Virus record (IMG/VR): IMGVR_UViG_3300045521_000059 | Direction: 5' to 3' (one strand) | Length of the DNA stretch: 64,000 nucleotides | Source: a virus | The notes under the pieces: model-generated | What the model saw: the letters and a program-made list of their open reading frames with translations, nothing else | What the model was told of the DNA's origin: nothing | Database searches by the model: none | Shown: piece by piece, positions 1 to 64,000 of the stretch | Layout: each line of letters begins with the position of its first letter | How positions within the stretch are numbered: position 1 is the first letter of the stretch | Program-made: the position numbers and the translations under genes

Positions 1-308
1 AATCAATATAATCGATCACCTGCTTATTGATACTATTGATATCGGATAATTGGGGTAACTTTGTTAGAGCAAAATCCGCAATTTGAGCAATCGCTTCAAG
101 CTCTGTATCAACTTCAAGTAGTCCTACTCGATCACTATAGCCGCTTGGGCAGACGTCATATTCCTCAATCGCAGACATCAATTCATCCTTGCTCATAAAG
201 ATGAAAGATTGTGCTAATTCATCATCAATTAAACAAGCTCCATAAACTCCTTCAAAGCCTGTAATGGATTTCATTTGTTCAGGTGACAATACAACGGCAA
301 CACGGGTT

Positions 309-1043
309 TTATTCATGGTGCATACATCTCTCAGAAGGAAGAAAAATAAACAAATTAACAAATTGAGTTAATCCAGCCGCCGAAATCCAGGTAATTACCT
401 CGGCCTCATCATCTTCAGAAAAACTAGATGTCCATATACGACCGTATCGCCCTACAGTCATCATCCCTGGAATATCATCAAGCAAATTTAAGATATCAGA
501 AACGAAATGGTCCGTAGCCGATCTGTATAGATGATCCGCTAAATTAGGTCGGTCCTTTGCTATCTGAAGCCTGTTCCTCACTTGATTGGAAATGCTACAG
601 CCCCAAAGATTATCAGTATCAAGTGCTAATGATATGTCCTGTCTGATTGATTGAATTTTCTCATGCAAATTAAAAACGGCTACACAAGAAGTCGAAGATA
701 CATCAACTGTCATCGAAAAACGTGTCGGAAGAGCAGTCTGAGCCATCTCATCATAATGCATATCAGAAACAATAGGTGAATGTAGCTTTAAAAGATTTCG
801 TGCAGCCGTTAAATTTTCGTGCGATGCATCGTTATCCCCAAATTGATCAAAGGAAGATAATATGTCTGCAATGTTGTCACTATCAATGGCACCGGCAACT
901 ATTTGCCGAGCAATTTGTAAATGAGAAGAAAAGTTTGAAGGTGAAGAAGCTCGATGCATACTCGATTTTCCAGAGGCTATTGCATAATTGTGCCAAGCAT
1001 TTAGCGCTAGTGCAATCGTTGCTTGCGTTGATACATAGTCCAA
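309..1043 (-). CDS. hypothetical protein (244 aa)
   Basis: Long ORF in track; no recognisable motif. Confidence 0.6.
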   Translation of the reverse strand: MDYVSTQATIALALNAWHNYAIASGKSSMHRASSPSNFSSHLQIARQIVAGAIDSDNIADILSSFDQFGDNDASHENLTAARNLLKLHSPIVSDMHYDEMAQTALPTRFSMTVDVSSTSCVAVFNLHEKIQSIRQDISLALDTDNLWGCSISNQVRNRLQIAKDRPNLADHLYRSATDHFVSDILNLLDDIPGMMTVGRYGRIWTSSFSEDDEAEVITWISAAGLTQFVNLFIFLPSERCMHHE

Positions 1044-1076
1044 GGCTTTACTGGTAGTGAGGAGTTAAATTCTGAA

Positions 1077-2270
1077 ATGACATCAGCCAAAGGCTACAGA
1101 CTAAAACTCAGCAGCATTATCGAGTTGTCAGCATGGCTTGACGACTATCGAGCCACGTCTTTACGCCAACTTGGAAAGATGTATGGAACGATGGTTGCAA
1201 AGAGAGCTGTTGAGTACCTTGATAACGATAGAATGGGGATAAACGATCTACCAGACGACGTTTTTGCTAAAGCATGCTCTGACGTTAGAAAATTGCTAGG
1301 AAGAAGTTCAAACGGAATTATCGCGCCTGACATAAATTTATCAATAAAATTTCATTTCGTTCACGATGCAATATTGGCAACTTTCAATCATGGAAATGAT
1401 GAGTATCTGAAGACATGGGAATCGAATAAATCAGTCGTCAAATGGGGTTGGTCAGCTTCGTCTAATTTGAACGGTATTCCAGAACATATTTGGAAAATGC
1501 GAGAAAAATACTGGACTAAAGCCAACGCACGTAAATTCGGGGGAGATTTCCAACTTATACTCGTTGACAAACCACTGCCGGACATCGGTTGGGGAGCCAT
1601 TTGGCGATACCTTCCTTCAAATGAGCAACGAATTGCAACAACCATTGAAGCACTAAAGGACGCTGATCCAACAGGGCTTACAAAGCGCTTTTCCGGACAA
1701 AAACTGAAAGAAACGGTCTTTCGGTCTATAGATCAGGAAATCAACAAAAACAGTTTCCTTAAATCAAACAGGACCCGAAACTACGGAGCGAAGAAAATCA
1801 GGCAGGATGTCGCTGCAGCCAGAAAACAATCGGTGGCAAAAGATATTAATGAAAGAATTGAGGCTAAAGAACGACAACCAGTTCAGGCAGCAGAAATTGA
1901 TCATGCAGACGTAATTGTTGCTTCAGATAGCAAGATTTTTGTTGCGGTGCCCTATGTAGGCCTTGATCCAGATAGTCGCGTGTTTGTTCAAGTCAGCGAT
2001 AAACATGTGACTTTTTCGCAGAACGGCGTCCAATATGGGTTTGTAGACGATGTAAAAAGTTCGAGTCTCGATATTCTAAAGTCCACCAATCAAGTGATTT
2101 TAGTGGAAATTGAAAAAAACTTCGATGAGCGCTTGCTTCGTGCAAAACACATAGCCATTGTCACAAACATAAGTCTTCAAGACGGATTTGGCTCAGCGAT
2201 TAATCGTTTTAAACAAATTACCAACACCGCCATAAAAGAAAAGGAATTAAAAGAATGGGAAAAGCAGTGA
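1077..2270 (+). CDS. hypothetical protein (397 aa)
   Basis: Long ORF with GAGGAG RBS upstream; no recognisable motif. Confidence 0.7.
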   Translation: MTSAKGYRLKLSSIIELSAWLDDYRATSLRQLGKMYGTMVAKRAVEYLDNDRMGINDLPDDVFAKACSDVRKLLGRSSNGIIAPDINLSIKFHFVHDAILATFNHGNDEYLKTWESNKSVVKWGWSASSNLNGIPEHIWKMREKYWTKANARKFGGDFQLILVDKPLPDIGWGAIWRYLPSNEQRIATTIEALKDADPTGLTKRFSGQKLKETVFRSIDQEINKNSFLKSNRTRNYGAKKIRQDVAAARKQSVAKDINERIEAKERQPVQAAEIDHADVIVASDSKIFVAVPYVGLDPDSRVFVQVSDKHVTFSQNGVQYGFVDDVKSSSLDILKSTNQVILVEIEKNFDERLLRAKHIAIVTNISLQDGFGSAINRFKQITNTAIKEKELKEWEKQ

Positions 2271-2554
2271 ACAATATGATGATAGATGAAGCCTTTGCTG
2301 GATTACTTGATCCAAAGGAAATACACGAACTTGGCCGCGAAGATATAACAAGCGACAGACCTGGTGAAAGCCTCTTGAAAATAGTTCAGGAATTCGGACA
2401 TGAGGGGTTTAAAAATATTGTTGAAAATCGAGCAAAGGAGCGAGATGCAGCAATAGCCGCCGAGACTACTGAAAAAGATAAAAAGATGGCAGATTTTGGA
2501 TTAAATTCAAAACAGCCGACAACCGTCAATGATCTGTCAAAGAGCGATGATTAA
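2255..2554 (+). CDS. hypothetical protein (99 aa)
   Basis: ORF overlapping the end of the previous gene. Confidence 0.55.
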   Translation: MGKAVNNMMIDEAFAGLLDPKEIHELGREDITSDRPGESLLKIVQEFGHEGFKNIVENRAKERDAAIAAETTEKDKKMADFGLNSKQPTTVNDLSKSDD

Positions 2555-2586
2555 TCGTAAAAAAATGTTGACCAATGAATAAATCA

Positions 2587-2623
2587 AAAATACCCTTTTA
2601 GTGTCTGTATAAAAGGGTATTTT
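2587..2623 (+). promoter_or_regulatory. 14-bp perfect inverted repeat covering the RBS of the clpA-like gene
   Basis: AAAATACCCTTTTA-N9-TAAAAGGGTATTTT ends 1 nt before the ATG at 2625. Confidence 0.5.
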
Positions 2624-2624
2624 A

Positions 2625-4895
2625 ATGGATAGTCCTGAAGTCTATAAAGACGTTTCTCAGTTCACTCCCGAACTAAAAAGCGCATTTGAAAGAGCTAAAA
2701 CTGAAGCTGAATGGCGTGGTGCGGCTCAAATTGATCTCGTATTAGTATTGAATGCAATGCTTGATGACAAGATCGTTGCTCTTGCAATGCAAGAAAAAGG
2801 CATAGACTTAACAACTTTACGTTTTTATATCGAAAAACATCTCGATGCGAGAAGTTACCCTGAAGAAGTTGGCAAAGAGGGAATTTCTCTCTCGCAGAAC
2901 CTTTTTAAAGCTGTTTCTCAAGCATTCATAAGAAAACCCAGGCAAGAGGTCACCAATCTCGACCTGTTGAATGAGATTTGGAATGTTCCCCCAACACCAG
3001 CTCGTGAATATTATGCGGTTTCTGCTATTGAACTATGCCTTACACAGAATATGGAAACGATCCGTAATTGCGCACGTATGAGCTTCGTATTCGGCCCCAC
3101 TGGATTGGCCAACAATTCACAACCCGGACAAAATTATGAAGGGGCTTTTCCACCTTCGTATAACGTAGAAGTCAAACCTTCGAATATCGCAAAAATGGAA
3201 GATAGTCGCATCTTCAAGGAAGTTGAATTCTGCACCAATCTAACCAGCTTGGCTCATAAGAAAATGATTGATCCTGTCTTTGGTCGAGATCAAGAAATTG
3301 ACAGAATGACCGAGGTCATTTCACGCAGAAAGAAGAATAATCCAATTCTGCTTGGTGAACCAGGCGTGGGAAAGACCGCTGTCGTTGAAGCTCTTGCTGT
3401 AAGAATTATTGAAGGAGAGGTTCCGTATCTACTCAGAAGTGCTGAAATTATCGCATTAGATATTGCCAGATTTATCGCAGGGACCAGACAGCGTGGTGAT
3501 TTTGAACAGCGTATAACCAATCTCGTTGAAACTCTGGAAGCAAATTCTAATCTGATTTTGTTCGTTGACGAAATTCACGCCCTTGTCGGAGGTACACTTG
3601 GAGCCTCTGATGCAGCAGAACTGCTTAAGCCAGCATTGTCGAGCGGTCGTATCCGAGTAATTGGCGCGACAACCCATGGTGAGTACTTGAAGTATTTTGG
3701 TCGAAATCCAGCAATGGCTCGTCGGTTCCAACCTATTTCTATTGCTGAACCAGATGTTGATCACGCCATCATGATCATAGATAAGGTCATCCCTACTTAT
3801 GCAAAATTTCACAACCTGACGTATTGTGAGAATGCGTCAAGACTTGCCGTAGAGCTGTCGAAATCTTTCATTGTTGATAAGCAACTGCCCGATAAGGCTA
3901 TCGACGTCATTGATGAAGCAGGAGCGTCCGCTGCAGCTTCAGGCCGTAATACCGTTGAAGATGCAGACTTCTATAAAGTTGTACAGAGGATGTCGGGCAT
4001 CAAACTTGCCGTTACGGAAAATTTCGGCGCAACCGTTCTTGAAGATTTGAATAAAAGCATTCTAGGACAAACAGAAGCATGCTCTCACATTGCAAGAGCG
4101 CTGGCTCGTTCGAATTCTGGCTTAAATCGGGAAGATCGAGCTAAAACCGCAATCCTACTGTATGGTCCTGAATCATCTGGCAAACGATACGCAGCACGGC
4201 AGGTGGCAAATATCTTGAACACCAAGATGATCCGTATCGATATGTCTGAATTTGTGGAGTCACACTCGACTTCGCGCCTTATCGGAGCTCCTCCAGGATA
4301 TATTGGTTATGGGGAAGGAGGGCAGTTAACAGAGGCGGTTAGACGAAATCCATCAAGTGTAATTTTTCTAGACAGAATGGATCTTGCACACCCAAATGTT
4401 ACAAGCATCATTCTTCAGGCAATAGAGAACGGCATTATCACAGATTCAATGGGGAATAACGTTTCCTTTACAGGTACAACGGTCATCATGTCCATTGCTT
4501 ATGAAAACGTGCGAAAAACAATCGGATTTGGAGCTAATAAGAATGAGGAATACAATGAACGTCCCGATGGTGTTCCAAGTTCACTGTTAGACGCTGCAGA
4601 TGTAGCTGTAGAGTTTAAACCAATGCCTGAAGTTGCGCTCGAAACAGTTGCCAGCAAGCTCATATCTGAATTGGTTAAGCGGCTGAGCAAAAAAGATGTA
4701 AAGATAACAATTGAAGGTGATGTCTCTCACGAACTGGCACGCGTCGCAAAGGAAGATGTCGGAACCGCGAAGGCAGTTGAAATAGCGTTTAAGAAATTAA
4801 TCGAAGACACAATACTCGACGCATTGCCCAAGAGAGGGCAGCAACTAGCACTAAATATAGTAGACAAAAAACCTGTTCTTGAATTCATAAATTAG
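2625..4895 (+). CDS. clpA: ClpA-like Hsp100 AAA+ ATPase with intact D1 and degenerate D2
   Basis: Clp N-domain-like start; D1 GEPGVGKT, LFVDEIH, IGATT, ARRFQ; D2 pore loop GAPPGYIGY; IGF loop; no ClpB middle domain. Confidence 0.88.
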   Translation: MDSPEVYKDVSQFTPELKSAFERAKTEAEWRGAAQIDLVLVLNAMLDDKIVALAMQEKGIDLTTLRFYIEKHLDARSYPEEVGKEGISLSQNLFKAVSQAFIRKPRQEVTNLDLLNEIWNVPPTPAREYYAVSAIELCLTQNMETIRNCARMSFVFGPTGLANNSQPGQNYEGAFPPSYNVEVKPSNIAKMEDSRIFKEVEFCTNLTSLAHKKMIDPVFGRDQEIDRMTEVISRRKKNNPILLGEPGVGKTAVVEALAVRIIEGEVPYLLRSAEIIALDIARFIAGTRQRGDFEQRITNLVETLEANSNLILFVDEIHALVGGTLGASDAAELLKPALSSGRIRVIGATTHGEYLKYFGRNPAMARRFQPISIAEPDVDHAIMIIDKVIPTYAKFHNLTYCENASRLAVELSKSFIVDKQLPDKAIDVIDEAGASAAASGRNTVEDADFYKVVQRMSGIKLAVTENFGATVLEDLNKSILGQTEACSHIARALARSNSGLNREDRAKTAILLYGPESSGKRYAARQVANILNTKMIRIDMSEFVESHSTSRLIGAPPGYIGYGEGGQLTEAVRRNPSSVIFLDRMDLAHPNVTSIILQAIENGIITDSMGNNVSFTGTTVIMSIAYENVRKTIGFGANKNEEYNERPDGVPSSLLDAADVAVEFKPMPEVALETVASKLISELVKRLSKKDVKITIEGDVSHELARVAKEDVGTAKAVEIAFKKLIEDTILDALPKRGQQLALNIVDKKPVLEFIN

Positions 4896-4907
4896 CGGGT
4901 ATCTATA

Positions 4908-5579
4908 GTGAGGAATATCATTCTATCCGTTATGATCGGTACAATATTTAGCTTTTCTTTGCCTGTTCATCCTGTAAATGCAGGCGAGGAAAAGCACATT
5001 AAAGTGTCATGCACACAAAACGGTAGAATTGTTTACCAAAAAAATGAGGTTTCTGAGACAGAAACATACGATCAGAGAAAACTAATCGCAGATAAATTCC
5101 CGAAAGCTATGTGCATTTTTCTGGAAAAAAGCAGTTCCAGATTAACATCAACACCTGAAGAAGCTAATGCCATAGAATACGATGATGAGCTTCTTACAGC
5201 TTTAGCTGCGATTACAAATGGTAAAACTGGCGAAAGGTATCCAGAAAATATAGCCAGACTATTTTCAGATGAAGAAAATACGAAATCAATAATCAGCGGT
5301 AGCGATGGCAGATTTACAAATAATAATGCGAATGAAAAAGGAGAAAGCGGATTTGTTAATCTAACACTGGGTGTTTATAAAAATCTACCGATGGTAGACG
5401 TTTTAGGCCATTGGAAAATCATGCAAAAAGACGGCTCTATTTTAAAAAAAATGACGCCAACATTTGATAATGTCGACAACATAACAGTCATGTCCATTCT
5501 GAAAGTTCCGGACGAACTTGCTGATCAGGTCTGCAAAGAGGCCTCAAAAAGAGGGCAGGGGTGTATAGCATTCTTCTAG
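4908..5579 (+). CDS. exported protein, possible C-terminal SPOR-like domain
   Basis: N-terminal signal peptide; C-terminal ADQVCKEASKRGQGC resembles SPOR-domain ends. Confidence 0.55.
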   Translation: MRNIILSVMIGTIFSFSLPVHPVNAGEEKHIKVSCTQNGRIVYQKNEVSETETYDQRKLIADKFPKAMCIFLEKSSSRLTSTPEEANAIEYDDELLTALAAITNGKTGERYPENIARLFSDEENTKSIISGSDGRFTNNNANEKGESGFVNLTLGVYKNLPMVDVLGHWKIMQKDGSILKKMTPTFDNVDNITVMSILKVPDELADQVCKEASKRGQGCIAFF

Positions 5580-5595
5580 AATGGTATTGCACCGA

Positions 5596-6456
5596 TTAAT
5601 CGTCGAACATTGATAATGGAGGCCTTGGTGCATTTTTTGTATTGAATCTTTGATCCATAGAATTTTTGGGCACTCTTTTGGGAAGGTACACGGACAAATC
5701 CTGGTTAAGAGCGCTTTCAGCAATCGCTTTAGACAGCACAGCCCATCGATCAGATGGGATTCTTACAAAACTCTGACCACCCTTCATTTCGAGCGAGAAA
5801 TTCTCCTGAGTGTTTCGCAATGCTTCAGCTAAACGGCGAAGACGTGGATTCCAGCCTACTTTCCTAACAGCATAGGTAAGTTTATCGTTGATCGAATTAA
5901 CAGCCAGACGAAGCTCATTGATGTATTGGTCGCCGTCATAGAAAACACCGTTCCCGACCTGAGACAGTTTCTTGCGGCGAGCTTTATTCATACCAGGTTT
6001 CGCCATCATATGAGAAAGTACTGCCGCAGCGACAATAGGCTCGGAAATTTCAATGGCGTCCTCAGGCTCTAAATTGATGGACTTTTTAATATCTTCGATT
6101 GTTTTTTCTTCAAGGGCATCTTCAACCTTTTCTTCCAATTCAGCTTGAATTTCCAGCTTCATTTCCAGAGACGGGCTGTGTTCACGGATATCGTCGATAT
6201 AGCCATCATCGGCCATTTGCAACGGAACCGCGAATTCAGGGCGATGCTTCATTTGAAACTCTCCCGCTGTGTAGCCTGTGTTTGTATCAAATTCTTCAAT
6301 TGCTTTACGAACGCCTTCCAGAGCCATTGCCAAAGGCTTCAGATCAAGCTCAGAAATGGTTTTCCCATTCCGATGGACTAGCTTCATCGCCCGAACAGCA
6401 TCAACGACTTTAAGAGCATGGTTTTGCATTTTCACTCCAGACATTGCGCCGATCAC
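5596..6456 (-). CDS. hypothetical protein (286 aa)
   Basis: Long ORF; no motif recognised. Confidence 0.65.
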   Translation of the reverse strand: MIGAMSGVKMQNHALKVVDAVRAMKLVHRNGKTISELDLKPLAMALEGVRKAIEEFDTNTGYTAGEFQMKHRPEFAVPLQMADDGYIDDIREHSPSLEMKLEIQAELEEKVEDALEEKTIEDIKKSINLEPEDAIEISEPIVAAAVLSHMMAKPGMNKARRKKLSQVGNGVFYDGDQYINELRLAVNSINDKLTYAVRKVGWNPRLRRLAEALRNTQENFSLEMKGGQSFVRIPSDRWAVLSKAIAESALNQDLSVYLPKRVPKNSMDQRFNTKNAPRPPLSMFDD

Positions 6457-6485
6457 GCAATTCTATAAAATCTTATAAAAATAGG

Positions 6486-7403
6486 ATGCGTCAGATGAGA
6501 GCAAAAGCCAAATTCATACTAGCGGCAATGCTAATTTCATCAAGCCATGCGCTTGCAGCAAAGAACGACGATATTTGCACCATAATTGCGAATTCTGATC
6601 CAGATTACATTTTAAGCAAGCTTCGTTCATTCGCGCCGGACGTTTTAGGAAAACCAGCAATAAGCTGGAGCCGTGATGACTTAGTCAACCTGAGCAATAA
6701 CATTATATCTTGTGATGGATTGCCAAAAGGACCAGCAAACAGCCAGAAAGTTGTGCCATCGCGATGGCACAACCAGTTAAATATGGCAGGTCAAATTATA
6801 CTGCCAATTAATGATATTAATCGTGCTATTCAACAGGCATATTCACCTATCTGGAAATGGTCGGAAATTCCTAATTGCCAGGGAATCCTCGATTGGAAAA
6901 GAGATAAGGTTTGGAATACGAATAACTCCGCTGAAATTTTTGGCAAGGATTTTCAAGAAGCGACACCGGAAGAGGCCGCCATAATAAGTGGATTTATCAA
7001 TGAATGCGTGGTCGTTGCAAAAAAAATACTCGAAACCAATCGCCTTGATAGCAATGCAGCTATGAAAATTGCCGAAGACCTCAGAAGAACCATCGATAAA
7101 GAACAAGAAGCGGCCAAGGAAAAAAATAGCGATATAGCGCCTTCATTGAGAATTTATCACAACAATAAGCGCATCCCGTTAGCATATTTGGGACCGCAAT
7201 CTCGAAAATGGGTAGATTTTGTCAATAGATTCGAATTACAGAACACATCCATGCGAGTTGAGGATATGGTGACCGTTTCAAAATGGACAGAAATGGTCCT
7301 CTCCTCTAAGAAACAAACACCGGAAACAGCATTTGGCGAAGCCGTAAGAAATATAATTACAAAAAGAATGTTTAATCAAAATAATAAGAATTCGCCTCAA
7401 TAA
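6486..7403 (+). CDS. exported hypothetical protein
   Basis: Signal peptide (KFILAAMLISSSHALA); start moved to the ATG at 6486. Confidence 0.7.
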   Translation: MRQMRAKAKFILAAMLISSSHALAAKNDDICTIIANSDPDYILSKLRSFAPDVLGKPAISWSRDDLVNLSNNIISCDGLPKGPANSQKVVPSRWHNQLNMAGQIILPINDINRAIQQAYSPIWKWSEIPNCQGILDWKRDKVWNTNNSAEIFGKDFQEATPEEAAIISGFINECVVVAKKILETNRLDSNAAMKIAEDLRRTIDKEQEAAKEKNSDIAPSLRIYHNNKRIPLAYLGPQSRKWVDFVNRFELQNTSMRVEDMVTVSKWTEMVLSSKKQTPETAFGEAVRNIITKRMFNQNNKNSPQ

Positions 7404-7461
7404 ATAATTGACATTATTCCTTTGGAAATTTAAAAGCTCCCCATAGATAAAAGGAAATTAG

Positions 7462-8748
7462 ATGACAATTATTGAAATTGCAGGAATGCTTGTGGTTATC
7501 TCTGCCGTATTAGGATGGGTTAATCACGTTTTTCTAGGTCTGCCACACGCCATTGGCCTTCTGCTAATGGGGCTTTTTAGCTCTTTGTGCCTGTTGACAG
7601 CATCCTATTTTATCCCAGGTTTCACGTTGACAGATGACCTCAATCATCTGATCTCCAACATCGACTTTTTCGACACCGTTATGAACGGAATGTTGGCTTT
7701 TCTCCTGTTCGCGGCAGCGTTGCACGTAGATGTTCGTTCCCTCAAGAGTCAGCGGCTTCCAATTATTCTTATGGCATCTGTAGGCGTCCTTATCTCAACC
7801 GTTGTTGTTGGCGGTGGTCTTTGGGCGCTGTCGCATATGGCTGGTTTCGGCATCCCATTCACTTGGGCACTCGTGTTTGGCGCTTTGATCTCGCCAACAG
7901 ATCCGGTGGCAGTTCTTTCGGTTTTGAAGACAGTCAAGGTTCCTGAAAGTCTTGAAGCAAAAATTGCTGGAGAAAGCCTGTTTAACGACGGTGTTGGCGT
8001 TGTCGCATTTACAGTGCTTCTGACCGTAGCCTTAGCATCATCGGGCGTAATGCCCACGGCCAATCATCAGCTTGTCGATCCAGCTGGTACAATGAATTAC
8101 CTTGAAGTCTTTAAAGTATTTAGTATCGAAGTCTTCGGCGCAATTTTCTTGGGTATCGCAATTGGTGTAGGCGGTCTTTGGTTCATCAAAAAGGTTGATG
8201 ACGCAGCACTTGAGACATTGATTACGCTTGCCATTGTACTTGGCACCTACGGTCTTGCAGTAAAGCTCCACTTTTCAGGACCTATTGCTGTGGTCATCCC
8301 TGGCCTGATCATGGGCAACTGGGGCGCAAACAATGCGATGTCAGAAGCAACCAAAACTCATTTGTTCCCGTTTTGGTCCATGGTGGACGAAATTCTGAAC
8401 TCGGTTCTCTTTCTTCTTATTGGTCTTGAGGTTCTCGTTCTGCGGTTCGAAGAAAGTCACATCGTTGTGTCTCTCCTTTGTATCCCTCTCGTCCTGTTCG
8501 CTCGGTTTGTTTCGGTAATCACTCCAGTGACGGCTCTTCGGGCCGCAGGCCACAAATTCTCTGACGGCGCTGCGAGGATTATGACGTGGGGCGGAGTGCG
8601 CGGAGGTATTTCTGTAGCTTTGGCGCTGTCTCTGCCTGAGAATGAGTACAAAAGCACGATTCTGACGGTAACCTATGTGGTCGTTGTTTTCTCGATCATC
8701 GTGCAGGGACTGACCATTGCTCCGCTGGTAAAACGACTGGCCAAATAA
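7462..8748 (+). CDS. nhaP: CPA1/NhaP-family Na+/H+ antiporter
   Basis: About 12 TM helices; FGALISPTDPVAV, GESLFNDG and WGGVRGGISVALAL motifs. Confidence 0.92.
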   Translation: MTIIEIAGMLVVISAVLGWVNHVFLGLPHAIGLLLMGLFSSLCLLTASYFIPGFTLTDDLNHLISNIDFFDTVMNGMLAFLLFAAALHVDVRSLKSQRLPIILMASVGVLISTVVVGGGLWALSHMAGFGIPFTWALVFGALISPTDPVAVLSVLKTVKVPESLEAKIAGESLFNDGVGVVAFTVLLTVALASSGVMPTANHQLVDPAGTMNYLEVFKVFSIEVFGAIFLGIAIGVGGLWFIKKVDDAALETLITLAIVLGTYGLAVKLHFSGPIAVVIPGLIMGNWGANNAMSEATKTHLFPFWSMVDEILNSVLFLLIGLEVLVLRFEESHIVVSLLCIPLVLFARFVSVITPVTALRAAGHKFSDGAARIMTWGGVRGGISVALALSLPENEYKSTILTVTYVVVVFSIIVQGLTIAPLVKRLAK

Positions 8749-8763
8749 GACAACCAATTGTTC

Positions 8764-8809
8764 AACGTCAAAAGGTCGCCAATTTTTGTCTTGGCGACCT
8801 TTTGACGTT
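8764..8809. terminator. bidirectional intrinsic terminator
   Basis: 19-bp perfect inverted repeat between convergent genes. Confidence 0.8.
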
Positions 8810-8820
8810 CATAAGAACCA

Positions 8821-9165
8821 TTACATTCTTGGTGTAGTAGGGGTATCTTCCGCGATATCTGACGCTAATTCCTCACGGCTTTTTGCGTCCCAATATGGTT
8901 TAAAGCTGAAAGGAAGTTCAATCCAACTCTGACCGTCGCGGTCACTTGTGAAATTACGCTTGTTGCTGATACCACCTTCGGCTTCAAAGGCGTGAATAAT
9001 TTGTGACGCAGTTTCTGTATTACGAACATACAGATCGCTCTGCCAGCTTTCGGTTTCACAGCCTGCATCAATCAGACGTTCATAGAGAGATTTGCTAATA
9101 TCAGACATAAATGGCTCCGAGTTGAATTTGTTGTCAGAAAAATAATATGCTTTCATTACCTGCAA
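8821..9165 (-). CDS. hypothetical protein (114 aa)
   Basis: ORF; SDLYV...WIELPF..PYW pattern recalls small phage/plasmid proteins. Confidence 0.6.
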   Translation of the reverse strand: MQVMKAYYFSDNKFNSEPFMSDISKSLYERLIDAGCETESWQSDLYVRNTETASQIIHAFEAEGGISNKRNFTSDRDGQSWIELPFSFKPYWDAKSREELASDIAEDTPTTPRM

Positions 9166-9168
9166 TTA

Positions 9169-9366
9169 TCAAATTGAAACGTCTCCTATGATCTCATCAT
9201 CGAGATCAACAGCTATGCCAGTCGTTAAAATTACAGCTCGTTCAATCAAGGATTTTGGGATGACAATCGCCGAAGTATCAGGATTTTTATCCATATCTTG
9301 CGATATAACGTCAAGAAGTTGTGCCGTAGCAGGATCAATAGTCTCGTTTAAAAGTGCTGATATCAT
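9169..9366 (-). CDS. hypothetical protein (65 aa)
   Basis: ORF co-oriented with neighbours. Confidence 0.5.
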   Translation of the reverse strand: MISALLNETIDPATAQLLDVISQDMDKNPDTSAIVIPKSLIERAVILTTGIAVDLDDEIIGDVSI

Positions 9367-9433
9367 ACTAATGACAGTTTATTTATAACATCAAAATTAA
9401 GCTATAATGCTGCCAAAATCAATAAAATTACAT

Positions 9434-9748
9434 TTACTTACCATTTGCAAGCCAAAGCCAGCTATCACCCATAATAGCCCTGTAGCGTTCAGCATTTTTT
9501 ATATAATCTTTAAAATACGGTTTTTCCCCCTCAATAGAGACCAGCTTTTCAATTTCTTCCGTGTTTAGCAAATTCAATGAAGCTCCATGACCATATTCTT
9601 TCTCAATCTCGATCCATTCTGTTAATTGTATCTCGATGTCCTTCAATTGGCGAAGTTGCTCGACGCTCAATGTTTCCCTTTTGATAACTCGTTCAGTTAA
9701 ATGTTTTAAAATGCCGCGATTGCCCGTGGTTGAGAAATATAAAATCAT
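9434..9748 (-). CDS. hypothetical protein (104 aa)
   Basis: ORF directly downstream of tRNA array 1. Confidence 0.55.
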   Translation of the reverse strand: MILYFSTTGNRGILKHLTERVIKRETLSVEQLRQLKDIEIQLTEWIEIEKEYGHGASLNLLNTEEIEKLVSIEGEKPYFKDYIKNAERYRAIMGDSWLWLANGK

Positions 9749-9767
9749 TTGAAAATGTGAAAGTTCA

Positions 9768-9862
9768 CCTTGGTTTCTCGCCTAGATTCTCTCGGTTTTA
9801 AGGATGAGACAAATCAAACGCAACGAAATGCCCATACCAAGGCATAGGGGGACAAACCAAGG
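9768..9862 (-). ncRNA. candidate structured RNA at the 3' end of array 1
   Basis: 9-bp closing stem CCTTGGTTT/AAACCAAGG enclosing two smaller hairpins. Confidence 0.3.
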
Positions 9863-9911
9863 CGGCCTTTACATCAGCATGAAATTATGAAAACAAGAAC
9901 AGTTTAAAATC

Positions 9912-10006
9912 TGGTGCGGACGGCAGGACTTGCACCTGCACAGAGAGTTGCAAGCTCTCCACTGGGACCTGAACCCAGCGCGTATACTAAATTCCGCCAC
10001 GGCCGC
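9912..10006 (-). tRNA. tRNA-Leu(CAG)
   Basis: Anticodon arm CTGGG-TTCAGGT-CCCAG; long variable arm; encoded CCA; atypical T-loop TGCAAGT; C5.U68 mismatch. Confidence 0.88.
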
Positions 10007-10023
10007 ATTTGAAGGGTTAATAG

Positions 10024-10107
10024 TGGTGTGGGCTACGAGGATCGAACTCGTACTCATTAAGAACCGCATTTTAAGTCCGGCGCGTCTACCAATTTCGCCA
10101 AGCCCAC
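10024..10107 (-). tRNA. tRNA-Leu(TAA)
   Basis: Cloverleaf; loop CTTAAAA; CCA. Confidence 0.92.
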
Positions 10108-10150
10108 AAACTAATAATAGGAACATGATATATAGTGTTTTGTTGTTTCT

Positions 10151-10234
10151 TGGTGCGGCTGAGAAGATTCGAACTTCCACGGGTTACCCCACAGCGACCT
10201 CAACGCTGCGTGTCTGCCATTCCACCACAGCCGC
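10151..10234 (-). tRNA. tRNA-Leu(GAG)
   Basis: CAGCG-TTGAGGT-CGCTG; CCA. Confidence 0.95.
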
Positions 10235-10275
10235 ACATTTCCGCTGATTTATCTATAGCGGATACTCATATGTAT

Positions 10276-10350
10276 TGGAACCGAAGGGTGGAGTCGAACC
10301 ACCGTCTCTGGAGCCACAATCCAGCGCTCTAACCATTGAGCTACTACGGC
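10276..10350 (-). tRNA. tRNA-His(GTG), no G-1, G1.U72, U73
   Basis: CTGGA-TTGTGGC-TCCAG; T-arm GGTGG-TTCGACT-CCACC; CCA. Confidence 0.92.
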
Positions 10351-10393
10351 ACGTTTAATGACTAGCTAATCTTTCTAAGGAATAGCCCGAAAC

Positions 10394-10497
10394 TGGTGGC
10401 AGGACAGGCACTTGATCTCAGCGGATGATCAATCCGTAATCTTTGATTAGTACGCCGACTCCGACGAATGTTACCTAGGATACGTCAGGGCCCTGCC
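10394..10497 (-). ncRNA. 104-nt tRNA-like RNA with no canonical anticodon or T arm
   Basis: Acceptor stem GGCAGGG/TCCTGCC plus A-CCA; internal hairpins GACG/CGTC, TAATC/GATTA and CGGAT/ATCCG. Confidence 0.6.
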
Positions 10498-10504
10498 ATT
10501 TAGT

Positions 10505-10581
10505 TGGTCGGAGTAGCAGGCTTCGAACCTGCGACCTATGGTTCCCAAAACCATCGCGCTACCAGGCTGCGCTATACTCCG
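10505..10581 (-). tRNA. tRNA-Pro(TGG)
   Basis: ATGGT-TTTGGGA-ACCAT; C1-G72; CCA. Confidence 0.95.
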
Positions 10582-10593
10582 AATTCTTCGTTC

Positions 10594-10636
10594 ACGGGCC
10601 GAGCAGCGCCACTTAAGGCAGCAGGTCTCGGCCCGT
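10594..10636. other. GC-rich hairpin inside array 1
   Basis: 10-bp stem ACGGGCCGAG/CTCGGCCCGT with an interrupted inner helix. Confidence 0.5.
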
Positions 10637-10647
10637 TAGTTTAAATT

Positions 10648-10737
10648 TGGTGGGGAGTGGACGGATTTTTACCGTAGCCACTAGGGGACAGGTGTACGGC
10701 CTGCCAGGGTTGTCATACCCTTCTTAACGCACTCCCC
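10648..10737 (-). tRNA. atypical tRNA-Tyr(GTA)-like RNA
   Basis: 8-bp acceptor GGGGAGTG/CACTCCCC plus A-CCA; loop CCGTACA (C33); T-loop TAAAAAT; non-canonical D arm. Confidence 0.6.
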
Positions 10738-10745
10738 GTGCGAAA

Positions 10746-10837
10746 TGGTGGGGGACGGCTAGATTTGAACTGCTTGCCGCATAGGGACTCGGGTTACAAC
10801 CGAGTGACAGAACCGCCCATCCTTATTGGCGTCCCCC
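10746..10837 (-). tRNA. atypical tRNA-Tyr(GTA)-like RNA
   Basis: Acceptor GGGGGACG/CGTCCCCC plus A-CCA; CTCGG-TTGTAAC-CCGAG; irregular T stem and D arm. Confidence 0.7.
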
Positions 10838-10842
10838 GAAAA

Positions 10843-11063
10843 TGGTGGAGATGACCGGGTTCGAACCGGCGATTGTCTTCGGACCTGAGCATTACCACAG
10901 GCTACCTCAATGCTTGAGAAACGCGCTTCCCTACTCGGCCCTCTCTGGCTATTTCGGTGCATCCACAACTCGTGTGCTTGAGATATTTCGAAGACCGGGT
11001 TTTACCCCGGTCGCGTTCTACGTTTTTTGCAACTGCCCACACCGAATCCAGGCGAGCATCCCC
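10843..11063 (-). ncRNA. 221-nt one-piece mini-tmRNA-like RNA
   Basis: GGGGATG/CATCTCC with G3.U70, A73 and CCA; tmRNA-type D-loop CTGGATTCG; T-arm GCCGG-TTCGAAC-CCGGT; helix-2-like pairing; no canonical tag ORF. Confidence 0.65.
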
Positions 11064-11079
11064 AATTAGTATTAAAAGA

Positions 11080-11162
11080 TGGTACGGTTAGAGGGACTCG
11101 AACCCCCACGGTTTCCCGCCAGAACCTAAATCTGGTGCGTCTACCAATTTCGCCATAACCGC
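11080..11162 (-). tRNA. tRNA-Leu(TAG)
   Basis: CCAGA-TTTAGGT-TCTGG; CCA. Confidence 0.95.
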
Positions 11163-11172
11163 ATATTTCTCC

Positions 11173-11294
11173 GAAGAGAAAATGTAATCCGATGGTCGGA
11201 ACGGCAGGATTCGAACCTGCGACCCCCTGCTCCCAAGGCAGGTGCGCTACCAGACTGCGCTACACTCCGAAAGATCGGATTACATTTTCTCTTC
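11173..11294. repeat. 21-bp perfect inverted repeat bracketing tRNA-Pro
   Basis: GAAGAGAAAATGTAATCCGAT (11173-11193) is the reverse complement of 11274-11294. Confidence 0.85.
11193..11269 (-). tRNA. tRNA-Pro(TGG), second copy
   Basis: CCTGC-CTTGGGA-GCAGG; CCA. Confidence 0.95.
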
Positions 11295-11347
11295 TCCGTC
11301 TGGGTTGAATATTTAAATACTCTAAACCCAGACGGATACATTCATTT

Positions 11348-11430
11348 TGGTGCGGCAGGAGAGACTCGAACTCTCACGGTTTCCCAATGGATTTTGAATC
11401 CACCGCGTCTACCTATTCCGCCACTGCCAC
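11348..11430 (-). tRNA. tRNA-Leu(CAA)
   Basis: GTGGA-TTCAAAA-TCCAT; CCA. Confidence 0.95.
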
Positions 11431-11437
11431 ATTTAAT

Positions 11438-11521
11438 TGGTGAAGGGTGTTGGATTCGAACCAACGCGGATTTCTCAACGGATTTACAGTCCGTCCCGTT
11501 CGGCCTCTCGGGCAACCCTCC
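11438..11521 (-). tRNA. tRNA-Tyr(GTA)
   Basis: ACGGA-CTGTAAA-TCCGT; canonical cloverleaf; CCA. Confidence 0.95.
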
Positions 11522-11603
11522 AATTCTTCGCAAACTAGCTCACCAAAGAATATCGCGGTGACGGCCACAACATCCAAAGCCAGCTTGCACTGTTCTTGCT
11601 CAC

Positions 11604-11634
11604 AATTTCAAAGATCATTCTGTTATAAACAGAA
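11604..11634 (-). promoter_or_regulatory. boxB/boxA-like antitermination signal
   Basis: Hairpin TTCTGTT-TAT-AACAGAA followed by TGATCTTTGAAATT, similar to rrn boxA. Confidence 0.45.
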
Positions 11635-11661
11635 CCCTCTAACGAGGAAATACAGACGCAC

Positions 11662-11708
11662 AAAAGAAGAAACCCTCGGTAGCTTGTGGCCAGCGAGGGT
11701 TTCTTCTT
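11662..11708 (-). terminator. attenuator terminator upstream of array 1
   Basis: AAGAAGAAACCCTCG...CGAGGGTTTCTTCTTTT. Confidence 0.88.
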
Positions 11709-11727
11709 GGTTGGATTGAAGGATTAC

Positions 11728-11895
11728 TTAATTTGCGTATCCTTCAGTCGCCAATACAGCCCGCTGACCACATCCCAAATACGGGAGTGGTAACAAATGT
11801 GGGAGATGAGGTAGTGCCGACAAGGCACGAGACAGGGCGACGCGAGCAGAAACTGCCGCAACCTTTCCCTGTACTGTATGTGCCGATGTTGTCAT
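11728..11895 (-). CDS. leader peptide 1 (55 aa; Leu/Pro/His/Tyr run)
   Basis: GAGGA RBS; codons 28-40 = LPHLPHLLPLPYL; lies between promoter and terminator. Confidence 0.8.
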   Translation of the reverse strand: MTTSAHTVQGKVAAVSARVALSRALSALPHLPHLLPLPYLGCGQRAVLATEGYAN

Positions 11896-11939
11896 TTCAC
11901 TATCCTCAAATTGGCGACGTGAATTCGTCGTGTTATCCA

Positions 11940-11968
11940 TAAATGCATTAGGTCGAAGAAACTGTCAA
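11940..11968 (-). promoter_or_regulatory. sigma70-type promoter for array 1
   Basis: TTGACA (11968-11963)-N17-CATTTA. Confidence 0.65.
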
Positions 11969-12106
11969 TACGATTTTTCACTTTTTTATTATTATTTTTA
12001 AAAATAAAATCACGTAACAAAAAAGCCTTTCCCTCATTCGGCAATAAAAGTGTTGGTTTCGAGCATATAACGCCACTATCATTAGACAAAATATTGGAGT
12101 TTTTCG

Positions 12107-13042
12107 ATGGCAATAGATTTACCAACAGCCGCCTTCGCTTTTATTACAGCATTGGAAAGTGTATCAGGTGTTCAGATTGCCATTCTCGAACGTCGTGACG
12201 ATCCAGCAGAATTCTGGGCTAGAACCGCCGCAATTTTATGTGAAAAAACAAAACAAAATTGGTGCAGTGAACATGTTCGCTTTATGACGTCTAACACTGA
12301 ATTAATGGGTATGTCGCATATTATCGAATATGATTTCGACGGAAAAGGAACGCGACGCGTATGCGCGCTGCTGCCTCCCATCTCAAATATAGATCCAAAT
12401 TTCATTGCAGATTCTTATGGCTCCCCATTGCCGACTATTTATGACTTGCCGTCGAGCGCCGAAACTGCAAGCTGGCTTCTTCTATATCATGCTGCTCATT
12501 GTCTTGACACTGCATTATCAGATCAGGAAGAGAATAGAGCTGTAGCATTTGCTACTCTTGGACTTTCACTCATGGGCGGTGATTACAAATTCCTGCCAGG
12601 TCGCGTGCGCTCGTCTTCCAGACAAATAGCCTCAATGACAGGAAAGGCATCCGCATATTGGGCCGCTGGCACCGGAGAGCGCATTCTAATGGACCTTTGG
12701 AAAGAAGAAACATCAGACAGACTGAGAAGAGAATATGGATGCTATCCAATCATAAAGCAGAATAGCTCAATCGATATAGAGCGAATACAACGTGATGCAC
12801 GCATACCTGACGGACAGAATTGTTCGATGGGCGCTGGTGGTAATGGTGGCGGACGAACCAATCCTCAAGGTTCGATTACCGATGCCAATCTCTGGTTGTG
12901 GCTCTACGGCCCTCAAAATGGAGGGGACTCGTCTCCTAAGCTCGGTGTCCCTCCTAAGGATTACACAGCCTTCAAAACGTTCTCCAATTTTAATACTGCG
13001 GCGTCCTATGTGCTGGATACCGCAAATAAGTTAGCGCAGTGA
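12107..13042 (+). CDS. hypothetical protein (311 aa)
   Basis: Long ORF with GGAG RBS. Confidence 0.7.
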   Translation: MAIDLPTAAFAFITALESVSGVQIAILERRDDPAEFWARTAAILCEKTKQNWCSEHVRFMTSNTELMGMSHIIEYDFDGKGTRRVCALLPPISNIDPNFIADSYGSPLPTIYDLPSSAETASWLLLYHAAHCLDTALSDQEENRAVAFATLGLSLMGGDYKFLPGRVRSSSRQIASMTGKASAYWAAGTGERILMDLWKEETSDRLRREYGCYPIIKQNSSIDIERIQRDARIPDGQNCSMGAGGNGGGRTNPQGSITDANLWLWLYGPQNGGDSSPKLGVPPKDYTAFKTFSNFNTAASYVLDTANKLAQ

Positions 13043-13366
13043 AGGCTTAGGAGATAGCCGAAGGTCATTGGCGCGCTGTTTAAGGTCATCGTGCCAAGCA
13101 CGCGCCTGCTTATCACCATATGGAGAGTAGCAACCGGACCCCCAGTCAGAATGCACATAAGTGAATTCAAGGTCTTCTTCTAATGCCAAGGCAGCCTGGT
13201 TCATCAAAGACGCATCAGGTCCAGTAAATCTATCTTCTGGATCATCGTGTTCAGGGTCGTAATTTGGTGAAATGTTTGCGTGCTTTTCAATGAAATCTTT
13301 AATTTCGGCAGCAAGTTTAGATCTTCCAGTCGTCATTTTTATAAAACTCTCTTTCTGTGGTCGCAT
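13031..13366 (-). CDS. hypothetical protein (111 aa)
   Basis: ORF; no motif recognised. Confidence 0.55.
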   Translation of the reverse strand: MRPQKESFIKMTTGRSKLAAEIKDFIEKHANISPNYDPEHDDPEDRFTGPDASLMNQAALALEEDLEFTYVHSDWGSGCYSPYGDKQARAWHDDLKQRANDLRLSPKPSLR

Positions 13367-13456
13367 TCGAACTGACCAAATCGAACCAACTAATGCTGAT
13401 TGATTGTTTCATTACTATTCCATATTTTGAAGCATGAAAACTACGAGTTTGAGCTT

Positions 13457-14272
13457 ATGACTAAAAGAACCGAAGAAGACGGCCGTTTATTCCCATCCAT
13501 TAAGTGGGATCACGGATGGTCATTATCGATCCAGGCCGACAAGTACGGATATCAATGTAGCCCAAAACGAAAACTGGATACATTGGAGGATTACGAAACC
13601 GTCGAGGTAAAAATAGACGGGCCGCATGGCACTTACGTTGATCCACACACAATGCAGCTATTACCACATGTATTGGATAAGTTCCCAAAACTTACAAGTG
13701 ACAGCGGACCTTCCATCGGCGGAAATCTCACTTGGGACGATGTTGATGTCGTCAAACAAGCAATCTTGCTGGCCTCCCTCAGCCCGAATGACGGAGTTCC
13801 TTCAGGAGCAATTGGATGGTCGTGTAGGGAAGTTTATCACGGGACATCGAATGAAAATGCGGAAGACATCCTGAATTACGGTATCAAACCATCTATTGGA
13901 ACAGGCTATTTTGGACGCGCATTTTATGTGGCTGACGATGTGGAACTGGCAATCTCAAACTATGCGGAATTTTCAGATGACGAAAATGGTGGAGCCGTTA
14001 TCGTCACCACAATCAAAGAAGGGGCCTTGATACTCGACTTGAGAAATCATAAGGACAATCAAAAATGGATAGAAAGCGGGCTAGTGTCTATCATCGGTAG
14101 AGACGATTTCGATCTGCAGGCCCGAAAGAGAGGAATCGATGGCGTTTATGATCGATCAGTCGGAGGATTAGCCATTTTTAATGCAGCAATTCTAACGAAA
14201 CCACATCTCATAAATAATACTGCATCCAGCGATGTTGAGATCGACGCCAACAGTCCGGAAATAAAAATGTAA
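13457..14272 (+). CDS. two-domain protein with C-terminal PARP-like ADP-ribosyltransferase motif
   Basis: VYHGTS...ILNYGI...GTGYFGRAFYVADD (H-Y ART signature). Confidence 0.6.
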   Translation: MTKRTEEDGRLFPSIKWDHGWSLSIQADKYGYQCSPKRKLDTLEDYETVEVKIDGPHGTYVDPHTMQLLPHVLDKFPKLTSDSGPSIGGNLTWDDVDVVKQAILLASLSPNDGVPSGAIGWSCREVYHGTSNENAEDILNYGIKPSIGTGYFGRAFYVADDVELAISNYAEFSDDENGGAVIVTTIKEGALILDLRNHKDNQKWIESGLVSIIGRDDFDLQARKRGIDGVYDRSVGGLAIFNAAILTKPHLINNTASSDVEIDANSPEIKM

Positions 14273-14290
14273 AAAATATAAAAATACCCG

Positions 14291-14319
14291 TTGACATTGG
14301 TAAATACATACTTCATCTT
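14291..14319 (+). promoter_or_regulatory. sigma70-type promoter for array 2
   Basis: TTGACA-N17-CATCTT. Confidence 0.65.
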
Positions 14320-14343
14320 AAATGAAGATCACGGAGATTAAAA

Positions 14344-14436
14344 ATGTTTATTCAGTCATCCCAACAGCAATCAAGACAATCGAGTTCATCAAGCTCGAAT
14401 GCGTTGATGTGCGCGGTGACTGACCTAAATATCTGA
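14344..14436 (+). CDS. leader peptide 2 (30 aa; Ser/Gln run) MFIQSSQQQSRQSSSSSSNALMCAVTDLNI
   Basis: GGAG RBS; 14 of codons 4-18 are Ser or Gln; not in the ORF track. Confidence 0.82.
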   Translation: MFIQSSQQQSRQSSSSSSNALMCAVTDLNI

Positions 14437-14463
14437 CCTCCATATCAGATCAAAAGGTTTCAG

Positions 14464-14488
14464 AACCCGCCTAAAAGGCGGGTTTTTT
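14464..14488 (+). terminator. attenuator terminator upstream of array 2
   Basis: AACCCGCC-TAAAA-GGCGGGTT-TTTT, ending 6 nt before the first tRNA. Confidence 0.9.
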
Positions 14489-14494
14489 ATGTGT

Positions 14495-14586
14495 GGAAAC
14501 ATGGCTGAGAGGCTTAAAGCAGCGGTTTGCTAAACCGTCAGGGAGGTAAAATGCCCTCGGGAGTTCGAATCTCCCTGTTTCCGCCA
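14495..14586 (+). tRNA. tRNA-Ser(GCT)
   Basis: GCGGT-TTGCTAA-ACCGT; long variable arm; G73-CCA. Confidence 0.95.
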
Positions 14587-14628
14587 CGAATTCGAATTTC
14601 CTATCCGTAGGGAGTTCAAAAATAATAC

Positions 14629-14718
14629 GGAAAGGTGGCCGAGTGGTTGATGGCTCTGGTCTTGAAAACCAGCGTGCGGGAAACCGTACCGTGGGTTCGA
14701 ATCCCACCCTTTCCGCCA
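14629..14718 (+). tRNA. tRNA-Ser(TGA)
   Basis: CTGGT-CTTGAAA-ACCAG; CCA. Confidence 0.95.
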
Positions 14719-14753
14719 ATATATTGAGTTTGTTTATTTATGGGAGATGGGCC

Positions 14754-14957
14754 ATGACAGTACATGAATTAAATGCTCCGGCTGATGTCGTAGAAGCAAC
14801 TGTCATGGCCCTAGTAAAAACCCATAATAACAAGGCTCAGCAAGCAAAAGAACGATCTGCCTTACGCGGATGGTTCGTCGGTCAGACGATGAAGAAGCTT
14901 AACGGTGCAGTAAGTCGTCACGTAGTGCAAGAAGCAGTATTTAAAGCGCTGCAATAA
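14754..14957 (+). CDS. stand-alone GatB C-terminal/YqeY-like domain (67 aa)
   Basis: LRGWFVGQTMKKLNG matches the GatB tail motif GFFVGQVMK; GGGAG RBS. Confidence 0.65.
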   Translation: MTVHELNAPADVVEATVMALVKTHNNKAQQAKERSALRGWFVGQTMKKLNGAVSRHVVQEAVFKALQ

Positions 14958-14992
14958 TTATAGGAGATAATGGCTATAATAGCCAAATAATT

Positions 14993-15082
14993 GGAAAGAT
15001 GGCAGAGCCAGGTTGAATGCACTCGCCTCGAAAGCGAGCAAGCCGAAAGGCTTCGAGAGTTCAAATCTCTCTCTTTCCGCCA
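14993..15082 (+). tRNA. tRNA-Ser(CGA)
   Basis: CTCGC-CTCGAAA-GCGAG; CCA. Confidence 0.95.
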
Positions 15083-15088
15083 GAATAC

Positions 15089-15162
15089 TGGGGATTAGTT
15101 TAAAGGTAGAACAGCGGACTCTGAATCCGTTAGTCTTGGTTCGAATCCAGGATGCCCAGCCA
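15089..15162 (+). tRNA. tRNA-Gln(CTG)
   Basis: GCGGA-CTCTGAA-TCCGT; U1-A72; CCA. Confidence 0.93.
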
Positions 15163-15179
15163 GAATTTAAAAAATATAC

Positions 15180-15254
15180 TGGGACGTCGCCAAGCGGTAA
15201 GGCATCGGTTTTTGGTACCGACATTCGGAGGTTCGAATCCTCCCGTCCCAGCCA
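15180..15254 (+). tRNA. tRNA-Gln(TTG)
   Basis: TCGGT-TTTTGGT-ACCGA; CCA. Confidence 0.95.
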
Positions 15255-15280
15255 TGTTTTAAAAAAAATGCAATGAATAC

Positions 15281-15368
15281 GGAACCGTGGCAGAGTGGTC
15301 TAATGCACTCGCTTGGAAAGCGAGCAGGCCGAAAGGTCTCAGAAGTTCGAATCTTCTCGGTTCCGCCA
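15281..15368 (+). tRNA. tRNA-Ser(GGA)
   Basis: CTCGC-TTGGAAA-GCGAG; CCA. Confidence 0.95.
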
Positions 15369-15393
15369 GAAATAAACATAGAGGACCAACCAA

Positions 15394-15633
15394 ATGAGCA
15401 ATATGCCAATCAATATCAAAGAACACATTACTGCAGGCCCGTGCAAATTAGTTTGCGCGCGAGCAGATAATCTTTGGTATAAAACTGCTCTTGGCTTTGA
15501 ATTCCCTGTGCCGTTTTCTGATATGGGCGACGCCACGTTTGAGGCAGAAGAAAAAGGCATGATGCTTATGCGCTATATTAGAAAACACAACGAATTAATC
15601 ACAGCTGCGCGACAACAACAAAACGTCGCATAA
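15394..15633 (+). CDS. small phage-type hypothetical protein inside array 2, ending QQQNVA
   Basis: GAGGA RBS; LWYKT..GFEFPVP.SD.GDATF...MRYIRKH pattern recalled from phage proteins. Confidence 0.7.
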   Translation: MSNMPINIKEHITAGPCKLVCARADNLWYKTALGFEFPVPFSDMGDATFEAEEKGMMLMRYIRKHNELITAARQQQNVA

Positions 15634-15636
15634 GCA

Positions 15637-15660
15637 GTTGTCTAATCACCATTAGACGAC
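15637..15660 (+). other. hairpin whose 3' arm is complementary to the D arm of the next tRNA
   Basis: GTTGTCTAAT-CACC-ATTAGACGAC; 15649-15660 is the exact reverse complement of 15675-15686. Confidence 0.7.
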
Positions 15661-15668
15661 TAAAACCT

Positions 15669-15743
15669 TGCCGGGTCGTCTAATGGTAGGACATGAGCCT
15701 TTGAAGTTACATAATGCGCGTTCGAGTCGCGCCCCGGCATCCA
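15669..15743 (+). tRNA. tRNA-Gln(TTG)-like, bulged anticodon stem, U73
   Basis: TGCCGGG/CCCGGCA; loop CTTTGAA; T-arm GCGCG-TTCGAGT-CGCGC; CCA. Confidence 0.8.
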
Positions 15744-15780
15744 CTTTCAGGTTTAGAGTTTCGAAATCCGATCATCACTG

Positions 15781-16821
15781 TCATCTCCTGCCCTCATCGA
15801 CAACACCAAGTGACATCCTTTCAAAGAAATTAGTCGTCATATCCTGGAATGCCTGTTTCTCGTAATCACCATATGCGAGCAGAAAAGCAGTCGAGAATGC
15901 CTTTAAGACTTCGAATAATTTTTTCTCAGTAGGATTGGATCTGGCGACCTGTCCAGAAAATGAATTAGCACTACCGTTTTTGAGCAACCCAATATGCTTA
16001 TATCCAGGTTTGGATAATTTGTAGGATTTCGCCTTCTCGGTATAAGGCTGCCCTGTAAAATCATCCTCCCGCTCTGCTAACAAATAGAGCAAGGGTGCAT
16101 TTATATCTGCCCAGGAATTTTCATCTAAACCCATAACTCCTGGACCCTGCGGTGACATCAGTATGCCCGCAAAAAAACGAGGTTCAGTAAAAGTACGGCG
16201 CTTATTATCACCATCTCTCACGGAAGCACCAAGCAACATCTGGGCTACATAAGCACCGTAGCCGTGACCCACAATAATAGGACGTTCAACATTAACAGTT
16301 TGACCGATAGCATCTTCGACAAGTTTTACGTCATCAAGAACACTAACACACGCTTCTGCTCTCTCTTGCCATGCAACAGGATCTTCCAGCAATGCTGAGA
16401 TGTTCCATTCAGAATAGCTGTTTACCGACGTTTTCCTCAATGACGGACCATTTTCAATAATTGAATCACGATGAAGCGGGGCGACAACGACAAAACCATG
16501 GCTAGCCCAGTGCCAAAGAAGATCACGGTAAGCAAGCGGCTCAGCCACAGCCCCATGACTAAAAACAATCAAACGGGGATTTGGATGGTTACGTGGAAAG
16601 AAGACCATGTAATCAAATCCACGACCTTTCACCGTCGTTGGTGAAGCCGAAAAAACGAATGGACCTTGAGTTGCATACCTGGCATATCTCGGGTCGACAC
16701 CTGGAATATGCTCTCTAATAATCAAAGGTGAGTTTTCAGCATCTTGCGCAAGTGAGGTCGAAGTTAGTAAGCATGCAGCAGCGCCAATTAAAAAGGAACG
16801 TCTGTATTTATTGCACATCAA
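15781..16821 (-). CDS. Tat-exported alpha/beta-hydrolase-fold protein with Gly at the nucleophile position
   Basis: RRSFL Tat signal; VFSHG oxyanion motif; WASHGFVVVAPLH; GHGYGA in place of GHSxG. Confidence 0.75.
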   Translation of the reverse strand: MMCNKYRRSFLIGAAACLLTSTSLAQDAENSPLIIREHIPGVDPRYARYATQGPFVFSASPTTVKGRGFDYMVFFPRNHPNPRLIVFSHGAVAEPLAYRDLLWHWASHGFVVVAPLHRDSIIENGPSLRKTSVNSYSEWNISALLEDPVAWQERAEACVSVLDDVKLVEDAIGQTVNVERPIIVGHGYGAYVAQMLLGASVRDGDNKRRTFTEPRFFAGILMSPQGPGVMGLDENSWADINAPLLYLLAEREDDFTGQPYTEKAKSYKLSKPGYKHIGLLKNGSANSFSGQVARSNPTEKKLFEVLKAFSTAFLLAYGDYEKQAFQDMTTNFFERMSLGVVDEGRR

Positions 16822-17413
16822 CTAAATCCTCAAATATTTCTTGATTGGTAATAGCAAAAGTATCTATGTCTTGTATCAATGCCATTGCTTGCAGAAAAGC
16901 TTCTTCCCCGCCCAACATAACAGCGAGATTACTAACAGTTTCGAGACAATTGACAATATGTTCCATTGTCATGAACGAGGGCGGGATTAATTCTTCACGA
17001 CAAGCTATCAAAATACGAGACACAATCAGACAATGAGCGGAAGCCTCAGTAGACGGTGATGCAGGTATTCGGAACGCTGGGGCATAAGGACGAATTGTGA
17101 GACTATCGATTTCAAGACAATCGAGTAAAAGCTCAACCGGAGGCAATGCCTGATCAATCGCCGAAATCAGTGAGATAACCCAATCACCAGGTAAAATCGA
17201 TTGATGTGTTGTAGGAAAATCATAAAGCAAAGGCACATCACTGTCGTCTGGCAAAGGGCGAATTATTTCGCCATTTTTCCAACCAGACAATTCATCGCAT
17301 GCAAATGTGTTCCAGACTATTTTTCCGAGCAATGAACGGAATTTAGCTGGAGGAATATAAGGATGGTCTACCTCAAAAATATTATTTTGCACGGGCTGCG
17401 TCCTTGAAACCAT
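16808..17413 (-). CDS. hypothetical protein (201 aa)
   Basis: ORF coupled to the downstream gene. Confidence 0.6.
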   Translation of the reverse strand: MVSRTQPVQNNIFEVDHPYIPPAKFRSLLGKIVWNTFACDELSGWKNGEIIRPLPDDSDVPLLYDFPTTHQSILPGDWVISLISAIDQALPPVELLLDCLEIDSLTIRPYAPAFRIPASPSTEASAHCLIVSRILIACREELIPPSFMTMEHIVNCLETVSNLAVMLGGEEAFLQAMALIQDIDTFAITNQEIFEDLVDVQ

Positions 17414-17479
17414 TTATTTTCTCATCCATCATGCTACCTTGAATTAAACACTGCAACCATTTCTAGGAAATTCGACGTT

Positions 17480-18082
17480 TTGAAACACGAAGAAATAGAC
17501 CTGACCAAGCGTTCATTCATAAAAATGGCAGCCACACTTGGCGCAACGGCCGCGATATGTCCGCTTTCATCATTAATGTTACCAGATTCAGCAATGGCTG
17601 AGCCAATGGTTCCTCTACGATTATTTAATCCTCATACAGGAGAAACCTATTCTGTTGAACTATTTTCTGGATCTCAGTGGAATAAATCAGGGCTCCTGGT
17701 ATGCGATTGGATGATGCGCGACTGGCGACAGAAACAAGTCGTTAATTGCGACAGAAAGATTTACGCAGCTTTATACGTAATTCAACGTAAATTCAATGTT
17801 TCTTCGCCGATATCCATCAACTCTGGTTTCAGAAGCAATGCAACGAACCAAATGTTGAGATCGAATTCGATTTCCAGAAACAAAGGTAGAGCAACTTCAG
17901 AATCTCCTGCTGTAAACAGCCAGCACCTATATGCAAGGGCCGTTGATTTTTCCATACCAGGAGTGCCTGTACCAGTTGTTTCTCGGTATGTAAAATCACT
18001 AAATATCGGCGGACTTGGTGTTTATAGCACGTTTACGCACATGGATACTGGCCGCGTAAGACAGTGGGGCAAAGCGATTTAA
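17480..18082 (+). CDS. YcbK/MepK-family (DUF882, M15-like) murein peptidase with Tat signal
   Basis: KRSFIK signal; SGFRS, SQHL..RAVDF and HMDTG motifs. Confidence 0.85.
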   Translation: MKHEEIDLTKRSFIKMAATLGATAAICPLSSLMLPDSAMAEPMVPLRLFNPHTGETYSVELFSGSQWNKSGLLVCDWMMRDWRQKQVVNCDRKIYAALYVIQRKFNVSSPISINSGFRSNATNQMLRSNSISRNKGRATSESPAVNSQHLYARAVDFSIPGVPVPVVSRYVKSLNIGGLGVYSTFTHMDTGRVRQWGKAI

Positions 18083-18693
18083 TGGTATTAAACCGTCGAA
18101 TTATTTTATCGATGATAGCATCGTCAGTTTTAACGGCGGCAATGCCATCCGCAGCTTTCTCAGAATCAACTGCTGTTGCAGAAGTTTTAGATAGATTTAT
18201 CAACATCCGTTCAATGTCGGGTGATTTTGTTCAGTTTGATTCCAAAGGAAATCCGTCAGAAGGAACATTTTCATTCCTACGCCCTGGAATGGCTCGTTTT
18301 GACTACCGACAGAATAGCGGGCTGAATATTATTGCTGATGGAAAATCTGTTGCGGTTGAAAACAAACGCCTAAAAACATGGAACCTGTATCCGCTATCAA
18401 AAACGCCTCTGAACCTGTTGCTCGGAGATAAGATTGAAAAGAACAGTGGGATAATAAAATATTACGTAGAGAGAGATGGACTGATATCCATTAAAATGGC
18501 GGATCAGAAATCATTCGGGAATTCCACGATAGAAATCCTCTTGGATGGGAATTCCGGAGAATTAAGGCAGTGGACACTTCTGGACGAATCCGGACGAGAC
18601 ACAACGGTAGTTGTTCATAATATAAAAATAAACACTCCGATGCCGAAGCATATATTCCGCATCCCTTACAAAAATATTAGAGAACGTAATTAG
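18082..18693 (+). CDS. lolA: outer-membrane lipoprotein carrier LolA
   Basis: MSGDFVQ, RPGMARFDY, IIADGKSV and YPLSKTPL motifs typical of alphaproteobacterial LolA. Confidence 0.85.
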   Translation: MVLNRRIILSMIASSVLTAAMPSAAFSESTAVAEVLDRFINIRSMSGDFVQFDSKGNPSEGTFSFLRPGMARFDYRQNSGLNIIADGKSVAVENKRLKTWNLYPLSKTPLNLLLGDKIEKNSGIIKYYVERDGLISIKMADQKSFGNSTIEILLDGNSGELRQWTLLDESGRDTTVVVHNIKINTPMPKHIFRIPYKNIRERN

Positions 18694-18778
18694 AACAGAA
18701 CCCGCTGGTCTTTTCACCGGCGCTTGATAAGCATGCCATTGGCAGTGAACATGTATTTTGTAAATTCATGAGAAATAC

Positions 18779-19315
18779 ATGTTTCATTCAAAGATAACCA
18801 ACCTTGAATTAACTGAAGATGGCCACCCGTGCGAAGCAGCACTGGAGTTTCGCCGTATTGCTGTGACCAAACAAATTGTAGAAGACATCAGCATTAACAG
18901 CCTCGATCTGGCGATATCATTCGCGTGGACTGGCAAAGCAATTTCAAGGAGCAACAAGCTCGCTGCATGGCAACAGATTGGCGTAGATGCCAATACATGG
19001 GAAATGATACGTGCCATGGCGATTGATACAGAGATCAGGAGATTTGCACTCCATGATGCTCTCCATGCAAGCTCAGCGACGTCATATTCAACGACACTCG
19101 ATCTCATTCGAAGATCCAGTGCATTCAATCGCGCCATGACATCAGTTCAATCGACATTAAGCGTTACAAGCAATCAAGAGGATGTGTTGTTCTGGATGGG
19201 TGAACTGGCTCATATTGCCAAGCAAATACCAGGTCCACCAATGAAGCCATTCATAACAAAGGCAGACAACTTGGTACACTTGGCTTCATTCAGAAAAAGT
19301 AAGGCAGATACCTGA
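18779..19315 (+). CDS. hypothetical protein (178 aa)
   Basis: ORF; no motif recognised. Confidence 0.55.
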   Translation: MFHSKITNLELTEDGHPCEAALEFRRIAVTKQIVEDISINSLDLAISFAWTGKAISRSNKLAAWQQIGVDANTWEMIRAMAIDTEIRRFALHDALHASSATSYSTTLDLIRRSSAFNRAMTSVQSTLSVTSNQEDVLFWMGELAHIAKQIPGPPMKPFITKADNLVHLASFRKSKADT

Positions 19316-19321
19316 AAAATC

Positions 19322-20443
19322 TCACTCGGCCGCTAACAGATGCTGGCTATCGATGGACGCATCTTCAGCACGCAAATGTATGTCCAGACTTTTCGCCAGC
19401 CCTAGCGCTGCAAGATATGGAACTCCGTTACCAATCGTCTTGAAACAGGCGCTAAGCGTCATATCTTCCGGAAGCTGATAATCGGCAGGAAGAGATTGAA
19501 TTGCTAGGGCTTCAGCAACTGAGATACGACGTGGTTCGTTGGGATGAAGATGAACCTCATTATTCCCGTAAGCTGCCGTTGGACTATATCGCCAACGATG
19601 TAACCTTTTAAAAGACTTTTTCTTAACATCGCCTTCCGCAACAGTGTGAAACTTATCCGATTGTGGGTTGAACCACATATCACCATTAGGATGGTTTTCT
19701 ACATCGTTTCGATCAAACCAGTGTTGCACTGTGAGATCACGTGGAAGGTTTCTGCCGTCAGGAAAATCAACAAAATCCCCATGACAAAATTCCTTGGTTG
19801 TTGGCCAATTCAAATCCAACACATCTTCAGAATGCGACATTGAAGCTTCAAACGGAAATTTAAGATTTTCACTTCCATTGAGAACGCCGATCAAAAAAAT
19901 TCGCTTTCGATCCTGACCGACACCATATGCAACCGCGCTGGTCAAGCGATCATATAAGGTGAACCCGAATTCGGAAACAATCGCTTTTTGCTCGTCGTAA
20001 AACTGCCTATGAACCTTGGTTCGCCAGAGTCCCTCAACGTTTTCGAAAACAAAGAAGTCAGGCTTGATCTTGCAGATGAGGTCAAAATAAATCGATGTTA
20101 GGCGACCATGATCTCCTTCCGATCCAGCGTTCTTACCGCCAATCGAAAAATCAGGGCAGGGCGGGCCACCGACAAAGCCAACTTTTCTTCCAGTTCGGCG
20201 AATATCTTTAACCACGGCTTCGAGAACAGAAAGGTGATCACCTGAAATAAATTCTTCAATACTACCCAGGTGATGACCATAACGCGGACGCGGCGAACCG
20301 AGATGTTCTCTTGAATGCATATAGCCATCCAAAAATTCAGAAGCATACTCGTTGACCATATCGACACGAAACCCGGCATGCTCGAACCCGAGATCAAGAA
20401 ACCCAGCGCCAGTGAAGAAACTTATTATAGAATGCATTGCCAA
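19322..20443 (-). CDS. DNA (cytosine-5)-methyltransferase
   Basis: Motif I FTGAG, IV GGPPC, VI ENVEG, VIII QDRKRIF, X GNGVP. Confidence 0.95.
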   Translation of the reverse strand: MAMHSIISFFTGAGFLDLGFEHAGFRVDMVNEYASEFLDGYMHSREHLGSPRPRYGHHLGSIEEFISGDHLSVLEAVVKDIRRTGRKVGFVGGPPCPDFSIGGKNAGSEGDHGRLTSIYFDLICKIKPDFFVFENVEGLWRTKVHRQFYDEQKAIVSEFGFTLYDRLTSAVAYGVGQDRKRIFLIGVLNGSENLKFPFEASMSHSEDVLDLNWPTTKEFCHGDFVDFPDGRNLPRDLTVQHWFDRNDVENHPNGDMWFNPQSDKFHTVAEGDVKKKSFKRLHRWRYSPTAAYGNNEVHLHPNEPRRISVAEALAIQSLPADYQLPEDMTLSACFKTIGNGVPYLAALGLAKSLDIHLRAEDASIDSQHLLAAE

Positions 20444-20445
20444 AC

Positions 20446-21591
20446 CTATCTCAAAGCACGAAGAACGCCAAGAATTGCGCGCTCTGCAACAGGCACGACA
20501 ACAGAATCCCCAAGAAGATGATATGATGTCTCATCATGAGTAGGAACCTTAAATTCAGGATCGATCCCCAATAGTTTTTTGACTTCATTCACCGTCAACA
20601 TTCTATGGCCATGATCCGTTTTAACAAGGGCAGCTGAAGGATCATGCCAGTAGTCACAATCAATGCGAGAAGCATGTTGCCTTGGAAATTTGCGAGAATT
20701 GATGGAGTTTTTTACGAATACAGTTTCGGTTGTTTTAGTCTTTTCAACAAAAGACGATGCAAGCTTCGGAATGATTTCAGCGACAACCGGACGAACAGGA
20801 GAATTGAATGATTGAGAGACAGCGATAAAAAGCTCATACCCCTCCATCGGAACGAACCATTCAACATCCATGACCATAGAATGTACCTCGAAATCGCGAA
20901 AGTAATTTGCGATTAGGTCAGTATATGATGATGGATTTAAACCCAATCTTTGCCCAATTGTCCAATCAACACGGAAGATCGTGCATTTGGACCGATTACG
21001 AAAGTTTGAGGCAGCATCGACAATACGTGTCAAAGCAGGGTCTGTTTTACCACCGTTCAAGAAGACCGAAAAAGGTAAGTTCACCAAACACAAATCAACA
21101 AAGCTATTGGTCTCAACCAAGCTGTCGGAACCACGATTTTCTCTGAAAGTCGGGCGTGCCATAGGCGACACCAGATTAGAGCCGTGAGGGACTCCGCCAA
21201 TGTTGATTGAAGCAAGACCAAACGCGCCAAGACCAGGATTAATTTCAGTGAAAGAAAATGTCTGTTCCTGCAATCGCAACTCCAAAGAATCTTCTGCAAT
21301 ATCCTTTAGCACAGAGATGAGACGTTGGGCATATGTAATACGATCATTTTCTGCATGAAGCAGCGCCATGAATTCCTGATTTCGAAAAAGTGATGAAAGA
21401 TCAGGATCAGCATCAAACTCAATGTTATCCAATGCATTGCAGAATAAGGATTTCAATTTGGGAATTGAAGTTTTCGGATAGTTGAAAATAGAGAGCCAAG
21501 CCACCAGTGAACGACCCGCATCACGACGATTGGTTTTATTCGAACGGCCATCAATTGGCATCATAATTTCTGTCAAATCAGCTCTCATCAA
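20446..21591 (-). CDS. degenerate C5-methyltransferase-like protein
   Basis: C-terminus RMLTVNEVKKLLG...YHLLGDSVVVPV resembles motifs IX-X; no FxGxG or PC. Confidence 0.55.
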   Translation of the reverse strand: MMRADLTEIMMPIDGRSNKTNRRDAGRSLVAWLSIFNYPKTSIPKLKSLFCNALDNIEFDADPDLSSLFRNQEFMALLHAENDRITYAQRLISVLKDIAEDSLELRLQEQTFSFTEINPGLGAFGLASINIGGVPHGSNLVSPMARPTFRENRGSDSLVETNSFVDLCLVNLPFSVFLNGGKTDPALTRIVDAASNFRNRSKCTIFRVDWTIGQRLGLNPSSYTDLIANYFRDFEVHSMVMDVEWFVPMEGYELFIAVSQSFNSPVRPVVAEIIPKLASSFVEKTKTTETVFVKNSINSRKFPRQHASRIDCDYWHDPSAALVKTDHGHRMLTVNEVKKLLGIDPEFKVPTHDETSYHLLGDSVVVPVAERAILGVLRALR

Positions 21592-21808
21592 ATTGAACGG
21601 CTTAAAAACTATACATTATTATGATTAATTCTGTTTTAGACGATATAAGATGTCAACTGTTTTGGCAGGTGGCTTCCTTATATCGTCTAATTTAATTAAT
21701 ACCCTGAAGATAAATAAAAATTTCAGGGTTTTGATACGACGATCTATTGCGCCGATGAGTAAATTATACGTATCATCCAAAATCCGTTAATTTTAAAAGG
21801 TATATAAA

Positions 21809-22015
21809 GTGGAAGTTAAGGTTCGCGACAATCAGATCGAAAAGGCAATCAGAGTTCTTAAGCGTAAGATGCAGACAGAAGGAATTTTCCGTGAACTGCG
21901 GAAGCGTGAGTACTATGAATCACCTTCGGAAAAGAGACGTCGCGAAAAGAACGAGGCGGTCAGACGATATCAGCGTGAACGTCGCAAGCAGGATGAAGCG
22001 GACCTTCGCCGCTAA
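21809..22015 (+). CDS. rpsU: 30S ribosomal protein bS21
   Basis: [41 protein letters not shown]. Confidence 0.93.
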
Positions 22016-22029
22016 ATAGGGGTACCGAC

Positions 22030-22284
22030 GTGGCATGTGATGTTGTTGTAACAGAAGGCGGACGTCTTACAGTCGTTTGTGATGTCGGACAAGAAATACC
22101 AGAGGCCGCTCTTATTCAGGGTGGCCATCTTTTTTTACAGTATAAGGGGCAACACTTTCATTTAGGGGAACTCCTGCCATCAGTATTAAGGCAAGCTATT
22201 AAGTGTACATTTGCAATGTTCGTCATTATGAATGAAACATCTGTAAGTTCATCAACCGAAATCAGACTCCAGATTGATGAGTAA
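22030..22284 (+). CDS. hypothetical protein (84 aa)
   Basis: ORF following rpsU. Confidence 0.5.
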   Translation: MACDVVVTEGGRLTVVCDVGQEIPEAALIQGGHLFLQYKGQHFHLGELLPSVLRQAIKCTFAMFVIMNETSVSSSTEIRLQIDE

Positions 22285-22519
22285 AGAACTGTGGCAGCGA
22301 TATATTCTGGCAGATACGATATCTTTACTGATAGAAAAGATGGGAGACGTTGCAGAACAAGACATTTCTTGGTCAGAGCAAAAACACTACTCCTTCTTCT
22401 GAAGAGTTTAATAGTGCAGAGGACAAAATTTCCTTATTTAGAAACAATGCCTTGGATAGGGAAAATAACAAAGTACCATTTAGCCAAGAATTATGGCGTC
22501 GACTGCGCGAGCCCAGACG
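22277..22519 (+). pseudogene. frameshifted remnant of a phage/plasmid protein with an HhH-like motif
   Basis: Protein-like segments spread over three frames, ending PYLETMPWIGKITKYHLAKNYGVDCASPD, then interrupted. Confidence 0.4.
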
Positions 22520-22695
22520 CGATATGTCACCAGACGCGAGCCATTTGGTCGGATGAAGGTGTTTCGGCAACGAGGACAAGCCGTCATCCCATTCGACTTC
22601 CGCTTAAATCGAATGGTTATGTTGATGTCCGCCTCGACAGTCTTATCGATGTCCACGAGCAAACCCTTAATACCCAGAATATCAGCCATGCTCAC
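22520..22695 (-). mobile_element. ISL3-family transposase N-terminal fragment
   Basis: MADILGIKG...ACPRC..FIRPNGSRLVTYR resembles the ISL3 zinc-finger start; truncated. Confidence 0.45.
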
Positions 22696-22743
22696 CCATC
22701 AGTTGAGGGCACCTATACGACACAGGCGTTAACGGTTGGGGAT

Positions 22744-23160
22744 TTATCGGCGGGCTAACTCGTCACGAGCATCTTTCATAGCCCGCTGCATGGCGAGGCG
22801 GACAGGGTCATCATTCGATCTGTTGAAATCGTTTCCCCAGAGAGCATGCTCTACGATCCCACGCAGGTAATCCTTCGACTGCCGGGTCACGCGCGGAGGG
22901 CAAATGCTCGGCATGTTTCGGAGGGCTTCAATGAGAAGTGGCTTCGACCAATTCATAAGCTTTTTATCCTCGCGAGAAACCCAAGAACCACGAAACTGTG
23001 CAAGCGGACGGCCCATGTTCAAAAACTTCAAACAACCGGATAGTCCGTTTTTAATAAACGATGTACCCTTGTCTAGCAACCGATAAATCAGGATTATGAA
23101 AGGTGTGTACCTTTGGTCCCTCCAACCCGAAAATCCGCAAAGCCCATAATTCTTTGGCAT
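22744..23160 (-). CDS. hypothetical protein
   Basis: ORF; true start uncertain. Confidence 0.45.
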   Translation of the reverse strand: MPKNYGLCGFSGWRDQRYTPFIILIYRLLDKGTSFIKNGLSGCLKFLNMGRPLAQFRGSWVSREDKKLMNWSKPLLIEALRNMPSICPPRVTRQSKDYLRGIVEHALWGNDFNRSNDDPVRLAMQRAMKDARDELARR

Positions 23161-23248
23161 GCATGCGCTAATTGCCTATAAATTCACGGGCAAGATTTGT
23201 AATAAGCCAGAATTATCAACTATTCTATAAATAATCCATTATAGGAAA

Positions 23249-23542
23249 ATGAAGATGGTTGATATGCCCGGAATTTTATCGATTGCAGACCCAGAAGAGG
23301 TGCTGTTTACTCCGGTCGGGGATGGTTTCCTCCGAAAACACGGACGGATGAGATGCCCATGCTGCCGAGTAGATGGAATTGATCGCATAGTTGAAATTGC
23401 TCCTGCTGTTAGCGGATCTGGTCGTAAGAAAGCTGCTGTGTGCCGTGACCATGAAGCCGATGGAAAGATAGCATTAAGGCGGGAATGGGAGTCATCAAGA
23501 CCAGATTATTCAGATGCATCGTTCTTTCTCGGACTTAGGTGA
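23249..23542 (+). CDS. hypothetical protein (97 aa), Cys-containing
   Basis: ORF with AGGA RBS. Confidence 0.5.
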   Translation: MKMVDMPGILSIADPEEVLFTPVGDGFLRKHGRMRCPCCRVDGIDRIVEIAPAVSGSGRKKAAVCRDHEADGKIALRREWESSRPDYSDASFFLGLR

Positions 23543-23648
23543 AATCAGTAAAAGAGTCGAAGAATCTAGTAGAATCAATAGGTTATATAAGAATTGTATT
23601 GACGCCAGCATCTGAATAATTTAGCCCTTCCTGCAAAGGAGAGCGGTT

Positions 23649-24113
23649 ATGGCTTCGATATATTTCAAAGGGCGAATTGATTTCGATCTGCTCTCGATGA
23701 GCGACATTAGTGAGATCACTGCGGCAATTGCCTCATTGCAATCCATGGCAAACAAACATGGTTTTGATTTTGTTTCTGGCCCATCAAGGAGGGGAGTACC
23801 CAGGCCAGATGCAGCGGGATCGAAAACAATTGAGCGGCCAAAAGCACAACGCAGGCTATTATTGACCCTTCTGTCTCATCATAAGCCAATGTCATCGAAT
23901 AAAATTGCTGAGACTACTGGATTAAAAGAAGGAACGATTTATCCACACTTGTCGTCGTTATACGCGGATGGCCTCATCAATAAAATTCGAGTGAAAAGGG
24001 AAGAACGTGATCGAGTTTCAGGCCCTAGATCAATTACAACCTACGCACTCACAGTGACAGGAAGTGAGATTGCGGAAAAAATTCAAAACAGCGGGCATAA
24101 TTTACTAGAATAA
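23649..24113 (+). CDS. winged-HTH transcriptional regulator
   Basis: MSSNKIAETTGLKEGTIYPHLSSLYADGLI wHTH pattern. Confidence 0.75.
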   Translation: MASIYFKGRIDFDLLSMSDISEITAAIASLQSMANKHGFDFVSGPSRRGVPRPDAAGSKTIERPKAQRRLLLTLLSHHKPMSSNKIAETTGLKEGTIYPHLSSLYADGLINKIRVKREERDRVSGPRSITTYALTVTGSEIAEKIQNSGHNLLE

Positions 24114-24118
24114 TGCAC

Positions 24119-24147
24119 TTGCATTTTCCTGATTAAATAGGCATAAG
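24119..24147 (+). promoter_or_regulatory. promoter of the trpS leader
   Basis: TTGCAT-N17-CATAAG; predicted +1 coincides with the ATG at 24154. Confidence 0.55.
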
Positions 24148-24153
24148 TGATTT

Positions 24154-24222
24154 ATGTGCAAATTAGAAAAAACCAGAGCAGCTTCGACTGCAACGATGAA
24201 TTGGTGGCGCTCAGTCAATTGA
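24154..24222 (+). CDS. TrpL-like leader peptide MCKLEKTRAASTATMNWWRSVN
   Basis: Tandem TGG TGG near the end, overlapping hairpin CGCTCA/TGAGCG; upstream of trpS; alternative start at 24196. Confidence 0.72.
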   Translation: MCKLEKTRAASTATMNWWRSVN

Positions 24223-24350
24223 GCGACCCTAAACGTATGCACATTTAATCTTTAAACATGTCGACGAATAGGATCGTTCCGTAAGGAATGGTATCCGAAT
24301 TCGGATTTCTTCACATCGGACGATCCTAAACAATTAAAAAGGATAATCCA

Positions 24351-25358
24351 ATGTCTACAATTAATATCGCCCCAATCGCACTCACTGGCGACCGTCCGAC
24401 TGGACCTCTTCATCTCGGCCATTACGCAGGATCGTTGCAGCAACGACTTCGTCTTCAGGATGAAGGATATCGTAGCTTCGTTATGATTGCCGATATGCAG
24501 GCCTACACTGACAATGCCGAGAATACGGCCAAGATCAGGGACGCCATTCCGCAGGTGGTCTCGGACTATCTTGCAATCGGCCTCGATCCCAGCAGGACAA
24601 CCATATTCCTGCAATCAGCCGTGCCAGAACTCGCGGAGTTGACAATGCTCTATATGAACTTCATTACGGTGTCCCGTCTGGAACGAAACCCGACCATCCG
24701 CGATGAACTTAAAATGCGAGACTTTGAGCGTGATATTCCTTCTGGTTTCTTGTGCTATCCAGTATCGCAAGCCGCCGACATTACAGCATTCAAGGCCACT
24801 TGCATCCCTGTTGGAGATGATCAACTACCTATGATCGAGCTAGCTCAGGAAGTTGCCAGGAAGATCAACCGGGCAGGCAACAGGGAAATTCTCCCGACAC
24901 CGAAAAGCCTTCTGTCCAAGGTCACTCGCCTTCCAGGAATTGACGGTAAAGCGAAAGCGAGCAAGTCACTTGGTAACGCCATCTTTCTGCATGACAGCCA
25001 GAAGGAGGTAAAAGACAAGGTCATGGCGATGTATACCGACCCCAATCATCTCCTCGTCAGTGATCCTGGCCAAGTCGAGGGCAACGTAGTGTTCTCGTAC
25101 CTTGACGCCTTCGAAATGGACCAGGAGAAAGTAGAAGACCTGAAGAAACGATATCGGGCGGGTGGATTGGGTGACGTCACGATCAAGAAGGAACTAATTA
25201 CATCCCTTGAACGGATCATGATGCCCATTCGCGACCAGCGCGCAGTCAATGATATCGACTTCAAAGACATTATTCGTCAGGGTTCAAAGGAGGCACGTGA
25301 TGTAGCGGCACAAACGCTCTCAGAGGTAAAAGATGCGTTGGGTGTATTTTCGTTGTGA
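24351..25358 (+). CDS. trpS: tryptophanyl-tRNA synthetase
   Basis: TGDRPTGPLHLGH (HIGH motif), YPVSQAADI, VPVG-type PVGDDQ, KASKS (KMSKS variant). Confidence 0.97.
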   Translation: MSTINIAPIALTGDRPTGPLHLGHYAGSLQQRLRLQDEGYRSFVMIADMQAYTDNAENTAKIRDAIPQVVSDYLAIGLDPSRTTIFLQSAVPELAELTMLYMNFITVSRLERNPTIRDELKMRDFERDIPSGFLCYPVSQAADITAFKATCIPVGDDQLPMIELAQEVARKINRAGNREILPTPKSLLSKVTRLPGIDGKAKASKSLGNAIFLHDSQKEVKDKVMAMYTDPNHLLVSDPGQVEGNVVFSYLDAFEMDQEKVEDLKKRYRAGGLGDVTIKKELITSLERIMMPIRDQRAVNDIDFKDIIRQGSKEARDVAAQTLSEVKDALGVFSL

Positions 25359-25574
25359 ACCCTCCCATTCGCAACGGAAAAGATTTCCGTTATAATCAGC
25401 GAAATGTTTTTTGATGATGGTCCGCGCACTCTTAATCGTCAGGATAGTCCGCCGTGAATCGCATTAGCTAAGGCGGATGACTCAACGTGTCAGAAACTAG
25501 TCCGAGTAATACTCATAAAACCGTAGACAAATGCTTTTGCTCGAATAATTCTTTATAAAACTAAAGGAGAAAAA

Positions 25575-26381
25575 ATGGATCCAACTCTCGCAAAATCGCT
25601 CAGCAACAGAATTAAAATAGCTAAAGAAACAAACAGATTACGAGAAGGTATTTTTTCTAGCAATCTCGCGAGTGAAACACAAACAAAGCCAATTACTTCC
25701 TTAAATGGCACCCTGTCACTCCATTGGAAATACGGTTCGTTCACCAATCTTGATTACGAAACAAAAAAACTTCAAAAGCGCCGAATTGATTGCGCTGTTT
25801 TCCAGAATGGACAAAAAATTTTAGCAGCGGATTTTTTAGAGTTCAAATCTGTCAGCCCTCAAAGGGACGATAATTTCTTCTGGGATATGGACGCACCAGG
25901 TAATCATACGTGTGAAATCGGAATGGCATATCTATCGGGATGGGATTCATCAGAACTTGACAACAACGTTAACTTCGCCGTTTTTGAGCATCTTAGCAGT
26001 ACGCCTGGTTCTCTTAAAAAATGCGCCCCATTGTTAAATAAATTCATCGACGATCACATCCTGAAAACTGCCTTTGTGGTTATCACAAACCCGTTCCCTC
26101 ATGATGTAGTCAACGCTTTAAAAGGTGATGAGGGTGCTAAAGAGGACCTGCAAAAATTATCATTTCGGCGTCATTTGGCTAAATTCCGCTACTGGGAAGA
26201 TCAGATGGGCTTCATAAAATTCGGAGATGAAGCAAAAATGAATAATTGGATGTACCGTCTAGATCCAGTTCTCGGTGTAGAACCAGAATTTCATAACTTC
26301 GAAATATCTGAAATCGGCGGTTCAATCAGATGCCCTGAACTTTATGAGAACGAAGAAGAAACCGAAAAAATCGCGATGTAA
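25575..26381 (+). CDS. hypothetical protein (268 aa)
   Basis: ORF with GGAG RBS. Confidence 0.7.
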   Translation: MDPTLAKSLSNRIKIAKETNRLREGIFSSNLASETQTKPITSLNGTLSLHWKYGSFTNLDYETKKLQKRRIDCAVFQNGQKILAADFLEFKSVSPQRDDNFFWDMDAPGNHTCEIGMAYLSGWDSSELDNNVNFAVFEHLSSTPGSLKKCAPLLNKFIDDHILKTAFVVITNPFPHDVVNALKGDEGAKEDLQKLSFRRHLAKFRYWEDQMGFIKFGDEAKMNNWMYRLDPVLGVEPEFHNFEISEIGGSIRCPELYENEEETEKIAM

Positions 26382-26392
26382 GCTCATGCTAT

Positions 26393-26431
26393 TGTGGTTT
26401 TGCATTAATAATTAGATGAAGCAAAACCACA
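26393..26431. terminator. bidirectional terminator-like inverted repeat
   Basis: TGTGGTTTTGC/GCAAAACCACA between convergent genes. Confidence 0.6.
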
Positions 26432-27091
26432 TCAAACTAGAGCAACCGCAGCAGGCCCAAAATCCCAATCTCCGTAGTCAACAAAATCTCTGAAACACAC
26501 GGACATGACTTCACCGTCAACAGGACGCGTGGAGCGTCTCTCTGCAATTTTCTCACATTCAACAACGAGTTTACGTGTAAAGTCAGCACCGAATTCAGAA
26601 ATACATTCTGCCTCTACCGAGAACCGAATTCCTTCTGCCAACCCCCGGAAGTGAATTACTGAAAGGTCGAAATCTATAACGTTAAGGAAGGCATTTCTTA
26701 GCGCCCGTCCATGACCAGCGCCTCTGCAGTCTGAACGAACGAAAACATGTTTCAACGAATACGAGCATTTGGCAATCAATTTGCCATCCTCAACGTCTTT
26801 CTGAAGCATGCGATCAAACGAAAGAAAACCTGATGGCTTGAAACTGCCGCCACCGGATATTCCGATAATTTCATAACCAAAAGCGATAGATTCTTTGACC
26901 CATCCAACAGGGTCAGTTTCGCTATCTGGCTTAACATCAATCGCTTCTATGAGTTTGGCGACTGCATCAGGATTTTTCGCATCCACGTGTTCTGGCACTA
27001 AGATTGACACCCCAACATGCAGCAGAGCATTCTTCATTTTACATTCCTTCATGACAATGAGGTAGTATGATAGAAAATCATCGCCAATCAC
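26432..27091 (-). CDS. GNAT-fold-like protein
   Basis: HVFVRSDCRGAGHGRAL (acetyl-CoA motif A); real start probably 27037. Confidence 0.55.
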   Translation of the reverse strand: MIGDDFLSYYLIVMKECKMKNALLHVGVSILVPEHVDAKNPDAVAKLIEAIDVKPDSETDPVGWVKESIAFGYEIIGISGGGSFKPSGFLSFDRMLQKDVEDGKLIAKCSYSLKHVFVRSDCRGAGHGRALRNAFLNVIDFDLSVIHFRGLAEGIRFSVEAECISEFGADFTRKLVVECEKIAERRSTRPVDGEVMSVCFRDFVDYGDWDFGPAAVALV

Positions 27092-27163
27092 AACATAGAG
27101 CCAATCTGATAGAGTGATGAGACGTTGTTCCTTTCAGTCATCTGGAAAATAGTTGAAGGATGA

Positions 27164-29503
27164 ATGAAGCTTGACAGCCCGGTAATTGATTGTGACTTAA
27201 GGGCTATGGAGAACGGAATGGAAATCAGCCGCGTCACGACGCCAAAAGAATTTTTCATAAAAGAACGTGACTCGTTCTACTCACTCTGGACGCTCTCGTT
27301 CTGGAGGGAGTTCTTCCAAAACTCGGTCGACGCTGGCTCAAAAAACATCGGCATTGATTTAAGTTCGGAAAGCGGTAGGGGCGAATTTGATAAGATTGGA
27401 GATGCAACCAAACAGATAACCCGCGTTGTATTTACTGATGACGGATGCGGAATGTCTGAGGACGTCCTCAACAGAGTCTATTTTGCCATTGGGCAAACGA
27501 CCAAGAATGATGGGTCCAGCGTCGGCGGCTATGGTCGCGCAAGATTAATGACTTGTTTCTCTCAAGACAGATATTCGATCCTGACAAAAGATCGCTTCGT
27601 AATGGGTAATGGCCCTGACTATGTCAACTACAGCCTTGATGAAGCGGAAACAGAACTGATCAAGGCTCTCGAAGGTTTGTCCGAACCATTCGGAGACGTT
27701 CAAAGCCAAATTAACTACGAAGTAAGTCGTGGTGGACTTTTTCGTGATTTACAAATGGTACAAGAAGCGAAAGCTCTTGGAGGTTTCAATGGTTGTCGTG
27801 TCGAAGTGGATCTGGATCAATCAACAGGCGGATACAGGAACAGACCCACTATCGAGACAATGAATGAGCGTCTCAAAACTTACCTATCAGAAAGCCAGAT
27901 CAAGCCGACCGTCACTATCAACGGAACAACTCCCGAAGAGTATTATGAATCTGAAAGCAAAATTCAGGCTAGAAGAGGTCAGGTAAAACGGACACTCGTT
28001 GCCGAAGTGGACGGCCAAATGACTGAGTTCGCTACTGTACATATCAGCGATAGCGACAAGGCTAGCCATAAGGGTAAAGCGATCATACGTGTTGATGGCG
28101 CTTCAATGTATACCATATCGCTCAATCCAGCCGTACAGGTCATCATAGAGATAGACCGAAAGTTGTCGAGACTAGCACTTACCTCAAACCGAGACGGTAT
28201 GAAGGAAGGGTTCAATGAAGCGGTCAATACATTCATTTCAGAACTGAACATCGATAACACCTCAGCGTTGGCCGACAAAGCAAGCAAAGACAATTATAAA
28301 ATCGAGGGCGACAAAGGTATGCTCGTCGCGTCTGTGCCAAGTCTGTCAAAACTCACTTCTGAAGATATTACGTTTGAGGAAGAAAATGTGGCTGTAGAGA
28401 TTTCTACGCGCGTAAAGACGACTGCTGTTCACACTCTTGAAGACCTAAAACAAAGAGGTGTCTCTCAGGATGCCATTGAAGAATTGGTCAAAAAGACAAA
28501 ATGGGGTGAGAGCATCATTTCTAAAATGCGCTGGTCATACGATTTCCCGCTAAAGAATGATGTTGAACAGTTCATAGAGACTGTTGAAAAGAGAATGTAT
28601 GAAGGCGAAACGAATTCTGAATTGTTTCTGAAGTATGCCTCACCCCCTCTGAAAGAGTGGATCATTCAAACACTTGGAAACCGTGCTGAGATTGCTCTTG
28701 AGCAGGCCAGGATGGAGAACGAGAAGCGATTAAAGGACATGAACGATGTTTATGTCAGCGTCGTTTCAACTAATGAGAAAACACGTGCTGCCATACGCAG
28801 GAATGACCCAAGAAAATGGGACACTGCGACGGGAAAAGGTAGAGTGCCTCGCGCACTCCTCTCAGCATGGACTGCGGCATGTTCGGTTGCTGTTGAGACA
28901 TTGATGACGACACGACCTTCTACAGATAGCTTTAGTTGGACAACTGGTTGGATATATTCAGTTCCAGAGGAACAGTATCAAGGTGACCGATACAGGTCAG
29001 TGTCGATTGAAGCTATGTGTTCGTTGAAGGACAATGAATACAAGTTTCTTCTCAATCCTATCAAGGAAGACGGTGTTCTTCGCTATTCGGTGACTGACGC
29101 CAAAGATCGTCAACACATGCAGGCTCTTGCCATGCATGAGGTTGCTCACGTTCTGGAAAGTCATCACAACGAATCCTATGCAGGCATTTTGACCGATCTG
29201 ATGATCAACTACGACTTCAGCGAAGCAAACAAGCGCATGAAAGAGTCTGTAAAGGCCGTTCTTTCAGCCTATGAAAGTGGAAGGTCTATTGTCCAAAAAA
29301 TGGATCATGAACCGGGGCCGCGCCCAGCCGAACGCTTAATGTCTCTCGCTACGGCGAATGACCCTGAGGCTGCAGCCGATGCGATCACACGTAATAGCGA
29401 CGGCACGTACGAGGTCGACACCGAGCGTCTGCAAGATCACGTCGAAGGATACAACTATGACGCCGATGACGCGAACGAAGCACAGTTCGGATGTGGGAGA
29501 TAA
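27164..29503 (+). CDS. GHKL (Hsp90/MutL-like) ATPase with C-terminal HExxH zincin motif
   Basis: REFFQNSVDA, DDGCGM, TTK...GGYG; late MHEVAH...HHNESY. Confidence 0.75.
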   Translation: MKLDSPVIDCDLRAMENGMEISRVTTPKEFFIKERDSFYSLWTLSFWREFFQNSVDAGSKNIGIDLSSESGRGEFDKIGDATKQITRVVFTDDGCGMSEDVLNRVYFAIGQTTKNDGSSVGGYGRARLMTCFSQDRYSILTKDRFVMGNGPDYVNYSLDEAETELIKALEGLSEPFGDVQSQINYEVSRGGLFRDLQMVQEAKALGGFNGCRVEVDLDQSTGGYRNRPTIETMNERLKTYLSESQIKPTVTINGTTPEEYYESESKIQARRGQVKRTLVAEVDGQMTEFATVHISDSDKASHKGKAIIRVDGASMYTISLNPAVQVIIEIDRKLSRLALTSNRDGMKEGFNEAVNTFISELNIDNTSALADKASKDNYKIEGDKGMLVASVPSLSKLTSEDITFEEENVAVEISTRVKTTAVHTLEDLKQRGVSQDAIEELVKKTKWGESIISKMRWSYDFPLKNDVEQFIETVEKRMYEGETNSELFLKYASPPLKEWIIQTLGNRAEIALEQARMENEKRLKDMNDVYVSVVSTNEKTRAAIRRNDPRKWDTATGKGRVPRALLSAWTAACSVAVETLMTTRPSTDSFSWTTGWIYSVPEEQYQGDRYRSVSIEAMCSLKDNEYKFLLNPIKEDGVLRYSVTDAKDRQHMQALAMHEVAHVLESHHNESYAGILTDLMINYDFSEANKRMKESVKAVLSAYESGRSIVQKMDHEPGPRPAERLMSLATANDPEAAADAITRNSDGTYEVDTERLQDHVEGYNYDADDANEAQFGCGR

Positions 29504-30150
29504 ACATGTCCAATATCCCTTCATTCGAAGAACTAATTACCGAAGAATGGTTCAACAAAGGTATGGAAAACGGTAGCTTCGATCCTGAGCATGGTTCGGA
29601 TATTGGGGAGCTTATAGAGTATATTCAGGATGGTGCGACTTGGTTGCCAACCTGTCCCGACCACCTGAAAAATGTTGATGTGACAGAAGCTGCCAAAAAT
29701 CCAGAAATGCGTGCGGTAATTTGGAAATGGCTTGAACAAAGATATTCCGAAGTTATCGACAATCTACCGAAAGGCGAGCAGCTAAAACTATATCGCATCA
29801 TGCGCGTGGACGATGATTGGATAGACGACCTGAAAACAGGAGAAGTCACCACGGGTATTTACTTTAGTGATGATCCATACGTGGACGGTGGATTCTGGCT
29901 TGACGAGAAAAAGCCTAACGAAATTCGTTTGGAAGCCACAGTGAATCGAAATGACGTAGATTGGAAAGGGACCATTCTTGCAAGAATGGATTTCGGGACA
30001 GGCGATAATGAAGCCGAAATTCGCATGAAAACAGACGTACCAGTGATGGTTATTTCATTCTCCGACGACGACGATACTCATGAAATACGTAAGTTACTTT
30101 CAACGGGACAACATTGGGTAAAAGGTGAAACACCCACGCTCACTATGTGA
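29491..30150 (+). CDS. hypothetical protein (219 aa)
   Basis: ORF; acidic. Confidence 0.65.
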   Translation: MWEINMSNIPSFEELITEEWFNKGMENGSFDPEHGSDIGELIEYIQDGATWLPTCPDHLKNVDVTEAAKNPEMRAVIWKWLEQRYSEVIDNLPKGEQLKLYRIMRVDDDWIDDLKTGEVTTGIYFSDDPYVDGGFWLDEKKPNEIRLEATVNRNDVDWKGTILARMDFGTGDNEAEIRMKTDVPVMVISFSDDDDTHEIRKLLSTGQHWVKGETPTLTM

Positions 30151-30171
30151 AAAACAATTTAAGGAAGAAAG

Positions 30172-30531
30172 ATGCCTAAGTTATACTTATCTGATGATAG
30201 TCCTGAACTTCATGAAGGCGAGGACATCTCACGTACTCACATGTATGTCTGCGCAAACTACGTGGAGTCCGACAACGATCTCGACGGACGATCATTTTCT
30301 TATGCTGATGCTGTAACGAACAAAGGCAACAGATTGTCACGGGTTGAGTTCTCAACAGAACCCAAAGGCACAGGTTTCTGGGTCATGCAGCACATGCGGG
30401 CCGAAGACGCCGCGAATTTCCCCGTGGGCAAGGAAGTGACACTGCACTTGCGTAAAGGCGACAGAGGATTCCCAGAATATTTCGCAATTACAGATGGATT
30501 TTATGAAGAAGTACCGAGTTTGAAGCTGTAG
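30172..30531 (+). CDS. hypothetical protein (119 aa)
   Basis: ORF with AGGA RBS. Confidence 0.6.
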   Translation: MPKLYLSDDSPELHEGEDISRTHMYVCANYVESDNDLDGRSFSYADAVTNKGNRLSRVEFSTEPKGTGFWVMQHMRAEDAANFPVGKEVTLHLRKGDRGFPEYFAITDGFYEEVPSLKL

Positions 30532-30565
30532 ATATATAAATAAGAACAAAATATCAACATAACAA

Positions 30566-30826
30566 TCACGTCGCCTTCTTAACCCATTCCAATCCAATCC
30601 TCTTCGCGCAATCGGAGCCTACTGGTAGTGTTCCGTAGTCTTCGGCATAACCTGCAGGGACGAGGGCCTCATCTTCAGGGTGCACGAAATTGCAACCATC
30701 TACGACCCTGGCATAGAACTTAGGCGCACCTTTAATGTCTTTCTGACAGACGCAACAAAAAACGCTAGTTTTTGGGGAGCGTCGATAGTCCGGGTCAATA
30801 AAAATCGTTCGGAATGGATTTTTCAT
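30566..30826 (-). CDS. small Cys-containing (possible Zn-binding) protein (86 aa)
   Basis: CCVCQK...GSDCAK; ATG at 30826. Confidence 0.55.
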   Translation of the reverse strand: MKNPFRTIFIDPDYRRSPKTSVFCCVCQKDIKGAPKFYARVVDGCNFVHPEDEALVPAGYAEDYGTLPVGSDCAKRIGLEWVKKAT

Positions 30827-30926
30827 GCGCAGGAGGTAGCAGATTATATCTATAAATGTCAATAATTTATGGTTGACGTTAGATAATAAAAACCTGAATC
30901 TGTTTAAATAGGAGAAGGTAATAATC

Positions 30927-31490
30927 ATGTCAGATACTAATTTAAAGCCGGAGTTATCTGCAGTTTTTGAACAAATTTCTGCGATTTTTGAACAGATTAG
31001 GGTGTCGGGTGTGCAGGACCGCGCAGAGATGGCTTCGATCATAATGGAAAACCCATATATTGTATCGTCAATTGATGACCTTCGAAACAATCGCTTCGAG
31101 AAATTTCACAAAGCAATCGTAATGAAATCCGACGACATCCTTGAAGGCATCGTCGAGCATGTTTTCGGAGACAATTATGAAATTGCATTCCTGATTAAGC
31201 AGTACGACTTCTTGTATCAACACTTGGAAAAGCTTTTCACGAAATTTGAGGGCCATGCGAGTTGCGTCGACAAAACTCGCACAGTTCTCGCGTACCTTTT
31301 ATTAAATAAGGCCAAGGGAACAAGGATTGAGTTCGACTACGATGGAGAATGGACTTACCATCTTCCTAAGAAAATCCTGACTTCGCACGAAGAAGTCATC
31401 AAATTCTTCGATGCGATGATCAATCTGTATTACGGCAGTCATGAAAAATATCTGGCATTGCTTTTGGAGGTTTCGGGGCAATCAAAATAA
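30927..31490 (+). CDS. hypothetical protein (187 aa)
   Basis: GGAG RBS; TTGACG upstream. Confidence 0.7.
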   Translation: MSDTNLKPELSAVFEQISAIFEQIRVSGVQDRAEMASIIMENPYIVSSIDDLRNNRFEKFHKAIVMKSDDILEGIVEHVFGDNYEIAFLIKQYDFLYQHLEKLFTKFEGHASCVDKTRTVLAYLLLNKAKGTRIEFDYDGEWTYHLPKKILTSHEEVIKFFDAMINLYYGSHEKYLALLLEVSGQSK

Positions 31491-31563
31491 TCCGCATGCA
31501 ACTATCATGTGGCGACTTGCATCCATCACATCAATGCTAAAGCAACAATAGCGGAATATCGAA

Positions 31564-32139
31564 ATGAAAACCCAGCTTGTTTATCGTGATACAGGACATG
31601 TTCAGAACGGATTCAAAACCGTTATTACCGTTGGGTTTGCAGAGTTCCCATCGGATGTCGAGTTGCCAGATGAAAAGATTGTGATCTCAATAACAGGTTT
31701 TGAGAAGAATTCAGCAAATCCTGAGGTGATTGCGCCTGCCTCGCGGCCGATGGAAGTCGTTGACCTTTGGGGGCGAAAAGATGACTTCAGATCAAATGGG
31801 ATTGCGAATCTAGTAACGCAACCGATCTGGAAGTCGCCTGCGACGCGTGGATCACTACAACAATATTTCCGTCGCACTAATGTTGAACCTTCGCAACCAG
31901 GTCTAGCCGTGATGGCCTTCACTGGATTGACCGCATTTGCTCCTGACGATGAAATCGATGAAGACAATGTCTTCCAATTCCAATCCAACGGATTGGTTCA
32001 GGTCATCGAAGGGCGCATTGGAATCGAAGTGAAACCAGAATGGGGAACGGCTGGATTTAGGGACCATATGCGCGGAACGCAACTAGTGCATTGTTCCGCC
32101 GATGCACTTGGGGGTTTGGTGATGAACCTGTCGGCCTAA
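31564..32139 (+). CDS. hypothetical protein (191 aa)
   Basis: ORF. Confidence 0.6.
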   Translation: MKTQLVYRDTGHVQNGFKTVITVGFAEFPSDVELPDEKIVISITGFEKNSANPEVIAPASRPMEVVDLWGRKDDFRSNGIANLVTQPIWKSPATRGSLQQYFRRTNVEPSQPGLAVMAFTGLTAFAPDDEIDEDNVFQFQSNGLVQVIEGRIGIEVKPEWGTAGFRDHMRGTQLVHCSADALGGLVMNLSA

Positions 32140-32438
32140 TGTCGGAGATGGCGCTCGACATCAATGAAAAGATGGATCGCTTCCGTGATTTCAAACTCGC
32201 CGACTCGATTTCGGCTTACGATCAGGCCGAATATGAAAAGCTTGAACGGGAACTGCAGCGTCTCGGCCTGGTATCCCAATATCAAAATGAAGAGTTTGTG
32301 GAATACCTGAAGAAGCGTGCTGAACGCGGATTAGTGTTCCCATCCACACATCCGGTTACCCGTAGCCAATCACAGCAAGCCGACAACGCCTCTAGAGAGA
32401 TTCTGCAAGAGATAACGTCGAGCGTCTTTAGGCCTTGA
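32139..32438 (+). CDS. hypothetical protein (99 aa)
   Basis: ATG overlaps the previous stop codon. Confidence 0.55.
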   Translation: MSEMALDINEKMDRFRDFKLADSISAYDQAEYEKLERELQRLGLVSQYQNEEFVEYLKKRAERGLVFPSTHPVTRSQSQQADNASREILQEITSSVFRP

Positions 32439-32808
32439 TAGGCGAGGGCTGGTGCTCGATTTGGAACGACGGCATTCGAATCCCTGCGGCTTCAAAGAGA
32501 TAATCCTCTTCATCGAGACCTGCATAGCTCAGATTCACTCTGGCCTCATCTACATTTGACCCGATGGCGCTCAATTCAGGCTTCCCTGTCTCCTTCAAAA
32601 AGGGAAGGGAGACGGGGAACAGGTCAGAAGGAATATCACGTCCGATGATGAGTTCGGCTTCAACACAATCAATATAATCTAACTCATCATGCCGGATGCT
32701 TTCAAAACAACCATCAATAAACGGCTTTATAGCCTCGTCCTCTGTGGAGCCGATGGCATTGAGGTAGACATCGCCAGTACGACGATCAAAAGGCACAAAA
32801 ATTTTCAT
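32428..32808 (-). CDS. hypothetical protein (126 aa)
   Basis: AGGAGGAGA RBS; downstream of the recombinase. Confidence 0.65.
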   Translation of the reverse strand: MKIFVPFDRRTGDVYLNAIGSTEDEAIKPFIDGCFESIRHDELDYIDCVEAELIIGRDIPSDLFPVSLPFLKETGKPELSAIGSNVDEARVNLSYAGLDEEDYLFEAAGIRMPSFQIEHQPSPIKA

Positions 32809-32826
32809 CTCTCCTCCTATCGCTAG

Positions 32827-33888
32827 TTATCCCGCAAGCGAAGCCGTCTCATTATGAAGTGCAGCACCTGACTGGTGATAACCAGCGGCAACCTGAACCG
32901 TTTTGTGTCGTGACAATGCCATTGCCTCTAGCAGACTTTTTCCTTGCAAACCAACTTCAGTCAAGAAGCCTGATCGCAGACTATGGCCAGCGTAAATTTC
33001 TGGATTGAGATCGGCAGCCTTAATGCGAGATTTCACGATCAAAGCGACTGCGCGATCCGATAATGGTTTCTTTGAAACGTAGCCATAACGGCTAACGGAA
33101 CGAAAAATCGGCCCTTTGGTAATGTTGCCCGCCTTTAACCAAGCACGAAGAGCTACAGCAGCTCGACCCGTAATCGGCACGGTGCCGCCATCGCCTTCCT
33201 GCTCCGTCTTAGTAATCCCCAGATGATAGATGTAGGAGTCGCCGACCTCTTCAAGGTTGAGCATCTCCGCTCCGACGATCTCGGAACGACGGCGGCCACC
33301 ACTTGACCACCCAAAGAGCAACAACGCGGCGTCTCGCAAATCCAGTATACTTCCTGGTTCACAGGTCTCCAGCATGAGATCAAGCGTCTTCTTGATGACA
33401 GCCTTCTTCTTGTTTGGCCGTTCGCCGCGCCGAGCTGCTGCCTTGCGTGCTTTAGAAAGAACTTGAGACACAATCGGGTCCATGATCGGACTGGGCAAAC
33501 CCTTTGTCTTGTGAAGCGCAGATAAAGCGGAAACACGACGATCAATCGTATTCATGGCATGCTTACCTGGCTTCGTCTTGACACCTCGATCAATCATATC
33601 TTGATCGACATCTTCATCAAGACCTTCAAGGTGATCTACGACAAAACGTGCGACGACCTCAGGAGGAACAGGATAGACAGGTTCATCTGTCCAACCGATG
33701 GCGGAACACCATGACCAAAAATAGCGAAGATCAGATTCATAAGCACGACGCGTATTAGGTGGAGTACCGTCATCAATGACGCGGCGAAGACGTTCTCGGG
33801 TTCCATGATCCAACACAAAACCCAACGAACGCGCTTGTTCAGGTTGCGTCGTCGTAATTTCTTTTCGTGTAGAACCATAATTGGGCAT
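32827..33888 (-). CDS. tyrosine recombinase/integrase (Cre-like plasmid type)
   Basis: RDAALLLFGWSSGGRRRSEI, TKT, GHSLRSGF, SRHKT...Y catalytic residues. Confidence 0.92.
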   Translation of the reverse strand: MPNYGSTRKEITTTQPEQARSLGFVLDHGTRERLRRVIDDGTPPNTRRAYESDLRYFWSWCSAIGWTDEPVYPVPPEVVARFVVDHLEGLDEDVDQDMIDRGVKTKPGKHAMNTIDRRVSALSALHKTKGLPSPIMDPIVSQVLSKARKAAARRGERPNKKKAVIKKTLDLMLETCEPGSILDLRDAALLLFGWSSGGRRRSEIVGAEMLNLEEVGDSYIYHLGITKTEQEGDGGTVPITGRAAVALRAWLKAGNITKGPIFRSVSRYGYVSKKPLSDRAVALIVKSRIKAADLNPEIYAGHSLRSGFLTEVGLQGKSLLEAMALSRHKTVQVAAGYHQSGAALHNETASLAG

Positions 33889-34024
33889 ACGAGGATGTCC
33901 GAATAAATATTTGTGCGAACATTATAAATTCAAAACAAGCAAGCGCCAAAACGCCGAAAAGTATTTTCAGATTGTTACATGCAATATAGTGCTGAATAAT
34001 GAAATAAAGGCGAGGAATGCAAAC

Positions 34025-34462
34025 ATGTCCCCAGATGAATTCAGCAATCTGAAAATTGCAGAACAGAACACTTCGAACAGATTTCACGATGGTGGCCCAA
34101 AGTTCGTTGAAGCCATCGATAATGGTTCCAAGACTTTGCTCTATGGATATAATTCAGATAGAAACACGCACCACGTTTACCAAGATGACAATCAAATTCA
34201 TTTAGTAGTTTATAATCATCAAAATGAGGTAATAAAACAGCTCAGCGACGTTTCACTTCCTGTGACTTCAATTATGCCTGATAAACGTCTTTACGCTGAA
34301 GCATGCGATTTCAAGTTCTGTATGGAATTGCAGGAAGCAGGAGTATTACTACCGTTCACGAACTACAATTACAGTTCTTACCAGAAGCACGAAGGCAAGG
34401 AATTTATTGGTAGGACGCTCGAAGATTTAGGAATTGACATTCCTAAGCAGATGAATATCTGA
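34025..34462 (+). CDS. hypothetical protein
   Basis: GAGGA RBS and ATG at 34025; KRLYAEACDF...PFT pattern. Confidence 0.65.
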   Translation: MSPDEFSNLKIAEQNTSNRFHDGGPKFVEAIDNGSKTLLYGYNSDRNTHHVYQDDNQIHLVVYNHQNEVIKQLSDVSLPVTSIMPDKRLYAEACDFKFCMELQEAGVLLPFTNYNYSSYQKHEGKEFIGRTLEDLGIDIPKQMNI

Positions 34463-34516
34463 TCAAAATCAATGAAGTTCGGTATCTAAATCAGCAACAA
34501 AAAAGAGGATATTGCC

Positions 34517-35128
34517 ATGAAATTTAACATTTTCGACGACTGCGAGAATACCGAACTTCCAGAAAATCTAGATGGCAAGTTCAAGGTGTGGGATGGTTCC
34601 GGCCGCTTTCACAACTACGCACTCCTTCATCCGAATGTCGGAATAGGTGAAGCCTTTGCGTTAATGGCGACTTCCGAGAATTACCGTGACAACGAGGACG
34701 TCATTCGTTTCATCGACACGGCTTTGAAGCAGGGAGATGCCGTTGCCACGGGATATTACAGTGGAACGCTCCTCCAAGTCACAGATGGTGACGCTCCCCA
34801 AACGACGCGTACTGCAGGCACGAGATCTGTCGATATGGACCTAACATGGACAGGTAGCCACCTAGACGGTGATTTCGCCAACGAGGTCGAGAGAGTTGTC
34901 TGCGAAAATCAAATAGCCATAGCACCATTCCAGGGCGCAATGACGATATTCAGCGGGAACAAACGCTTCATGGCTTTGGACCACATCAAAGTCGAAGAAA
35001 AGGTCGACACCATTCAATACGTCATCGACCACATCGACACTTCGTCTGAACTTCAGGCATTCCTAGGCGAGAAAGTATCTCTCCGCCTCAGAGAGACAAT
35101 CACCGCAGATAATAGCCTGAGGCCATAA
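34517..35128 (+). CDS. hypothetical protein (203 aa)
   Basis: GAGGA RBS. Confidence 0.65.
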   Translation: MKFNIFDDCENTELPENLDGKFKVWDGSGRFHNYALLHPNVGIGEAFALMATSENYRDNEDVIRFIDTALKQGDAVATGYYSGTLLQVTDGDAPQTTRTAGTRSVDMDLTWTGSHLDGDFANEVERVVCENQIAIAPFQGAMTIFSGNKRFMALDHIKVEEKVDTIQYVIDHIDTSSELQAFLGEKVSLRLRETITADNSLRP

Positions 35129-35186
35129 CATCCAGAAGTCATATTTCCCATCAGAACCGATTAAAATGGGCCGCACGGCCCATTTT

Positions 35187-35492
35187 TTATTCAGAAGTAA
35201 TCTGATCTTCTGCAACTTTAAGCAGATTTTCCATCTGAGCACGCACATCGTCCTCTGTGACACCGAGATCGGCAACGACCTTACGAAGAACGCCTGCTCC
35301 GCCAGGAGCTTCAATGTCAGCCGCAACCACTTCACTAGCATACGCGGCAGCGGCTTCACCTGACTTACCCAACCTATCAGATGCCCACAGCCCCAACAAC
35401 TTGTTACGGCGTGCCGTGATACGGAAACGCAGACTCTCATCGTGGGCAAATTTATTCTCAAAAGAATTACGTCGTTCGTCCAAACTGCTCAT
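35187..35492 (-). CDS. DUF1476 protein (alphaproteobacterial F1-ATPase inhibitor zeta subunit homolog)
   Basis: LDERRNSFENKFAHDESLRFRITARRNKLLGLWA family signature. Confidence 0.88.
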   Translation of the reverse strand: MSSLDERRNSFENKFAHDESLRFRITARRNKLLGLWASDRLGKSGEAAAAYASEVVAADIEAPGGAGVLRKVVADLGVTEDDVRAQMENLLKVAEDQITSE

Positions 35493-36041
35493 TAGTTCCT
35501 CATTGTTAATTTGACGTCGTGCAAACTGAAATTCGCATGCACATTTAAATGATAATTCGCTCGCTCAGCGGTGGCAACCATTTCATTCATGCAAAATGGT
35601 TGACAAATTAATACCCTGCCTGCGCCAACATTAATTTAATGAATTTAAATACACTTAAGTTCACAACTCTGTCATGCAAATCATGAAACGAGAGGTCGAA
35701 TCGAGCGCTGCTTCACTGAGATTTAACTGCATTTCTAGGCGGAAAACCATATTTATCATAATGACTTACCAACTTCCGATAAGGAAGGTTATCGGAAGTC
35801 AGGAATAAGGTGTCTTATATTAAGGTTCGATGACCAAGCAGCATGTGCTTCATTATTTACGTTGCCTATAACATAAATCCATAAGAGAGAGTTGTAGTTA
35901 ATCCATTTTAAATTCATCATAAGGAGGTTGGACAACTTAATTATGTTTACAAAGATATGGGTCATGTAGCAAACCAACGCATTAATTGGAATTAATAAAA
36001 AAGAACAAGTTTCAAGCGGCACACTAGACGAGGCCGCGTGT

Positions 36042-37016
36042 TTGAATAACAATTCCAAGATGGATGAAACAGAAAAAGAAATGACAACAATTGATGAACG
36101 TCTGGCTTTTATAGAAGCAGCGATGGCGATAACACGCCTTGATGAAGCTCGAAGCCATTTATCTACTAAATCGGCGATCTACTCCCCTGGTGCAAGACGC
36201 CGAGAAGCAATGGGTATTGCATCCGTTGACGGGGCCGTTGCCAGAATGGAATCTATGTGCCGCGTAATCAGTGATCCCGAAGCAACGAATATCGAAAGGG
36301 GGTCACGTGTCACTGCTGACGCTTACTCAGCTTTGCAGCTTGTTGAAAATTGGACAAACGACGGACCAACTACATCAGATATAATTGAACTCTTCATGAC
36401 TTCAGACCTCTCAACAGGAAGACTGATGAGACCGGACATAAAGTGGAGCATTGAAGAAGACTCTATGTGGGTCGTTGAACAATTTAATCTCCTTACAGAA
36501 AATCTGGACGCATGGACAGCTATCGAGACAATAAGAATTATATGGACTTCAGGACGCTTCCTTGGAACGTCAAGAAAAATGGCTCTTTTGCTCGCGCCGT
36601 GGATAATGGCGAAAGGCTTTAAATGTAACTGGCCTACATATGGATTTGCTGATGCTGTAAAATCAAATCTCGATAACTTTCGTGATGCATCTCAGTTTAG
36701 TGACCAGTGGGTTGTTGAAGTGGCGGACGTAATGAGAACAGGATTCACAAAAGAACGACAAAAACTCAAAGACGTATATGCAGAACGAACAGCCTTGTTA
36801 GCTCTGTGTCCACCTACAAGAACGTCATCAAGCATTGAGGCGGCTGTCGAATATATATTTGAATTCCCGATATTCACTGCAAAGCTATTTGCAGAACGCC
36901 TCGATATCACACCTCGTGGAGCAAAGATCGTATTAGATAGGCTCCTAGAGACTAATGTCATTGAAGTCGATAATGGCGCAAGAAATAGGAAATTCACATG
37001 TCGCAGACTCCTGTAA
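36042..37016 (+). CDS. Fic-like/DUF1612-type protein with C-terminal HTH
   Basis: Degenerate Fic-like segment GRFLGTSRK; C-terminal FTAKLFAERLDITPRGAKIVLDRL HTH. Confidence 0.55.
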   Translation: MNNNSKMDETEKEMTTIDERLAFIEAAMAITRLDEARSHLSTKSAIYSPGARRREAMGIASVDGAVARMESMCRVISDPEATNIERGSRVTADAYSALQLVENWTNDGPTTSDIIELFMTSDLSTGRLMRPDIKWSIEEDSMWVVEQFNLLTENLDAWTAIETIRIIWTSGRFLGTSRKMALLLAPWIMAKGFKCNWPTYGFADAVKSNLDNFRDASQFSDQWVVEVADVMRTGFTKERQKLKDVYAERTALLALCPPTRTSSSIEAAVEYIFEFPIFTAKLFAERLDITPRGAKIVLDRLLETNVIEVDNGARNRKFTCRRLL

Positions 37017-37279
37017 TTATGGAATTTATGAGACTCACACTAATTGGGCTTAATGAAATAGCCGCGAATATAGATGTCGTAAAAGAAGAAGACTGCATAA
37101 TCGTAAGAGATTGCATAATTGATTTTGAAAAAGGAATTCATTTTTTTAATGCGAACTCACCAGAAAAGCCATTCATGTCGTTTCCTTCAGAAGCAGTTGT
37201 AAGTGCAGCGACATTTATATGTGTTCACATGGCCACCGGAATAATCACTAGAGTTATTGAAGATGCTGAGGTGACTTAA
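36998..37279 (+). CDS. hypothetical protein
   Basis: ORF overlapping the previous gene. Confidence 0.45.
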   Translation: MSQTPVIMEFMRLTLIGLNEIAANIDVVKEEDCIIVRDCIIDFEKGIHFFNANSPEKPFMSFPSEAVVSAATFICVHMATGIITRVIEDAEVT

Positions 37280-37344
37280 CCTTGAACTCCGAACTTTTTC
37301 CATTCAATATTAACTAATTAATCACGAAGAGAACGTTACCACCG

Positions 37345-38301
37345 ATGCTGCCACGGTTTATCAGCCTGTATCTGACAGTTTTGTTTCTTATTGTATCGTC
37401 ATCAATTGCAAGCGCTCAAAGCTGGTATAGTGTTCGCGATTCCTCTATGCGATTAATTGAACAAGGCAAGGCCGATCAAGCCTATTCAGTCGTAACCAGA
37501 ACCCAAGCAACTGGTGAAAACCTATTCGACAAAGAGTTTGTTGCGGGATGGATAGCACTAAGAAACTTAAATAGACCTGATGTTGCGATTACTCATTTTT
37601 CTAAAATGGCCATGGCGACATCATCAGTTAAGGGCAATGAAAAAAATTCAGCCGCGCGAGCGAAGGCAGGCTATTGGCTAGGAAGAGCTCTGAAAAAAAG
37701 TGGCAGAACAGAAGAAGCAAATCGCTTATTTAAAGCGGCGGTGGCATATCCAAACACTTTTTACGGTCAATTATCAGCTTCCGAAATTAAATTTAAAATA
37801 GGATACGATCAAGTGAAGCATTTGGCTTCGTCCTATCCAATCAGGAAGCTCTATTGGTATGATACCCGAGTAAGGAAAGAATTCGTCCACGCCATTATTC
37901 GTGAAGAATCAAGATTCAATCAAAATGCCCTTAGTAACAAGGCTGCCAGAGGGATGATGCAGGTGCTTGATGGAACTGCCAAAGGCGTCGGCAAGAAAGC
38001 TGGCGTCAACATCGACACGAACATGATGAGAAACAACGCCGATTATAACATTGTGGTTGGTTCACGGTATTTGGCTGACCAGATGAATAAATACAATAAT
38101 GCAATGCTGGCCGCCGCCGCTTACAATGCAGGACCTGCTCGCCCGGATGAATGGATCGGGCGGTTCGGTGACCCCCGTGGTGGAATTGTTGACCCTGTCG
38201 ATTGGGCTGAAAGTATTCCTTTCAAAGAAACACGTGAATACGTGCAAAAAGTAATTGGTTCTTATGTTACTTATCTCGCCTTAGAGAGCCAGAATAAGTA
38301 A
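37345..38301 (+). CDS. soluble lytic transglycosylase (Slt-like)
   Basis: Signal peptide; AIIREESRF, GMMQV, AAYNAGP, IPFKETREYV. Confidence 0.92.
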   Translation: MLPRFISLYLTVLFLIVSSSIASAQSWYSVRDSSMRLIEQGKADQAYSVVTRTQATGENLFDKEFVAGWIALRNLNRPDVAITHFSKMAMATSSVKGNEKNSAARAKAGYWLGRALKKSGRTEEANRLFKAAVAYPNTFYGQLSASEIKFKIGYDQVKHLASSYPIRKLYWYDTRVRKEFVHAIIREESRFNQNALSNKAARGMMQVLDGTAKGVGKKAGVNIDTNMMRNNADYNIVVGSRYLADQMNKYNNAMLAAAAYNAGPARPDEWIGRFGDPRGGIVDPVDWAESIPFKETREYVQKVIGSYVTYLALESQNK

Positions 38302-38510
38302 TATCATACAGTTTTTCATCAATCAAAGTTGAAAGTAGACTTGGACTTCATTCAAAAAATTTGCATTCCAATAAATACTTTATGGCGTTGGAAAAAACCT
38401 TTAAAGCTACACCTAAGATGGACGATTAACAATGTGCATATTGTACAAGGTGAAGGAACGTCTTGGAGATCGGGCTTAAAACCCTATCTCGTCAATTTAA
38501 GAATTAGCCC

Positions 38511-39314
38511 TTAAAACCTACGAGGCTTAGCAACCTGCAAGCTCGCCTGTTGAACAACAGGCTCAGGAGCTTTTACCACTGGACTAGAAACAGCGCGCGC
38601 TGGTCGTGAACGCTTCGGGGTGGTTTTGCGTTTAGGAGCTTCTATTGGCTCTGCATATGCAACTTCAATGCCTATATCCGGATAGCGGGTGGTTGTCTCA
38701 TCTCGTTGAGCCGTAATTGTCATCGAAGGTATCTGAGCGGTTGGCTTTGAAGGAGCGACATCAAAAGCGACATTCATAGAGTTGTCCGGTCTCGTGACTG
38801 GAGTAGGGGCGACTGTATTCAGTGCGAGCATGACTGAATCATCAGATTTTGCAGGTGATACCTCTCTTTTTACACGAGAGGCTTTCGACTTAGATTGAGA
38901 ATTCTGATTTTCCTGGATGCTTGCAATAAGAGTTGTAGGCTCAACCCTTTGTTCCAGTCGCTTACTATCCTCAACATTCGGCAAAGGATTTGGATTTGAA
39001 GACCCTTCTAGTTTTGCAACTAGCTGCGTAACAGCCTGACTTGGCTTCGTTGAATTCATTATTTCGGCGACTTTAGTGGAACGAGTAGGAGCGGATGGAT
39101 TACCTGTATTCAATCCACCTGCTACAAGGATGCCTTTGATATCATTCTGTACAGAAACAGATTTGGGAGCCTTATAAGTGCCGTTAAAGGTTTTCACGTG
39201 AGATGATGCGGTGTTCAACTTTTTCGTGACAGGAGAACAACCAGCCACGGCAATCAAAGCGACTGTTGCCAAGCAAGATTGAAAAAATTTAATGTTACGC
39301 ATTGCTAGAACCAT
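38511..39314 (-). CDS. putative lipoprotein, Pro/Ser-rich
   Basis: Lipobox VAGC. Confidence 0.65.
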   Translation of the reverse strand: MVLAMRNIKFFQSCLATVALIAVAGCSPVTKKLNTASSHVKTFNGTYKAPKSVSVQNDIKGILVAGGLNTGNPSAPTRSTKVAEIMNSTKPSQAVTQLVAKLEGSSNPNPLPNVEDSKRLEQRVEPTTLIASIQENQNSQSKSKASRVKREVSPAKSDDSVMLALNTVAPTPVTRPDNSMNVAFDVAPSKPTAQIPSMTITAQRDETTTRYPDIGIEVAYAEPIEAPKRKTTPKRSRPARAVSSPVVKAPEPVVQQASLQVAKPRRF

Positions 39315-39444
39315 ATGGCGTTATTATCAGATATGATATTCACGTTACGAGAGAGGTTCAACCCCAAATAACCTTGACTTGAGCAAGCTTAAGTAGAATG
39401 ATTACATCATCAATGACTTACATCCACTTAAAAGGATCGGCGAC

Positions 39445-39852
39445 ATGAATTTCAAGTTGAAATTAGTAGCATACACCATCGCTGCATCGATGGCATCAAT
39501 GTCTCCGACGCTTTCATTCTCGTCTGAAATAACTCTTCAGTACAAAGATTACCCGATAGATTCAAAAGAGGCTGACAAATATTGGGGGGATGAACTTCCA
39601 GACGTCAAACAGTTTGGAGAGCTTGTTCCTTCGGTGTCGGTAGCTGATGTAAACGTAAACGGAACAGACTTAACCATAACGATGCTATCTAGCATGGGGC
39701 ATTGCGGTGTTAATACGTGTCCAGTCAGAATTTATAAAGATGACAGTTTGCTAATGAACGTAGATGCGTGCAGCAATACAGACTTTCACAAAATAACTGA
39801 AGACGGCAAATTTTTCATTGCTTGCGACACGCTAACACCGATACAAAAATAA
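39445..39852 (+). CDS. exported hypothetical protein (CxxxxC motif)
   Basis: Signal peptide; GHCGVNTCPVRIY. Confidence 0.7.
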   Translation: MNFKLKLVAYTIAASMASMSPTLSFSSEITLQYKDYPIDSKEADKYWGDELPDVKQFGELVPSVSVADVNVNGTDLTITMLSSMGHCGVNTCPVRIYKDDSLLMNVDACSNTDFHKITEDGKFFIACDTLTPIQK

Positions 39853-39861
39853 GGGGGATAA

Positions 39862-41337
39862 ATGTTAAAGTGCAATAATAATTTTGTAATAATAGCATCT
39901 ATATTTACTCTTTTATTAGGTGGTTCCTATCCCAATGAAGGGTTTGCCGCTACTGCAAGCGGCAAAGAAACTGTAACGGAAGTTGGAAACAGTAGCTGTG
40001 GTAATGATGGTGCATTGGAAGCAATTGCTAAAATCGAAAGTGCTGGTTCTGGAGGTTATCAAGCAGTCAACTATGCTGGATTTCTTGGAAAATATCAGAT
40101 TGGCGAAGGAAAATTACAAGATCTAGGCTATGCCGCCAAAGACGGGAATTACAAAGATAATAAATTTCAGTGGACACAAAAAGCTAGAGATAAATTCGGA
40201 ATCTCCAGCAATCAAGACTTTTTAAATAATACTGACGCTCAAGAGAAAATATACGCCGAAATTAATAAATTAAATATTAGCTACCTTGGGAGCGCCAATA
40301 ATGCGGTTGGACAAACAATGGGTGGATGCGGGAAAACTATTGATCAAACATCCTTGCTCGCTGGCGCTCAGCTCGGTGCTGACAAAGTTAGAAAATACAT
40401 CGAAAATGGAAATAGGTGTATTCCTGGCAAAAGCACTGGAACAAACGACGCGAACGGAACATGTGTCGAAAAATTCATGTGCGCCACTGCTGGATGTAAT
40501 CCAGTTGAAAAAGATATGAGCAAGAAAACATGTGATGTCGTAATGCCAATGATTGAAGGCATCACGTGTAGCAATATGCCGTCAAATATGCAAGGATTTT
40601 GCAATACTTACCGACCATATCTGATGACGAGATCAGAATGCGCAAGCGCTGAGGCAATGTCAGAAAAGGCAAACAAAGGCCCCAATAAAGAACAGTGCGA
40701 AAATCAGACTTTTGGCCCTGGAACCGGAAGCTGGTCATACGTGCTAGCCTGTTCATACGGCAGTGATTTTGTTGCGGATCAGGATGGCGTTGAGAATTCA
40801 AATACGGGTCCTATGTCAGACCCGGCTTGTGTTGAAAAACTCAAGGGAATGGGCGTTAATCCCCGTGTTTTGGGTCAATATAATTACAGCTCAGGTGGCC
40901 AAAGTTGCTTAGTGGAAAATGCAGTGTCCGTAAATGGTGCGGCCGTTCCATTTGGTCGTTGGGTAACTATGACCTGTGACATGGCGGTGGCCATGGAAAA
41001 CTGGGGTCAACAGCTAAAAGGATTAGGCGTAACAGGATATACGGATGTACAGTCTCTATCCTGCCGCCAAATGCGGACTGCAAAGGGCGTAAAAAATAAA
41101 ATGTCTGAACACGCCTATGGAAGAGCAGTAGACGTACCAGGATTAATTGTTGGCGGAAGAAGAATTAGTTTCGGTGCAATACATAAGCCAGCGACTGCTG
41201 AAGGTGCAATTGTTACTCAGGCTAAAGCATTTGCTTGTTCGACATTTAGACAGGTCTTGTCTCCTACATATAAAGAATATGCAGGAACATATGTGCATTT
41301 CCACGTAGAATGGGGGCTATATAGAGGATGTTTCTAA
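39862..41337 (+). CDS. exported lysozyme-like plus extensin-like/M15 peptidase fusion
   Basis: N-terminal AIAKIES...GKYQIG; C-terminal CRQMR...SEHAYGRAVDV...HFHVE. Confidence 0.78.
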   Translation: MLKCNNNFVIIASIFTLLLGGSYPNEGFAATASGKETVTEVGNSSCGNDGALEAIAKIESAGSGGYQAVNYAGFLGKYQIGEGKLQDLGYAAKDGNYKDNKFQWTQKARDKFGISSNQDFLNNTDAQEKIYAEINKLNISYLGSANNAVGQTMGGCGKTIDQTSLLAGAQLGADKVRKYIENGNRCIPGKSTGTNDANGTCVEKFMCATAGCNPVEKDMSKKTCDVVMPMIEGITCSNMPSNMQGFCNTYRPYLMTRSECASAEAMSEKANKGPNKEQCENQTFGPGTGSWSYVLACSYGSDFVADQDGVENSNTGPMSDPACVEKLKGMGVNPRVLGQYNYSSGGQSCLVENAVSVNGAAVPFGRWVTMTCDMAVAMENWGQQLKGLGVTGYTDVQSLSCRQMRTAKGVKNKMSEHAYGRAVDVPGLIVGGRRISFGAIHKPATAEGAIVTQAKAFACSTFRQVLSPTYKEYAGTYVHFHVEWGLYRGCF

Positions 41338-41930
41338 AGCGCATCTCAACAATACTATATATAACAACATTTCAATTTTTTATGCAGCCAGTTTTCGCTG
41401 AAGAACTGCAACTGCCTTCGGCAAACCAAGAAGAAGTCAGTTCAAAGGTTGATAGTGACTTAGATGGAATTGCTGACGTTGATGGAGATATCAGTGCAAG
41501 CGATATAGAATTTGACACCCAAACCGATACTTTTCTGAAGTACGGCTATGAAAATCCGACATGGATTAATAATGGTCCGTTGTTAGATAAGGTCTATAAC
41601 GAGCTGGCAGCACCAGATTATAAAGATCGCTACAACAAGCCAAATCCAATGGGTTATGGCATTGAAATAGCTCAAGCATATATAACACGTCGTGGATTTA
41701 ATGATCTTATCATCGCCTCTAGGATGCCAGGAGACTGCAACGAAGACGGATGCCTGTTTCAGATTTACAGTCTCATTGGTCACACTTGGTATAAACAGTT
41801 AGAGTTCCATGCACATGATATTGTTTTCAAGCATGGTGAGGGAGAAAAGACTTCATTTGTTGCAGGTGTCGCAGAGGAAACAGGAGTAAGTAAGGTTTAT
41901 TATTGGAATGGAGAGAATTTCATCAAGTAA
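41328..41930 (+). CDS. exported hypothetical protein (CxxxxC motif)
   Basis: Signal peptide; GDCNEDGCLFQIY; coupled to the previous gene. Confidence 0.7.
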   Translation: MFLKRISTILYITTFQFFMQPVFAEELQLPSANQEEVSSKVDSDLDGIADVDGDISASDIEFDTQTDTFLKYGYENPTWINNGPLLDKVYNELAAPDYKDRYNKPNPMGYGIEIAQAYITRRGFNDLIIASRMPGDCNEDGCLFQIYSLIGHTWYKQLEFHAHDIVFKHGEGEKTSFVAGVAEETGVSKVYYWNGENFIK

Positions 41931-42342
41931 CAAGGATTCATATTATTTATTAAATTAAAGCTCCAACCTTATACGACCATCTACGTGCATTAATATTCAG
42001 GCGCTGCGGACAAAACGTCTTCTTTGATGTTCAGGTCTTCAGCGTTAGTAATCCTTGCAAAATCGATATCGATATCGATGAAGATATCCTACTCTTATGC
42101 AACCTTCCTGTTGTCTTTACCGTTTTCCAATTGATCAGCGTACTGGAAAGACGGTTGCGTTCCCACTTTAAAATGCTACCGTCATTTAAATAGCGACGCC
42201 ATGACGGGAATTAAAACAAATAATGTTCAATTCATAGACGCTCAGCTAATTGAGCTCCTTATAAAAAACACGGGATATGGCAAAACAGAAAGGGCGCTGG
42301 ATTTCTTACATCCAACGCCCTTTTATTCATTATATCAAGATA

Positions 42343-43578
42343 TTATCTCTTTAAAAATGGCGGTGGAGCGAATGGCTTCCGTGCTTTTTGAGCTTCTTCA
42401 GACGGCTTTTCAGATTCCTCTTTTTTAATAGAAGCTTCAGGGGTTTTATTTTCCACTGATTTGTCTTTTTGGATATCCACAGATGGCTGAACCTCTTCAA
42501 GGAAATTCATATTGTCAATGTTATCAATGACAGAAACCGCATCCGATGAAACTTCATTGTCTCCTGAAATTGGGAAAGTTGCGTCATCAGAAACATGTGA
42601 CTCGTCGTCCATCTGATAGTCTTCGTAATCATCAACCATTTCATCATCATCGCCCGAATATTTTTCCAGGTCATCGATGCCGACTTCATCTTCAACGGGT
42701 TCAACCACGGTTTCTTCTGCAGATTCGACAATTTCCGTAGATGAACCTCCAAATATCGACTCAACAAAAATATAATCTTCAGAATTATTGTTGGTTTCCA
42801 CTTCAGCAGGTGGGAGAACAAAACTTATCTCGCTTTCCTGATTTTCTACTGCTGTAATCACATTAACAAAGGCTTTATACACATCACCCTTAAACGTATC
42901 CTGCTCAGGATCACGAGCGATATCCGTCAAAAAGGTACGGAAATAATCCAGATCAACCTGGGCCCCTTCATTCGAAGCAACATTATAAGCGACAGATAAT
43001 GCGTATTTTAGAATGGATCGTACTAATTCAACACGGCTGGCATCAAAATCCACAGTGGATTCAACGATGAGTTCATTGATTTCATCGACTTCCACCTCAA
43101 GATCGGCACCAGATGGCTGATCTGAAACTTCAACAACAACTGGCTGCTCAACGACTTCCAACCTTGTATCTGCCATCGCCGTCTCTGCAGACGCCTCAGC
43201 GTCATCAGATGTCGACTTCGTATCTTCTTCGGTCTCGTCAGTTTTTTCCTTACGCTTGCGACGAGATGGTTTCTCCGCAGTCGGTATCGCTACGGTAGCC
43301 ACATCCTCGCCAGCGATTACCCCAATAGCAACGAGCGTCTGGTTAATTTCTTCGATAGCCCTGCGAGCCTTACCCTTTGACAGGCCTGCAGCTTCCATTT
43401 CGCTTAAGACATTATCAAAAGCAGTGTTCATATCAGAGAGATGCGACTTTGCTTCTTCTAAACGCTGCTTAGCCTCTTCGATGCCAGCGCGAGCCTCTTC
43501 AACGTTTGCTTTTGCCTTGTCAACGGCAAGCGCCGCTTCACTGCCTTTACCAATAATCAAATTGCGTAGATCGGTCAT
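42343..43578 (-). CDS. acidic protein with N-terminal coiled coil and a basic patch
   Basis: Heptad-rich N-terminus, KPSRRKRKEK, long D/E-rich region. Confidence 0.7.
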   Translation of the reverse strand: MTDLRNLIIGKGSEAALAVDKAKANVEEARAGIEEAKQRLEEAKSHLSDMNTAFDNVLSEMEAAGLSKGKARRAIEEINQTLVAIGVIAGEDVATVAIPTAEKPSRRKRKEKTDETEEDTKSTSDDAEASAETAMADTRLEVVEQPVVVEVSDQPSGADLEVEVDEINELIVESTVDFDASRVELVRSILKYALSVAYNVASNEGAQVDLDYFRTFLTDIARDPEQDTFKGDVYKAFVNVITAVENQESEISFVLPPAEVETNNNSEDYIFVESIFGGSSTEIVESAEETVVEPVEDEVGIDDLEKYSGDDDEMVDDYEDYQMDDESHVSDDATFPISGDNEVSSDAVSVIDNIDNMNFLEEVQPSVDIQKDKSVENKTPEASIKKEESEKPSEEAQKARKPFAPPPFLKR

Positions 43579-43620
43579 TTTAATTAATCGCTCCTGATTT
43601 AAAGAAATTACCTAATATTA

Positions 43621-43654
43621 TTTTGGGTGACGTTTTTTAATTCGTCACCCAAAA
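43621..43654. terminator. terminator after gyrA
   Basis: TTTTGGGTGACG/CGTCACCCAAAA. Confidence 0.8.
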
Positions 43655-43664
43655 AATCATTTAT

Positions 43665-46412
43665 TTATTCAACATTTTCTGCAACTTCGCCTTCACCATC
43701 TAAATCTGTAAGTGGCGTCACGATTTCAGCGTCATCAATATCGTCTGCACCAACCTTGGCAACACTTACGATTCGTTGACCATTTGGAAGCTGGAACATT
43801 TTCACACCACGAGCAGTTCGAAGAGTTTTCCTAACGTCCTTAACTCGGGTTCTGATCGCCTGCCCACCATCAGTGATGAGAACCAAGCCATCTTCATCAA
43901 CAACTGGGAAACAAGCAACAAGCGGACCAGTTGCTGCAGAAACTACCGCAGCGGCTATTCCCTTTGCTCCTCGCGCTGTTGTTCGATAACCATATGCCGA
44001 AGAACGTTTACCAAAGCCCTTTTCAGAGATCGTTAGAAGGAACTCTTCGTTGTCACGCATTTCAGCCATGCGCTCGTCCGAAAGTTCAACGGTGTAGCTT
44101 TCTCCAGTGTCGATCACATCAACTGTAGTACGTCCACCAGCCAAATAGGCCTTCCGTTCATCAGCTGAAACTGGAACATGCTTCAGGATTGACGCTGCAA
44201 TCACTTCATTACCGTTAGCAAGAGTAATAGCTTTAACCCCGATACCGTTACGGCTCTTTACCTCACGAACATCATCAACCGGGAAACGGACACACTCCTT
44301 GTCACGAGTTACAACAATAACATCGTCTTCGTTAGAACAGAGAAGAACCTCGACCAAGCGACCTTCAGGATTGCCATGTTCATCTTCAAGTTTGATAGCG
44401 ATCTTTCCGGCCTTGTTAATTCCCCAGAATGCCTTCGCATCATTTCGACGGATCGTTCCAAAATCTGTAACGAACACAAGGCTCTTGTTTTCCAGTGCAA
44501 CCTCTTCTTCTGGCATAGCAATTACGGCAGAGATTGTTTCACCGTCACGAAGAGGAACAAAATTGACCAATGGCCGTCCCTTAGCAGAAGGTGCTCCTTC
44601 AGGCAGCTTGTAAGCCTTCAAAGAATGAGCGATCCCACGACTTGTGAAGAAAACAAGTGGTGTTTTGGTCGTGCAGATAATGGTTGACTGGACGAAATCG
44701 TCGTCCTTGGTTTCCATACCGTTGCGACCTTTACCGCCACGCTTCTGCTCGCGATAAGATGACAATTCAGTTGTCTTTACGTATCCAGACCTGCTGATAG
44801 TGATAACGATGTCGCGACGTTCGATAAGGTCTTCATCATCAATATCTTCGGCATCATGAGGGCTGATTGCCGTAACGCGGTCTGACGAGAACTTTGTACG
44901 CACTTCCTCGAATTCATTGCGAATAACATCATTCATTACAGAAATATCATTGAGAATGAGGATGTAACCGCGAATCTGATTAGAAAATTCACGCACCTTG
45001 GTTGCAACTTCATCGCGTGCAATACCCGTCAATCGAGACAGGCGCATTTCAAGAATAGTGTCAGCCTGAATGACCGATAGCGTAAAAATATCGCCAACAG
45101 GATCATCAGGATCAGCTTCAAGGAGGAGCTGAGCAAAATCTCCAGAAGTTGGAAATTCCATTGCCATCAAACGAGAACGTGCTGTTTCTACATCAGATGA
45201 TGTCTTAATTGTCGTAACAATTTCATCAATTTTCGAAACGGCAGCATACAAACCGAGCTGTTTATGAAGTGCATCACGAGCTTGATTGAGCTCAAACTCA
45301 GTACGACGCCTAACAACAACGCGACGGAATTCTACAAATTCGTTTAGAATATCCATAAGCGGCATTTCAAGAGGCTTGCCACGACTGTTTAGAACAGTCG
45401 CATTATAAGCAAACGATGAAACCAGACTCGTCTTTTTCTTAAGAGTGTTGAGAATAATATTAGGATCAACGTCTCGACGAAGATCAATAACAACCCGTAG
45501 AGGAGAAACGCGGTCGGCCTCATCACGAATTTCGGTGATACCTTCAATTTCTTTCTTATTAGCGAGTTCAGCTACACGTTCCTGGAAAGACTTCGAGCTG
45601 TATCCAAAAGGAAGCTCAGTTACTATAATTTGAGTCTTGCCGTTTTTAAGTTCAACGATTTCAGCCTTCCCAGCAATACGAATTGATCCGCGACCAGTAC
45701 GATATGCTTCACGGATGCCACCGCTACCCTGAATAGTACCAGCAGTTGGGAAATCAGGGCCTGGCAAAACGGTCATAACCTCATCAAGCGTAGCATTTGG
45801 GTTGTCCAGAACCATAAGGCATGCATCGAGCGTCTCACCGAGGTTGTGCGGCGGGATTTTGGTCGCCATTGCAACCGCAATGCCTTCCTGGCCATTCACC
45901 AGAAGGTTAGGGAAGCGGACAGGAAGAACCCTTGGCTCCTGTTGACGGCCATCATAATTTGGTTGCCAATCAACGGTATCCTTGTCGATATCAGCTACAG
46001 CAAAATGGGCCAAACGCGTCATACGAGATTCTGTATAACGCATAGCTGCGGCACCATCACCGTCGCGAGAACCGAAGTTACCTTGACCATCGATCAATGG
46101 GTGACGTTGCGACCAAGGCTGAGCAAGTCGAACCATTGTTTCATAAATTGCAGCATCACCATGCGGGTGATAGTTACCCATGACATCGCCGACAATCTTG
46201 GCAGATTTATTATACGAACGATTGGCGTGATAACCACCCTCATTCATAGCGTGTACGATACGACGATGAACAGGCTTCATACCATCACGAACGTCAGGAA
46301 CTGCACGACTAACAATGACGCTCATCGCGTAGTTCAAATAGGAACTATTCATCATATTCTCGATAGTAACATCGAGGACGCCTGTGCTTTCGGTATTTTG
46401 TTCAATTTCCAT
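43665..46412 (-). CDS. gyrA: DNA gyrase subunit A
   Basis: RAVPDVRDGMKPVHRR, YHPHGD, AAMRY, GyrA-box QKRGGKG, pinwheel repeats. Confidence 0.97.
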   Translation of the reverse strand: MEIEQNTESTGVLDVTIENMMNSSYLNYAMSVIVSRAVPDVRDGMKPVHRRIVHAMNEGGYHANRSYNKSAKIVGDVMGNYHPHGDAAIYETMVRLAQPWSQRHPLIDGQGNFGSRDGDGAAAMRYTESRMTRLAHFAVADIDKDTVDWQPNYDGRQQEPRVLPVRFPNLLVNGQEGIAVAMATKIPPHNLGETLDACLMVLDNPNATLDEVMTVLPGPDFPTAGTIQGSGGIREAYRTGRGSIRIAGKAEIVELKNGKTQIIVTELPFGYSSKSFQERVAELANKKEIEGITEIRDEADRVSPLRVVIDLRRDVDPNIILNTLKKKTSLVSSFAYNATVLNSRGKPLEMPLMDILNEFVEFRRVVVRRRTEFELNQARDALHKQLGLYAAVSKIDEIVTTIKTSSDVETARSRLMAMEFPTSGDFAQLLLEADPDDPVGDIFTLSVIQADTILEMRLSRLTGIARDEVATKVREFSNQIRGYILILNDISVMNDVIRNEFEEVRTKFSSDRVTAISPHDAEDIDDEDLIERRDIVITISRSGYVKTTELSSYREQKRGGKGRNGMETKDDDFVQSTIICTTKTPLVFFTSRGIAHSLKAYKLPEGAPSAKGRPLVNFVPLRDGETISAVIAMPEEEVALENKSLVFVTDFGTIRRNDAKAFWGINKAGKIAIKLEDEHGNPEGRLVEVLLCSNEDDVIVVTRDKECVRFPVDDVREVKSRNGIGVKAITLANGNEVIAASILKHVPVSADERKAYLAGGRTTVDVIDTGESYTVELSDERMAEMRDNEEFLLTISEKGFGKRSSAYGYRTTARGAKGIAAAVVSAATGPLVACFPVVDEDGLVLITDGGQAIRTRVKDVRKTLRTARGVKMFQLPNGQRIVSVAKVGADDIDDAEIVTPLTDLDGEGEVAENVE

Positions 46413-46451
46413 TTTATTTCCTTCTATGCAATATTGTGTTTCGTCGAAATC

Positions 46452-47066
46452 TTAAAATAAAGAAGGCAACAGACCAGATCTTTCTGGTGTCACTAACACA
46501 GGAGCCGAAACCGCAACTGGATCAGCATCCAGATTAGCAGATGATAATACCAATTCAGCTTCTACATCTGACATAAAATCGCTATCAATTTCGGCACGGA
46601 CAGCTGTGTCAACGGATTCATCTGCTACAGAATTAAATTCTGAGAAATCATTCTCATTAATTTCTATATCCTCTTCCCCCACCAGAGAAGCTTCAGTTAA
46701 TGCTGCTTCAACAGCTGCGTCGACAAGAAGATCAACCTGCGCTTCAGACGAGAAAAGTGGATCAATCAATTTATACAGCCTGGTGTTAATTCGAACATTT
46801 TGGTTGAGAGATTTATTCATCACCTTGTCTGCGTAAATAGCGCCGTCAAGAACAGCAGTCTCGTCAGCATAAAAAGTAGTAGCTTGCGCATGGCCATCAA
46901 ACTGTCCTTTAATGTAAATTTCTTCAGCAATTACATGACCATAACATTTGACACCAACAGGAACCAAAAGTTTTTTGCAAACGATTGAGCCGTAAAAATC
47001 TTCTTTCAGATTTATCTGCTTATTGTGATCGCGGATTATTTTTTCAAGAGCCATTAAAATCCCCAT
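46452..47066 (-). CDS. bactofilin-like protein with acidic tail
   Basis: Beta-helix-type repeats (GHVIAEEIYIKGQFDGH...LDGAIYA). Confidence 0.6.
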   Translation of the reverse strand: MGILMALEKIIRDHNKQINLKEDFYGSIVCKKLLVPVGVKCYGHVIAEEIYIKGQFDGHAQATTFYADETAVLDGAIYADKVMNKSLNQNVRINTRLYKLIDPLFSSEAQVDLLVDAAVEAALTEASLVGEEDIEINENDFSEFNSVADESVDTAVRAEIDSDFMSDVEAELVLSSANLDADPVAVSAPVLVTPERSGLLPSLF

Positions 47067-47196
47067 AAAGGTGGCAAAATTCTATATAAATTGTATTTAC
47101 ACCATCTAAGCGTGTCAACATTGTTGAATAGAATAAACAGCGATTATTTAATTTAATAAAACCTTCGCCATTCATAATAAACAGATTTTTATCGCG

Positions 47197-61081: not shown

Positions 61082-62800
61082 GTGACATGGAGGGCGACCG
61101 TGAAAAAACAAACGATATTCGACAACGAAGGAAACATTCTTTATGAAGGAAACTCTCCGACCAGAAAGATATTCGTTCGCACGCTTCTAAAAAAAGGGGC
61201 CTCGTTTGCAAACGCAAATCTATCTGGCTACGACTTGTCTAGAGCAGATTTATCAGGAATTGATTTTACGGGTGCAAACCTAGACTTCGCTGATCTCAGG
61301 GGAAGTAATGCAGATAAAAGCATATTCCGTGGAGCCAGTATGCGTGGAGTATATGCATCAGGAATAACCGCTATACAAGCTGATTTTAGTGAAGCTAAGC
61401 TCGCAAAATACGAAAAGCATGGCGGCAAACGCTCTACATTCCACCATGCCACACTCACCTACTCGAAATGGGATGGTGCGAATGTAGAATACACTGATTT
61501 TCACGGTTCGACGATGTCATCAGCATCATTCGTGGGAGCAACGGTACGGAGAACCAATTTTCAAGAATGTGTGCTTCACAACGTGGATTGGGTCGAAAGC
61601 AGCGTTATATCTAATAATCTAACAGATGCCGATATGACACCTACTATGTCGATTGCAGATAAACATTTACCTGATCGAACATACCGAGCCACAGTTTATG
61701 GTAACAGATACCGTAATACGGAAATAGGCGAAGGCAACGCTCAATTCAAATATGACAAAATATGGGGTAAGGTTTCGAAATATCAAATTGGTACCGGAGC
61801 CATAATTATCGGTGGTGTTTTGATAGATGCTTTAACATCAGGCGGCGCTACTGGATTGACCATGGCAGCATCAGCAATTGGTATCGGCGGAGAGTCCCTG
61901 TTATCAAATATTAGTGGCGGTGCATTCGTGTTAGGTGCAACGATGTTGGCAAAATCATATATAGAAGATTTTTTAAAGGACACATATTCTGGAATACAAG
62001 CCAAGTTTAACCTTCAAATAAGAAAAGCATTCGACGAAGCTTTAAATAGAGGTAAAAATCTTGCTAGCCTAGTTGGCGTCTTATCTACAAACGAAACAAG
62101 TAGGCTCATTGCTGATTACATAAAGAATGCCGATGATACATTTTTTAGTAAGATATCAGCAACTGTACAAGGCGAACTGGAATTAATAATTTGCGACAGG
62201 AAATCCTTAGCTGACGCGCTATCAAAAATGTCAGACGCCATGGTGAACCGAGCACCACCTGATAGAAAAATTGTCATCACAAGAATAGAAGACCACGATG
62301 ACAACGGGCCGAAAATTTTTGTTTTAAACACAGATGGAACTACGGAAGCATTCTGGTCACATCAGGATCACGGAGAAGCTTATGTAAAATGGGATAAAAA
62401 CGGAGAAAGAATATCAGGCGAAGGGAACCCTCGATTAGCATGCAGTGAATCAGAAAGAAACAAGGCGATGGATTTCTTTATGCGCATGATTATCCTGGAT
62501 AACAATGTTCCTGAATTTGATTTTAACTCTAATACTCATGCAGTTAGAGTTGGTCGCGATGGTTCGCTTGTCGTAACCCGTAGATCTGATGGGAGATTGA
62601 GCAATCCAGAAGGTCCTGTAATTCTGACGCCGAATGACGAAGCCATATATCCGAAGCCAAAACACATAGATTTGTCAAAAATAGCCGAAAATTCATACAG
62701 AAAAGACAATGACGATTCTATCGAGGATGTAAACGATAACGATAATACACCAGTTGAAGAGGTCGATGAGGAAAACTACCAATCTATAATGAGAATGTAG
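61082..62800 (+). CDS. pentapeptide-repeat protein with central hydrophobic helices
   Basis: A(N/D)L(S/D)G/F repeats in the N-terminal third; Gly/Ala-rich hydrophobic middle. Confidence 0.8.
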   Translation: MTWRATVKKQTIFDNEGNILYEGNSPTRKIFVRTLLKKGASFANANLSGYDLSRADLSGIDFTGANLDFADLRGSNADKSIFRGASMRGVYASGITAIQADFSEAKLAKYEKHGGKRSTFHHATLTYSKWDGANVEYTDFHGSTMSSASFVGATVRRTNFQECVLHNVDWVESSVISNNLTDADMTPTMSIADKHLPDRTYRATVYGNRYRNTEIGEGNAQFKYDKIWGKVSKYQIGTGAIIIGGVLIDALTSGGATGLTMAASAIGIGGESLLSNISGGAFVLGATMLAKSYIEDFLKDTYSGIQAKFNLQIRKAFDEALNRGKNLASLVGVLSTNETSRLIADYIKNADDTFFSKISATVQGELELIICDRKSLADALSKMSDAMVNRAPPDRKIVITRIEDHDDNGPKIFVLNTDGTTEAFWSHQDHGEAYVKWDKNGERISGEGNPRLACSESERNKAMDFFMRMIILDNNVPEFDFNSNTHAVRVGRDGSLVVTRRSDGRLSNPEGPVILTPNDEAIYPKPKHIDLSKIAENSYRKDNDDSIEDVNDNDNTPVEEVDEENYQSIMRM

Positions 62801-62875
62801 AAAAACATGAATATTGCATTGTCAGAGTTAATACTGTAGACATAGGCAAATATGCTCTCAATAACGGAGTGGATA

Positions 62876-63181
62876 ATGAACTATGTTGATGTAGATACTT
62901 TTGATGCAGCAGTAGCTGATGCCAAAGTTGCCATAATTGATTTTTATGCTGACTGGTGCGGGCCATGCAAACAGATGGAACCTTCTCTTCAACAGCTAGA
63001 AAGCGAAGGCACAGCATCAGTAATAAAAGTGAATATCGATCAAAATCAGGAACTCGCTGTTCGTTTTGGGATTAAATCGATACCAACACTAATGTTGACT
63101 GTTGACGGTGACATTATCGACACCAAAATCGGAAGCCAGAGCATAAATACATTAAGGGTATGGGTGAGTAATAAAGCTTGA
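62876..63181 (+). CDS. trxA: thioredoxin
   Basis: DFYADWCGPCK; SIPTL. Confidence 0.93.
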   Translation: MNYVDVDTFDAAVADAKVAIIDFYADWCGPCKQMEPSLQQLESEGTASVIKVNIDQNQELAVRFGIKSIPTLMLTVDGDIIDTKIGSQSINTLRVWVSNKA

Positions 63182-63191
63182 AATACCACAT

Positions 63192-64000
63192 CTAATTTGA
63201 TTTTGATGTGGTATTTCTAATTTTGCGATTGAATGCATCAGCCAAGATCAATCCTGATGCAATCAAGTTATAATTCAAGATGGCTTTGTTCGGGGTTGAA
63301 ATACCTTTTATTGCATAAGCTTGATGAACAAGTTCAATGCTTTGAGATTGATTAAGAGCCATCCCTGAAATTAGACTGCTAATTGCGTCTATAACCATAT
63401 ATGGATGACAGCTCTCAGCCAATGAGTTATCCCATGCATTTTGAATGTTTTCTGATGTAAATGATGGAATTACATCCATATATTCATCGGACAAGTAACC
63501 GACTATGGTTGAAATTTCCAAAACAGAAAGAGATAGAATTCGCCCAGGACCGCCTTGATTAAAGACCATCTTCCATTGACCTTCTGAATTATTAATCTCG
63601 AAGGACATACCACTTTTAAAACGCAGTTCAGCTATTGAAGCTCGAAAAGACCTGTCACTCCTCATATTTTTAGAGATCGGACGGACAGACGACGCAAAAG
63701 AAGCCTTCCCGTTTAGTGGAGTGAACTTGGGTAGTTGGTCTGGCAATTTCAATCCACGCACCGCTAAACCGACCATATATGTAAACAGCGGTGGAATGGC
63801 ATTGCCAGCCATTTTGACTCGATCATTCTGCCCTTTTGCCGGAAACTGATATGATAAAGGGAAAGATTGTACAGCTGCCATTTCTCTAGCCGTCAAAAGA
63901 CGGTATCCACCTGAGCCATCTGGAACGACAATACTTTCGCGCGACACTTTTGTACATGTTGCAGTGATCGTACGAGCAGTTTTATCAGGGTTATCAGGGA
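63192..64000 (-). CDS. C5 DNA methyltransferase, C-terminal part (continues beyond the window)
   Basis: ARTITATCT, RLLTAREMAAVQSFP, GNAIPP; frame open to the window edge. Confidence 0.8.
   Translation of the reverse strand, partial: PDNPDKTARTITATCTKVSRESIVVPDGSGGYRLLTAREMAAVQSFPLSYQFPAKGQNDRVKMAGNAIPPLFTYMVGLAVRGLKLPDQLPKFTPLNGKASFASSVRPISKNMRSDRSFRASIAELRFKSGMSFEINNSEGQWKMVFNQGGPGRILSLSVLEISTIVGYLSDEYMDVIPSFTSENIQNAWDNSLAESCHPYMVIDAISSLISGMALNQSQSIELVHQAYAIKGISTPNKAILNYNLIASGLILADAFNRKIRNTTSKSN

What the first reader, a model, noticed from the sequence alone, without database searches (positions are those of the whole stretch)
10843..11063. 221-nt one-piece mini-tmRNA-like RNA without a canonical degradation tag
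It has a complete tmRNA-style tRNA-like domain: G3.U70 and A73 alanine identity, an unpaired D-loop analogue CTGGATTCG as in E. coli ssrA, a T-arm and CCA. A helix-2-like pairing is present (TCGG/CCGA; TGGGCA-G-TTGC/GTAA-TGCTCA). It is much shorter than typical tmRNAs (about 350 nt) and one-piece, whereas alphaproteobacterial host tmRNA is permuted and two-piece. No ANDENYALAA-like tag is present. The best resume-like context (AAATAGCC) gives REGRVGKRVSQALR-stop, which lacks a terminal AA degron. Inference: it could rescue stalled ribosomes without proteolysis, or act as an SmpB/AlaRS decoy, co-induced with the tRNAs when translation stalls.
Basis: partly seen in the sequence, partly recalled or inferred. 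Interest (0 to 1): 0.75.

Follow-up and report, generated by a model that had tools for sequence, protein, structure and literature searches.

The report
New tRNA-like RNA, not a tmRNA

Summary
The RNA is real and sits exactly at 10843-11063 (-). Its ends form a tRNA-like domain: a 7-bp acceptor stem with G3.U70, A73, encoded CCA and a canonical T arm. Rfam's tmRNA model matches only that domain (21 bits, cut-off 47) and ARAGORN calls no tmRNA.

I found six further distinct copies:
- Mesorhizobium sp. SP-1A
- Pararhizobium sp. BT-229
- one other Rhizobiales genome (G114)
- three GC-rich metagenome contigs

On these, a different fold is strongly supported (93% of cells paired; 33 of 57 pairs change on both sides; 0/500 shuffles reach it). 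It has a D arm, two hairpins, and a closed domain around an invariant ~47-nt core with GAA/AGUA and a GNRA hairpin.

No reading frame is conserved.

The gene lies in tRNA operons, in one rsr-Y RNA-rtcBA repair operon, or alone behind sigma-54-type promoters. Relatives' replicons carry their own tmRNA and SmpB.

Best reading: a new stress-induced tRNA-mimic RNA family whose partner is unknown. The scan also noted an identical 221-nt copy in another genome.

The parts
10843..11063 (-). Whole RNA gene (221 nt), a member of a new tRNA-like RNA family
   Evidence: Covariance model R1 scores 210 bits here, 235-243 bits in three rhizobial relatives and 103-109 bits in two metagenome copies. Ordinary tRNAs score only 8-30 bits.
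11057..11063 (-). Acceptor stem, 5' strand (GGGGAUG; G3 of the G3.U70 pair)
   Evidence: Pairs with 10847-10853. Helix 1 is 100% paired in the family, with changes on both sides at 3 of 7 pairs.
10843..10853 (-). Acceptor stem 3' strand (CAUCUCC), discriminator A73, encoded CCA
   Evidence: Sequence; helix 1.
11035..11053 (-). D arm: 4-bp stem GCCU/GGGC whose loop contains GGAUUCGG
   Evidence: Helix 2 is 100% paired in 7 sequences.
11010..11033 (-). Hairpin A, at the position of an anticodon arm. It has a 14-nt loop with AAAACG and no 7-nt anticodon loop.
   Evidence: Helix 3: all 4 pairs change on both sides, 89% paired. The loop motif GAAACG/AAAACG is kept in all members.
10995..11010 (-). 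Hairpin B (stem CCGGG/CCCGG, loop GUAAAA)
   Evidence: Helix 4: 4 of 5 pairs change on both sides.
10989..10994 (-). Helix G, 5' strand (UCUUCG); it closes the inner domain
   Evidence: Pairs with 10876-10881 (CGAAGA). All 5 modelled pairs change on both sides across the family (helix 5).
10876..10881 (-). Helix G, 3' strand (CGAAGA), a few bases before the T arm
   Evidence: helix 5
10976..10983 (-). Helix C, 5' strand
   Evidence: Pairs with 10905-10913. Helix 6: 9 of 10 pairs change on both sides.
10905..10913 (-). Helix C, 3' strand
   Evidence: helix 6
10918..10968 (-). Near-invariant core. It contains helix D (UGUG/CGCG), CC/GG pairs, a loop-E-like GAA opposite AGUA, and a 3-bp hairpin GCC-AGAGAG-GGC with a GNRA-type loop.
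   Evidence: About 47 nt are almost identical in all 7 members. The hairpin shows a GCC/GGC to GUC/GAC compensatory change in G114.
10884..10901 (-). Hairpin F (6-bp stem, conserved loop GUAAUG; GUAGUG in two of the three metagenome copies)
   Evidence: Helix 10: 97.6% paired, 3 of 6 pairs change on both sides.
10854..10870 (-). T arm (GCCGG-UUCGAAC-CCGGU)
   Evidence: Helix 11: 100% paired. Aligned by Rfam's tmRNA and permuted-tmRNA models.

Best explanation
The stretch encodes a member of a small RNA family (215-225 nt) that I could not find described.

SHOWN: the architecture, its conservation, and the genomic settings.
- It has a complete tRNA 'top half': a 7-bp acceptor stem, A73, a CCA end (encoded in most copies), a 4-bp D arm and a canonical T arm.
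- In place of an anticodon arm and variable loop it has two hairpins and a closed multi-helix domain. That domain surrounds an almost invariant ~47-nt core with a loop-E-like GAA/AGUA element and a GNRA-capped hairpin.

INFERRED: how it works.
- It is transcribed inside the Leu/Pro/His/Tyr tRNA operon.
- It is cut out like a tRNA by RNase P and 3' processing.
- In the rhizobial subgroup it is probably charged with alanine, because G1-C72, G2-C71, G3.U70, G4-C69 and A73 are all kept.
- It then acts as a condition-induced tRNA mimic. The tRNA-like module gives maturation, stability and entry to tRNA-binding sites. The invariant core docks on a slowly evolving partner of the translation or RNA-repair apparatus; I rank the ribosome first, then a tRNA-handling or repair enzyme.
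- It does not work by trans-translation tagging.
For: Real family and fold:
- There are seven distinct copies. R1 scores them 103-243 bits (55 bits for one truncated copy) against 8-30 bits for tRNAs.
- On the family alignment, 93.1% of cells are paired against 73.6% in shuffles, 33 of 57 pairs change on both sides, and covariation is 0.516 against 0.06-0.14 for slid partners.

Alanine-type end under selection in the rhizobial subgroup:
- The first four pairs and A73 are invariant, while pairs 5 and 6 vary with compensation.

Not a messenger:
- No frame is conserved.
- Compensatory changes and a 2-nt loop-length difference lie inside every candidate frame.

Conditional expression:
- In the window it lies inside one tRNA operon with no promoter or terminator of its own.
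- In genome G114 it lies on the same strand between Y RNAs and rtcB-rtcA, downstream of rsr.
- All three metagenome copies have a GGCAC-N5-YYGCW sigma-54-type promoter ending 13-15 nt before the mature 5' end. These are the only three matches to that pattern in the 12 loci scanned, both strands.

No need for another tmRNA:
- The related replicons already carry a second permuted tmRNA with a degron tag (ANDNYAMDRALAA) and a second SmpB.
Against:
- The partner of the core is unknown.
- The metagenome subgroup has A3-U70, so alanylation cannot be the family-wide function.
- One copy ends AUCA and one has no encoded CCA.
- The link to RNA repair rests on one operon. Operons whose RtcB is 82-92% identical lack the RNA.
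- The family is very rare: no further copy among 201 other Mesorhizobium and 37 other Pararhizobium species genomes, one further genome in 400 other Rhizobiales, and none in 400 other Alphaproteobacteria sampled. A narrow, element-specific role such as a decoy is therefore equally possible.
- The alignment used for pair counts was fitted to the model.
Confidence: 0.5

Rival explanations
1. Tag-free mini-tmRNA. The alanyl-RNA enters the empty A site of stalled ribosomes (with or without SmpB), accepts the nascent chain, and the ribosome is then freed by drop-off or a release factor, with no degradation tag added.
For: - It has a tmRNA-type acceptor (GGGG start, G3.U70, A73, CCA), and the D-loop bases CUGGAUUCG are identical to E. 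coli ssrA (E. coli sequence recalled from memory, not checked here).
- Rfam's tmRNA model is the only family that matches.
- The core sits where an anticodon arm or SmpB would sit.
Against: - A conserved D stem replaces the open tmRNA D loop.
- The metagenome subgroup lacks G3.U70.
- The related replicons already supply a full tmRNA and SmpB.
- No stop codon in a conserved frame would end translation.
- Nothing here tests ribosome or SmpB binding.
Confidence: 0.17
2. Y-RNA-like adaptor or repair cofactor. Like YrlA, it joins a tRNA-like module to a protein-binding module and serves the Rsr/RtcB RNA-repair and decay response. It might tether or regulate a repair or decay enzyme, or act as a sentinel substrate whose cleavage products signal damage.
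For: - In G114 it lies on the same strand directly after at least two Y RNAs (a YrlA match of 68.6 bits, a weaker one of 26.5 bits, and two further GGNGGAAUGC starts read by eye) and before rtcB-rtcA, downstream of rsr.
- Sigma-54 promoters drive the stand-alone copies. rtc operons are sigma-54/RtcR dependent (PMC7790460), and rtcR is present in homologous loci L044 and L045.
- The window and related replicons carry RtcB and Rsr.
- M. smegmatis YrlA is cut by RNase P and receives CCA (PMC4201824).
Against: - It has no GNCGAAN0-1G Ro60-binding motif (and the sequence).
- Three closely related rsr-rtcB operons lack it.
- In the rhizobial replicons it is hundreds of kb from rsr and about 40 kb from the window's RtcB-like gene.
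- No rtcR, rsr or rtcA lies within the 14-kb metagenome contigs.
Confidence: 0.15
3. Decoy for a tRNA- or tmRNA-targeting toxin or host factor. An uncleavable or sacrificial mimic carried by a mobile replicon beside its spare tRNAs soaks up an acceptor- or elbow-binding nuclease, acetyltransferase, AlaRS or SmpB.
For: - It sits in tRNA arrays on rare accessory replicons, next to two other non-canonical tRNA-like genes.
- Its distribution is very patchy.
- tRNA arrays are discussed as anti-defence cargo (PMC12803027).
Against: - An invariant 47-nt core shared with distant GC-rich organisms argues for a universal partner rather than a lineage-specific toxin.
- Stand-alone chromosomal-looking copies have sigma-54 promoters.
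Confidence: 0.12
4. Canonical-style tmRNA with a short unusual tag. This covers the first reader's tag, or the alternative frame that starts at GCA of GGAUGCACC. That frame gives APK-stop in the window, a 9-residue peptide in the three rhizobial relatives, and 20 residues in the metagenome copies.
For: - A GCA codon is invariant, and some stop follows it in every member.
- The tRNA-like domain is as described above.
Against: - Peptide length and sequence are not conserved: 3, 9 and 20 residues, with a different stop used in each subgroup.
- The candidate codons lie inside a paired, invariant structural core in which changes are compensatory for RNA pairing and not synonymous.
- ARAGORN calls no tmRNA here but does call three of the relatives' tmRNAs.
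Confidence: 0.04
5. A decayed gene, or a tRNA-Ala interrupted by an intron or insertion.
For: It has tRNA-like ends, an insert of about 140 nt, and its neighbours are tRNAs.
Against: - Strong covariation and an invariant core show purifying selection.
- Removing the inner domain leaves no 7-nt anticodon loop and no NGC anticodon.
- No group I intron or any other Rfam family matches at E up to 10.
- The insert is shorter than the smallest bacterial tRNA group I introns (about 200 nt, from memory).
Confidence: 0.02

Closest known systems
tmRNA (SsrA; Rfam RF00023; permuted forms RF01849 and RF04321)
   Same: - The acceptor stem starts GGGG with G3.U70, A73 and CCA.
- It has a canonical T arm and the D-region bases CUGG-UUCG.
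- tmRNA genes are known inside tRNA arrays on plasmids and phages (PMC5966550, PMC10832533).
   Different: - It has no conserved tag reading frame, no resume context and no PK1-PK4.
- The proposed helix 2 is unsupported.
- It has a real D stem.
- At 221 nt it is about 60% of the usual length.
- It scores below the Rfam cut-off and is not called by ARAGORN.
- One subgroup lacks G3.U70.
- Related replicons carry a true two-piece tmRNA as well.
Bacterial Y RNAs of the YrlA type (Rfam RF02553; Chen et al. 2014, PMC4201824)
   Same: - It is a modular RNA: a tRNA-like module (T arm, D arm, acceptor-like stem) joined to a second conserved module.
- One copy lies among Y RNAs in an rsr-rtcBA operon.
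- M. smegmatis YrlA acquires a CCA end after RNase P cleavage.
   Different: - The topology is the reverse. Here the 5' and 3' ends form the acceptor stem and the conserved module is internal. In YrlA the ends form the Ro60-binding stem and the acceptor-like stem is closed.
- It has no GNCGAAN0-1G Ro60 site.
- It has no significant YrlA model score (13.6 bits, E 4.6).
Mitochondrial tmRNAs of jakobids that keep only the tRNA-like domain (recalled from the literature, not checked here)
   Same: It is an alanine-type tRNA-like RNA without a usable message part.
   Different: The jakobid RNAs are reduced relics of tmRNA. This RNA has a large, conserved, covarying inner domain of its own.
Class II tRNAs and allo-tRNAs with long variable arms (recalled from the literature, not checked here)
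   Same: It has an acceptor stem, a D arm and a T arm, with a large extra domain that emerges just before the T arm.
   Different: It has no 7-nt anticodon loop. The extra domain is about 110 nt with several helices and an invariant core.

Membership tests
tmRNA (one-piece, RF00023) | tRNA-like domain: acceptor stem with G3.U70, A73, CCA, T arm | tested here: met
   Sequence. The Rfam alignment covers exactly these parts. Three metagenome relatives have A3-U70 instead.
tmRNA (one-piece, RF00023) | Score at or above the curated threshold, or a call by ARAGORN | tested here: not met
   21.2 bits against 47; 28.6 bits for the best relative. ARAGORN calls none here but calls three tmRNAs in the relatives' genomes.
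tmRNA (one-piece, RF00023) | Tag reading frame: a resume codon followed by a conserved short ORF with a stop and a C-terminal degron | tested here: not met
No frame is conserved. There is a 2-nt loop-length difference inside the core.
tmRNA (one-piece, RF00023) | Long helix P2 joining the tRNA-like domain to the body, directly after an unpaired D loop | tested here: not met
A D stem is conserved. The covarying closing helix G is separated from the D arm by two hairpins.
tmRNA (one-piece, RF00023) | Pseudoknots PK1-PK4 | tested here: not met
   306 of 374 model positions are skipped. The supported fold is nested. Only one candidate loop-strand contact exists (GAAA with UUUC); it is invariant and so untestable.
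tmRNA (one-piece, RF00023) | Alanylation by AlaRS, SmpB binding, trans-translation | not testable with these tools
   This needs biochemistry.
Two-piece (permuted) tmRNA, RF01849 / RF04321 | Permuted gene order: the acceptor piece with CCA lies upstream of a coding piece whose 5' strand pairs with it | tested here: not met
   RF04321 gives 19.7 bits against 47, spanning this RNA's 3' end and the next gene's 5' end. The next gene pairs perfectly with its own 3' strand. True permuted tmRNAs in relatives score 180-308 bits.
tRNA / tRNA-Ala with an intron | Anticodon stem with a 7-nt loop and anticodon; a known intron class | tested here: not met
   ARAGORN makes no tRNA call here. No Rfam intron family matches at E up to 10. 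Hairpin A loops are 10-18 nt long.
Y RNA / YrlA (RF02553) | Terminal stem formed by the 5' and 3' ends that carries the Ro60-binding motif GNCGAAN0-1G | tested here: not met
   In L042 the motif occurs only in the upstream Y RNAs (positions 675 and 1124), not within 1356-1580. Here the ends form an acceptor stem.
Y RNA / YrlA (RF02553) | Location beside rsr (Ro60), often with rtcB | tested here: inconclusive
   True in G114. Not so in three related operons or in the window.

The most novel reading that the evidence does not exclude
The most novel reading not excluded is a protein-independent, tag-free ribosome-rescue or ribosome-parking RNA. In this reading an aminoacylated tRNA mimic uses its invariant loop-E/GNRA core to take the place of anticodon, mRNA and SmpB in the decoding site. 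It is switched on only on demand, by a stall-sensing attenuator in rhizobial tRNA operons and by sigma-54 activators (RtcR-type) elsewhere. An even bolder variant is that the invariant core is a small ribozyme or ligand pocket acting on the nearby CCA end.
Probability: 0.15. Interest if true: 0.9.

Novelty: new variant of a known kind. Interest (0 to 1): 0.62.

Why it matters
tRNA mimicry by non-coding RNAs is known from only a few bacterial families, chiefly tmRNA and YrlA Y RNAs. Each of those opened a chapter on quality control.

This would be a third architecture: open tRNA ends with CCA joined to a separate, extremely conserved structured core. Its support from compensatory changes is unusually clean for so few sequences.

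Its three settings all point to conditional use when translation or RNA is damaged:
- stall-regulated tRNA operons on giant rhizobial replicons
- an rsr-Y RNA-rtcBA repair operon
- stand-alone genes behind sigma-54 promoters

Finding the partner of the core could reveal a new way for cells or mobile replicons to handle stalled or damaged translation machinery.

For annotation, it also shows that weak tmRNA hits inside tRNA arrays should not be called tmRNA.

Tried and rejected
Similarity searches that found nothing:
- blastn of the locus against the phage and plasmid collections: no match.
- Four IMG/VR pattern scans: no true copy; the 19 hits to a 15-mer lack the rest of the core.
- The window has no held genome.

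Genome samples with no further copy:
- No further copy in the Rhizobiales family sample, in Mesorhizobium, in Pararhizobium or in the Alphaproteobacteria class sample.
- The Rhizobiales order sample gave only G114.
- Neither of the other two genomes of G114's family has it.

Searches with a translation of the RNA, hoping to catch spurious ORF calls elsewhere:
- The word-index search found nothing.
- The exhaustive HMM search found one unrelated repetitive protein.

Other dead ends:
- Operons of close RtcB homologues (L043-L045) lack the RNA.
- L008 and L010 share no conserved protein neighbours, and no RtcR, Rsr or RtcA lies in the metagenome contigs or the window.
- The repeated GCCUUAGUGGCG element does not fit sigma-54 promoter spacing (by eye).

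Ideas considered and dropped:
- 5S rRNA mimicry: GAGUAGGGAA equals a stretch of E. coli 5S as I recall it. I dropped this because the resemblance reduces to a loop-E motif, the alphaproteobacterial 5S sequence as I recall it lacks the rest, and Rfam's 5S model does not match.
- A sarcin-ricin-loop mimic: the strand order is reversed.
- A hammerhead-like core: the CUGAUGA box is absent.
- A group I intron: too short, and no Rfam match.

The MFE fold of the single sequence is not informative.

Full report
**1. What is at the coordinates**

The window holds 22 tRNA genes in three arrays, and ARAGORN reports no tmRNA. The finding lies on the minus strand between tRNA-Leu(UAG) (11080-11162) and two further odd tRNA-like genes. 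All of these sit inside array 1, which runs from about 11,521 down to 9,912.

Read 5' to 3', the RNA starts GGGGAUG and ends with a 5-bp T arm (loop UUCGAAC), then CAUCUCC, A and CCA. The tRNA-like ends, G3.U70, A73 and CCA are therefore real.

At a permissive threshold Rfam's tmRNA model matches exactly 10843-11063 (-). The score is only 21.2 bits against a gathering score of 47. For the best relative, the printed alignment shows that only the acceptor stem, a few D-region bases and the T arm align; 306 of 374 model positions are skipped. The minimum-free-energy fold of the single sequence is no better than shuffles (z = -1.1).

**2. Relatives**

The locus has no match in the phage or plasmid collections. 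A neighbouring protein led to two genomes with the same tRNA arrays:
- Mesorhizobium sp. SP-1A (89% protein identity)
- Pararhizobium sp. BT-229 (51% protein identity)

Both carry a homologue of the RNA at the same place. A BLAST search of sampled Rhizobiales found one more genome, G114.

A scan of metagenome contigs with a 20-nt core motif found four more:
- One contig has an RNA identical to the Mesorhizobium copy.
- Three are GC-rich contigs with a divergent form.

The scan's own notes record an identical 221-nt copy in another genome (e1-5352075).

The family is rare:
- No further copy among 201 other Mesorhizobium species genomes.
- No further copy among 37 other Pararhizobium species genomes.
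- One further genome (G114) in 400 other Rhizobiales sampled.
- None in 400 other genomes of the family sample or in 400 other Alphaproteobacteria sampled.
- No true copy in IMG/VR.

**3. Structure**

I aligned the four rhizobial copies (A4), read the helices from compensatory changes, and built covariance model R1.

| Target | R1 score (bits) |
|---|---|
| Rhizobial copies | 210-243 |
| Two full metagenome copies | 103-109 |
| Truncated metagenome copy | 55 |
| Ordinary tRNAs | 8-30 |

On the seven-sequence alignment A6:
- 93.1% of cells form standard pairs, against 73.6% in shuffles (0 of 500 shuffles reach it).
- 33 of 57 pairs change on both sides.
- The covariation score is 0.516, against 0.06-0.14 when partners are slid by 1-3 columns.

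That alignment was fitted to the model, which favours the structure. The slid controls and the manually read compensations argue that the signal is real. Helix G is an example:

| Copy | Helix G strands |
|---|---|
| window | GUCUUCG / CGAAGAC |
| Mesorhizobium | CGUGA / UCACG |
| G114 | GACAUA / UAUGUC |
| L010 | CGCCAGC / GCUGGCG |
| L008 | GUGACG / CGUCGC |

The fold, from 5' to 3', is:
- acceptor stem
- a 4-bp D arm
- hairpin A, with a 10-18-nt loop that begins GAAACG or AAAACG
- hairpin B
- helix G, which closes an inner domain made of helix C, helix D, the core and hairpin F (loop GUAAUG or GUAGUG)
- a short linker
- T arm

The core of about 47 nt is nearly identical in all members. It contains GAA opposite AGUA flanked by CC/GG, which is a loop-E or sarcin-ricin-type arrangement by sequence. 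It also contains a 3-bp hairpin with a GNRA-type loop. In G114 that stem shows a GCC/GGC to GUC/GAC compensatory change.

The GAAA of the hairpin A loop is complementary to the UUUC that follows helix D. Both are invariant, so this possible pseudoknot cannot be tested by covariation.

**4.

*Helix 2.* The helix-2-like pairings were counted on the family alignment. 56.8% of cells are paired against a shuffled mean of 56.4%, with no excess covariation. The bases involved belong to the D stem, hairpin F and helix G.

*D loop.* The 'unpaired D-loop analogue' is the loop of a conserved D stem.

*Tag.* The proposed tag frame runs without a stop to the 3' end in all six other copies. Each frame meets some stop in most copies, as expected by chance, but peptide length and sequence are not conserved. 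The frame that starts at the invariant GCA illustrates this:

| Copy | Peptide in the GCA frame |
|---|---|
| window | APK-stop |
| three rhizobial relatives | 9 residues |
| metagenome copies | 20 residues, ending at a different stop |

The core hairpin loop is 6 nt in one subgroup and 4 nt in the other, so any frame through it shifts. The changes seen are compensatory for RNA pairing, not synonymous. There is therefore no conserved message.

**5. Why it is not needed as a tmRNA**

The Mesorhizobium and Pararhizobium genomes each have two permuted alpha-type tmRNA genes. One lies on the same large contig as the tRNA arrays (226 and 181 bits). Each genome also has two SmpB genes, again one on that contig. 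ARAGORN reads the tag ANDNYAMDRALAA from the Mesorhizobium replicon copy and ANDNYAEARLAA from the chromosomal copies. Those calls also serve as a positive control for ARAGORN. The same contigs encode a Ro60/TROVE protein.

**6. Genomic settings**

*Window and the two rhizobial relatives.* The RNA is one gene of a polycistronic tRNA operon. It has no promoter or terminator of its own. A promoter-like site lies at 12020-11991 and a terminator-like site at 9848-9831. An earlier follow-up in this scan describes a leader-peptide attenuator in front of this operon (e1-5361126). I did not re-test that.

*G114.* The RNA lies on the same strand after the end of rsr (Ro60 vWA domain). Between rsr and the RNA are a YrlA Y RNA (68.6 bits, cut-off 69), a weaker YrlA match (26.5 bits), and two further Y-RNA-like starts read by eye. 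Directly downstream are rtcB (Pfam 426 bits) and rtcA.

Homologous operons have rtcR-rsr-Y RNAs-rtcB but no copy of this RNA, even with RtcB 82-92% identical. The association is therefore sporadic.

*Metagenome copies.* The three GC-rich copies stand alone. Each is preceded by a sigma-54-type promoter: (T/C)GGCAC, five bases, then (C/T)(C/T)GC(A/T). The -12 element ends 13-15 nt before the mature 5' end. These are the only three matches to that pattern in the 12 loci scanned on both strands.

*Common theme.* Expression appears to be conditional and activator- or stall-dependent. That is unlike housekeeping tRNA or tmRNA genes.

**7. Interpretation**

*Shown:*
- A conserved, structured RNA family.
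- A tRNA top half plus an invariant core.
- No conserved ORF.
- The three settings above.

*Inferred:*
- tRNA-like maturation, from the 7-bp acceptor stem, the T/D elbow, the encoded CCA and the position among tRNAs.
- Alanine charging in the rhizobial subgroup. The first four acceptor pairs and A73 are invariant while pairs 5 and 6 drift with compensation.
- A conserved partner for the core. The core stays invariant while the rest of the molecule has diverged to structure-only conservation, which points to a slowly evolving partner.

Geometry puts the core where an anticodon arm would be. That makes the ribosome the first candidate, followed by tRNA-handling or RNA-repair enzymes. I therefore read it as a stress-induced tRNA mimic of a new family, and I keep tag-free rescue, a Y-RNA-like adaptor role and a decoy role as live rivals.

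*What lowers confidence:*
- There are only seven distinct sequences.
- The metagenome subgroup has A3-U70.
- Only one repair-operon case is known.

**8. Novelty**

No Rfam 15 family other than the tmRNA models matches meaningfully. Full-text searches found papers on tmRNAs in tRNA arrays and on YrlA, but nothing that describes this RNA. I class it as a new variant within the known kind 'tRNA-mimic non-coding RNAs'. It is not a member of the tmRNA or Y RNA families.

Noticed in passing
window 10747-10842 (-) and 10648-10746 (-): Two more non-canonical tRNA-like genes follow directly. Both have perfect 8-bp acceptor stems, A73 and CCA, and neither is called by ARAGORN or Rfam. The first has a 5-bp stem with loop UUGUAAC (GUA in the anticodon position). 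It is conserved in Mesorhizobium SP-1A and contig L011 with compensatory stem changes (CUCGG/CCGAG to CCCGG/CCGGG). The second occurs only in the window.
   Followed up: partly
window ~10590-10640 (-); L006/L042 at 1321, 1692, 3038 (+): A short motif, GCCUUA(A)GUGGCG, sits in the loop of a 9-bp hairpin just after the odd tRNA-like genes in the window and in L011. In G114 it recurs three times in the repair operon: before the RNA, before rtcB and before rtcA. It does not fit sigma-54 promoter spacing. It may be a processing or protein-binding element that travels with the RNA.
   Followed up: partly
G001:C2 (L040 3097-3494; SmpB at 262631-263059; TROVE at 190308-191189) and G002:C3: The megabase contigs that carry the homologous tRNA arrays also carry a second permuted tmRNA (tag ANDNYAMDRALAA in G001), a second SmpB and an Rsr/Ro60 gene. 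These replicons duplicate much of the translation quality-control kit.
   Followed up: partly
L006/L042 ~670-1235 (+): G114 has about four tandem Y-RNA-like genes between rsr and the new RNA. Two contain GGCGAAUG; two more start GGNGGAAUGC and were read by eye. Only the first reaches near-threshold YrlA score (68.6 bits), and a second scores 26.5 bits.
   Followed up: no
L001 8640-8716 (-) versus L011 1138-1215 (-): The tRNA just upstream of the RNA differs only around its anticodon loop between two near-identical replicons. ARAGORN calls it Ser(GGA) in one and Pro(UGG) in the other, and it scores weakly as a tRNA (about 32-50 bits). It may be an anticodon-loop variant or a decaying copy.
   Followed up: no
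window 2625-4895 (+), 13400-14272 (+), 54737-56029 (+): The window also encodes a ClpB-like double AAA+ protein, a PARP-catalytic-domain protein between arrays 1 and 2, and a divergent RtcB-like ligase (25% identical to the G114 RtcB).
   Followed up: partly

Follow-up and report, generated by a model that had tools for sequence, protein, structure and literature searches.

A probable ribosome-read attenuator upstream of an accessory array of Leu, Pro, His and Tyr tRNA genes

In textbook accounts, growth rate and the stringent response act on bacterial tRNA genes through their promoters. Leader-peptide attenuation has been described for amino-acid biosynthesis and for a few synthetase genes. 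We analyzed a 64,000-nt stretch of DNA (IMG/VR record IMGVR_UViG_3300045521_000059, hereafter the window) in which nine tRNA genes lie behind a short ORF and an intrinsic terminator, and asked whether a ribosome reading the ORF could decide if the tRNA genes are transcribed. A full-text literature search found no published description of leader-peptide attenuation of tRNA genes. Judged by its sequence, the locus is likely a ribosome-mediated (leader-peptide) transcription attenuator controlling a tRNA operon. The array tRNAs would probably be made only when ribosomes read Leu/Pro/His/Tyr codons slowly, with read-through expected to rise as decoding of these codons slows.

11940-11968, minus strand: predicted promoter with a -35 TTGACA (11968-11963), a 17-nt spacer and a -10 CATTTA (11945-11940), read from the sequence
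11903-11907, minus strand: Shine-Dalgarno GAGGA, 7 nt 5' of the leader ATG
11728-11895, minus strand: leader ORF of 55 codons plus stop, with homologous ORFs of 46-59 codons in 22 related loci (~13 distinct leader sequences)
11895-11893, minus strand: leader start ATG, read from the sequence
11776-11814, minus strand: regulatory run LPHLPHLLPLPYL, 13 consecutive Leu/Pro/His/Tyr codons (codons 28-40)
11730-11728, minus strand: leader stop TAA, read from the sequence
11662-11708, minus strand: intrinsic terminator (3:4), a 15-bp stem and a small inner stem followed by a U tract, -29.0 kcal/mol
9912-11521, minus strand: nine tRNA genes, Tyr(GTA), Leu(CAA), Pro(TGG), Leu(TAG), Pro(TGG), His(GTG), Leu(GAG), Leu(TAA) and Leu(CAG), called by ARAGORN, with Rfam tRNA scores of 43-68 bits

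An A/T-rich, UP-like tract extended upstream of the predicted promoter to about 12000, and the position of the promoter predicts a transcription start near 11933. The TTGAC was located 70-74 nt 5' of the leader ATG in 14 out of 16 relatives (64 and 94 nt in the remaining two), and most relatives had, by eye, an NATNTA hexamer 17 nt after it. The same promoter layout also precedes two further tRNA arrays of the window, arrays 2 and 3. At the distance of the Shine-Dalgarno sequence from the leader ATG, the relatives had a GAGGA, AGGA or GGA motif. A 70-aa version of the ORF starting from an ATG at 11940 was rejected, since it overlaps the -10 box and its transcription is unlikely.

The initial annotation had described 13 Leu/Pro/His/Tyr codons at codons 28-40 (11814-11776), and reading the sequence confirmed them as CTA CCT CAT CTC CCA CAT TTG TTA CCA CTC CCG TAT TTG. 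Each of its other coordinates also matched the sequence, including those of the terminator (11708-11662), which folded at -29 kcal/mol. The cognate tRNAs of the CUA, CUC, UUG, UUA, CCN, CAU and UAU codons in the run are all encoded behind the terminator, where array 1 consists of Tyr, five Leu, two Pro and His genes, i.e., the amino acids of the run. When all six frames of the 64-kb window were searched, the run was the sole stretch with at least 11 Leu/Pro/His/Tyr per 13 residues; the expected number of 13/13 stretches in the window was 1.3e-4. Arrays 2 and 3 (Ser/Gln and Trp/Thr/Cys/Arg) had leaders of their own, each matched to its tRNAs, and the runs in these leaders were likewise unique in the six frames of the window. 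The terminators of arrays 2 and 3 end roughly 8-20 nt before the first tRNA, which leaves no room for another promoter, so the tRNAs there could be made by read-through only. At array 1 the spacer between the terminator and the first tRNA is ~140 nt.

In 22 related loci, which come from rhizobial genomes and metagenomes, we identified the leader, terminator and array upstream of a conserved 311-aa gene that neighbours them; 16 relatives were used for alignments and folds. The neighbouring protein had 80 homologues in the database and was 46-100% identical in the 22 loci. Eight relatives that have no array upstream of this gene had no leader ORF either. The composition of the run was kept in the relatives and its order was not, with 12-13 out of 13 in most and 9 out of 13 in one lineage (example runs are LPHLPHLLPLPYL, HLPLPLHLLPLPY, YHPSPLYPLPLPY and LYHLPYLLPLPYP). 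Arrays without a tRNA-His gene (L017-19 and L021) had leaders without His codons, and His codons were found in the leader in 12/12 distinct arrays with tRNA-His. The most conserved stretch of the leader peptide was the end of the run, L-P-L-P-Y, followed by G-S/C-G-Q-R, and an Ala/Arg-rich stretch before the run was semi-conserved. The cultured strain Mesorhizobium sp. SP-1A had the same leader next to a neighbouring protein of 89% identity, and carried ~45 tRNA genes for all 20 amino acids within ~130 kb. On the same element this strain has four more tRNA arrays with neither leader nor terminator, indicating that the design is not universal on the element. A DNA search with the array region against phage and plasmid collections returned only tRNA-level matches. 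Two neighbouring proteins had no relatives among viral contigs, and the only relatives of GyrB there were at 42-49% identity and were left out of the analysis.

The candidate switch lies between the run and the end of the terminator, and its parts in addition to the terminator are as follows.

11782-11794, minus strand: segment 1, GUUACCACUCCCG, the 5' arm of the 1:2 hairpin, made of the last Leu/Leu/Pro/Leu/Pro codons of the run; local fold -17.0 kcal/mol
11760-11776, minus strand: segment 2, GGGAUGUGGUCAGCGGG, codons Gly-Cys-Gly-Gln-Arg, which pairs with segment 1 or segment 3
11718-11745, minus strand: hairpin with the leader stop codon (11730-11728) in its loop, from minimum-energy folds of the window
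11685-11697, minus strand: segment 3, CUCGCUGGCCACA, comprising the upper 5' arm of the terminator and the loop, antiterminator partner of segment 2; duplex -23.5 kcal/mol

The region 11655-11830 folded at -69.8 kcal/mol (z = -7.0), and none of 200 shuffles equalled it. The helix between ACCACTCCC at 11791-11783 and GGGATGTGGT at 11776-11767, which had been put forward beforehand as the 1:2 pairing, was located exactly there, and a 1:2 hairpin of -11 to -19.6 kcal/mol was present in 16/16 aligned relatives; in L047 it overlaps segment 2 by only 2-3 nt. The terminator was also found in 16/16 relatives, with a stem of 13-19 bp and a T-rich tail, and most positions of its stem carried compensatory changes. 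In the interval of the stop-codon hairpin most relatives fold a hairpin as well. TGTGGTCAGCGGG (11772-11760) pairs with CTCGCTGGCCACA (11697-11685) over 13 bp, two of which are G.U. The 13-bp antiterminator of the initial annotation is present here, but the core conserved in the relatives is 11 bp and the extra 2 bp are lineage-specific.

Covariation in homologs had been suggested as a check on this helix. RNAalifold, run blind on the 16 sequences, recovered the 2:3 antiterminator as a consensus helix of 11 pairs with none broken, and four of the 11 pairs had both sides changed. In a separate count, six haplotypes were 100% paired, a level reached by 0 of 2000 shuffles, and slid controls were 21-53% paired; the set consists of relatives of common descent with ~6 haplotypes. 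Two of the covarying segment 3 positions sit in the inner stem or loop of the terminator, outside its main stem, and this makes the 2:3 pairing a constraint of its own. The antiterminator disrupts only the upper part of the long terminator stem. Alignment column 57, in segment 2, covaried with both of its partners (A-U-A here as opposed to G-C-G in most relatives), and three relatives had an A opposite C in the 1:2 pair at this column. These patterns of substitution indicate that the switch between alternative helices is under selection. Every element that the proposed classical 1:2/2:3/3:4 logic needs at the sequence level was thus present and under selection, and it is from these elements that we infer the regulation.

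In constrained folds the ribosome was represented as a mask that began 15 nt 5' of the first base of the A-site codon and reached 11 nt 3' of it. When any codon of the run occupied the A site, the 2:3 helix formed with 10-11 out of 11 pairs, and at the next two codons past the run it dropped to 7 and then to 0 pairs. The loss of the helix 1-2 codons past the run was observed for the window and for most relatives. These folds agreed, for every codon of the run, with the earlier suggestion that a ribosome stalled in the run would mask segment 1 and free the antiterminator. Segment 1 and the nucleotides immediately 5' of it hold the regulatory codons. The initial annotation had further listed codons for all five Leu anticodons, of which one requires qualification. 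The CTG is present at codon 21 (11835-11833), but it precedes segment 1 by ~40 nt, and a stall at that codon would therefore leave segment 2 masked. Codon 21 is therefore outside the effective run, and tRNA-Leu(CAG) is left without a Watson-Crick cognate codon within it.

Before segment 4 exists, 2:3 (-20 to -24 kcal/mol) was thermodynamically more stable than 1:2 (-11 to -20 kcal/mol), and in 13 of the 16 sequences 2:3 had the lowest energy even with no ribosome present. Equilibrium folding alone did not reproduce termination in the absence of a stall in the nascent RNA. Since 2:3 is the more stable helix there, termination without a stall would rest on kinetics or on masking by the ribosome. 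For the direct path from 1:2 to 2:3 the estimated barrier was 14 kcal/mol in the window and ranged over 6-25 kcal/mol in the relatives, values that are heuristic upper bounds only; barriers of this height would fit kinetic trapping when no ribosome stalls. The leader stop codon was 9-45 nt past segment 2 across the sequences. In the window the distance is 33 nt, so a terminating ribosome itself would not cover segment 2.

From this arrangement we infer leader translation, stalling, an order of kinetic folding and a physiological trigger, which would act together as follows. Transcription would start at the TTGACA-N17-CATTTA promoter and a ribosome would translate the 55-codon leader. If the 13 Leu/Pro/His/Tyr codons are decoded fast, the ribosome would move across segment 2 as far as the stop codon, leaving that segment masked or re-paired with segment 1, and 3:4 would form, halting RNA polymerase at 11662, ahead of the first tRNA gene. 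A shortage of charged tRNA-Leu, -Pro, -His or -Tyr would instead stall the ribosome in the run, where it would cover segment 1, and the free segment 2 would pair with segment 3 once segment 3 is made. The terminator would then be blocked and the polymerase would continue past a boxA-like element into the nine tRNA genes for the same four amino acids. The result would be a negative feedback in which scarcity of the array tRNAs, or of their host equivalents, turns the array on; the trigger could be tRNA depletion (e.g., by cleavage) or amino-acid shortage. Contigs from ant-metagenome metatranscriptomes, placed against 9700-15900, covered and bridged the leader, terminator and array; these runs are assembled contigs in which start, end, strand and level are unreadable and DNA carry-over is possible. 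One 521-nt contig (11518-12038) ended 3 nt from the 5' end of tRNA-Tyr, and we gave this no weight.

The ~140-nt spacer of array 1 holds one further conserved feature.

11603-11616, minus strand: boxA-like element GAUCUUUGAAAUUG, in the spacer between the terminator and the first tRNA, kept at the same distance in 16/16 relatives

Both GAUCUUUGAAAUUG and its form in relatives, GUUCUUUGACAUUG, are similar to the rRNA-leader motif TGTTCTTTGACAA that Mesorhizobium sp. SP-1A has before its 16S gene. Two small hairpins precede the element, much as boxB precedes boxA in rRNA operons. Unlike the rRNA-operon boxA, it is located in the leader of a tRNA operon, 3' of the attenuator, and the likeness is one of sequence. 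We suggest that it may function as a boxA-type element. The same motif also bears on a different account of the locus, namely that the ORF simply encodes a small protein and has a terminator to itself, and that the array is transcribed, with no attenuation, from a separate promoter in the spacer with TCTTTGAAAT as its -35. The motif has TTGACA or TTGAAA in all the relatives, and an ORF of 46-59 codons with a semi-conserved Ala/Arg-rich stretch is long for a leader. On the other hand, no relative had, by eye, a -10 hexamer at 16-18 nt 3' of the motif, and a consensus scan of the array strand between 11662 and 11521 found no promoter. The motif instead resembles the boxA in the rRNA leader of a related host, and it also occurs 3' of a promoter before another array (L037), and on these grounds we rejected it as a second promoter. 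A separate promoter would moreover leave unexplained the covarying 2:3 helix with its bases in the terminator inner stem and loop, the match in composition and the His correlation, and arrays 2 and 3 offer it no space. We therefore regard a separate promoter as very unlikely. The leader ORF may conceivably have an extra role as a functional small protein, which would not account for the RNA covariation.

A real ribosome-dependent attenuator could also sense general translation trouble instead of the supply of four specific aminoacyl-tRNAs. It might then be triggered by slow peptide-bond formation on the LPLPY motif, which is Pro-rich and conserved, by too little elongation factor P or by antibiotics that target the ribosome. 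Proline-rich tracts slow ribosomes, and in the leaders L-P-L-P-Y with the following G-S/C-G-Q-R is the part of the peptide that varies least. In addition, the sole tRNA array with described regulation, the trn operon of Anabaena, is induced by translational stress (PMC8421152). The conservation of the peptide is, however, explained by RNA pairing, as CCN (Pro) pairs with GGN (Gly) in 1:2 and the Gln-Arg codons lie in helix 2:3, and in most relatives the LPLPY motif is without consecutive prolines. The upstream part of the run varies freely yet stays Leu/Pro/His/Tyr, the His codons vanish where tRNA-His is absent, and the leaders of arrays 2 and 3 differ from that of array 1, each matching its own tRNAs. 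A sensor of general stress predicts none of these, which counts against it, and this reading appears unlikely to us. The simplest alternative is a chance ORF beside a chance terminator. Short ORFs and hairpins are common, but the run is unique in the window and conserved in 22 loci with compensatory changes, and at the level of sequence this conservation and covariation have already refuted a chance origin.

The attenuator proposed here resembles the enterobacterial leaders (ilvGMEDA with Ile/Leu/Val, thr with Thr/Ile, and his, leu, trp and pheA) in its layout: a promoter is followed by a short ORF whose regulatory codons fall within segment 1 and immediately 5' of it, the helices 1:2, 2:3 and 3:4 are mutually exclusive, and an intrinsic terminator precedes the genes under control. 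Some of those leaders (ilvGMEDA, thr) are also multivalent. It differs from them in that the targets are tRNAs and not biosynthetic enzymes, so that the sensor would read the very molecules it controls. The leader is also longer (55 codons, with the stop 33 nt past segment 2), and the element belongs to an accessory region of alphaproteobacterial genomes and has no sequence relationship to the enterobacterial leaders. When the window was compared with Rfam, only tRNAs reached the gathering scores. The best non-tRNA match was His_leader (RF00514) at 11664-11802, from the run to the terminator, with 25.3 bits against a threshold of 49 (E = 0.046), and this match is an architectural resemblance and not membership. 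In the pheST attenuator of Escherichia coli the pheM leader controls phenylalanyl-tRNA synthetase, so there too leader-peptide attenuation acts on a translation component that serves the sensed codons. The target of pheST is a synthetase for one amino acid, in contrast to nine tRNA genes for four amino acids here. T-box riboswitches bind tRNA directly and do not need translation; they are similar in that tRNA charging or supply decides between terminator and antiterminator upstream of translation-related genes. A T-box covariance model gave no match in the window even at E up to 10, and the ORF, Shine-Dalgarno sequence and codon run point instead to a switch read by the ribosome. The trn operon of Anabaena sp. 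PCC 7120, which a megaplasmid carries, is a long array of accessory tRNA genes (PMC8421152; PMC10272220). Its promoter is controlled by a protein repressor, which was proposed in PMC8421152 and given the name TrcR in PMC10272220. PMC8421152 does not contain the words leader, attenuation or terminator. The two systems share an accessory array on an extra replicon or element that is off by default and on when translation is impaired, which for our locus is a prediction. They differ in that the predicted switch here is a cis-acting RNA read by the ribosome and specific for a group of amino acids.

A classical ribosome-read attenuator thus appears to have been applied to a tRNA operon, forming a direct feedback loop on tRNA supply. 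The window also encodes TrpRS, an RtcB RNA ligase, an ADP-ribosylglycohydrolase and a PARP-like protein. As a tentative and rather doubtful extension, the attenuator could be one module of a self-contained, demand-regulated back-up translation kit on a large rhizobial accessory element, i.e., a tRNA-homeostasis or counter-defence circuit that senses decoding capacity and whose trigger would be loss of host tRNAs and not starvation. Host tRNAs might be lost, for example, to anticodon nucleases of competing elements or defence systems, and the kit would consist of at least three arrays grouped by amino acid, each switchable separately by its codon-matched leader. If the attenuator is real, it would account for the sorting of accessory tRNA arrays by amino acid, and would provide a testable mechanism for on-demand tRNA provision by mobile elements and phages. 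It may also offer synthetic biology a compact natural sensor of codon-specific decoding capacity. With the same leader present in a cultured relative, Mesorhizobium sp. SP-1A, the question is directly testable.

The minus-strand region preceding array 1, the nine Tyr/Leu/Pro/His tRNA genes, was read in sequence for leader elements, and the tRNA genes were called by ARAGORN and Rfam. These features are listed below with the other window features discussed here.

Features of the window
Upstream of the -35, minus strand: A/T-rich tract
11968-11963 and 11945-11940, minus strand: predicted promoter, -35 TTGACA, 17-nt spacer, -10 CATTTA
11907-11903, minus strand: Shine-Dalgarno GAGGA
ATG 11895 to TAA 11730-11728, minus strand: leader ORF, 55 codons
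11745-11718, minus strand: hairpin with the leader stop codon in its loop
11708-11662, minus strand: terminator, a long G+C-rich hairpin plus U tract
Terminator to first tRNA, minus strand: spacer, 140 nt
11616-11603, minus strand: boxA-like motif GATCTTTGAAATTG, before the first tRNA and ~45 nt past the terminator U tract
11521 to 9912, minus strand: nine tRNA genes, Tyr(GTA), Leu(CAA), Pro(TGG), Leu(TAG), Pro(TGG), His(GTG), Leu(GAG), Leu(TAA), Leu(CAG)
12107-13042, plus strand: divergent neighbour gene, 311 aa, without Pfam or PHROG family
13400-14272, plus strand: PARP-like protein
14291-14488, plus strand: Ser/Gln array leader region, ORF 14344-14436, then terminator 14462-14486
24351-25358, plus strand: TrpRS
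50257-50475, plus strand: Trp/Thr/Cys/Arg array leader region, ORF 50336-50410, then terminator ending near 50475
53288-54454, minus strand: ADP-ribosylglycohydrolase
54584-56029, plus strand: RtcB RNA ligase

Codons 28-40 of the leader ORF (11814-11776) read LPHLPHLLPLPYL, the same run of Leu, Pro, His and Tyr codons as in the initial annotation, and every helix named there was found where it had been placed. The CTG at codon 21, which had been named alongside the run, lies too far upstream to belong to the sensor. An alternative 70-codon version of the ORF starts at ATG 11940, within the predicted -10 box, and therefore the 55-codon ORF with its Shine-Dalgarno is the sensible version. A six-frame scan of the 64-kb window for stretches of 13 residues, 11 or more of them L/P/H/Y, picked out the leader run alone, with an expectation of 1.3e-4 windows at 13/13. 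The fold of 11655-11830 had an energy of -69.8 kcal/mol (z = -7.0 relative to shuffles). Inside array 1, a 500-nt gap (10582-11079, minus strand) without a predicted tRNA separates tRNA-Pro from tRNA-Leu(TAG). The summed depth of contigs from metatranscriptome runs peaked at 10942-11148, overlapping this gap; the peak may represent abundant RNA or conserved tRNA pieces of other organisms.

The 311-aa protein had 80 homologues, from Rhizobium, Sinorhizobium, Agrobacterium and Neorhizobium assemblies and from metagenomes; Cys, Trp or His is invariant at several of its positions. The order of Tyr/Leu/Pro/His array, 311-aa gene and Ser/Gln array was kept among the relatives: the gene always adjoined the Ser/Gln array and was also flanked by the Tyr/Leu/Pro array wherever that array existed (rhizobial genomes and metagenomes). 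A homologous leader ORF of 46-59 codons, followed by a terminator, was present in 22 loci with the Tyr/Leu/Pro array upstream, amounting to ~13 distinct leader sequences, and was not found in the eight loci lacking an array upstream of the gene (L012, L020, L025-27, L029, L044 and L046). Of 16 relatives, 14 had TTGAC 70-74 nt upstream of the leader ATG, and all had a Shine-Dalgarno motif ahead of the start. In most loci L/P/H/Y filled 12-13 of the 13 positions in the densest stretch of the leader, and in one lineage 9 of 13; residue order varied between lineages. Leaders of all 12 distinct arrays with tRNA-His contained His codons, and those of the two lineages without tRNA-His in the array (L017-19 and L021) had none. 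ARAGORN missed the first tRNA, Tyr, in four related loci (L021, L022, L024 and L028), where a GUA anticodon loop is visible, in L021 together with a CCA end; the tRNA-Tyr of these arrays seems to be atypical.

We aligned 16 run-to-terminator regions, and RNAalifold, given no hints, returned as the consensus structure exactly the proposed antiterminator, in which segment 2 (11760-11776) pairs with segment 3 (11685-11697). It joins alignment columns 57-67, the Gly-Gln-Arg codons of segment 2, to columns 149-159 in the terminator loop and upper 5' arm. The covariation in homologs that had been suggested as a check was found, since none of the 11 pairs was broken in the 16 sequences and four were changed on both sides (U-A/C-G, G-C/A-U, A-U/G-C and G-C/A-U). 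In the window the helix reaches the 13 bp originally described. A separate haplotype count gave six haplotypes with every cell paired, a result that was matched in none of 2000 column shuffles; partners slid by 1-3 columns paired at just 21-53%. In the related locus L047 a seventh haplotype retained the helix, one of its pairs being G.U. Two of the covarying segment 3 positions sit in the inner stem or loop of the terminator, outside its main stem, so the complementarity to segment 2 is a constraint of its own. The terminator itself was present in 16 of 16 sequences as a 13-19 bp stem with a T-rich tail and had compensatory changes at most positions. A hairpin of segments 1 and 2 formed in every aligned sequence (-11 to -19.6 kcal/mol), the last Leu/Pro codons of the run pairing with the Gly-rich codons of segment 2, and this complementarity of Pro and Gly codons is why the peptide motif LPLPY-G-S/C-G-Q-R looks conserved. 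Column 57 of segment 2 covaried with both of its alternative partners, being A-U-A in the window versus G-C-G in most relatives.

Stalled ribosomes were modeled by a mask that reached 15 nt upstream and 11 nt downstream of the first A-site base, with the nascent transcript folded up to segment 3. In the window, the 2:3 helix formed at every codon of the run (10-11 of 11 pairs) and fell to 7 and then 0 pairs at the next two codons, so the run coincides with the stall positions that free the antiterminator; most relatives behaved in the same way. In 13 of the 16 sequences the nascent RNA adopted 2:3 at equilibrium even with no ribosome present, and therefore termination without a stall must rely on 1:2 forming first or on the ribosome covering segment 2. 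The direct-path barrier from 1:2 to 2:3, as a heuristic estimate only, was 14 kcal/mol in the window and 6-25 kcal/mol in relatives, values that would be compatible with kinetic trapping.

Equivalent six-frame scans of the window for S/Q and W/T/C/R residues gave single places at stricter cut-offs, namely the short ORFs immediately upstream of the window's other two arrays, Ser/Gln and Trp/Thr/Cys/Arg. At both, only some 8-20 nt separate the end of the terminator from the first tRNA, so these tRNAs can be transcribed by read-through only. The Ser/Gln leader and terminator were present in 18 of 18 related loci examined, and a near-identical copy of the Trp/Thr/Cys/Arg leader occurs in Mesorhizobium sp. 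SP-1A. That strain encodes a neighbour protein 89% identical to the 311-aa protein, and the corresponding region, on a 1.19-Mb contig, holds ~45 tRNA genes in seven arrays over ~130 kb. Together they serve all 20 amino acids, and the host's normal, dispersed tRNA set is present as well. The element may be a prophage, an integrative element or part of a megaplasmid. Matched leaders stood at three of the seven arrays. Leader and terminator were absent from the other four (Phe/Arg, Lys, Glu/Asp and a 13-tRNA array; L034, L035, L036 and L037, contig 2, about 935-1066 kb, outside the window), which had a common strong promoter-like box, TTTTTGTTGTTGAC. Close to three of these promoters, on the upstream side and each past a terminator, small ORFs are rich in the amino acids that the following array serves; the Phe/Arg array, for instance, is preceded by an Arg/Phe-rich 18-mer and the Glu/Asp array by an Asp/Glu-rich 25-mer. 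The window, whose sequence was found in sequencing runs of ant metagenomes, also encodes ClpB-like, GyrA, GyrB, TrpRS, NrdE and RtcB proteins, two cytosine methylases, an integrase-like gene and many genes without a family. The PARP-like protein, ADP-ribosylglycohydrolase, RtcB and TrpRS share the element with the arrays and together resemble a kit for maintaining or repairing translation.

The spacer motif of array 1, preceded by two small hairpins and also seen at L040:559-572 in a related locus, was kept in 16 of 16 relatives, where its form is GTTCTTTGACATTG. It includes a TTGACA-like hexamer; by eye no -10 box was seen downstream of it in any relative, and a promoter scan of the same strand of the spacer found no promoter. 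It resembles the rRNA-leader motif TGTTCTTTGACAA of Mesorhizobium sp. SP-1A, which stands ~250 nt ahead of the 16S gene, and it recurs between a promoter and another of the element's arrays (L037). We infer that it may be a boxA-like processive-antitermination signal for polymerases past the attenuator, which suggests that rRNA-type processive antitermination could act on a tRNA array.

The top non-tRNA Rfam match was the histidine operon leader His_leader (RF00514) at 11664-11802 on the minus strand, exactly run to terminator and over the full model length, at a score below threshold (25.3 versus 49 bits, E = 0.046). The same search returned no T-box match, and the attenuator therefore lies outside any curated family. 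Among accessory tRNA arrays we found regulation described for one, the Anabaena trn operon, which is under the control of a protein repressor (PMC8421152, PMC10272220). Full-text literature searches, a scope that takes in few subscription-journal papers, gave no description of tRNA genes controlled by leader-peptide attenuation. The mechanism is presumably that of the classical multivalent attenuators (ilvGMEDA, thr, his, leu and trp), and by target we take the pheST attenuator to be the nearest known case. The conserved leaders, covarying 2:3 helix, 1:2 hairpin and stall geometry support the attenuator originally proposed. A ribosome stalled in the run, with tRNA loss or amino-acid shortage as possible physiological triggers, would leave segment 2 free to form the 2:3 antiterminator, allowing read-through to the tRNAs; without a stall, the 1:2 hairpin would form first, or segment 2 would lie under the ribosome, and transcription would terminate. 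We thus consider it quite likely, judging from sequence, that a ribosome-read terminator/antiterminator switch gates the tRNA operon, and that its leader is spelled in codons read by the very tRNAs that it would control.

Follow-up and report, generated by a model that had tools for sequence, protein, structure and literature searches.

A question raised by this locus is why a short open reading frame (ORF) built almost entirely of serine and glutamine codons, and followed by an intrinsic terminator, should lie directly in front of an operon of serine and glutamine tRNA genes. An earlier note on the 64-kb stretch of DNA analysed here (hereafter the window) had proposed that the region is an attenuator. 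Our analysis supports that reading, and we consider it probable that a ribosome-mediated (leader-peptide) transcription attenuator, codon-matched to the tRNAs that it controls, gates the Ser/Gln tRNA operon. This is an inference from sequence; function itself has not been shown, and neither transcript ends nor read-through have been observed. The tRNAs would then probably be made only when ribosomes slow at Ser or Gln codons. The parts of the leader (14291-14488) and of the operon behind it are as follows.

14291-14296, plus strand: -35 hexamer TTGACA, found by direct reading, with an A/T-rich stretch on its 5' side
14314-14319, plus strand: candidate -10 hexamer CATCTT, 17 nt past the -35 hexamer, also by direct reading
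14333-14336, plus strand: Shine-Dalgarno sequence GGAG, 7 nt 5' of the ATG
14344-14436, plus strand: leader ORF of 30 codons, beginning with an ATG at 14344 and ending with a TGA stop codon (14434-14436); its translation is inferred
14352-14360, plus strand: region 1 (TCAGTCATC), taken from the minimum-energy fold of the whole leader and from inverted repeat I2; its partner is region 2
14353-14397, plus strand: regulatory run of 15 codons (codons 4-18 of the leader ORF), 14 of the 15 for Ser or Gln
14380-14398, plus strand: 7-bp hairpin within the Ser run (TCGAGTT, loop CATCA, AGCTCGA), with arms at 14380-14386 and 14392-14398
14413-14426, plus strand: region 2, GCGG-TGA-CTGA-CCT, the 5' strand of the antiterminator
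14431-14450, plus strand: inner hairpin ATCTGA/TCAGAT, with the stop codon within its 5' arm
14455-14470, plus strand: region 3, AGG-TT-TCAG-AAC-CCGC, the 3' strand of the antiterminator, overlapping the 5' arm of the terminator
14462-14488, plus strand: intrinsic terminator with an 11-pair stem (14462-14486; six G-C pairs), a 3-nt loop and a run of six U to 14488 (-16.5 kcal/mol)
14495-15743, plus strand: operon under control, with seven Ser/Gln tRNA genes and two small ORFs
14754-14957, plus strand: 67-aa ORF resembling the GatB/YqeY tail (Pfam PF02637, E 1.6e-6)
15394-15633, plus strand: 79-aa ORF (phrog_20427)

Everything that an attenuator of this type requires at the sequence level is present at this locus and conserved in 15 distinct homologous leaders. 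A promoter and a ribosome binding site precede a short ORF that bears the regulatory codons, a terminator stands directly before the genes, and an antiterminator shares sequence with the 5' arm of that terminator. The stop codon, too, is so placed that a ribosome reaching it would occlude the antiterminator. The ORF described in the earlier note does encode 30 amino acids on the plus strand, and its codons 4 to 18 read exactly as listed there, with AGA as the sole codon for neither Ser nor Gln. The remaining codons of the run are TCA (four), TCG (two), TCC, AGT, AGC, CAA (three) and CAG (two), and this tally confirms that all six anticodons of the downstream array are sampled. The CATCTT -10 element is weak and went unscored in a generic sigma-70 scan; the start of the transcript near 14326 is inferred. 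With the U-run ending at 14488 and tRNA-Ser(GCU) placed at 14495 by ARAGORN and Rfam, the terminator does stop 6 nt short of the first tRNA gene, as had been claimed. A separate downstream promoter for the tRNAs, which would have counted against an attenuator, has no room in a gap of only 6 nt. The genes follow in the order tRNA-Ser(gct), tRNA-Ser(tga), the 67-aa ORF, tRNA-Ser(cga), tRNA-Gln(ctg), tRNA-Gln(ttg), tRNA-Ser(gga), the 79-aa ORF and tRNA-Gln(ttg), an order that is syntenic in relatives.

These parts suggest a mechanism, every step of which is inferred and none measured. Host RNA polymerase would start near 14326, and a ribosome would load at the GGAG and ATG and translate the 30-codon leader. 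When Ser- and Gln-tRNAs are plentiful, the ribosome is expected to trail the polymerase as far as the stop codon at 14434, where it would cover region 2 and the inner helices and allow the terminator (14462-14488) to form, and transcription would end 6 nt ahead of the first tRNA. Slow decoding of any Ser or Gln codon between 14353 and 14397 would instead stall the ribosome with its leading edge a few bases before region 2 (14413-14426). Region 2 would then be free to pair with region 3 (14455-14470), sequestering the CCGC of the terminator 5' arm, and the polymerase could continue into the seven tRNA genes and the two small ORFs. Without a ribosome, region 1 (14352-14360) is predicted to hold region 2 as an anti-antiterminator, which would again lead to termination. 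Since more Ser/Gln tRNA would relieve the stall, the circuit would be a negative-feedback control on the supply of these tRNAs. Amino-acid starvation would also induce the array, and extra tRNA would be no help in that case; the physiological trigger is therefore unknown.

Could such a run of codons arise by chance? All stop-free stretches of 13 and of 15 codons in the six frames of the window (about 67,000-72,000 stretches) were scored for the number of residues belonging to the amino-acid set of each tRNA array. For Ser/Gln, the leader run is the six-frame maximum; chance is excluded because the run, at 14/15, tops every other stretch (the next best has 9). The maximum for Leu/Pro/His/Tyr (13/13, next 10) falls on the minus strand at 11814, immediately before the Tyr-Leu-Pro-His array of that strand, and that for Thr/Trp/Cys/Arg (12/15, next 10) falls at 50336, just upstream of the Trp-Thr-Cys-Arg array. 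Three separate global maxima thus each lie about 200 nt or less before the matching array and on the correct strand, and the match between a leader's codons and its own array recurs not only at the window's two other arrays but also in relatives.

The two other leaders have recognizable layouts of their own. At 11655-11968 on the minus strand, a 70-codon ORF contains 13 consecutive Leu/Pro/His/Tyr codons and is followed by a terminator before the Tyr-Leu-Pro-His array. At 50257-50475 on the plus strand, a 24-codon ORF (MRNTRTTWTCWRTYR...) and a terminator precede the Trp-Thr-Cys-Arg array. Both of these codon-matched leaders are conserved in relatives, and the Leu/Pro/His/Tyr leader persists in distant ones, in which the runs are varied and always cognate.

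The window derives from ant metagenomes, and homologous leaders were collected by two routes. Homologs of the 79-aa ORF on long contigs led to syntenic Ser/Gln arrays and to divergent Leu/Pro/His/Tyr arrays. A DNA pattern made from the conserved core and the terminator found nine metagenome contigs and one genome, that of Mesorhizobium sp. SP-1A. An exact pattern search had no match among the contigs of the viral collection. The upstream PARP-like gene, used as a probe, revealed no relatives in the viral or genome collections, and megablast against phage and plasmid sequences returned tRNA-sized matches only. Once duplicates were removed, the set (alignment A1) comprised 15 distinct leaders with a mean column identity of 74%, drawn from metagenomes and a cultured Mesorhizobium isolate; their loci span 44-63% G+C.

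An alignment of this kind had been named in the earlier note as a check on the attenuator, and the Ser/Gln codons are indeed retained in all 15 leaders: the densest 15-codon stretch of each contains 12-15 of them, and all six anticodon classes are sampled in 14 of the 15. Around the run, every leader has TTGAC at a constant distance from the ORF, GGAG before the start codon and an ORF of 29-31 codons, which begins MF.. in all but one. The promoters have only the -35 hexamer and the spacing in common, with CATATC, CATAAA, GATATA or CTACGG occupying the -10 position at the same spacing. Several Ser/Gln positions show synonymous swaps (TCA/TCC/TCT, TCG/TCA and CAA/CAG), and the AGA codon of the window is replaced by a Ser codon, AGC or AGT, in 10/15 leaders. 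As judged from the alignment, the constraint within the run is on codon identity. Beyond the run, the C-terminal third of the peptide is unconserved (CAVTDLNI, LRGGTKVI and RGDDIGS, for example). A GCGG core is kept there in 15/15 leaders, in the extended form GCGCGG in 14, and this motif occupies different reading frames in two subgroups. Because GCGCGG is kept across shifted frames while the peptide is not conserved, that part is constrained as RNA rather than as peptide. The terminator, AACCCGCC-loop-GGCGGGTTTTTT, is invariant in the 15 leaders and ends 6-11 nt before tRNA-Ser(GCU). The hairpin within the Ser run is 99% paired across the 15 sequences; one of its pairs varies between C-G, U-G and U-A, and in the two relatives where it is U-A a Ser codon is lost (AGC to AAC). 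It is possible that this hairpin serves as a polymerase pause hairpin, a role that is inferred.

Whether the leader RNA can act as a switch was addressed by folding. The whole leader folds at -56.8 kcal/mol (z = -5.9 relative to shuffled sequence), a fold that contains the terminator and a helix between 14352-14360 and region 2 (GGTGACTGA). The antiterminator drawn in the earlier note is the minimum-energy fold of 14395-14470 (-19.7 kcal/mol). The CATCAA/TTGATG repeat to which the same note assigned a hairpin is real, but the hairpin does not occur in the minimum-energy fold and shows no conservation. If the terminator is deprived of its 3' arm, the CCCGC of its 5' arm is taken up by GCGG(G) in 15/15 leaders; the nested stem that this pairing closes has inner helices of different sequence in the two subgroups. 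These antiterminators have predicted energies of -18 to -30 kcal/mol, compared with -15 to -16.5 kcal/mol for the terminators of the 15 leaders. The antiterminator segments are more stable than copies with dinucleotide-shuffled interiors (mean z = -2.4); for 10 of the 15, fewer than 5% of shuffles do as well.

A simple model, in which a ribosome footprint is masked on transcripts cut at the end of the terminator 5' arm, was then used to represent the position of the ribosome. For the window and its six closest relatives, region 2 captures CCCGC when the masked ribosome is placed anywhere in the Ser/Gln run and does not do so when the ribosome is absent or at the stop codon. For the window's subgroup, the masking model therefore reproduces trp-type three-state logic, within the limits of such a calculation. 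The spacing at the window's leader agrees with this picture: the final Ser codon reaches to 14397, region 2 begins at 14413 and the stop codon lies 21 nt past the start of region 2. In the distant subgroup, a simple mask does not separate the states with no ribosome and with a ribosome at the stop codon from the stalled state. For the full-length leader at equilibrium, the terminator is favoured in every masked state, which means that switching must depend on kinetics, as it does in trp. The portion of the antiterminator that truly excludes the terminator amounts to only 4-5 base pairs. Covariation does not help to decide the matter, as the single covarying pair among the 15 leaders (C-G in 7, U-G in 6, U-A in 2) was matched by 140/500 shuffles and is not significant; this is because hardly any variation exists in the helices concerned (terminator, Ser-run hairpin and GCGG/CCGC). 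Four metatranscriptome runs covering 11400-16000 gave contigs of even depth that are uninformative on RNA ends. Three of the contigs span the terminator and one breaks at 14473/14479, which is not evidence for or against termination.

An alternative explanation is that the leader is a real attenuator that reports any slowing of ribosomes, whether caused by antibiotics, ribosome damage or global starvation, and that its richness in Ser and Gln is secondary. The long tRNA array of Anabaena, which is induced by translation inhibitors and co-regulated with rtcB, offers a precedent (PMC8421152), and the window has an RtcB gene of its own at 54584-56029. Moreover, the masking model predicts that a stall anywhere in the leader ORF would free region 2. 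A general sensor of translation stress is nevertheless hard to reconcile with three leaders in one window, each matched in its amino acids to the array behind it and to neither of the other two, or with the persistence of this pairing in distant relatives, which a non-specific sensor would not need. In addition, control in Anabaena acts through promoter repeats, with no leader (PMC8421152). We regard general stress sensing as an unlikely account of the locus and favour a codon-specific attenuator.

Two further explanations dispense with attenuation. The ORF could be an independent small gene, encoding a functional Ser/Gln-rich protein of 30 amino acids with a terminator of its own, and the tRNAs could arise from constitutive leak-through or from elsewhere. 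The good ribosome binding site and the conserved N-terminal half of the peptide fit this idea, and rhizobial leader peptides (peTrpL) reportedly have functions in trans. A small gene does not account for a terminator that sits only 6-11 nt from tRNA-Ser in 15/15 loci, a gap that leaves the tRNAs without a promoter of their own. Neither does it explain why the C-terminal third of the peptide is unconserved although RNA motifs within it are conserved in shifted frames, nor why the same design recurs with different amino acids before two other arrays; we judge it very improbable. The opposite proposal is that the ORF is fortuitous and that the Ser/Gln codons are a by-product of RNA hairpins in an untranslated 5' leader, namely the TCGAGYT/ARCTCGA stem and CAGCA repeats, the terminator being constitutive or controlled by a protein. 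The most conserved part of the run is in fact a hairpin, and in two relatives a Ser codon has become an Asn codon with the base pair kept. A fortuitous ORF would not, however, be expected to keep its start codon, GGAG, length and stop position across loci of 44-63% G+C, to show synonymous Ser/Gln changes outside the hairpin or to belong to a set of six-frame global maxima found at all three arrays. We find this last explanation barely credible, and the codon-matched attenuator remains the preferred reading.

Leader-peptide attenuators are best known from trpL, hisL, leuL, thrL (Thr/Ile) and ilvL (Ile/Val/Leu) of enterobacteria and from pheST. The leader described here has in common with them a promoter, a short ORF with regulatory codons that is presumed to be translated (translation was not measured here) and a terminator just before the structural genes. 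The predicted antiterminator also shares the 5' arm of the terminator, an upstream strand would hold the antiterminator strand in the absence of a ribosome, and a ribosome finishing at the stop codon would block the antiterminator. Like the thr and ilv leaders, it would sense more than one amino acid. Unlike the classical systems, the genes under control are not those for biosynthetic enzymes or a synthetase; they are tRNA genes and two small ORFs. Since the controlled genes are tRNAs, the output would act on the sensed quantity, decoding capacity itself. At gathering thresholds, Rfam reports only tRNAs at the locus, with no leader family and no T-box. The best sub-threshold families are Trp_leader (22.4 bits), Leu_leader and Phe_leader, and the best scores are 22.4, 21.1 and 17.5 bits against cut-offs of 41, 50 and 55, respectively. 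T-box riboswitches bind uncharged tRNA directly, need no translation and control synthetase or amino-acid genes. The leader resembles them in coupling transcription antitermination to the state of a specific tRNA; unlike them, it has an ORF that is predicted to be translated, and a T-box covariance model had no match at the leader even at E-values up to 10. Searches of the full-text literature brought up no account of tRNA genes controlled by leader-peptide attenuation. The leader belongs to no curated leader family, and tRNA genes are new as the target.

The nearest published work concerns the trn operon of Anabaena sp. PCC 7120, an inducible long tRNA array that responds to translational stress and is co-regulated with rtcB (PMC8421152). 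Both systems involve supernumerary tRNA genes that have spread horizontally and that are silent, or predicted to be so, until impaired translation switches them on, and both have rtcB linked to them. In contrast to trn, the arrays described here are short, sorted by amino acid and each provided with a codon-matched leader. Control of trn has been assigned to direct repeats that cover the -10 box and the transcript start and form a putative repressor site, and no leader is described: the strings 'attenuat' and 'terminator' are absent from the text of the paper, and 'peptide' occurs once (PMC8421152).

Two other tRNA loci were considered in this connection. The idea that the E. coli tRNA-Phe genes pheV/pheU have an attenuator-like leader was rejected, because at both MG1655 loci the tRNA is immediately preceded by its promoter and a leader ORF is lacking. 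In the Xanthomonas jumbo phage XacN1 (positions 29300-49299), one case is suggestive: the peptide KPYYKRYYAK, with 7/10 cognate residues, occurs before a Lys-Lys-Tyr tRNA cluster; a count this high is reached in about 1 in 10,000 stretches of the region, and the other clusters there give weak signals.

The Mesorhizobium isolate gives some indication of the element on which the leader resides. Of the 92 tRNA matches in Mesorhizobium sp. SP-1A, about 42 fall into seven arrays, all inside a 131-kb part of a 1.19-Mb contig (C2), so that the replicon is at least 1.19 Mb. The array tRNAs of C2 cover all 20 amino acids and are supernumerary, the host's own set being dispersed on other contigs. Contig C2 has about 50% G+C throughout, compared with 64% for the chromosome contig C1, and its GyrB and TrpRS are 94% and 93% identical, respectively, to those of the window. 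The element encodes its own GyrA/B, TrpRS, ribonucleotide reductase and RtcB, and a search of C2 found no SSU rRNA, rpoB, HK97 capsid or Terminase_6N. From its base composition and gene content, C2 is therefore a very large accessory replicon or insert that depends on the polymerase and ribosomes of its host. Under the best explanation, the attenuator belongs to a large accessory replicon in a host of Rhizobiales type.

Whether this element is plasmid-like or virus-like is open. The phrog_20427 ORF points to jumbo phages, with homologs in XacN1, RsoM2USA, CBB and GAP32, and C2 yielded neither the terminase and capsid families nor a homolog of the XacN1 sheath; phage identity is unresolved. Most of the large ORFs of the window have no PHROG match. 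In XacN1, homologs of the 67-aa and 79-aa ORFs lie about 400 bp apart, outside the tRNA genes. Relatives of the element are found on contigs of 250 kb to 1.43 Mb with 44 to 63% G+C.

The regulation of individual bacterial tRNA genes has been described as largely unknown (PMC8421152). On balance we lean towards the broader proposal that very large, low-G+C accessory replicons of Rhizobiales carry a tRNA set for all 20 amino acids in sorted arrays, that at least three of these arrays are independent demand-sensing circuits, each gated by a leader peptide of its own codons, and that these are the first tRNA genes found under ribosome-mediated attenuation. If this is true, leader-peptide attenuation, the oldest known RNA switch, has been re-used to set tRNA supply against the speed of codon decoding, with codon-specific sensing and an output that feeds back on the sensed quantity. 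The element might in this way replace tRNAs that are depleted or cleaved in the host. Such a leader would be a simple, portable part for homeostasis of tRNA levels, and it hints at an explanation for the sorting of tRNA genes by amino acid on mobile elements. Direct testing is possible, since the cultured Mesorhizobium sp. SP-1A carries the same leader on contig NZ_JAVXZD010000002.1.

Only three of the seven arrays on C2 have a leader and terminator; they are the three that are also in the window, and each encodes a peptide almost the same as its counterpart there. No leader plus terminator was found at the four other C2 arrays (Phe/Arg, Lys, Glu/Asp and a mixed array of 13 tRNAs). These leaderless arrays, located at about 935 kb, 1034 kb and 1055-1066 kb, share a conserved promoter-like box, TTTTTGTTGTTGAC, about 55 nt before the first tRNA, or about 230 nt in the case of the mixed array. 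Upstream of this box are small ORFs rich in Arg/Phe (MRRRRRKKARFRSKMFDF, at the Phe/Arg array) and in Glu/Asp (at the Glu/Asp array).

Two further observations concern the Leu/Pro/His/Tyr array. About 130 nt separate the terminator of its leader from tRNA-Tyr (11522-11650, minus strand), and this stretch holds a conserved, -35-like TCTTTGA(A/C)AT that occurs in the same place in the loci of three relatives. A second promoter past the attenuator is possible and would allow expression of this array independently of its leader; no comparable space exists behind the Ser/Gln leader. Within the same array, a gap of about 500 nt separates tRNA genes (10582-11079, minus strand). Neither ARAGORN nor Rfam at gathering thresholds reported anything in this gap, and at the corresponding position of the Mesorhizobium copy ARAGORN identifies a 77-nt tRNA-Ser(gga)-like gene.

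Follow-up and report, generated by a model that had tools for sequence, protein, structure and literature searches.

A gene of 67 codons embedded between tRNA genes in the 64-kb stretch of DNA that we analysed (hereinafter the window) codes for the tail domain, and only the tail domain, of an alphaproteobacterial-type GatB. The product (P0001) lacks the catalytic cradle and the helical domains of GatB; it is of the GatB type rather than the YqeY type, and it is not an enzyme. The ORF is a genuine gene under purifying selection. As a function for it we tentatively favor a weak, trans-acting tRNA-elbow factor that would tune or ease the entry of new tRNA-Gln into the GluRS/GatCAB route, a reading that we regard as possible and hold with reserve. 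What is new here is the setting, namely a gene embedded between tRNA genes in an apparently attenuator-controlled operon on a ~1-Mb replicon. Already known were stand-alone GatB/YqeY-domain phage proteins in the databases and tail-only genes in published rhizobiophage genomes; our literature search found no paper on such a tail-only mini-protein.

The gene lies in a tRNA array preceded by a leader, the features of which are as follows (window coordinates, strand, feature, basis):

14344–14436, plus strand: Ser/Gln-rich leader ORF of 30 codons (ORF list; residues 5–18 are S or Q except for one R)
14462–14486, plus strand: intrinsic terminator of the leader (11-bp stem, then a T run)
14495–14586, plus strand: tRNA-Ser(GCU) (ARAGORN, Rfam RF00005)
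14629–14718, plus strand: tRNA-Ser(UGA), ending 35 nt before the tail ORF (ARAGORN, Rfam)
14742–14747, plus strand: Shine-Dalgarno sequence GGGAGA, 6 nt 5′ of the ATG
14754–14957, plus strand: tail-only gene, 67 aa, P0001 (translation of the ORF)
14971–14985, plus strand: small hairpin between the stop codon of the tail gene and the next tRNA (folding)
14993–15082, plus strand: tRNA-Ser(CGA), starting 35 nt after the tail ORF (ARAGORN, Rfam)
15089–15162, plus strand: tRNA-Gln(CUG), with U1-A72 and an encoded CCA (ARAGORN, Rfam)
15180–15254, plus strand: tRNA-Gln(UUG), with U1-A72 and an encoded CCA (ARAGORN, Rfam)
15281–15368, plus strand: tRNA-Ser(GGA) (ARAGORN, Rfam)
15394–15633, plus strand: second protein gene of the operon, 79 aa (ORF list; no Pfam match; 50 related clusters)
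15669–15743, plus strand: tRNA-Gln(UUG), the last gene of the array (ARAGORN, Rfam)

The order of the array is hence Ser, Ser, tail ORF, Ser, Gln, Gln, Ser, 79-aa ORF, Gln. An earlier note made from the sequence alone had placed the gene inside a Ser/Gln array with three tRNA-Gln genes, and this is borne out (tRNA-Gln at 15089, 15180, and 15669), the immediate neighbors of the tail ORF being tRNA-Ser genes and not tRNA-Gln genes. Apart from the leader terminator, no strong terminator-like site lies in the array or upstream of it, and the one further terminator-like site falls inside tRNA-Gln(CUG). Since neither a promoter nor a terminator was found between the tail ORF and the flanking tRNAs, the tail gene is probably on one transcript with the seven Ser/Gln tRNAs. 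The operon appears to be under the control of a leader-peptide attenuator and to be induced by slow decoding of Ser/Gln codons, and the tail protein is probably made from this attenuator-controlled transcript. The spacers between the tail ORF and the tRNAs measure 33–35 nt in five close lineages. An Rfam scan found no RNA family overlapping the tail ORF. The hairpin that follows it has folding energies of −6.5 to −9.9 kcal/mol in five lineages, with z-scores of only −1.3 to −2.2, and its stem is altered on both sides between lineages (GGCUAU/AUAGCC versus GGCCU/AGGCC); possibly it serves as a 3′ stabilizer of an excised mRNA.

Protein genes co-transcribed in tRNA operons are familiar from the thrU-tyrU-glyT-thrT-tufB and tyrT-tpr operons of Escherichia coli. 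The likeness to these lies in an mRNA that shares a tRNA precursor and is freed by tRNA processing. Unlike them, the operon in the window carries its ORF between tRNAs rather than at the operon end, the ORF encodes a tRNA-recognition domain, and the whole is apparently gated by a leader-peptide attenuator.

We took the ATG as the start codon, and not the TTG at 14724 chosen by the gene caller, because the Shine-Dalgarno sequence is kept and indels occur further upstream: GGGAGA is retained in five close lineages (it differs in L008), whereas the stretch 5′ of it and of the ATG carries single-base indels between lineages. The 77-aa form that would begin at the TTG is unlikely, a Shine-Dalgarno sequence being present only before the ATG. 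Orthologs of the tail gene at 85, 75, 72, and 70% identity are each exactly 67 aa long, and one at ~52% identity has 69 aa; all of these hold the same slot, with tRNA-Ser(CGA) and tRNA-Gln(CUG) following. The slot is shared by the window, L002, L003–L007, L116, and L008; length and place of the gene are kept in at least six diverged lineages. Pairwise Nei-Gojobori comparisons of the orthologs gave dN/dS values of 0.19–0.41, with dS up to 0.94. The identical 67-aa protein is recorded in 162 blocks of public assemblies, of which 43 have contigs >1 Mb.

The dN/dS values and the constant length, together with the GatB signature residues kept across 33–85% identity and the persistence of independent stand-alone tails in unrelated phages and elements, point to selection on the tail protein itself. 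For the same reasons we consider it very improbable that the protein is jobless cargo, i.e., the captured 3′ end of a gatB gene in a permissive slot of an operon that tolerates or needs some small translated ORF. Such a slot would nevertheless agree with what is seen in two more distant sisters, L134 (a 1.16-Mb NCBI contig) and L135 (a 1.43-Mb JGI contig), which share the Ser/Gln array and the 79-aa gene. In these, the position between tRNA-Ser(GCU) and tRNA-Ser(CGA) is taken not by the tail but by an unrelated protein of 70–71 aa (P0079, L134:4402-4617; P0080, L135:2503-2715; 44% identical to each other, with no Pfam family). The second small ORF of the operon (79 aa), which is also of unknown family, would fit this picture as well.

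Sequence profile searches place P0001 with the C-terminus of GatB. Residues 11–66 match positions 92–148 of the 148-position Pfam profile PF02637 (GatB_Yqey) with a marginal score of 28.5 bits (E=1.6e-6), the cut-off being 27 bits; P0011 (45.1 bits) and P0022 (35.1 bits), both relatives, exceed it by a clear margin. The full PF02637 domain (helical plus tail regions, positions 1–148) is not present, 67 aa leaving no room for the helical domain. The best NCBIfam match is to GatB (NF004015, E=6.9e-8), a GlnRS/YqeY fusion model is matched with E=1e-4, and the NCBIfam matches to P0001 always fall at the extreme C-termini of the models. A profile of the family recovers Aquifex GatB (3h0l_B 417–474, E=7e-11), the GlnRS-YqeY extension of Deinococcus radiodurans (2hz7 793–850, E=1e-10), and Thermotoga maritima GatB (421–480). 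YqeY proper (PF09424) gave no match to P0001 even at E≤10, and its two-domain architecture of ~148 aa is absent. Against PHROGs, P0001 gave weak matches only (E=0.012 and 0.1), and its phage relatives are without a PHROG.

The earlier note had reported a match to the GatB C-terminal motif and had called the protein YqeY-like. The motif (GWFVGQTMK) is indeed present, the HMM search that it proposed does return GatB_Yqey above the cut-off, and the fold matches described below are to GatB; of the YqeY-like label, the assignment to the GatB C-terminal tail stands, with the GatB-specific helix α14 kept, and the affiliation to YqeY in the sense of PF09424 does not. We also considered a decayed or split gatB, and this was ruled out: full-length Hyphomicrobiales GatB proteins match the window solely at 14790–14948 (40–45% identity; GatB residues 438–489 for L025 or 459–508 for L033), no further gatB-like sequence occurs in the 64-kb window, and the scan of ~40 window ORFs recovered no match to GatB_N or amidase.

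An AF2 model of P0001 (19 sequences; pLDDT 85.5), as the earlier note had also suggested obtaining, shows four helices (residues 10–23, 25–33, 35–48, and 55–66), and in the PDB it is closest in fold to GatB chains (9a6e_A, TMq 0.78, rmsd 1.4 Å; 3ip4_B, TMq 0.74, rmsd 1.6 Å), followed by yeast and human GlnRS with their GatB-like tRNA-binding domains. The E-values of the structural searches are poor only because the domain is short. In Staphylococcus aureus the GatB tail (residues 412–475) comprises helices α13, α15, and α16 plus the GatB-specific α14, and carries a Lys-rich KxGKxK motif and a hydrophobic pocket made of V449, M452, G457, A459, and P461 (PMC2811023). The pocket was docked on the D-loop of the tRNA, which the tail reads, and deletion of the GatB C-terminus abolishes tRNA binding (PMC2811023); the role of the tail as a binder of the tRNA elbow in GatCAB, asserted in the earlier note, agrees with this published work.

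The AF2 model contains both the α13/α15/α16 bundle and α14, which together define the GatB tail structurally. At the pocket positions P0001 has V42, M46, G51, V53, and R55, of which three are identical, one is conservative, and one is changed (A459 is replaced by V53 and P461 by R55; in the alignment V42 falls on S. aureus V448, next to the V449 of the published pocket). V42, M46, K47, and G51 are among the invariant or near-invariant residues across 12 stand-alone tails and align with S. aureus GatB V448, M452, K453, and G457, M452 and G457 being part of the published D-loop pocket. The Lys motif reads A-K32-E-R34-S-A, one residue shorter and with two basic residues left. The same shortened version is found in Hyphomicrobiales GatB (AKAKP and AKEKP; QAKAKPxL and QAKEKPxL), and the K-A-x-Q-A-K-x-x-x-x-L stretch has the spacing and wording seen there.

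Compared with the GatB tails of known structure (S. aureus 412–475, 3IP4; Aquifex, 3H0L; T. maritima, 3AL0), P0001 displays the same fold (TMq 0.74–0.78, rmsd 1.4–1.6 Å), a profile match over the whole domain, the GxFVGQxMK core, α14, and the V/M/G of the pocket. It differs from them in being a lone domain, with neither cradle nor helical domain and neither GatA nor GatC as partner, and in a Lys motif reduced to K..R, one shorter as in alphaproteobacterial GatB. It also evolves much faster than cellular GatB tails, as seen from its long branches. The stand-alone YqeY proteins (PF09424; Bacillus subtilis 1NG6) are likewise non-enzymatic relatives of the GatB C-terminus. They are, however, two-domain proteins of ~148 aa with a C-domain that lacks α14 and the Lys-rich insert (PMC2811023), whereas P0001 is the tail only. 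The extension of D. radiodurans GlnRS (2HZ7), also a tail of the GatB type, has RGGKTA as its version of the Lys motif and is a proven enhancer of tRNA-Gln affinity; it is fused to the synthetase, whereas the P0001 domain is free.

The isolated YqeY domain of D. radiodurans GlnRS gave no shift of tRNA-Gln at 50 µM and was active only in cis (PMC1865053), which speaks against a free binder and, as the homologous domain works only when tethered, raises the alternative that P0001 is a protein-binding adaptor or detachable subunit. The tail would then dock on a protein of the element or the host, to which it would lend elbow recognition or on which it would work tRNA-free; possible partners are a tail-less enzyme elsewhere on the replicon, the neighboring PARP-like enzyme, and the ribosome with its bS21. 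Several observations are in keeping with this. In Pichia complex I, a protein of the GatB/YqeY superfamily acts as a structural bridging subunit (PMC12487887), which gives a precedent for the fold as an adaptor. The N-terminal peptide of P0001, MT..(x)NAP, is invariant in the clade and modeled as disordered, and charge is not conserved: net charge ranges from −1 to +4 among the orthologs, and a shared basic character, which we sought as an indication of RNA binding, was not found. Members of the family occur after an rpoD-like gene and, in Innesvirus phages, between recombination and clamp genes, and several lineages have a PARP-like gene ahead of the array. The classical linkage of yqeY to rpsU in bacteria (PMC1865053, PMC13374519) could be read in the same sense, the element having its own bS21 gene 6.85 kb away; that linkage, however, holds for full-length YqeY (PF09424), which P0001 does not match. 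As the retained pocket residues are the tRNA-facing ones, and as no tail-less gatB occurs within the 64 kb read of the ~1-Mb replicon, we judge an adaptor role unlikely. For a complex of P0001 with itself, the homodimer prediction (two copies, alignment A3) scored 0.30 against a mark of 0.42, a score that counts neither for nor against a dimer.

Relatives elsewhere show how widely such tails stand alone. An exhaustive search of 1.84 billion representative proteins returned 18 matches at E≤0.001, among them several stand-alone tails of 67–75 aa, alphaproteobacterial GatB fragments, and one tandem double tail. The last of these (P0008, L012:866-1219; 117 aa) consists of two GatB tails in tandem and hints at two tails working together. 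Four large matches (P0006, P0010, P0012, and P0014) are SprB/Listeria-Bacteroides surface-repeat proteins that we read as spurious: the top one has 3256 aa with 22 matching stretches, and scores of up to 217 bits arise from the summing of many weak repeat matches, an artefact for short queries. P0011 (L009/L010 8001–8204), a 67-aa protein 43% identical to P0001 in the alignment, is encoded directly after the gene for a 623-aa rpoD-like sigma-70 factor on orphan-gene-rich contigs of ~820 kb, without tRNA genes in its vicinity; its carrier looks like another giant element with the same mini-domain. Other stand-alone tails sit among strings of small orphan genes of the kind that phages carry, none of these tails being near a tRNA gene.

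Among published phages, those encoding GatB-type tails nearly all infect Alphaproteobacteria, their hosts being Rhizobium, Agrobacterium, Ochrobactrum, Bradyrhizobium, and Komagataeibacter. Close counterparts of P0001 are the tail-only genes of the rhizobiophage genus Innesvirus (P10VF_198, L137:2417-2683, 88 aa; RL38J1_194, L138:2384-2671, 95 aa), which likewise code for small stand-alone GatB-type tails on mobile elements of Alphaproteobacteria. P0001 matches the Innesvirus tail with TMq 0.80 and rmsd 0.9, and P10VF_198 is ~26% identical to it in the structural alignment, though missed by tblastn with P0001. The Innesvirus tails are 20–30 residues longer than P0001, and their genes lie between an endonuclease (recombination) gene and a sliding-clamp gene in replication modules without tRNA genes. 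Their annotation as 'aspartyl/glutamyl-tRNA amidotransferase subunit B' is misleading, since these small phage genes encode the non-catalytic tail only. Longer forms of ~150 aa are present in Bradyrhizobium phage BDU-MI-1 and Rhizobium phage RHph_I1_18, the GatB_Yqey gene of the latter lying beside tRNA-Leu, tRNA-Met, and tRNA-Ser genes. IMG/VR contains proteins of 141–234 aa that end in the tail, one of which (L103/L104) is encoded 37 nt before a tRNA-Trp gene.

Among GTDB species genomes, P0001 has its best relatives in the 3′ ends of gatB genes from Hyphomicrobiales and Rhodobacterales (35–51% identity), and in the ESM Atlas there are many GatB_Yqey-only clusters of 65–74 aa, some of which may be fragments. 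A tblastn search of plasmids with P0001 gave no match. A tree of 110 tails gave no donor lineage; in it the mobile tails form long branches apart from the closely clustered GatB tails of cells. As to co-occurrence with tRNA-Gln genes in related elements, which the earlier note had put forward as a check, the gene keeps its slot within the element family down to ~52% identity, with an unrelated ORF in the slot of L134 and L135; beyond the family, RHph_I1_18 and L103/L104 have their tails near tRNA genes, and most other stand-alone tails are not near tRNAs.

That many phage tail genes are far from any tRNA gene implies that the target of the phage tails must be a host component, and this is one ground for a second alternative, in which P0001 would be a decoy or dominant-negative factor. 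The free tail would compete with the host GatB tail, or with another reader of the elbow, for tRNA-Gln and tRNA-Asn, such that host transamidation would be damped or redirected to the advantage of the element. P0001 does copy one domain of a host enzyme without its catalytic parts, and the inhibitors that mobile elements encode are commonly built in this way. The recurrence of GatB-type tails in phages of Alphaproteobacteria would fit too, these hosts making their Gln-tRNA mostly through GatCAB. Blocking the synthesis of Gln-tRNA and Asn-tRNA would, however, starve the element's own translation as well, and it fits poorly with an operon that is apparently induced by slow Ser/Gln decoding and supplies three tRNA-Gln genes. 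Moreover, as the isolated homologous domain had no measurable tRNA affinity (PMC1865053), such competition would need very high levels of the protein. We accordingly regard a decoy as doubtful.

In the tRNA-elbow factor reading that we tentatively favor, the mRNA for the tail would be cut from the tRNA precursor by normal tRNA end-processing, and each time the attenuator permitted read-through, the tail protein would be produced along with the seven tRNAs. The free tail would then dock weakly, and in a concentration-dependent manner, on the corner formed by the D-loop and T-loop of tRNA-Gln-type tRNAs, using the surface of GatB that is kept in V42, M46, K47, and G51. This docking would tune the passage of a burst of new, poorly modified tRNA-Gln through the non-discriminating GluRS and the GatCAB of the host; with respect to poor modification, it was with unmodified tRNA-Gln transcripts that the homologous YqeY domain made the greatest difference (PMC1865053). 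We lean toward an escort or helper rather than an inhibitor, because the operon is apparently on when Ser/Gln decoding is slow and an inhibitor would worsen the shortage.

The earlier note had put forward, as hypotheses, a protective or chaperone function toward tRNA-Gln and a modulation of the host's GatCAB. For a role on tRNA we count the probable co-transcription with three tRNA-Gln genes that have U1-A72, the synteny down to ~52% identity, and the other mobile elements with GatB_Yqey genes beside tRNAs (RHph_I1_18 and L103/L104). Against an elbow factor we count the variable charge, the two changed pocket positions, and the reduced Lys motif, as well as the tRNA-Ser flanks, the slot swap in L134 and L135, and the location of most stand-alone tails away from tRNAs. 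That the protein is a demand-induced elbow factor with which a giant mobile replicon feeds its own tRNA-Gln to the host GluRS/GatCAB pathway, or hides it from that pathway, strikes us as decidedly improbable. Were it true, a mobile element would be tuning tRNA-dependent amino-acid synthesis with a 67-residue piece of a host enzyme, a piece expressed on one transcript with the tRNAs that it binds and controlled by an attenuator that senses codons.

For about twenty years no function has been assigned to the free-standing relatives of the GatB C-terminus, YqeY included, and they recur in phages, often beside tRNA genes. P0001 provides a small test system for them, in the form of a 67-residue domain under selection with seven candidate tRNA ligands on what is probably the same transcript. 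Simple binding and transamidation assays would be meaningful here, since a single domain is involved, its candidate ligands are probably co-transcribed with it, and the operon seemingly responds to the speed of Ser/Gln decoding. Should the domain prove inert on tRNA, a protein-adaptor role for the fold would be indicated, as in yeast complex I.

The window matches a JGI contig of 1,002,202 bp and belongs to a replicon family of 0.4–1.4 Mb that is absent from GTDB species genomes; searches for near-identical DNA in phage and plasmid collections returned tRNA-sized matches only. Judging from the relatives of the tail and from the tRNA matches, the host is presumably an alphaproteobacterium dependent on GatCAB; GyrB is 54–56% identical to that of three Hyphomicrobiales genomes, a comparison made with no outgroups and therefore uninformative on host placement. 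The window, with a GC content of 40–50%, mixes housekeeping-type genes (gyrA, gyrB, and those for class Ib RNR, TrpRS, a ClpB-like ATPase, LolA, an M15 peptidase, and two DNA methylases) with an integrase gene and many ORFs without a Pfam family. A bS21 (rpsU-like) gene of 68 aa lies at 21809–22015 on the plus strand, downstream of the tail gene, and S21 genes are also found near the array in L002 (8547–8753) and L134 (9881–10084, minus strand). Directly upstream of the leader is the PARP-like ADP-ribosyltransferase gene (13400–14272, plus strand), which is kept in that position in L003 and L005. Elsewhere in the window, a gene for an ADP-ribosylglycohydrolase (53288–54454, minus strand) is paired divergently with one for an RtcB RNA ligase (54584–56029, plus strand); together with the PARP-like gene, these two may form a tRNA modification and repair set.

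Follow-up and report, generated by a model that had tools for sequence, protein, structure and literature searches.

The window, by which we mean the whole 64,000-nt stretch of DNA analyzed here, has a G+C content of ∼43% and carries 22 tRNA genes, arranged in three blocks of 9, 7, and 6 across 41 kb. Tran et al. 2016 (PMC4758250) defined a tRNA array unit as a single block with 20 or more tRNA genes and a density of 2 or more per kb. The operon considered here comprises seven tRNA genes, all for Ser or Gln, with two small ORFs interspersed among them. Its last tRNA gene, a tRNA-Gln(UUG), follows a 79-aa ORF and a short leader that contains a hairpin (Table 1). A Ser/Gln-rich leader peptide ORF and a clean intrinsic terminator head the same operon, so this element seems to employ translation-coupled control at other sites too, as the sequence at the operon head suggests. 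Just 5′ of the array promoter and leader lies a 290-aa ORF with a match to the PARP catalytic domain (Pfam E value 3.5e-6; 13400–14272, + strand).

Table 1. Features of the Ser/Gln tRNA operon and of the leader of its terminal tRNA-Gln(UUG) gene (window coordinates)
Feature	Position	Strand	Source	Remark
Promoter-like TTGACA	14291			Operon start
Ser/Gln-rich leader peptide ORF	14344–14436	+	Sequence features	30 codons, MFIQSSQQQSRQSSSSSSNALMCAVTDLNI
Intrinsic terminator	14462–14486	+		Clean; directly ahead of the first tRNA of the operon
Seven tRNA genes	14495–15743	+	ARAGORN	Ser-GCU, Ser-UGA, Ser-CGA, Gln-CUG, Gln-UUG, Ser-GGA, second Gln-UUG
Shine–Dalgarno-like AGAGGA	15380–15385	+		Of the 79-aa ORF
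79-aa ORF	15394–15633	+	ORF list	Doubles as putative leader ORF of the switch
Putative sensor codons CGA CAA CAA CAA	15610–15621	+		Arg-Gln-Gln-Gln; CAA ×3 at 15613–15621
Stop codon TAA	15631–15633	+		2–3 nt 5′ of the hairpin base
Segment 1 (hairpin 5′ arm)	15636–15646	+		10-bp stem 15637–15646; mimic of tRNA positions 7–16
Hairpin loop CACC	15647–15650	+
Segment 2 (loop end and hairpin 3′ arm)	15648–15661	+		Anti-tRNA strand; alternative partners are segment 1 or tRNA positions 6–19
Hairpin 3′ arm	15651–15660	+
Spacer	15662–15668	+		Separates segment 2 from the RNase P site at the tRNA 5′ end; sequence differs between subclades
tRNA-Gln(UUG)	15669–15743	+	ARAGORN; Rfam	Encoded CCA; U1–A72 pair
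Segment 3	15674–15687	+		tRNA positions 6–19

The downstream gene, described in the original prediction as tRNA-Gln(TTG)-like, is a tRNA-Gln(UUG): ARAGORN calls it, and it belongs to the Rfam tRNA family (RF00005) with a score of 48.9 bits against a cut-off of 29. All elements of that prediction were located within 1–2 nt of where it placed them. The 10-bp hairpin that it described just past the stop codon occupies 15636–15661, with 10 bp including one G·U pair, or 11 bp when A15636–U15661 is counted, and a folding energy of −11.8 kcal/mol. From the loop end through the 3′ arm, nucleotides 15648–15660 form a perfect (100%) 13-nt complement of 15675–15687, that is, of tRNA positions 7–19, and a G·U pair between 15661 and 15674 extends this leader:tRNA helix to 14 bp. 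The prediction had named a 12-nt complement to the D arm. The complement is indeed exact, at 13 nt, but its target is the 5′ strand of the acceptor and D stems (core positions 5–12) rather than strictly the D arm. Because the 3′ arm of the hairpin is complementary to the tRNA strand, the 5′ arm is a near copy of that strand (GTTGTCTAAT vs. GTCGTCTAAT). Unlike an intrinsic terminator or a plain 3′ stabilizer, the hairpin is not self-contained: its 3′ arm has a second partner in the tRNA, conserved and covarying.

Complementarity of this length is unusual. None of 500 shuffled leaders reached a 13-nt complement, and across the 428 tRNAs in every locus fetched, leader and tRNA typically share a longest complement of 5–6 nt; beyond this clade, 12 nt or more was seen in a single case, an unrelated metagenome-assembled genome (MAG) from Patescibacteria. 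The same clade, together with its syntenic relatives, supplies the duplex-energy outliers among the fetched loci. A 7-nt complement between 15607–15613 and the T arm (15726–15732) was discarded, as it is not conserved in a related locus (L121). In the MAG locus (L003, 2590–2742), a tRNA-Gln(UUG) of the same type is preceded by a mimic/anti-tRNA leader made of a degenerate repeat of the tRNA 5′ end (2590–2608) and a 13-nt inverted copy (2637–2649); this leader lies 3′ of a TATAAT box, has no ORF, and is an independent case.

We searched the leader for known classes of regulatory element. A simple scan of 15600–15760 found neither a promoter nor a terminator, so the intrinsic terminator that serves as the regulated structure of an attenuator is missing from this interval. 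UUUU(U) follows the hairpin in one subclade only, and the alternative helix between segments 2 and 3 has no U-tract. The leader matched neither the T-box nor any other Rfam cis-regulator; an E-value-mode Rfam scan of 14400–15900 returned tRNA hits and subthreshold chance matches, with nothing at 15600–15668.

The 79-aa ORF ends in CGA CAA CAA CAA, followed by AAC GTC GCA and the stop TAA, and thus has the three consecutive CAA codons that the original prediction claimed for its tail. CAA is decoded by tRNA-Gln(UUG). The larger ORFs of the window hold no other QQQ (0 in 14,142 residues), and CAA accounts for 50% of the Gln codons in its genes.

To place these elements in a wider context, we compared the locus with its syntenic relatives, which are metagenomic as well as genomic and include one genome labeled Mesorhizobium sp. 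SP-1A. Nine syntenic lineages of the Ser/Gln tRNA array keep the layout of a Gln run, a hairpin adjoining the stop codon, and an anti-tRNA 3′ arm. The hairpin begins 0–4 nt after the stop in all nine, with energies of −10 to −19 kcal/mol, and the first Gln codon lies 17–24 nt 5′ of it. The window clade consists of seven sequences in two subclades. Four further relatives (L174, L176, L179, and L189; 62–72% protein identity) have wholly different hairpin sequences in the same place, 0–3 nt after the stop. Run codons are CAA in 16 of the 20 cases from seven lineages, and the downstream tRNA is always UUG; L188, L193, and all seven sequences of the window clade share CGA CAA CAA CAA unchanged at the nucleotide level. 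In three lineages (L188, L193/L194, and L178) the 79-aa gene lies ahead of a tRNA-Ser and no longer carries the Q run. Directly 5′ of the terminal tRNA-Gln(UUG), each of these has instead a predicted mini-ORF of 13–23 codons that keeps RQQQ (L188, MTSMFILLTADAISARQQQPEIL; L193/L194, MISMIMIVFADFISARQQQGI; L178, MTFNVQPQRQQQS). Where each mini-ORF ends there is a hairpin with a 3′ arm complementary to the tRNA of that lineage. The regulatory codon run expected of an attenuator leader is thus present in the candidate leader ORFs, as CGA CAA CAA CAA in the window and as RQQQ in the mini-ORFs of L188, L193, and L178.

Scanning metagenomes yielded one more close relative (L180), and a gapped-pattern scan returned the genome of L121 and no viral contigs. 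Searching for exact matches to the 5′ half of the tRNA turned up mostly unrelated phyla with the same type of tRNA-Gln, which served as background only, and a plasmid megablast match was limited to a tRNA-sized piece. In another close relative (L173, 1–2331), a PRTase-CE/wHTH gene and a reverse transcriptase, resembling a retron-like defense pair, stand in place of the upstream Ser and Gln tRNAs, and the module of a 78-aa ORF, hairpin, and tRNA-Gln is retained. A long GC-rich hairpin without a U-tract (GGGGGACCG...CGGTCCCCC) lies between tRNA-Ser(UGA) and the putative RQQQ mini-ORF in both L188 (3489–3541) and L193 (3488–3532) and is conserved in the two.

We then modeled folding by computing partition functions over the RNA that begins with the stop codon and ends with CCA, mimicking a terminating ribosome by holding the stop codon and 10 nt single-stranded; the model leaves aside pseudoknots, tertiary structure, modification, and kinetics. 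With the leader of the window free, the hairpin and the cloverleaf are predicted together; with the 5′ arm covered, the acceptor stem is lost. The probability of the acceptor stem with a free leader is 0.84 in the window and 0.66–0.97 in L174, L176, L178, L179, L188, and L193 (7 of 11 sequences, counting the window), and on masking it drops to 0.00–0.05 in all 11. The two states of the original prediction are thereby reproduced: masking flips the ensemble between two mutually exclusive pairings (1:2 vs. 2:3), so that in silico the position of the ribosome chooses between them, as in an attenuator. Measured against shuffled unmasked leaders, the loss is specific in the AT-rich lineages (window, 0/150; L174, 0.027; L121, 0.047; L188, 0.073) and not in the GC-rich leaders of L176, L193, L178, and L179, where shuffles often disrupt the cloverleaf too. 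In L172, L121, L171, and L189 the anti-tRNA state dominates even without masking. Kinetics must therefore matter, and in these relatives the hairpin could act only as a kinetic trap, because it is transcribed first. In principle, the leader:tRNA helix and the acceptor stem could also coexist as a pseudoknot, which RNase P might still cut.

The nine-lineage layout, the retained RQQQ mini-ORFs, and the two-state folding together support the translation-coupled folding switch that had been proposed for this locus. We consider it somewhat likely that an RNA folding switch dependent on the leader ORF sets the matured amount of the operon’s last tRNA, tRNA-Gln(UUG). Three segments of the transcript would compete: the 5′-arm mimic (segment 1), the anti-tRNA strand (segment 2), and tRNA positions about 3–19 (segment 3). 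When the CAA run is read at normal speed, the lead ribosome would reach the stop codon and, judging from the known ribosome footprint, cover or unwind segment 1. The freed segment 2 would capture segment 3 as the tRNA emerges and block the acceptor and D stems, and the captured precursor would be matured late or not at all. When CAA decoding is slow, a ribosome held 17–24 nt 5′ of the hairpin would let segments 1 and 2 pair; with the hairpin closed, the tRNA would fold and be cut by RNase P. We infer here the coupling of ribosome and transcription, the sign of the control, and the fate of the misfolded RNA. The net effect would be negative feedback on CAA-decoding capacity. Since nine related lineages keep the layout, the bacteria that carry it probably tune their output of tRNA-Gln(UUG) to the speed at which ribosomes read CAA.

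The genomic setting offers a rationale for such sensing. In the Mesorhizobium-labeled genome of L121 (G001), 92 tRNA hits were found, with ∼45 lying together within ∼130 kb of a single contig (C2, about 935–1066 kb) and the others scattered. Given this clustering and the G+C content of the window, the arrays look like an accessory, nearly complete second set of tRNAs on AT-rich foreign DNA, a set that would give the element a reason to sense CAA decoding. This AT-rich accessory element resides in a rhizobial host, and its use of CAA far exceeds what would be expected of a GC-rich host. The window itself probably comes from an ant-associated bacterium. Its interval 15280–15790 is present at full length in 24 ant-metagenome runs, 6 of which are metatranscriptomic libraries; contigs from the RNA libraries span the locus evenly over both strands, a coverage that is uninformative on transcription or processing.

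A less likely reading, although one to be taken seriously, keeps the hairpin and its pairing with the tRNA as functional but makes them independent of translation. The hairpin would then shield the 3′ end of the upstream mRNA once RNase P has cut; the 2:3 pairing would govern when or in what order processing occurs, or would serve as a folding checkpoint for this tRNA; and the Gln run would be incidental. A position right after the stop codon is the usual place of a 3′ stabilizer, and after the RNase P cut the hairpin would lie 2–9 nt from the mRNA 3′ end. The Patescibacteria leader, with a promoter and no ORF, fits this reading as well, as does the frequency of Gln in the C-terminal tails of the 79-aa family in general, even where no tRNA-Gln follows. 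What it leaves unexplained is that putative RQQQ mini-ORFs with start codons are kept exactly before the hairpin after the gene has moved away, that the run is biased toward CAA, and that the distance from run to hairpin is constant at 17–24 nt.

The hairpin might also be a neutral by-product, a 3′-UTR structure built or repaired from the neighboring tRNA sequence, for example by template switching, with tRNA folding and RNase P winning in vivo. Segment 1 nearly duplicates the 5′ strand of the adjoining tRNA, segment 2 repeats that strand in inverted form, and the shuffle control is weak in GC-rich lineages. The window clade shows no covariation, because no tRNA position within the helix varies there. 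We judge this explanation improbable, however, from the pattern of substitutions across lineages. The leader:tRNA pairs were tabulated by tRNA position, since the MAFFT alignment of the leaders was out of pairing register. The leader pairs with tRNA positions 9–12 in 11 of 11 sequences and with positions 5–12 in most. The pair at position 7 is G–C, A–U, or U·G and that at position 12 is C–G or U–A, and at positions 6, 8, 11, and 13 the pairs switch between Watson–Crick and G·U. Pairing thus follows the lineage-specific changes of the tRNA at positions 7 and 12 and at the wobble sites across nine lineages, which are few in number and partly related to one another. Cognate leader:tRNA duplexes are also more stable, at a mean of −22.7 kcal/mol, than those between permuted partners (−19.8 ± 1.2 kcal/mol; P = 0.0076). 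Within the window clade, the anti-tRNA stretch CATTAGACGAC is invariant in both subclades despite differences at ∼70% of positions in the loop and spacer, and other tRNAs of the same arrays have no comparable leader complement. The original prediction had allowed that the complementarity might be a nonconserved local duplication; we find instead that both the QQQ tail and the complementarity recur in nine lineages with different sequences, joined by compensatory and wobble changes.

The many G·U pairs argue for pairing at the RNA level, on the sense strand. Weighing against the proposed switch, the perfect Watson–Crick complement in L174 and L176 is only 5 nt long, and pairing there depends on G·U pairs and one mismatch. 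That the perfect 13-bp inverted repeat with its 14-bp spacer, at the tRNA gene that ends the array and next to DNA that varies among relatives on the tRNA’s 3′ side, is a recombinase or transcription-factor site or an integration relic is very improbable, since the helices elsewhere need G·U pairs that are noncomplementary in DNA or on the opposite strand, the spacer varies in length and sequence, and the repeat uses the 5′ part of the tRNA, whereas integration sites at tRNA genes normally use the 3′ part.

The translation-dependent folding switch would combine features of several known systems. Like the amino acid leader attenuators (trpL, hisL, pheL, leuL, thrL, and ilv), it would have a translated ORF with a cognate codon run, the position of the ribosome would select 1:2 or 2:3 pairing, and a cis-acting RNA would suffice. 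Unlike them, the tRNA-Gln leader has no intrinsic terminator, the third segment is the body of the tRNA, and the output would be tRNA folding and maturation rather than read-through. The codon run, moreover, lies 5′ of segment 1 and not within it, and in the window the “leader” is the gene of a conserved 79-aa protein. Translation attenuation of ermC and cat shares with the proposed switch a ribosome on a leader ORF that remodels a downstream hairpin posttranscriptionally and without a terminator; there, a drug-induced stall exposes a ribosome-binding site, whereas here slow CAA decoding is proposed and the target would be a tRNA. Within the same operon, the Ser/Gln leader and terminator (14344–14486) follow a shared logic, in that leader codons match the following tRNAs; that type of leader would gate the whole array through its terminator, whereas the tRNA-Gln(UUG) leader is intraoperonic, lacks a terminator, and pairs with a single tRNA.

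That a leader can gate tRNA maturation is feasible in vivo, given a synthetic theophylline-responsive RNase P riboswitch in which an alternative structure within the 5′ leader of a pre-tRNA determines both RNase P processing and the output of tRNA (Ender et al. 2021, PMC7897497). That device is engineered, driven by a ligand, and sequesters the single-stranded leader, whereas the tRNA-Gln leader is natural, would be driven by the ribosome, and would sequester the tRNA’s own 5′ strand. As the natural counterpart of the engineered riboswitch, the self-contained module of ∼135 nt could serve as a codon-speed sensor.

The prevailing view is that bacterial tRNA genes are regulated at their promoters, through growth rate and stringent control, and no individual tRNA is known to sense its own decoding capacity. 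We regard as evenly poised the broader claim that this is a natural ribosome-gated tRNA maturation switch, in which a tRNA autoregulates its own folding and processing without a terminator, protein, or ligand. In the searchable literature, of which our coverage was incomplete, we found no natural case of leader-ORF control of tRNA maturation. If true, this would be the first natural cis-regulatory RNA with tRNA misfolding as its output, and ribosome-mediated attenuation would gain a new output, namely how a tRNA precursor folds. The module would, in addition, show a foreign AT-rich element tuning the supply of a tRNA for AT-ending codons in a GC-rich host.

We also examined the protein encoded by the putative leader ORF. 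The 79-aa ORF is a real gene, with 50 homologues at 39–97% identity, the core motifs NLWY, FEFPVP, and MRYIRKH, and a match to phrog_20427 (E value 8.9e-22). Jumbo phages, XacN1 and RsoM2USA among them, carry members of the family, as do 127 viral contigs. About 14 of the 50 bacterial loci are located in tRNA arrays, and 54 of the 80 viral loci kept (L196–L275) have tRNA genes within 1.5 kb. A confident AlphaFold2 (AF2) model (pLDDT 90.7) shows a small β structure and a C-terminal helix (residues 55–78), on the variable end of which the Q run lies. Foldseek gave no hit, and the fold searches returned weak S1/OB-like rows alone (Z ≤ 3.6). From this model and the genomic neighborhoods, the family may be a tRNA- or RNA-binding accessory protein.

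The proposed switch is not a property of this protein family, since neither a codon match nor anti-tRNA leaders were found family-wide. In other bacterial arrays and in 21 phage loci, the ORF lies next to tRNAs for Met, Val, Asn, Ile, Pro, Ser, Leu, and others, and where a viral homologue directly precedes a tRNA, that tRNA is tRNA-Gln in 5 of 21 loci. A family-wide rule by which the C-terminal codons match the next tRNA was rejected, because other bacterial arrays and the 21 phage loci show no codon match; leader:tRNA complementarity was likewise absent from the five longer phage leaders tested.

Two further observations concern the tRNA and its neighbors. Among relatives, the acceptor, T, and anticodon stems of the tRNA-Gln(UUG) have undergone compensatory changes. 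Throughout the window clade, the base of its anticodon stem has the nonstandard pairs 27:43 (U·C) and 28:42 (G·A). A 6-bp stem in which A42 is bulged fits tRNA positions 26–45 (15694–15713) of this clade as an alternative, with 26:45 covarying (A–U vs. C–G), and the anticodon stem is canonical in more distant lineages. The Ser/Gln array also encodes a 67-aa stand-alone GatB/YqeY tail-domain protein (14754–14957, + strand; Pfam E value 1.6e-6; NCBIfam GatB C terminus), and in jumbo phage XacN1 (L190, 3133–3576) the 79-aa homologue and an ORF with the annotation glutamyl-tRNA amidotransferase are three genes apart. The 67-aa and 79-aa proteins may act jointly on tRNA-Gln.
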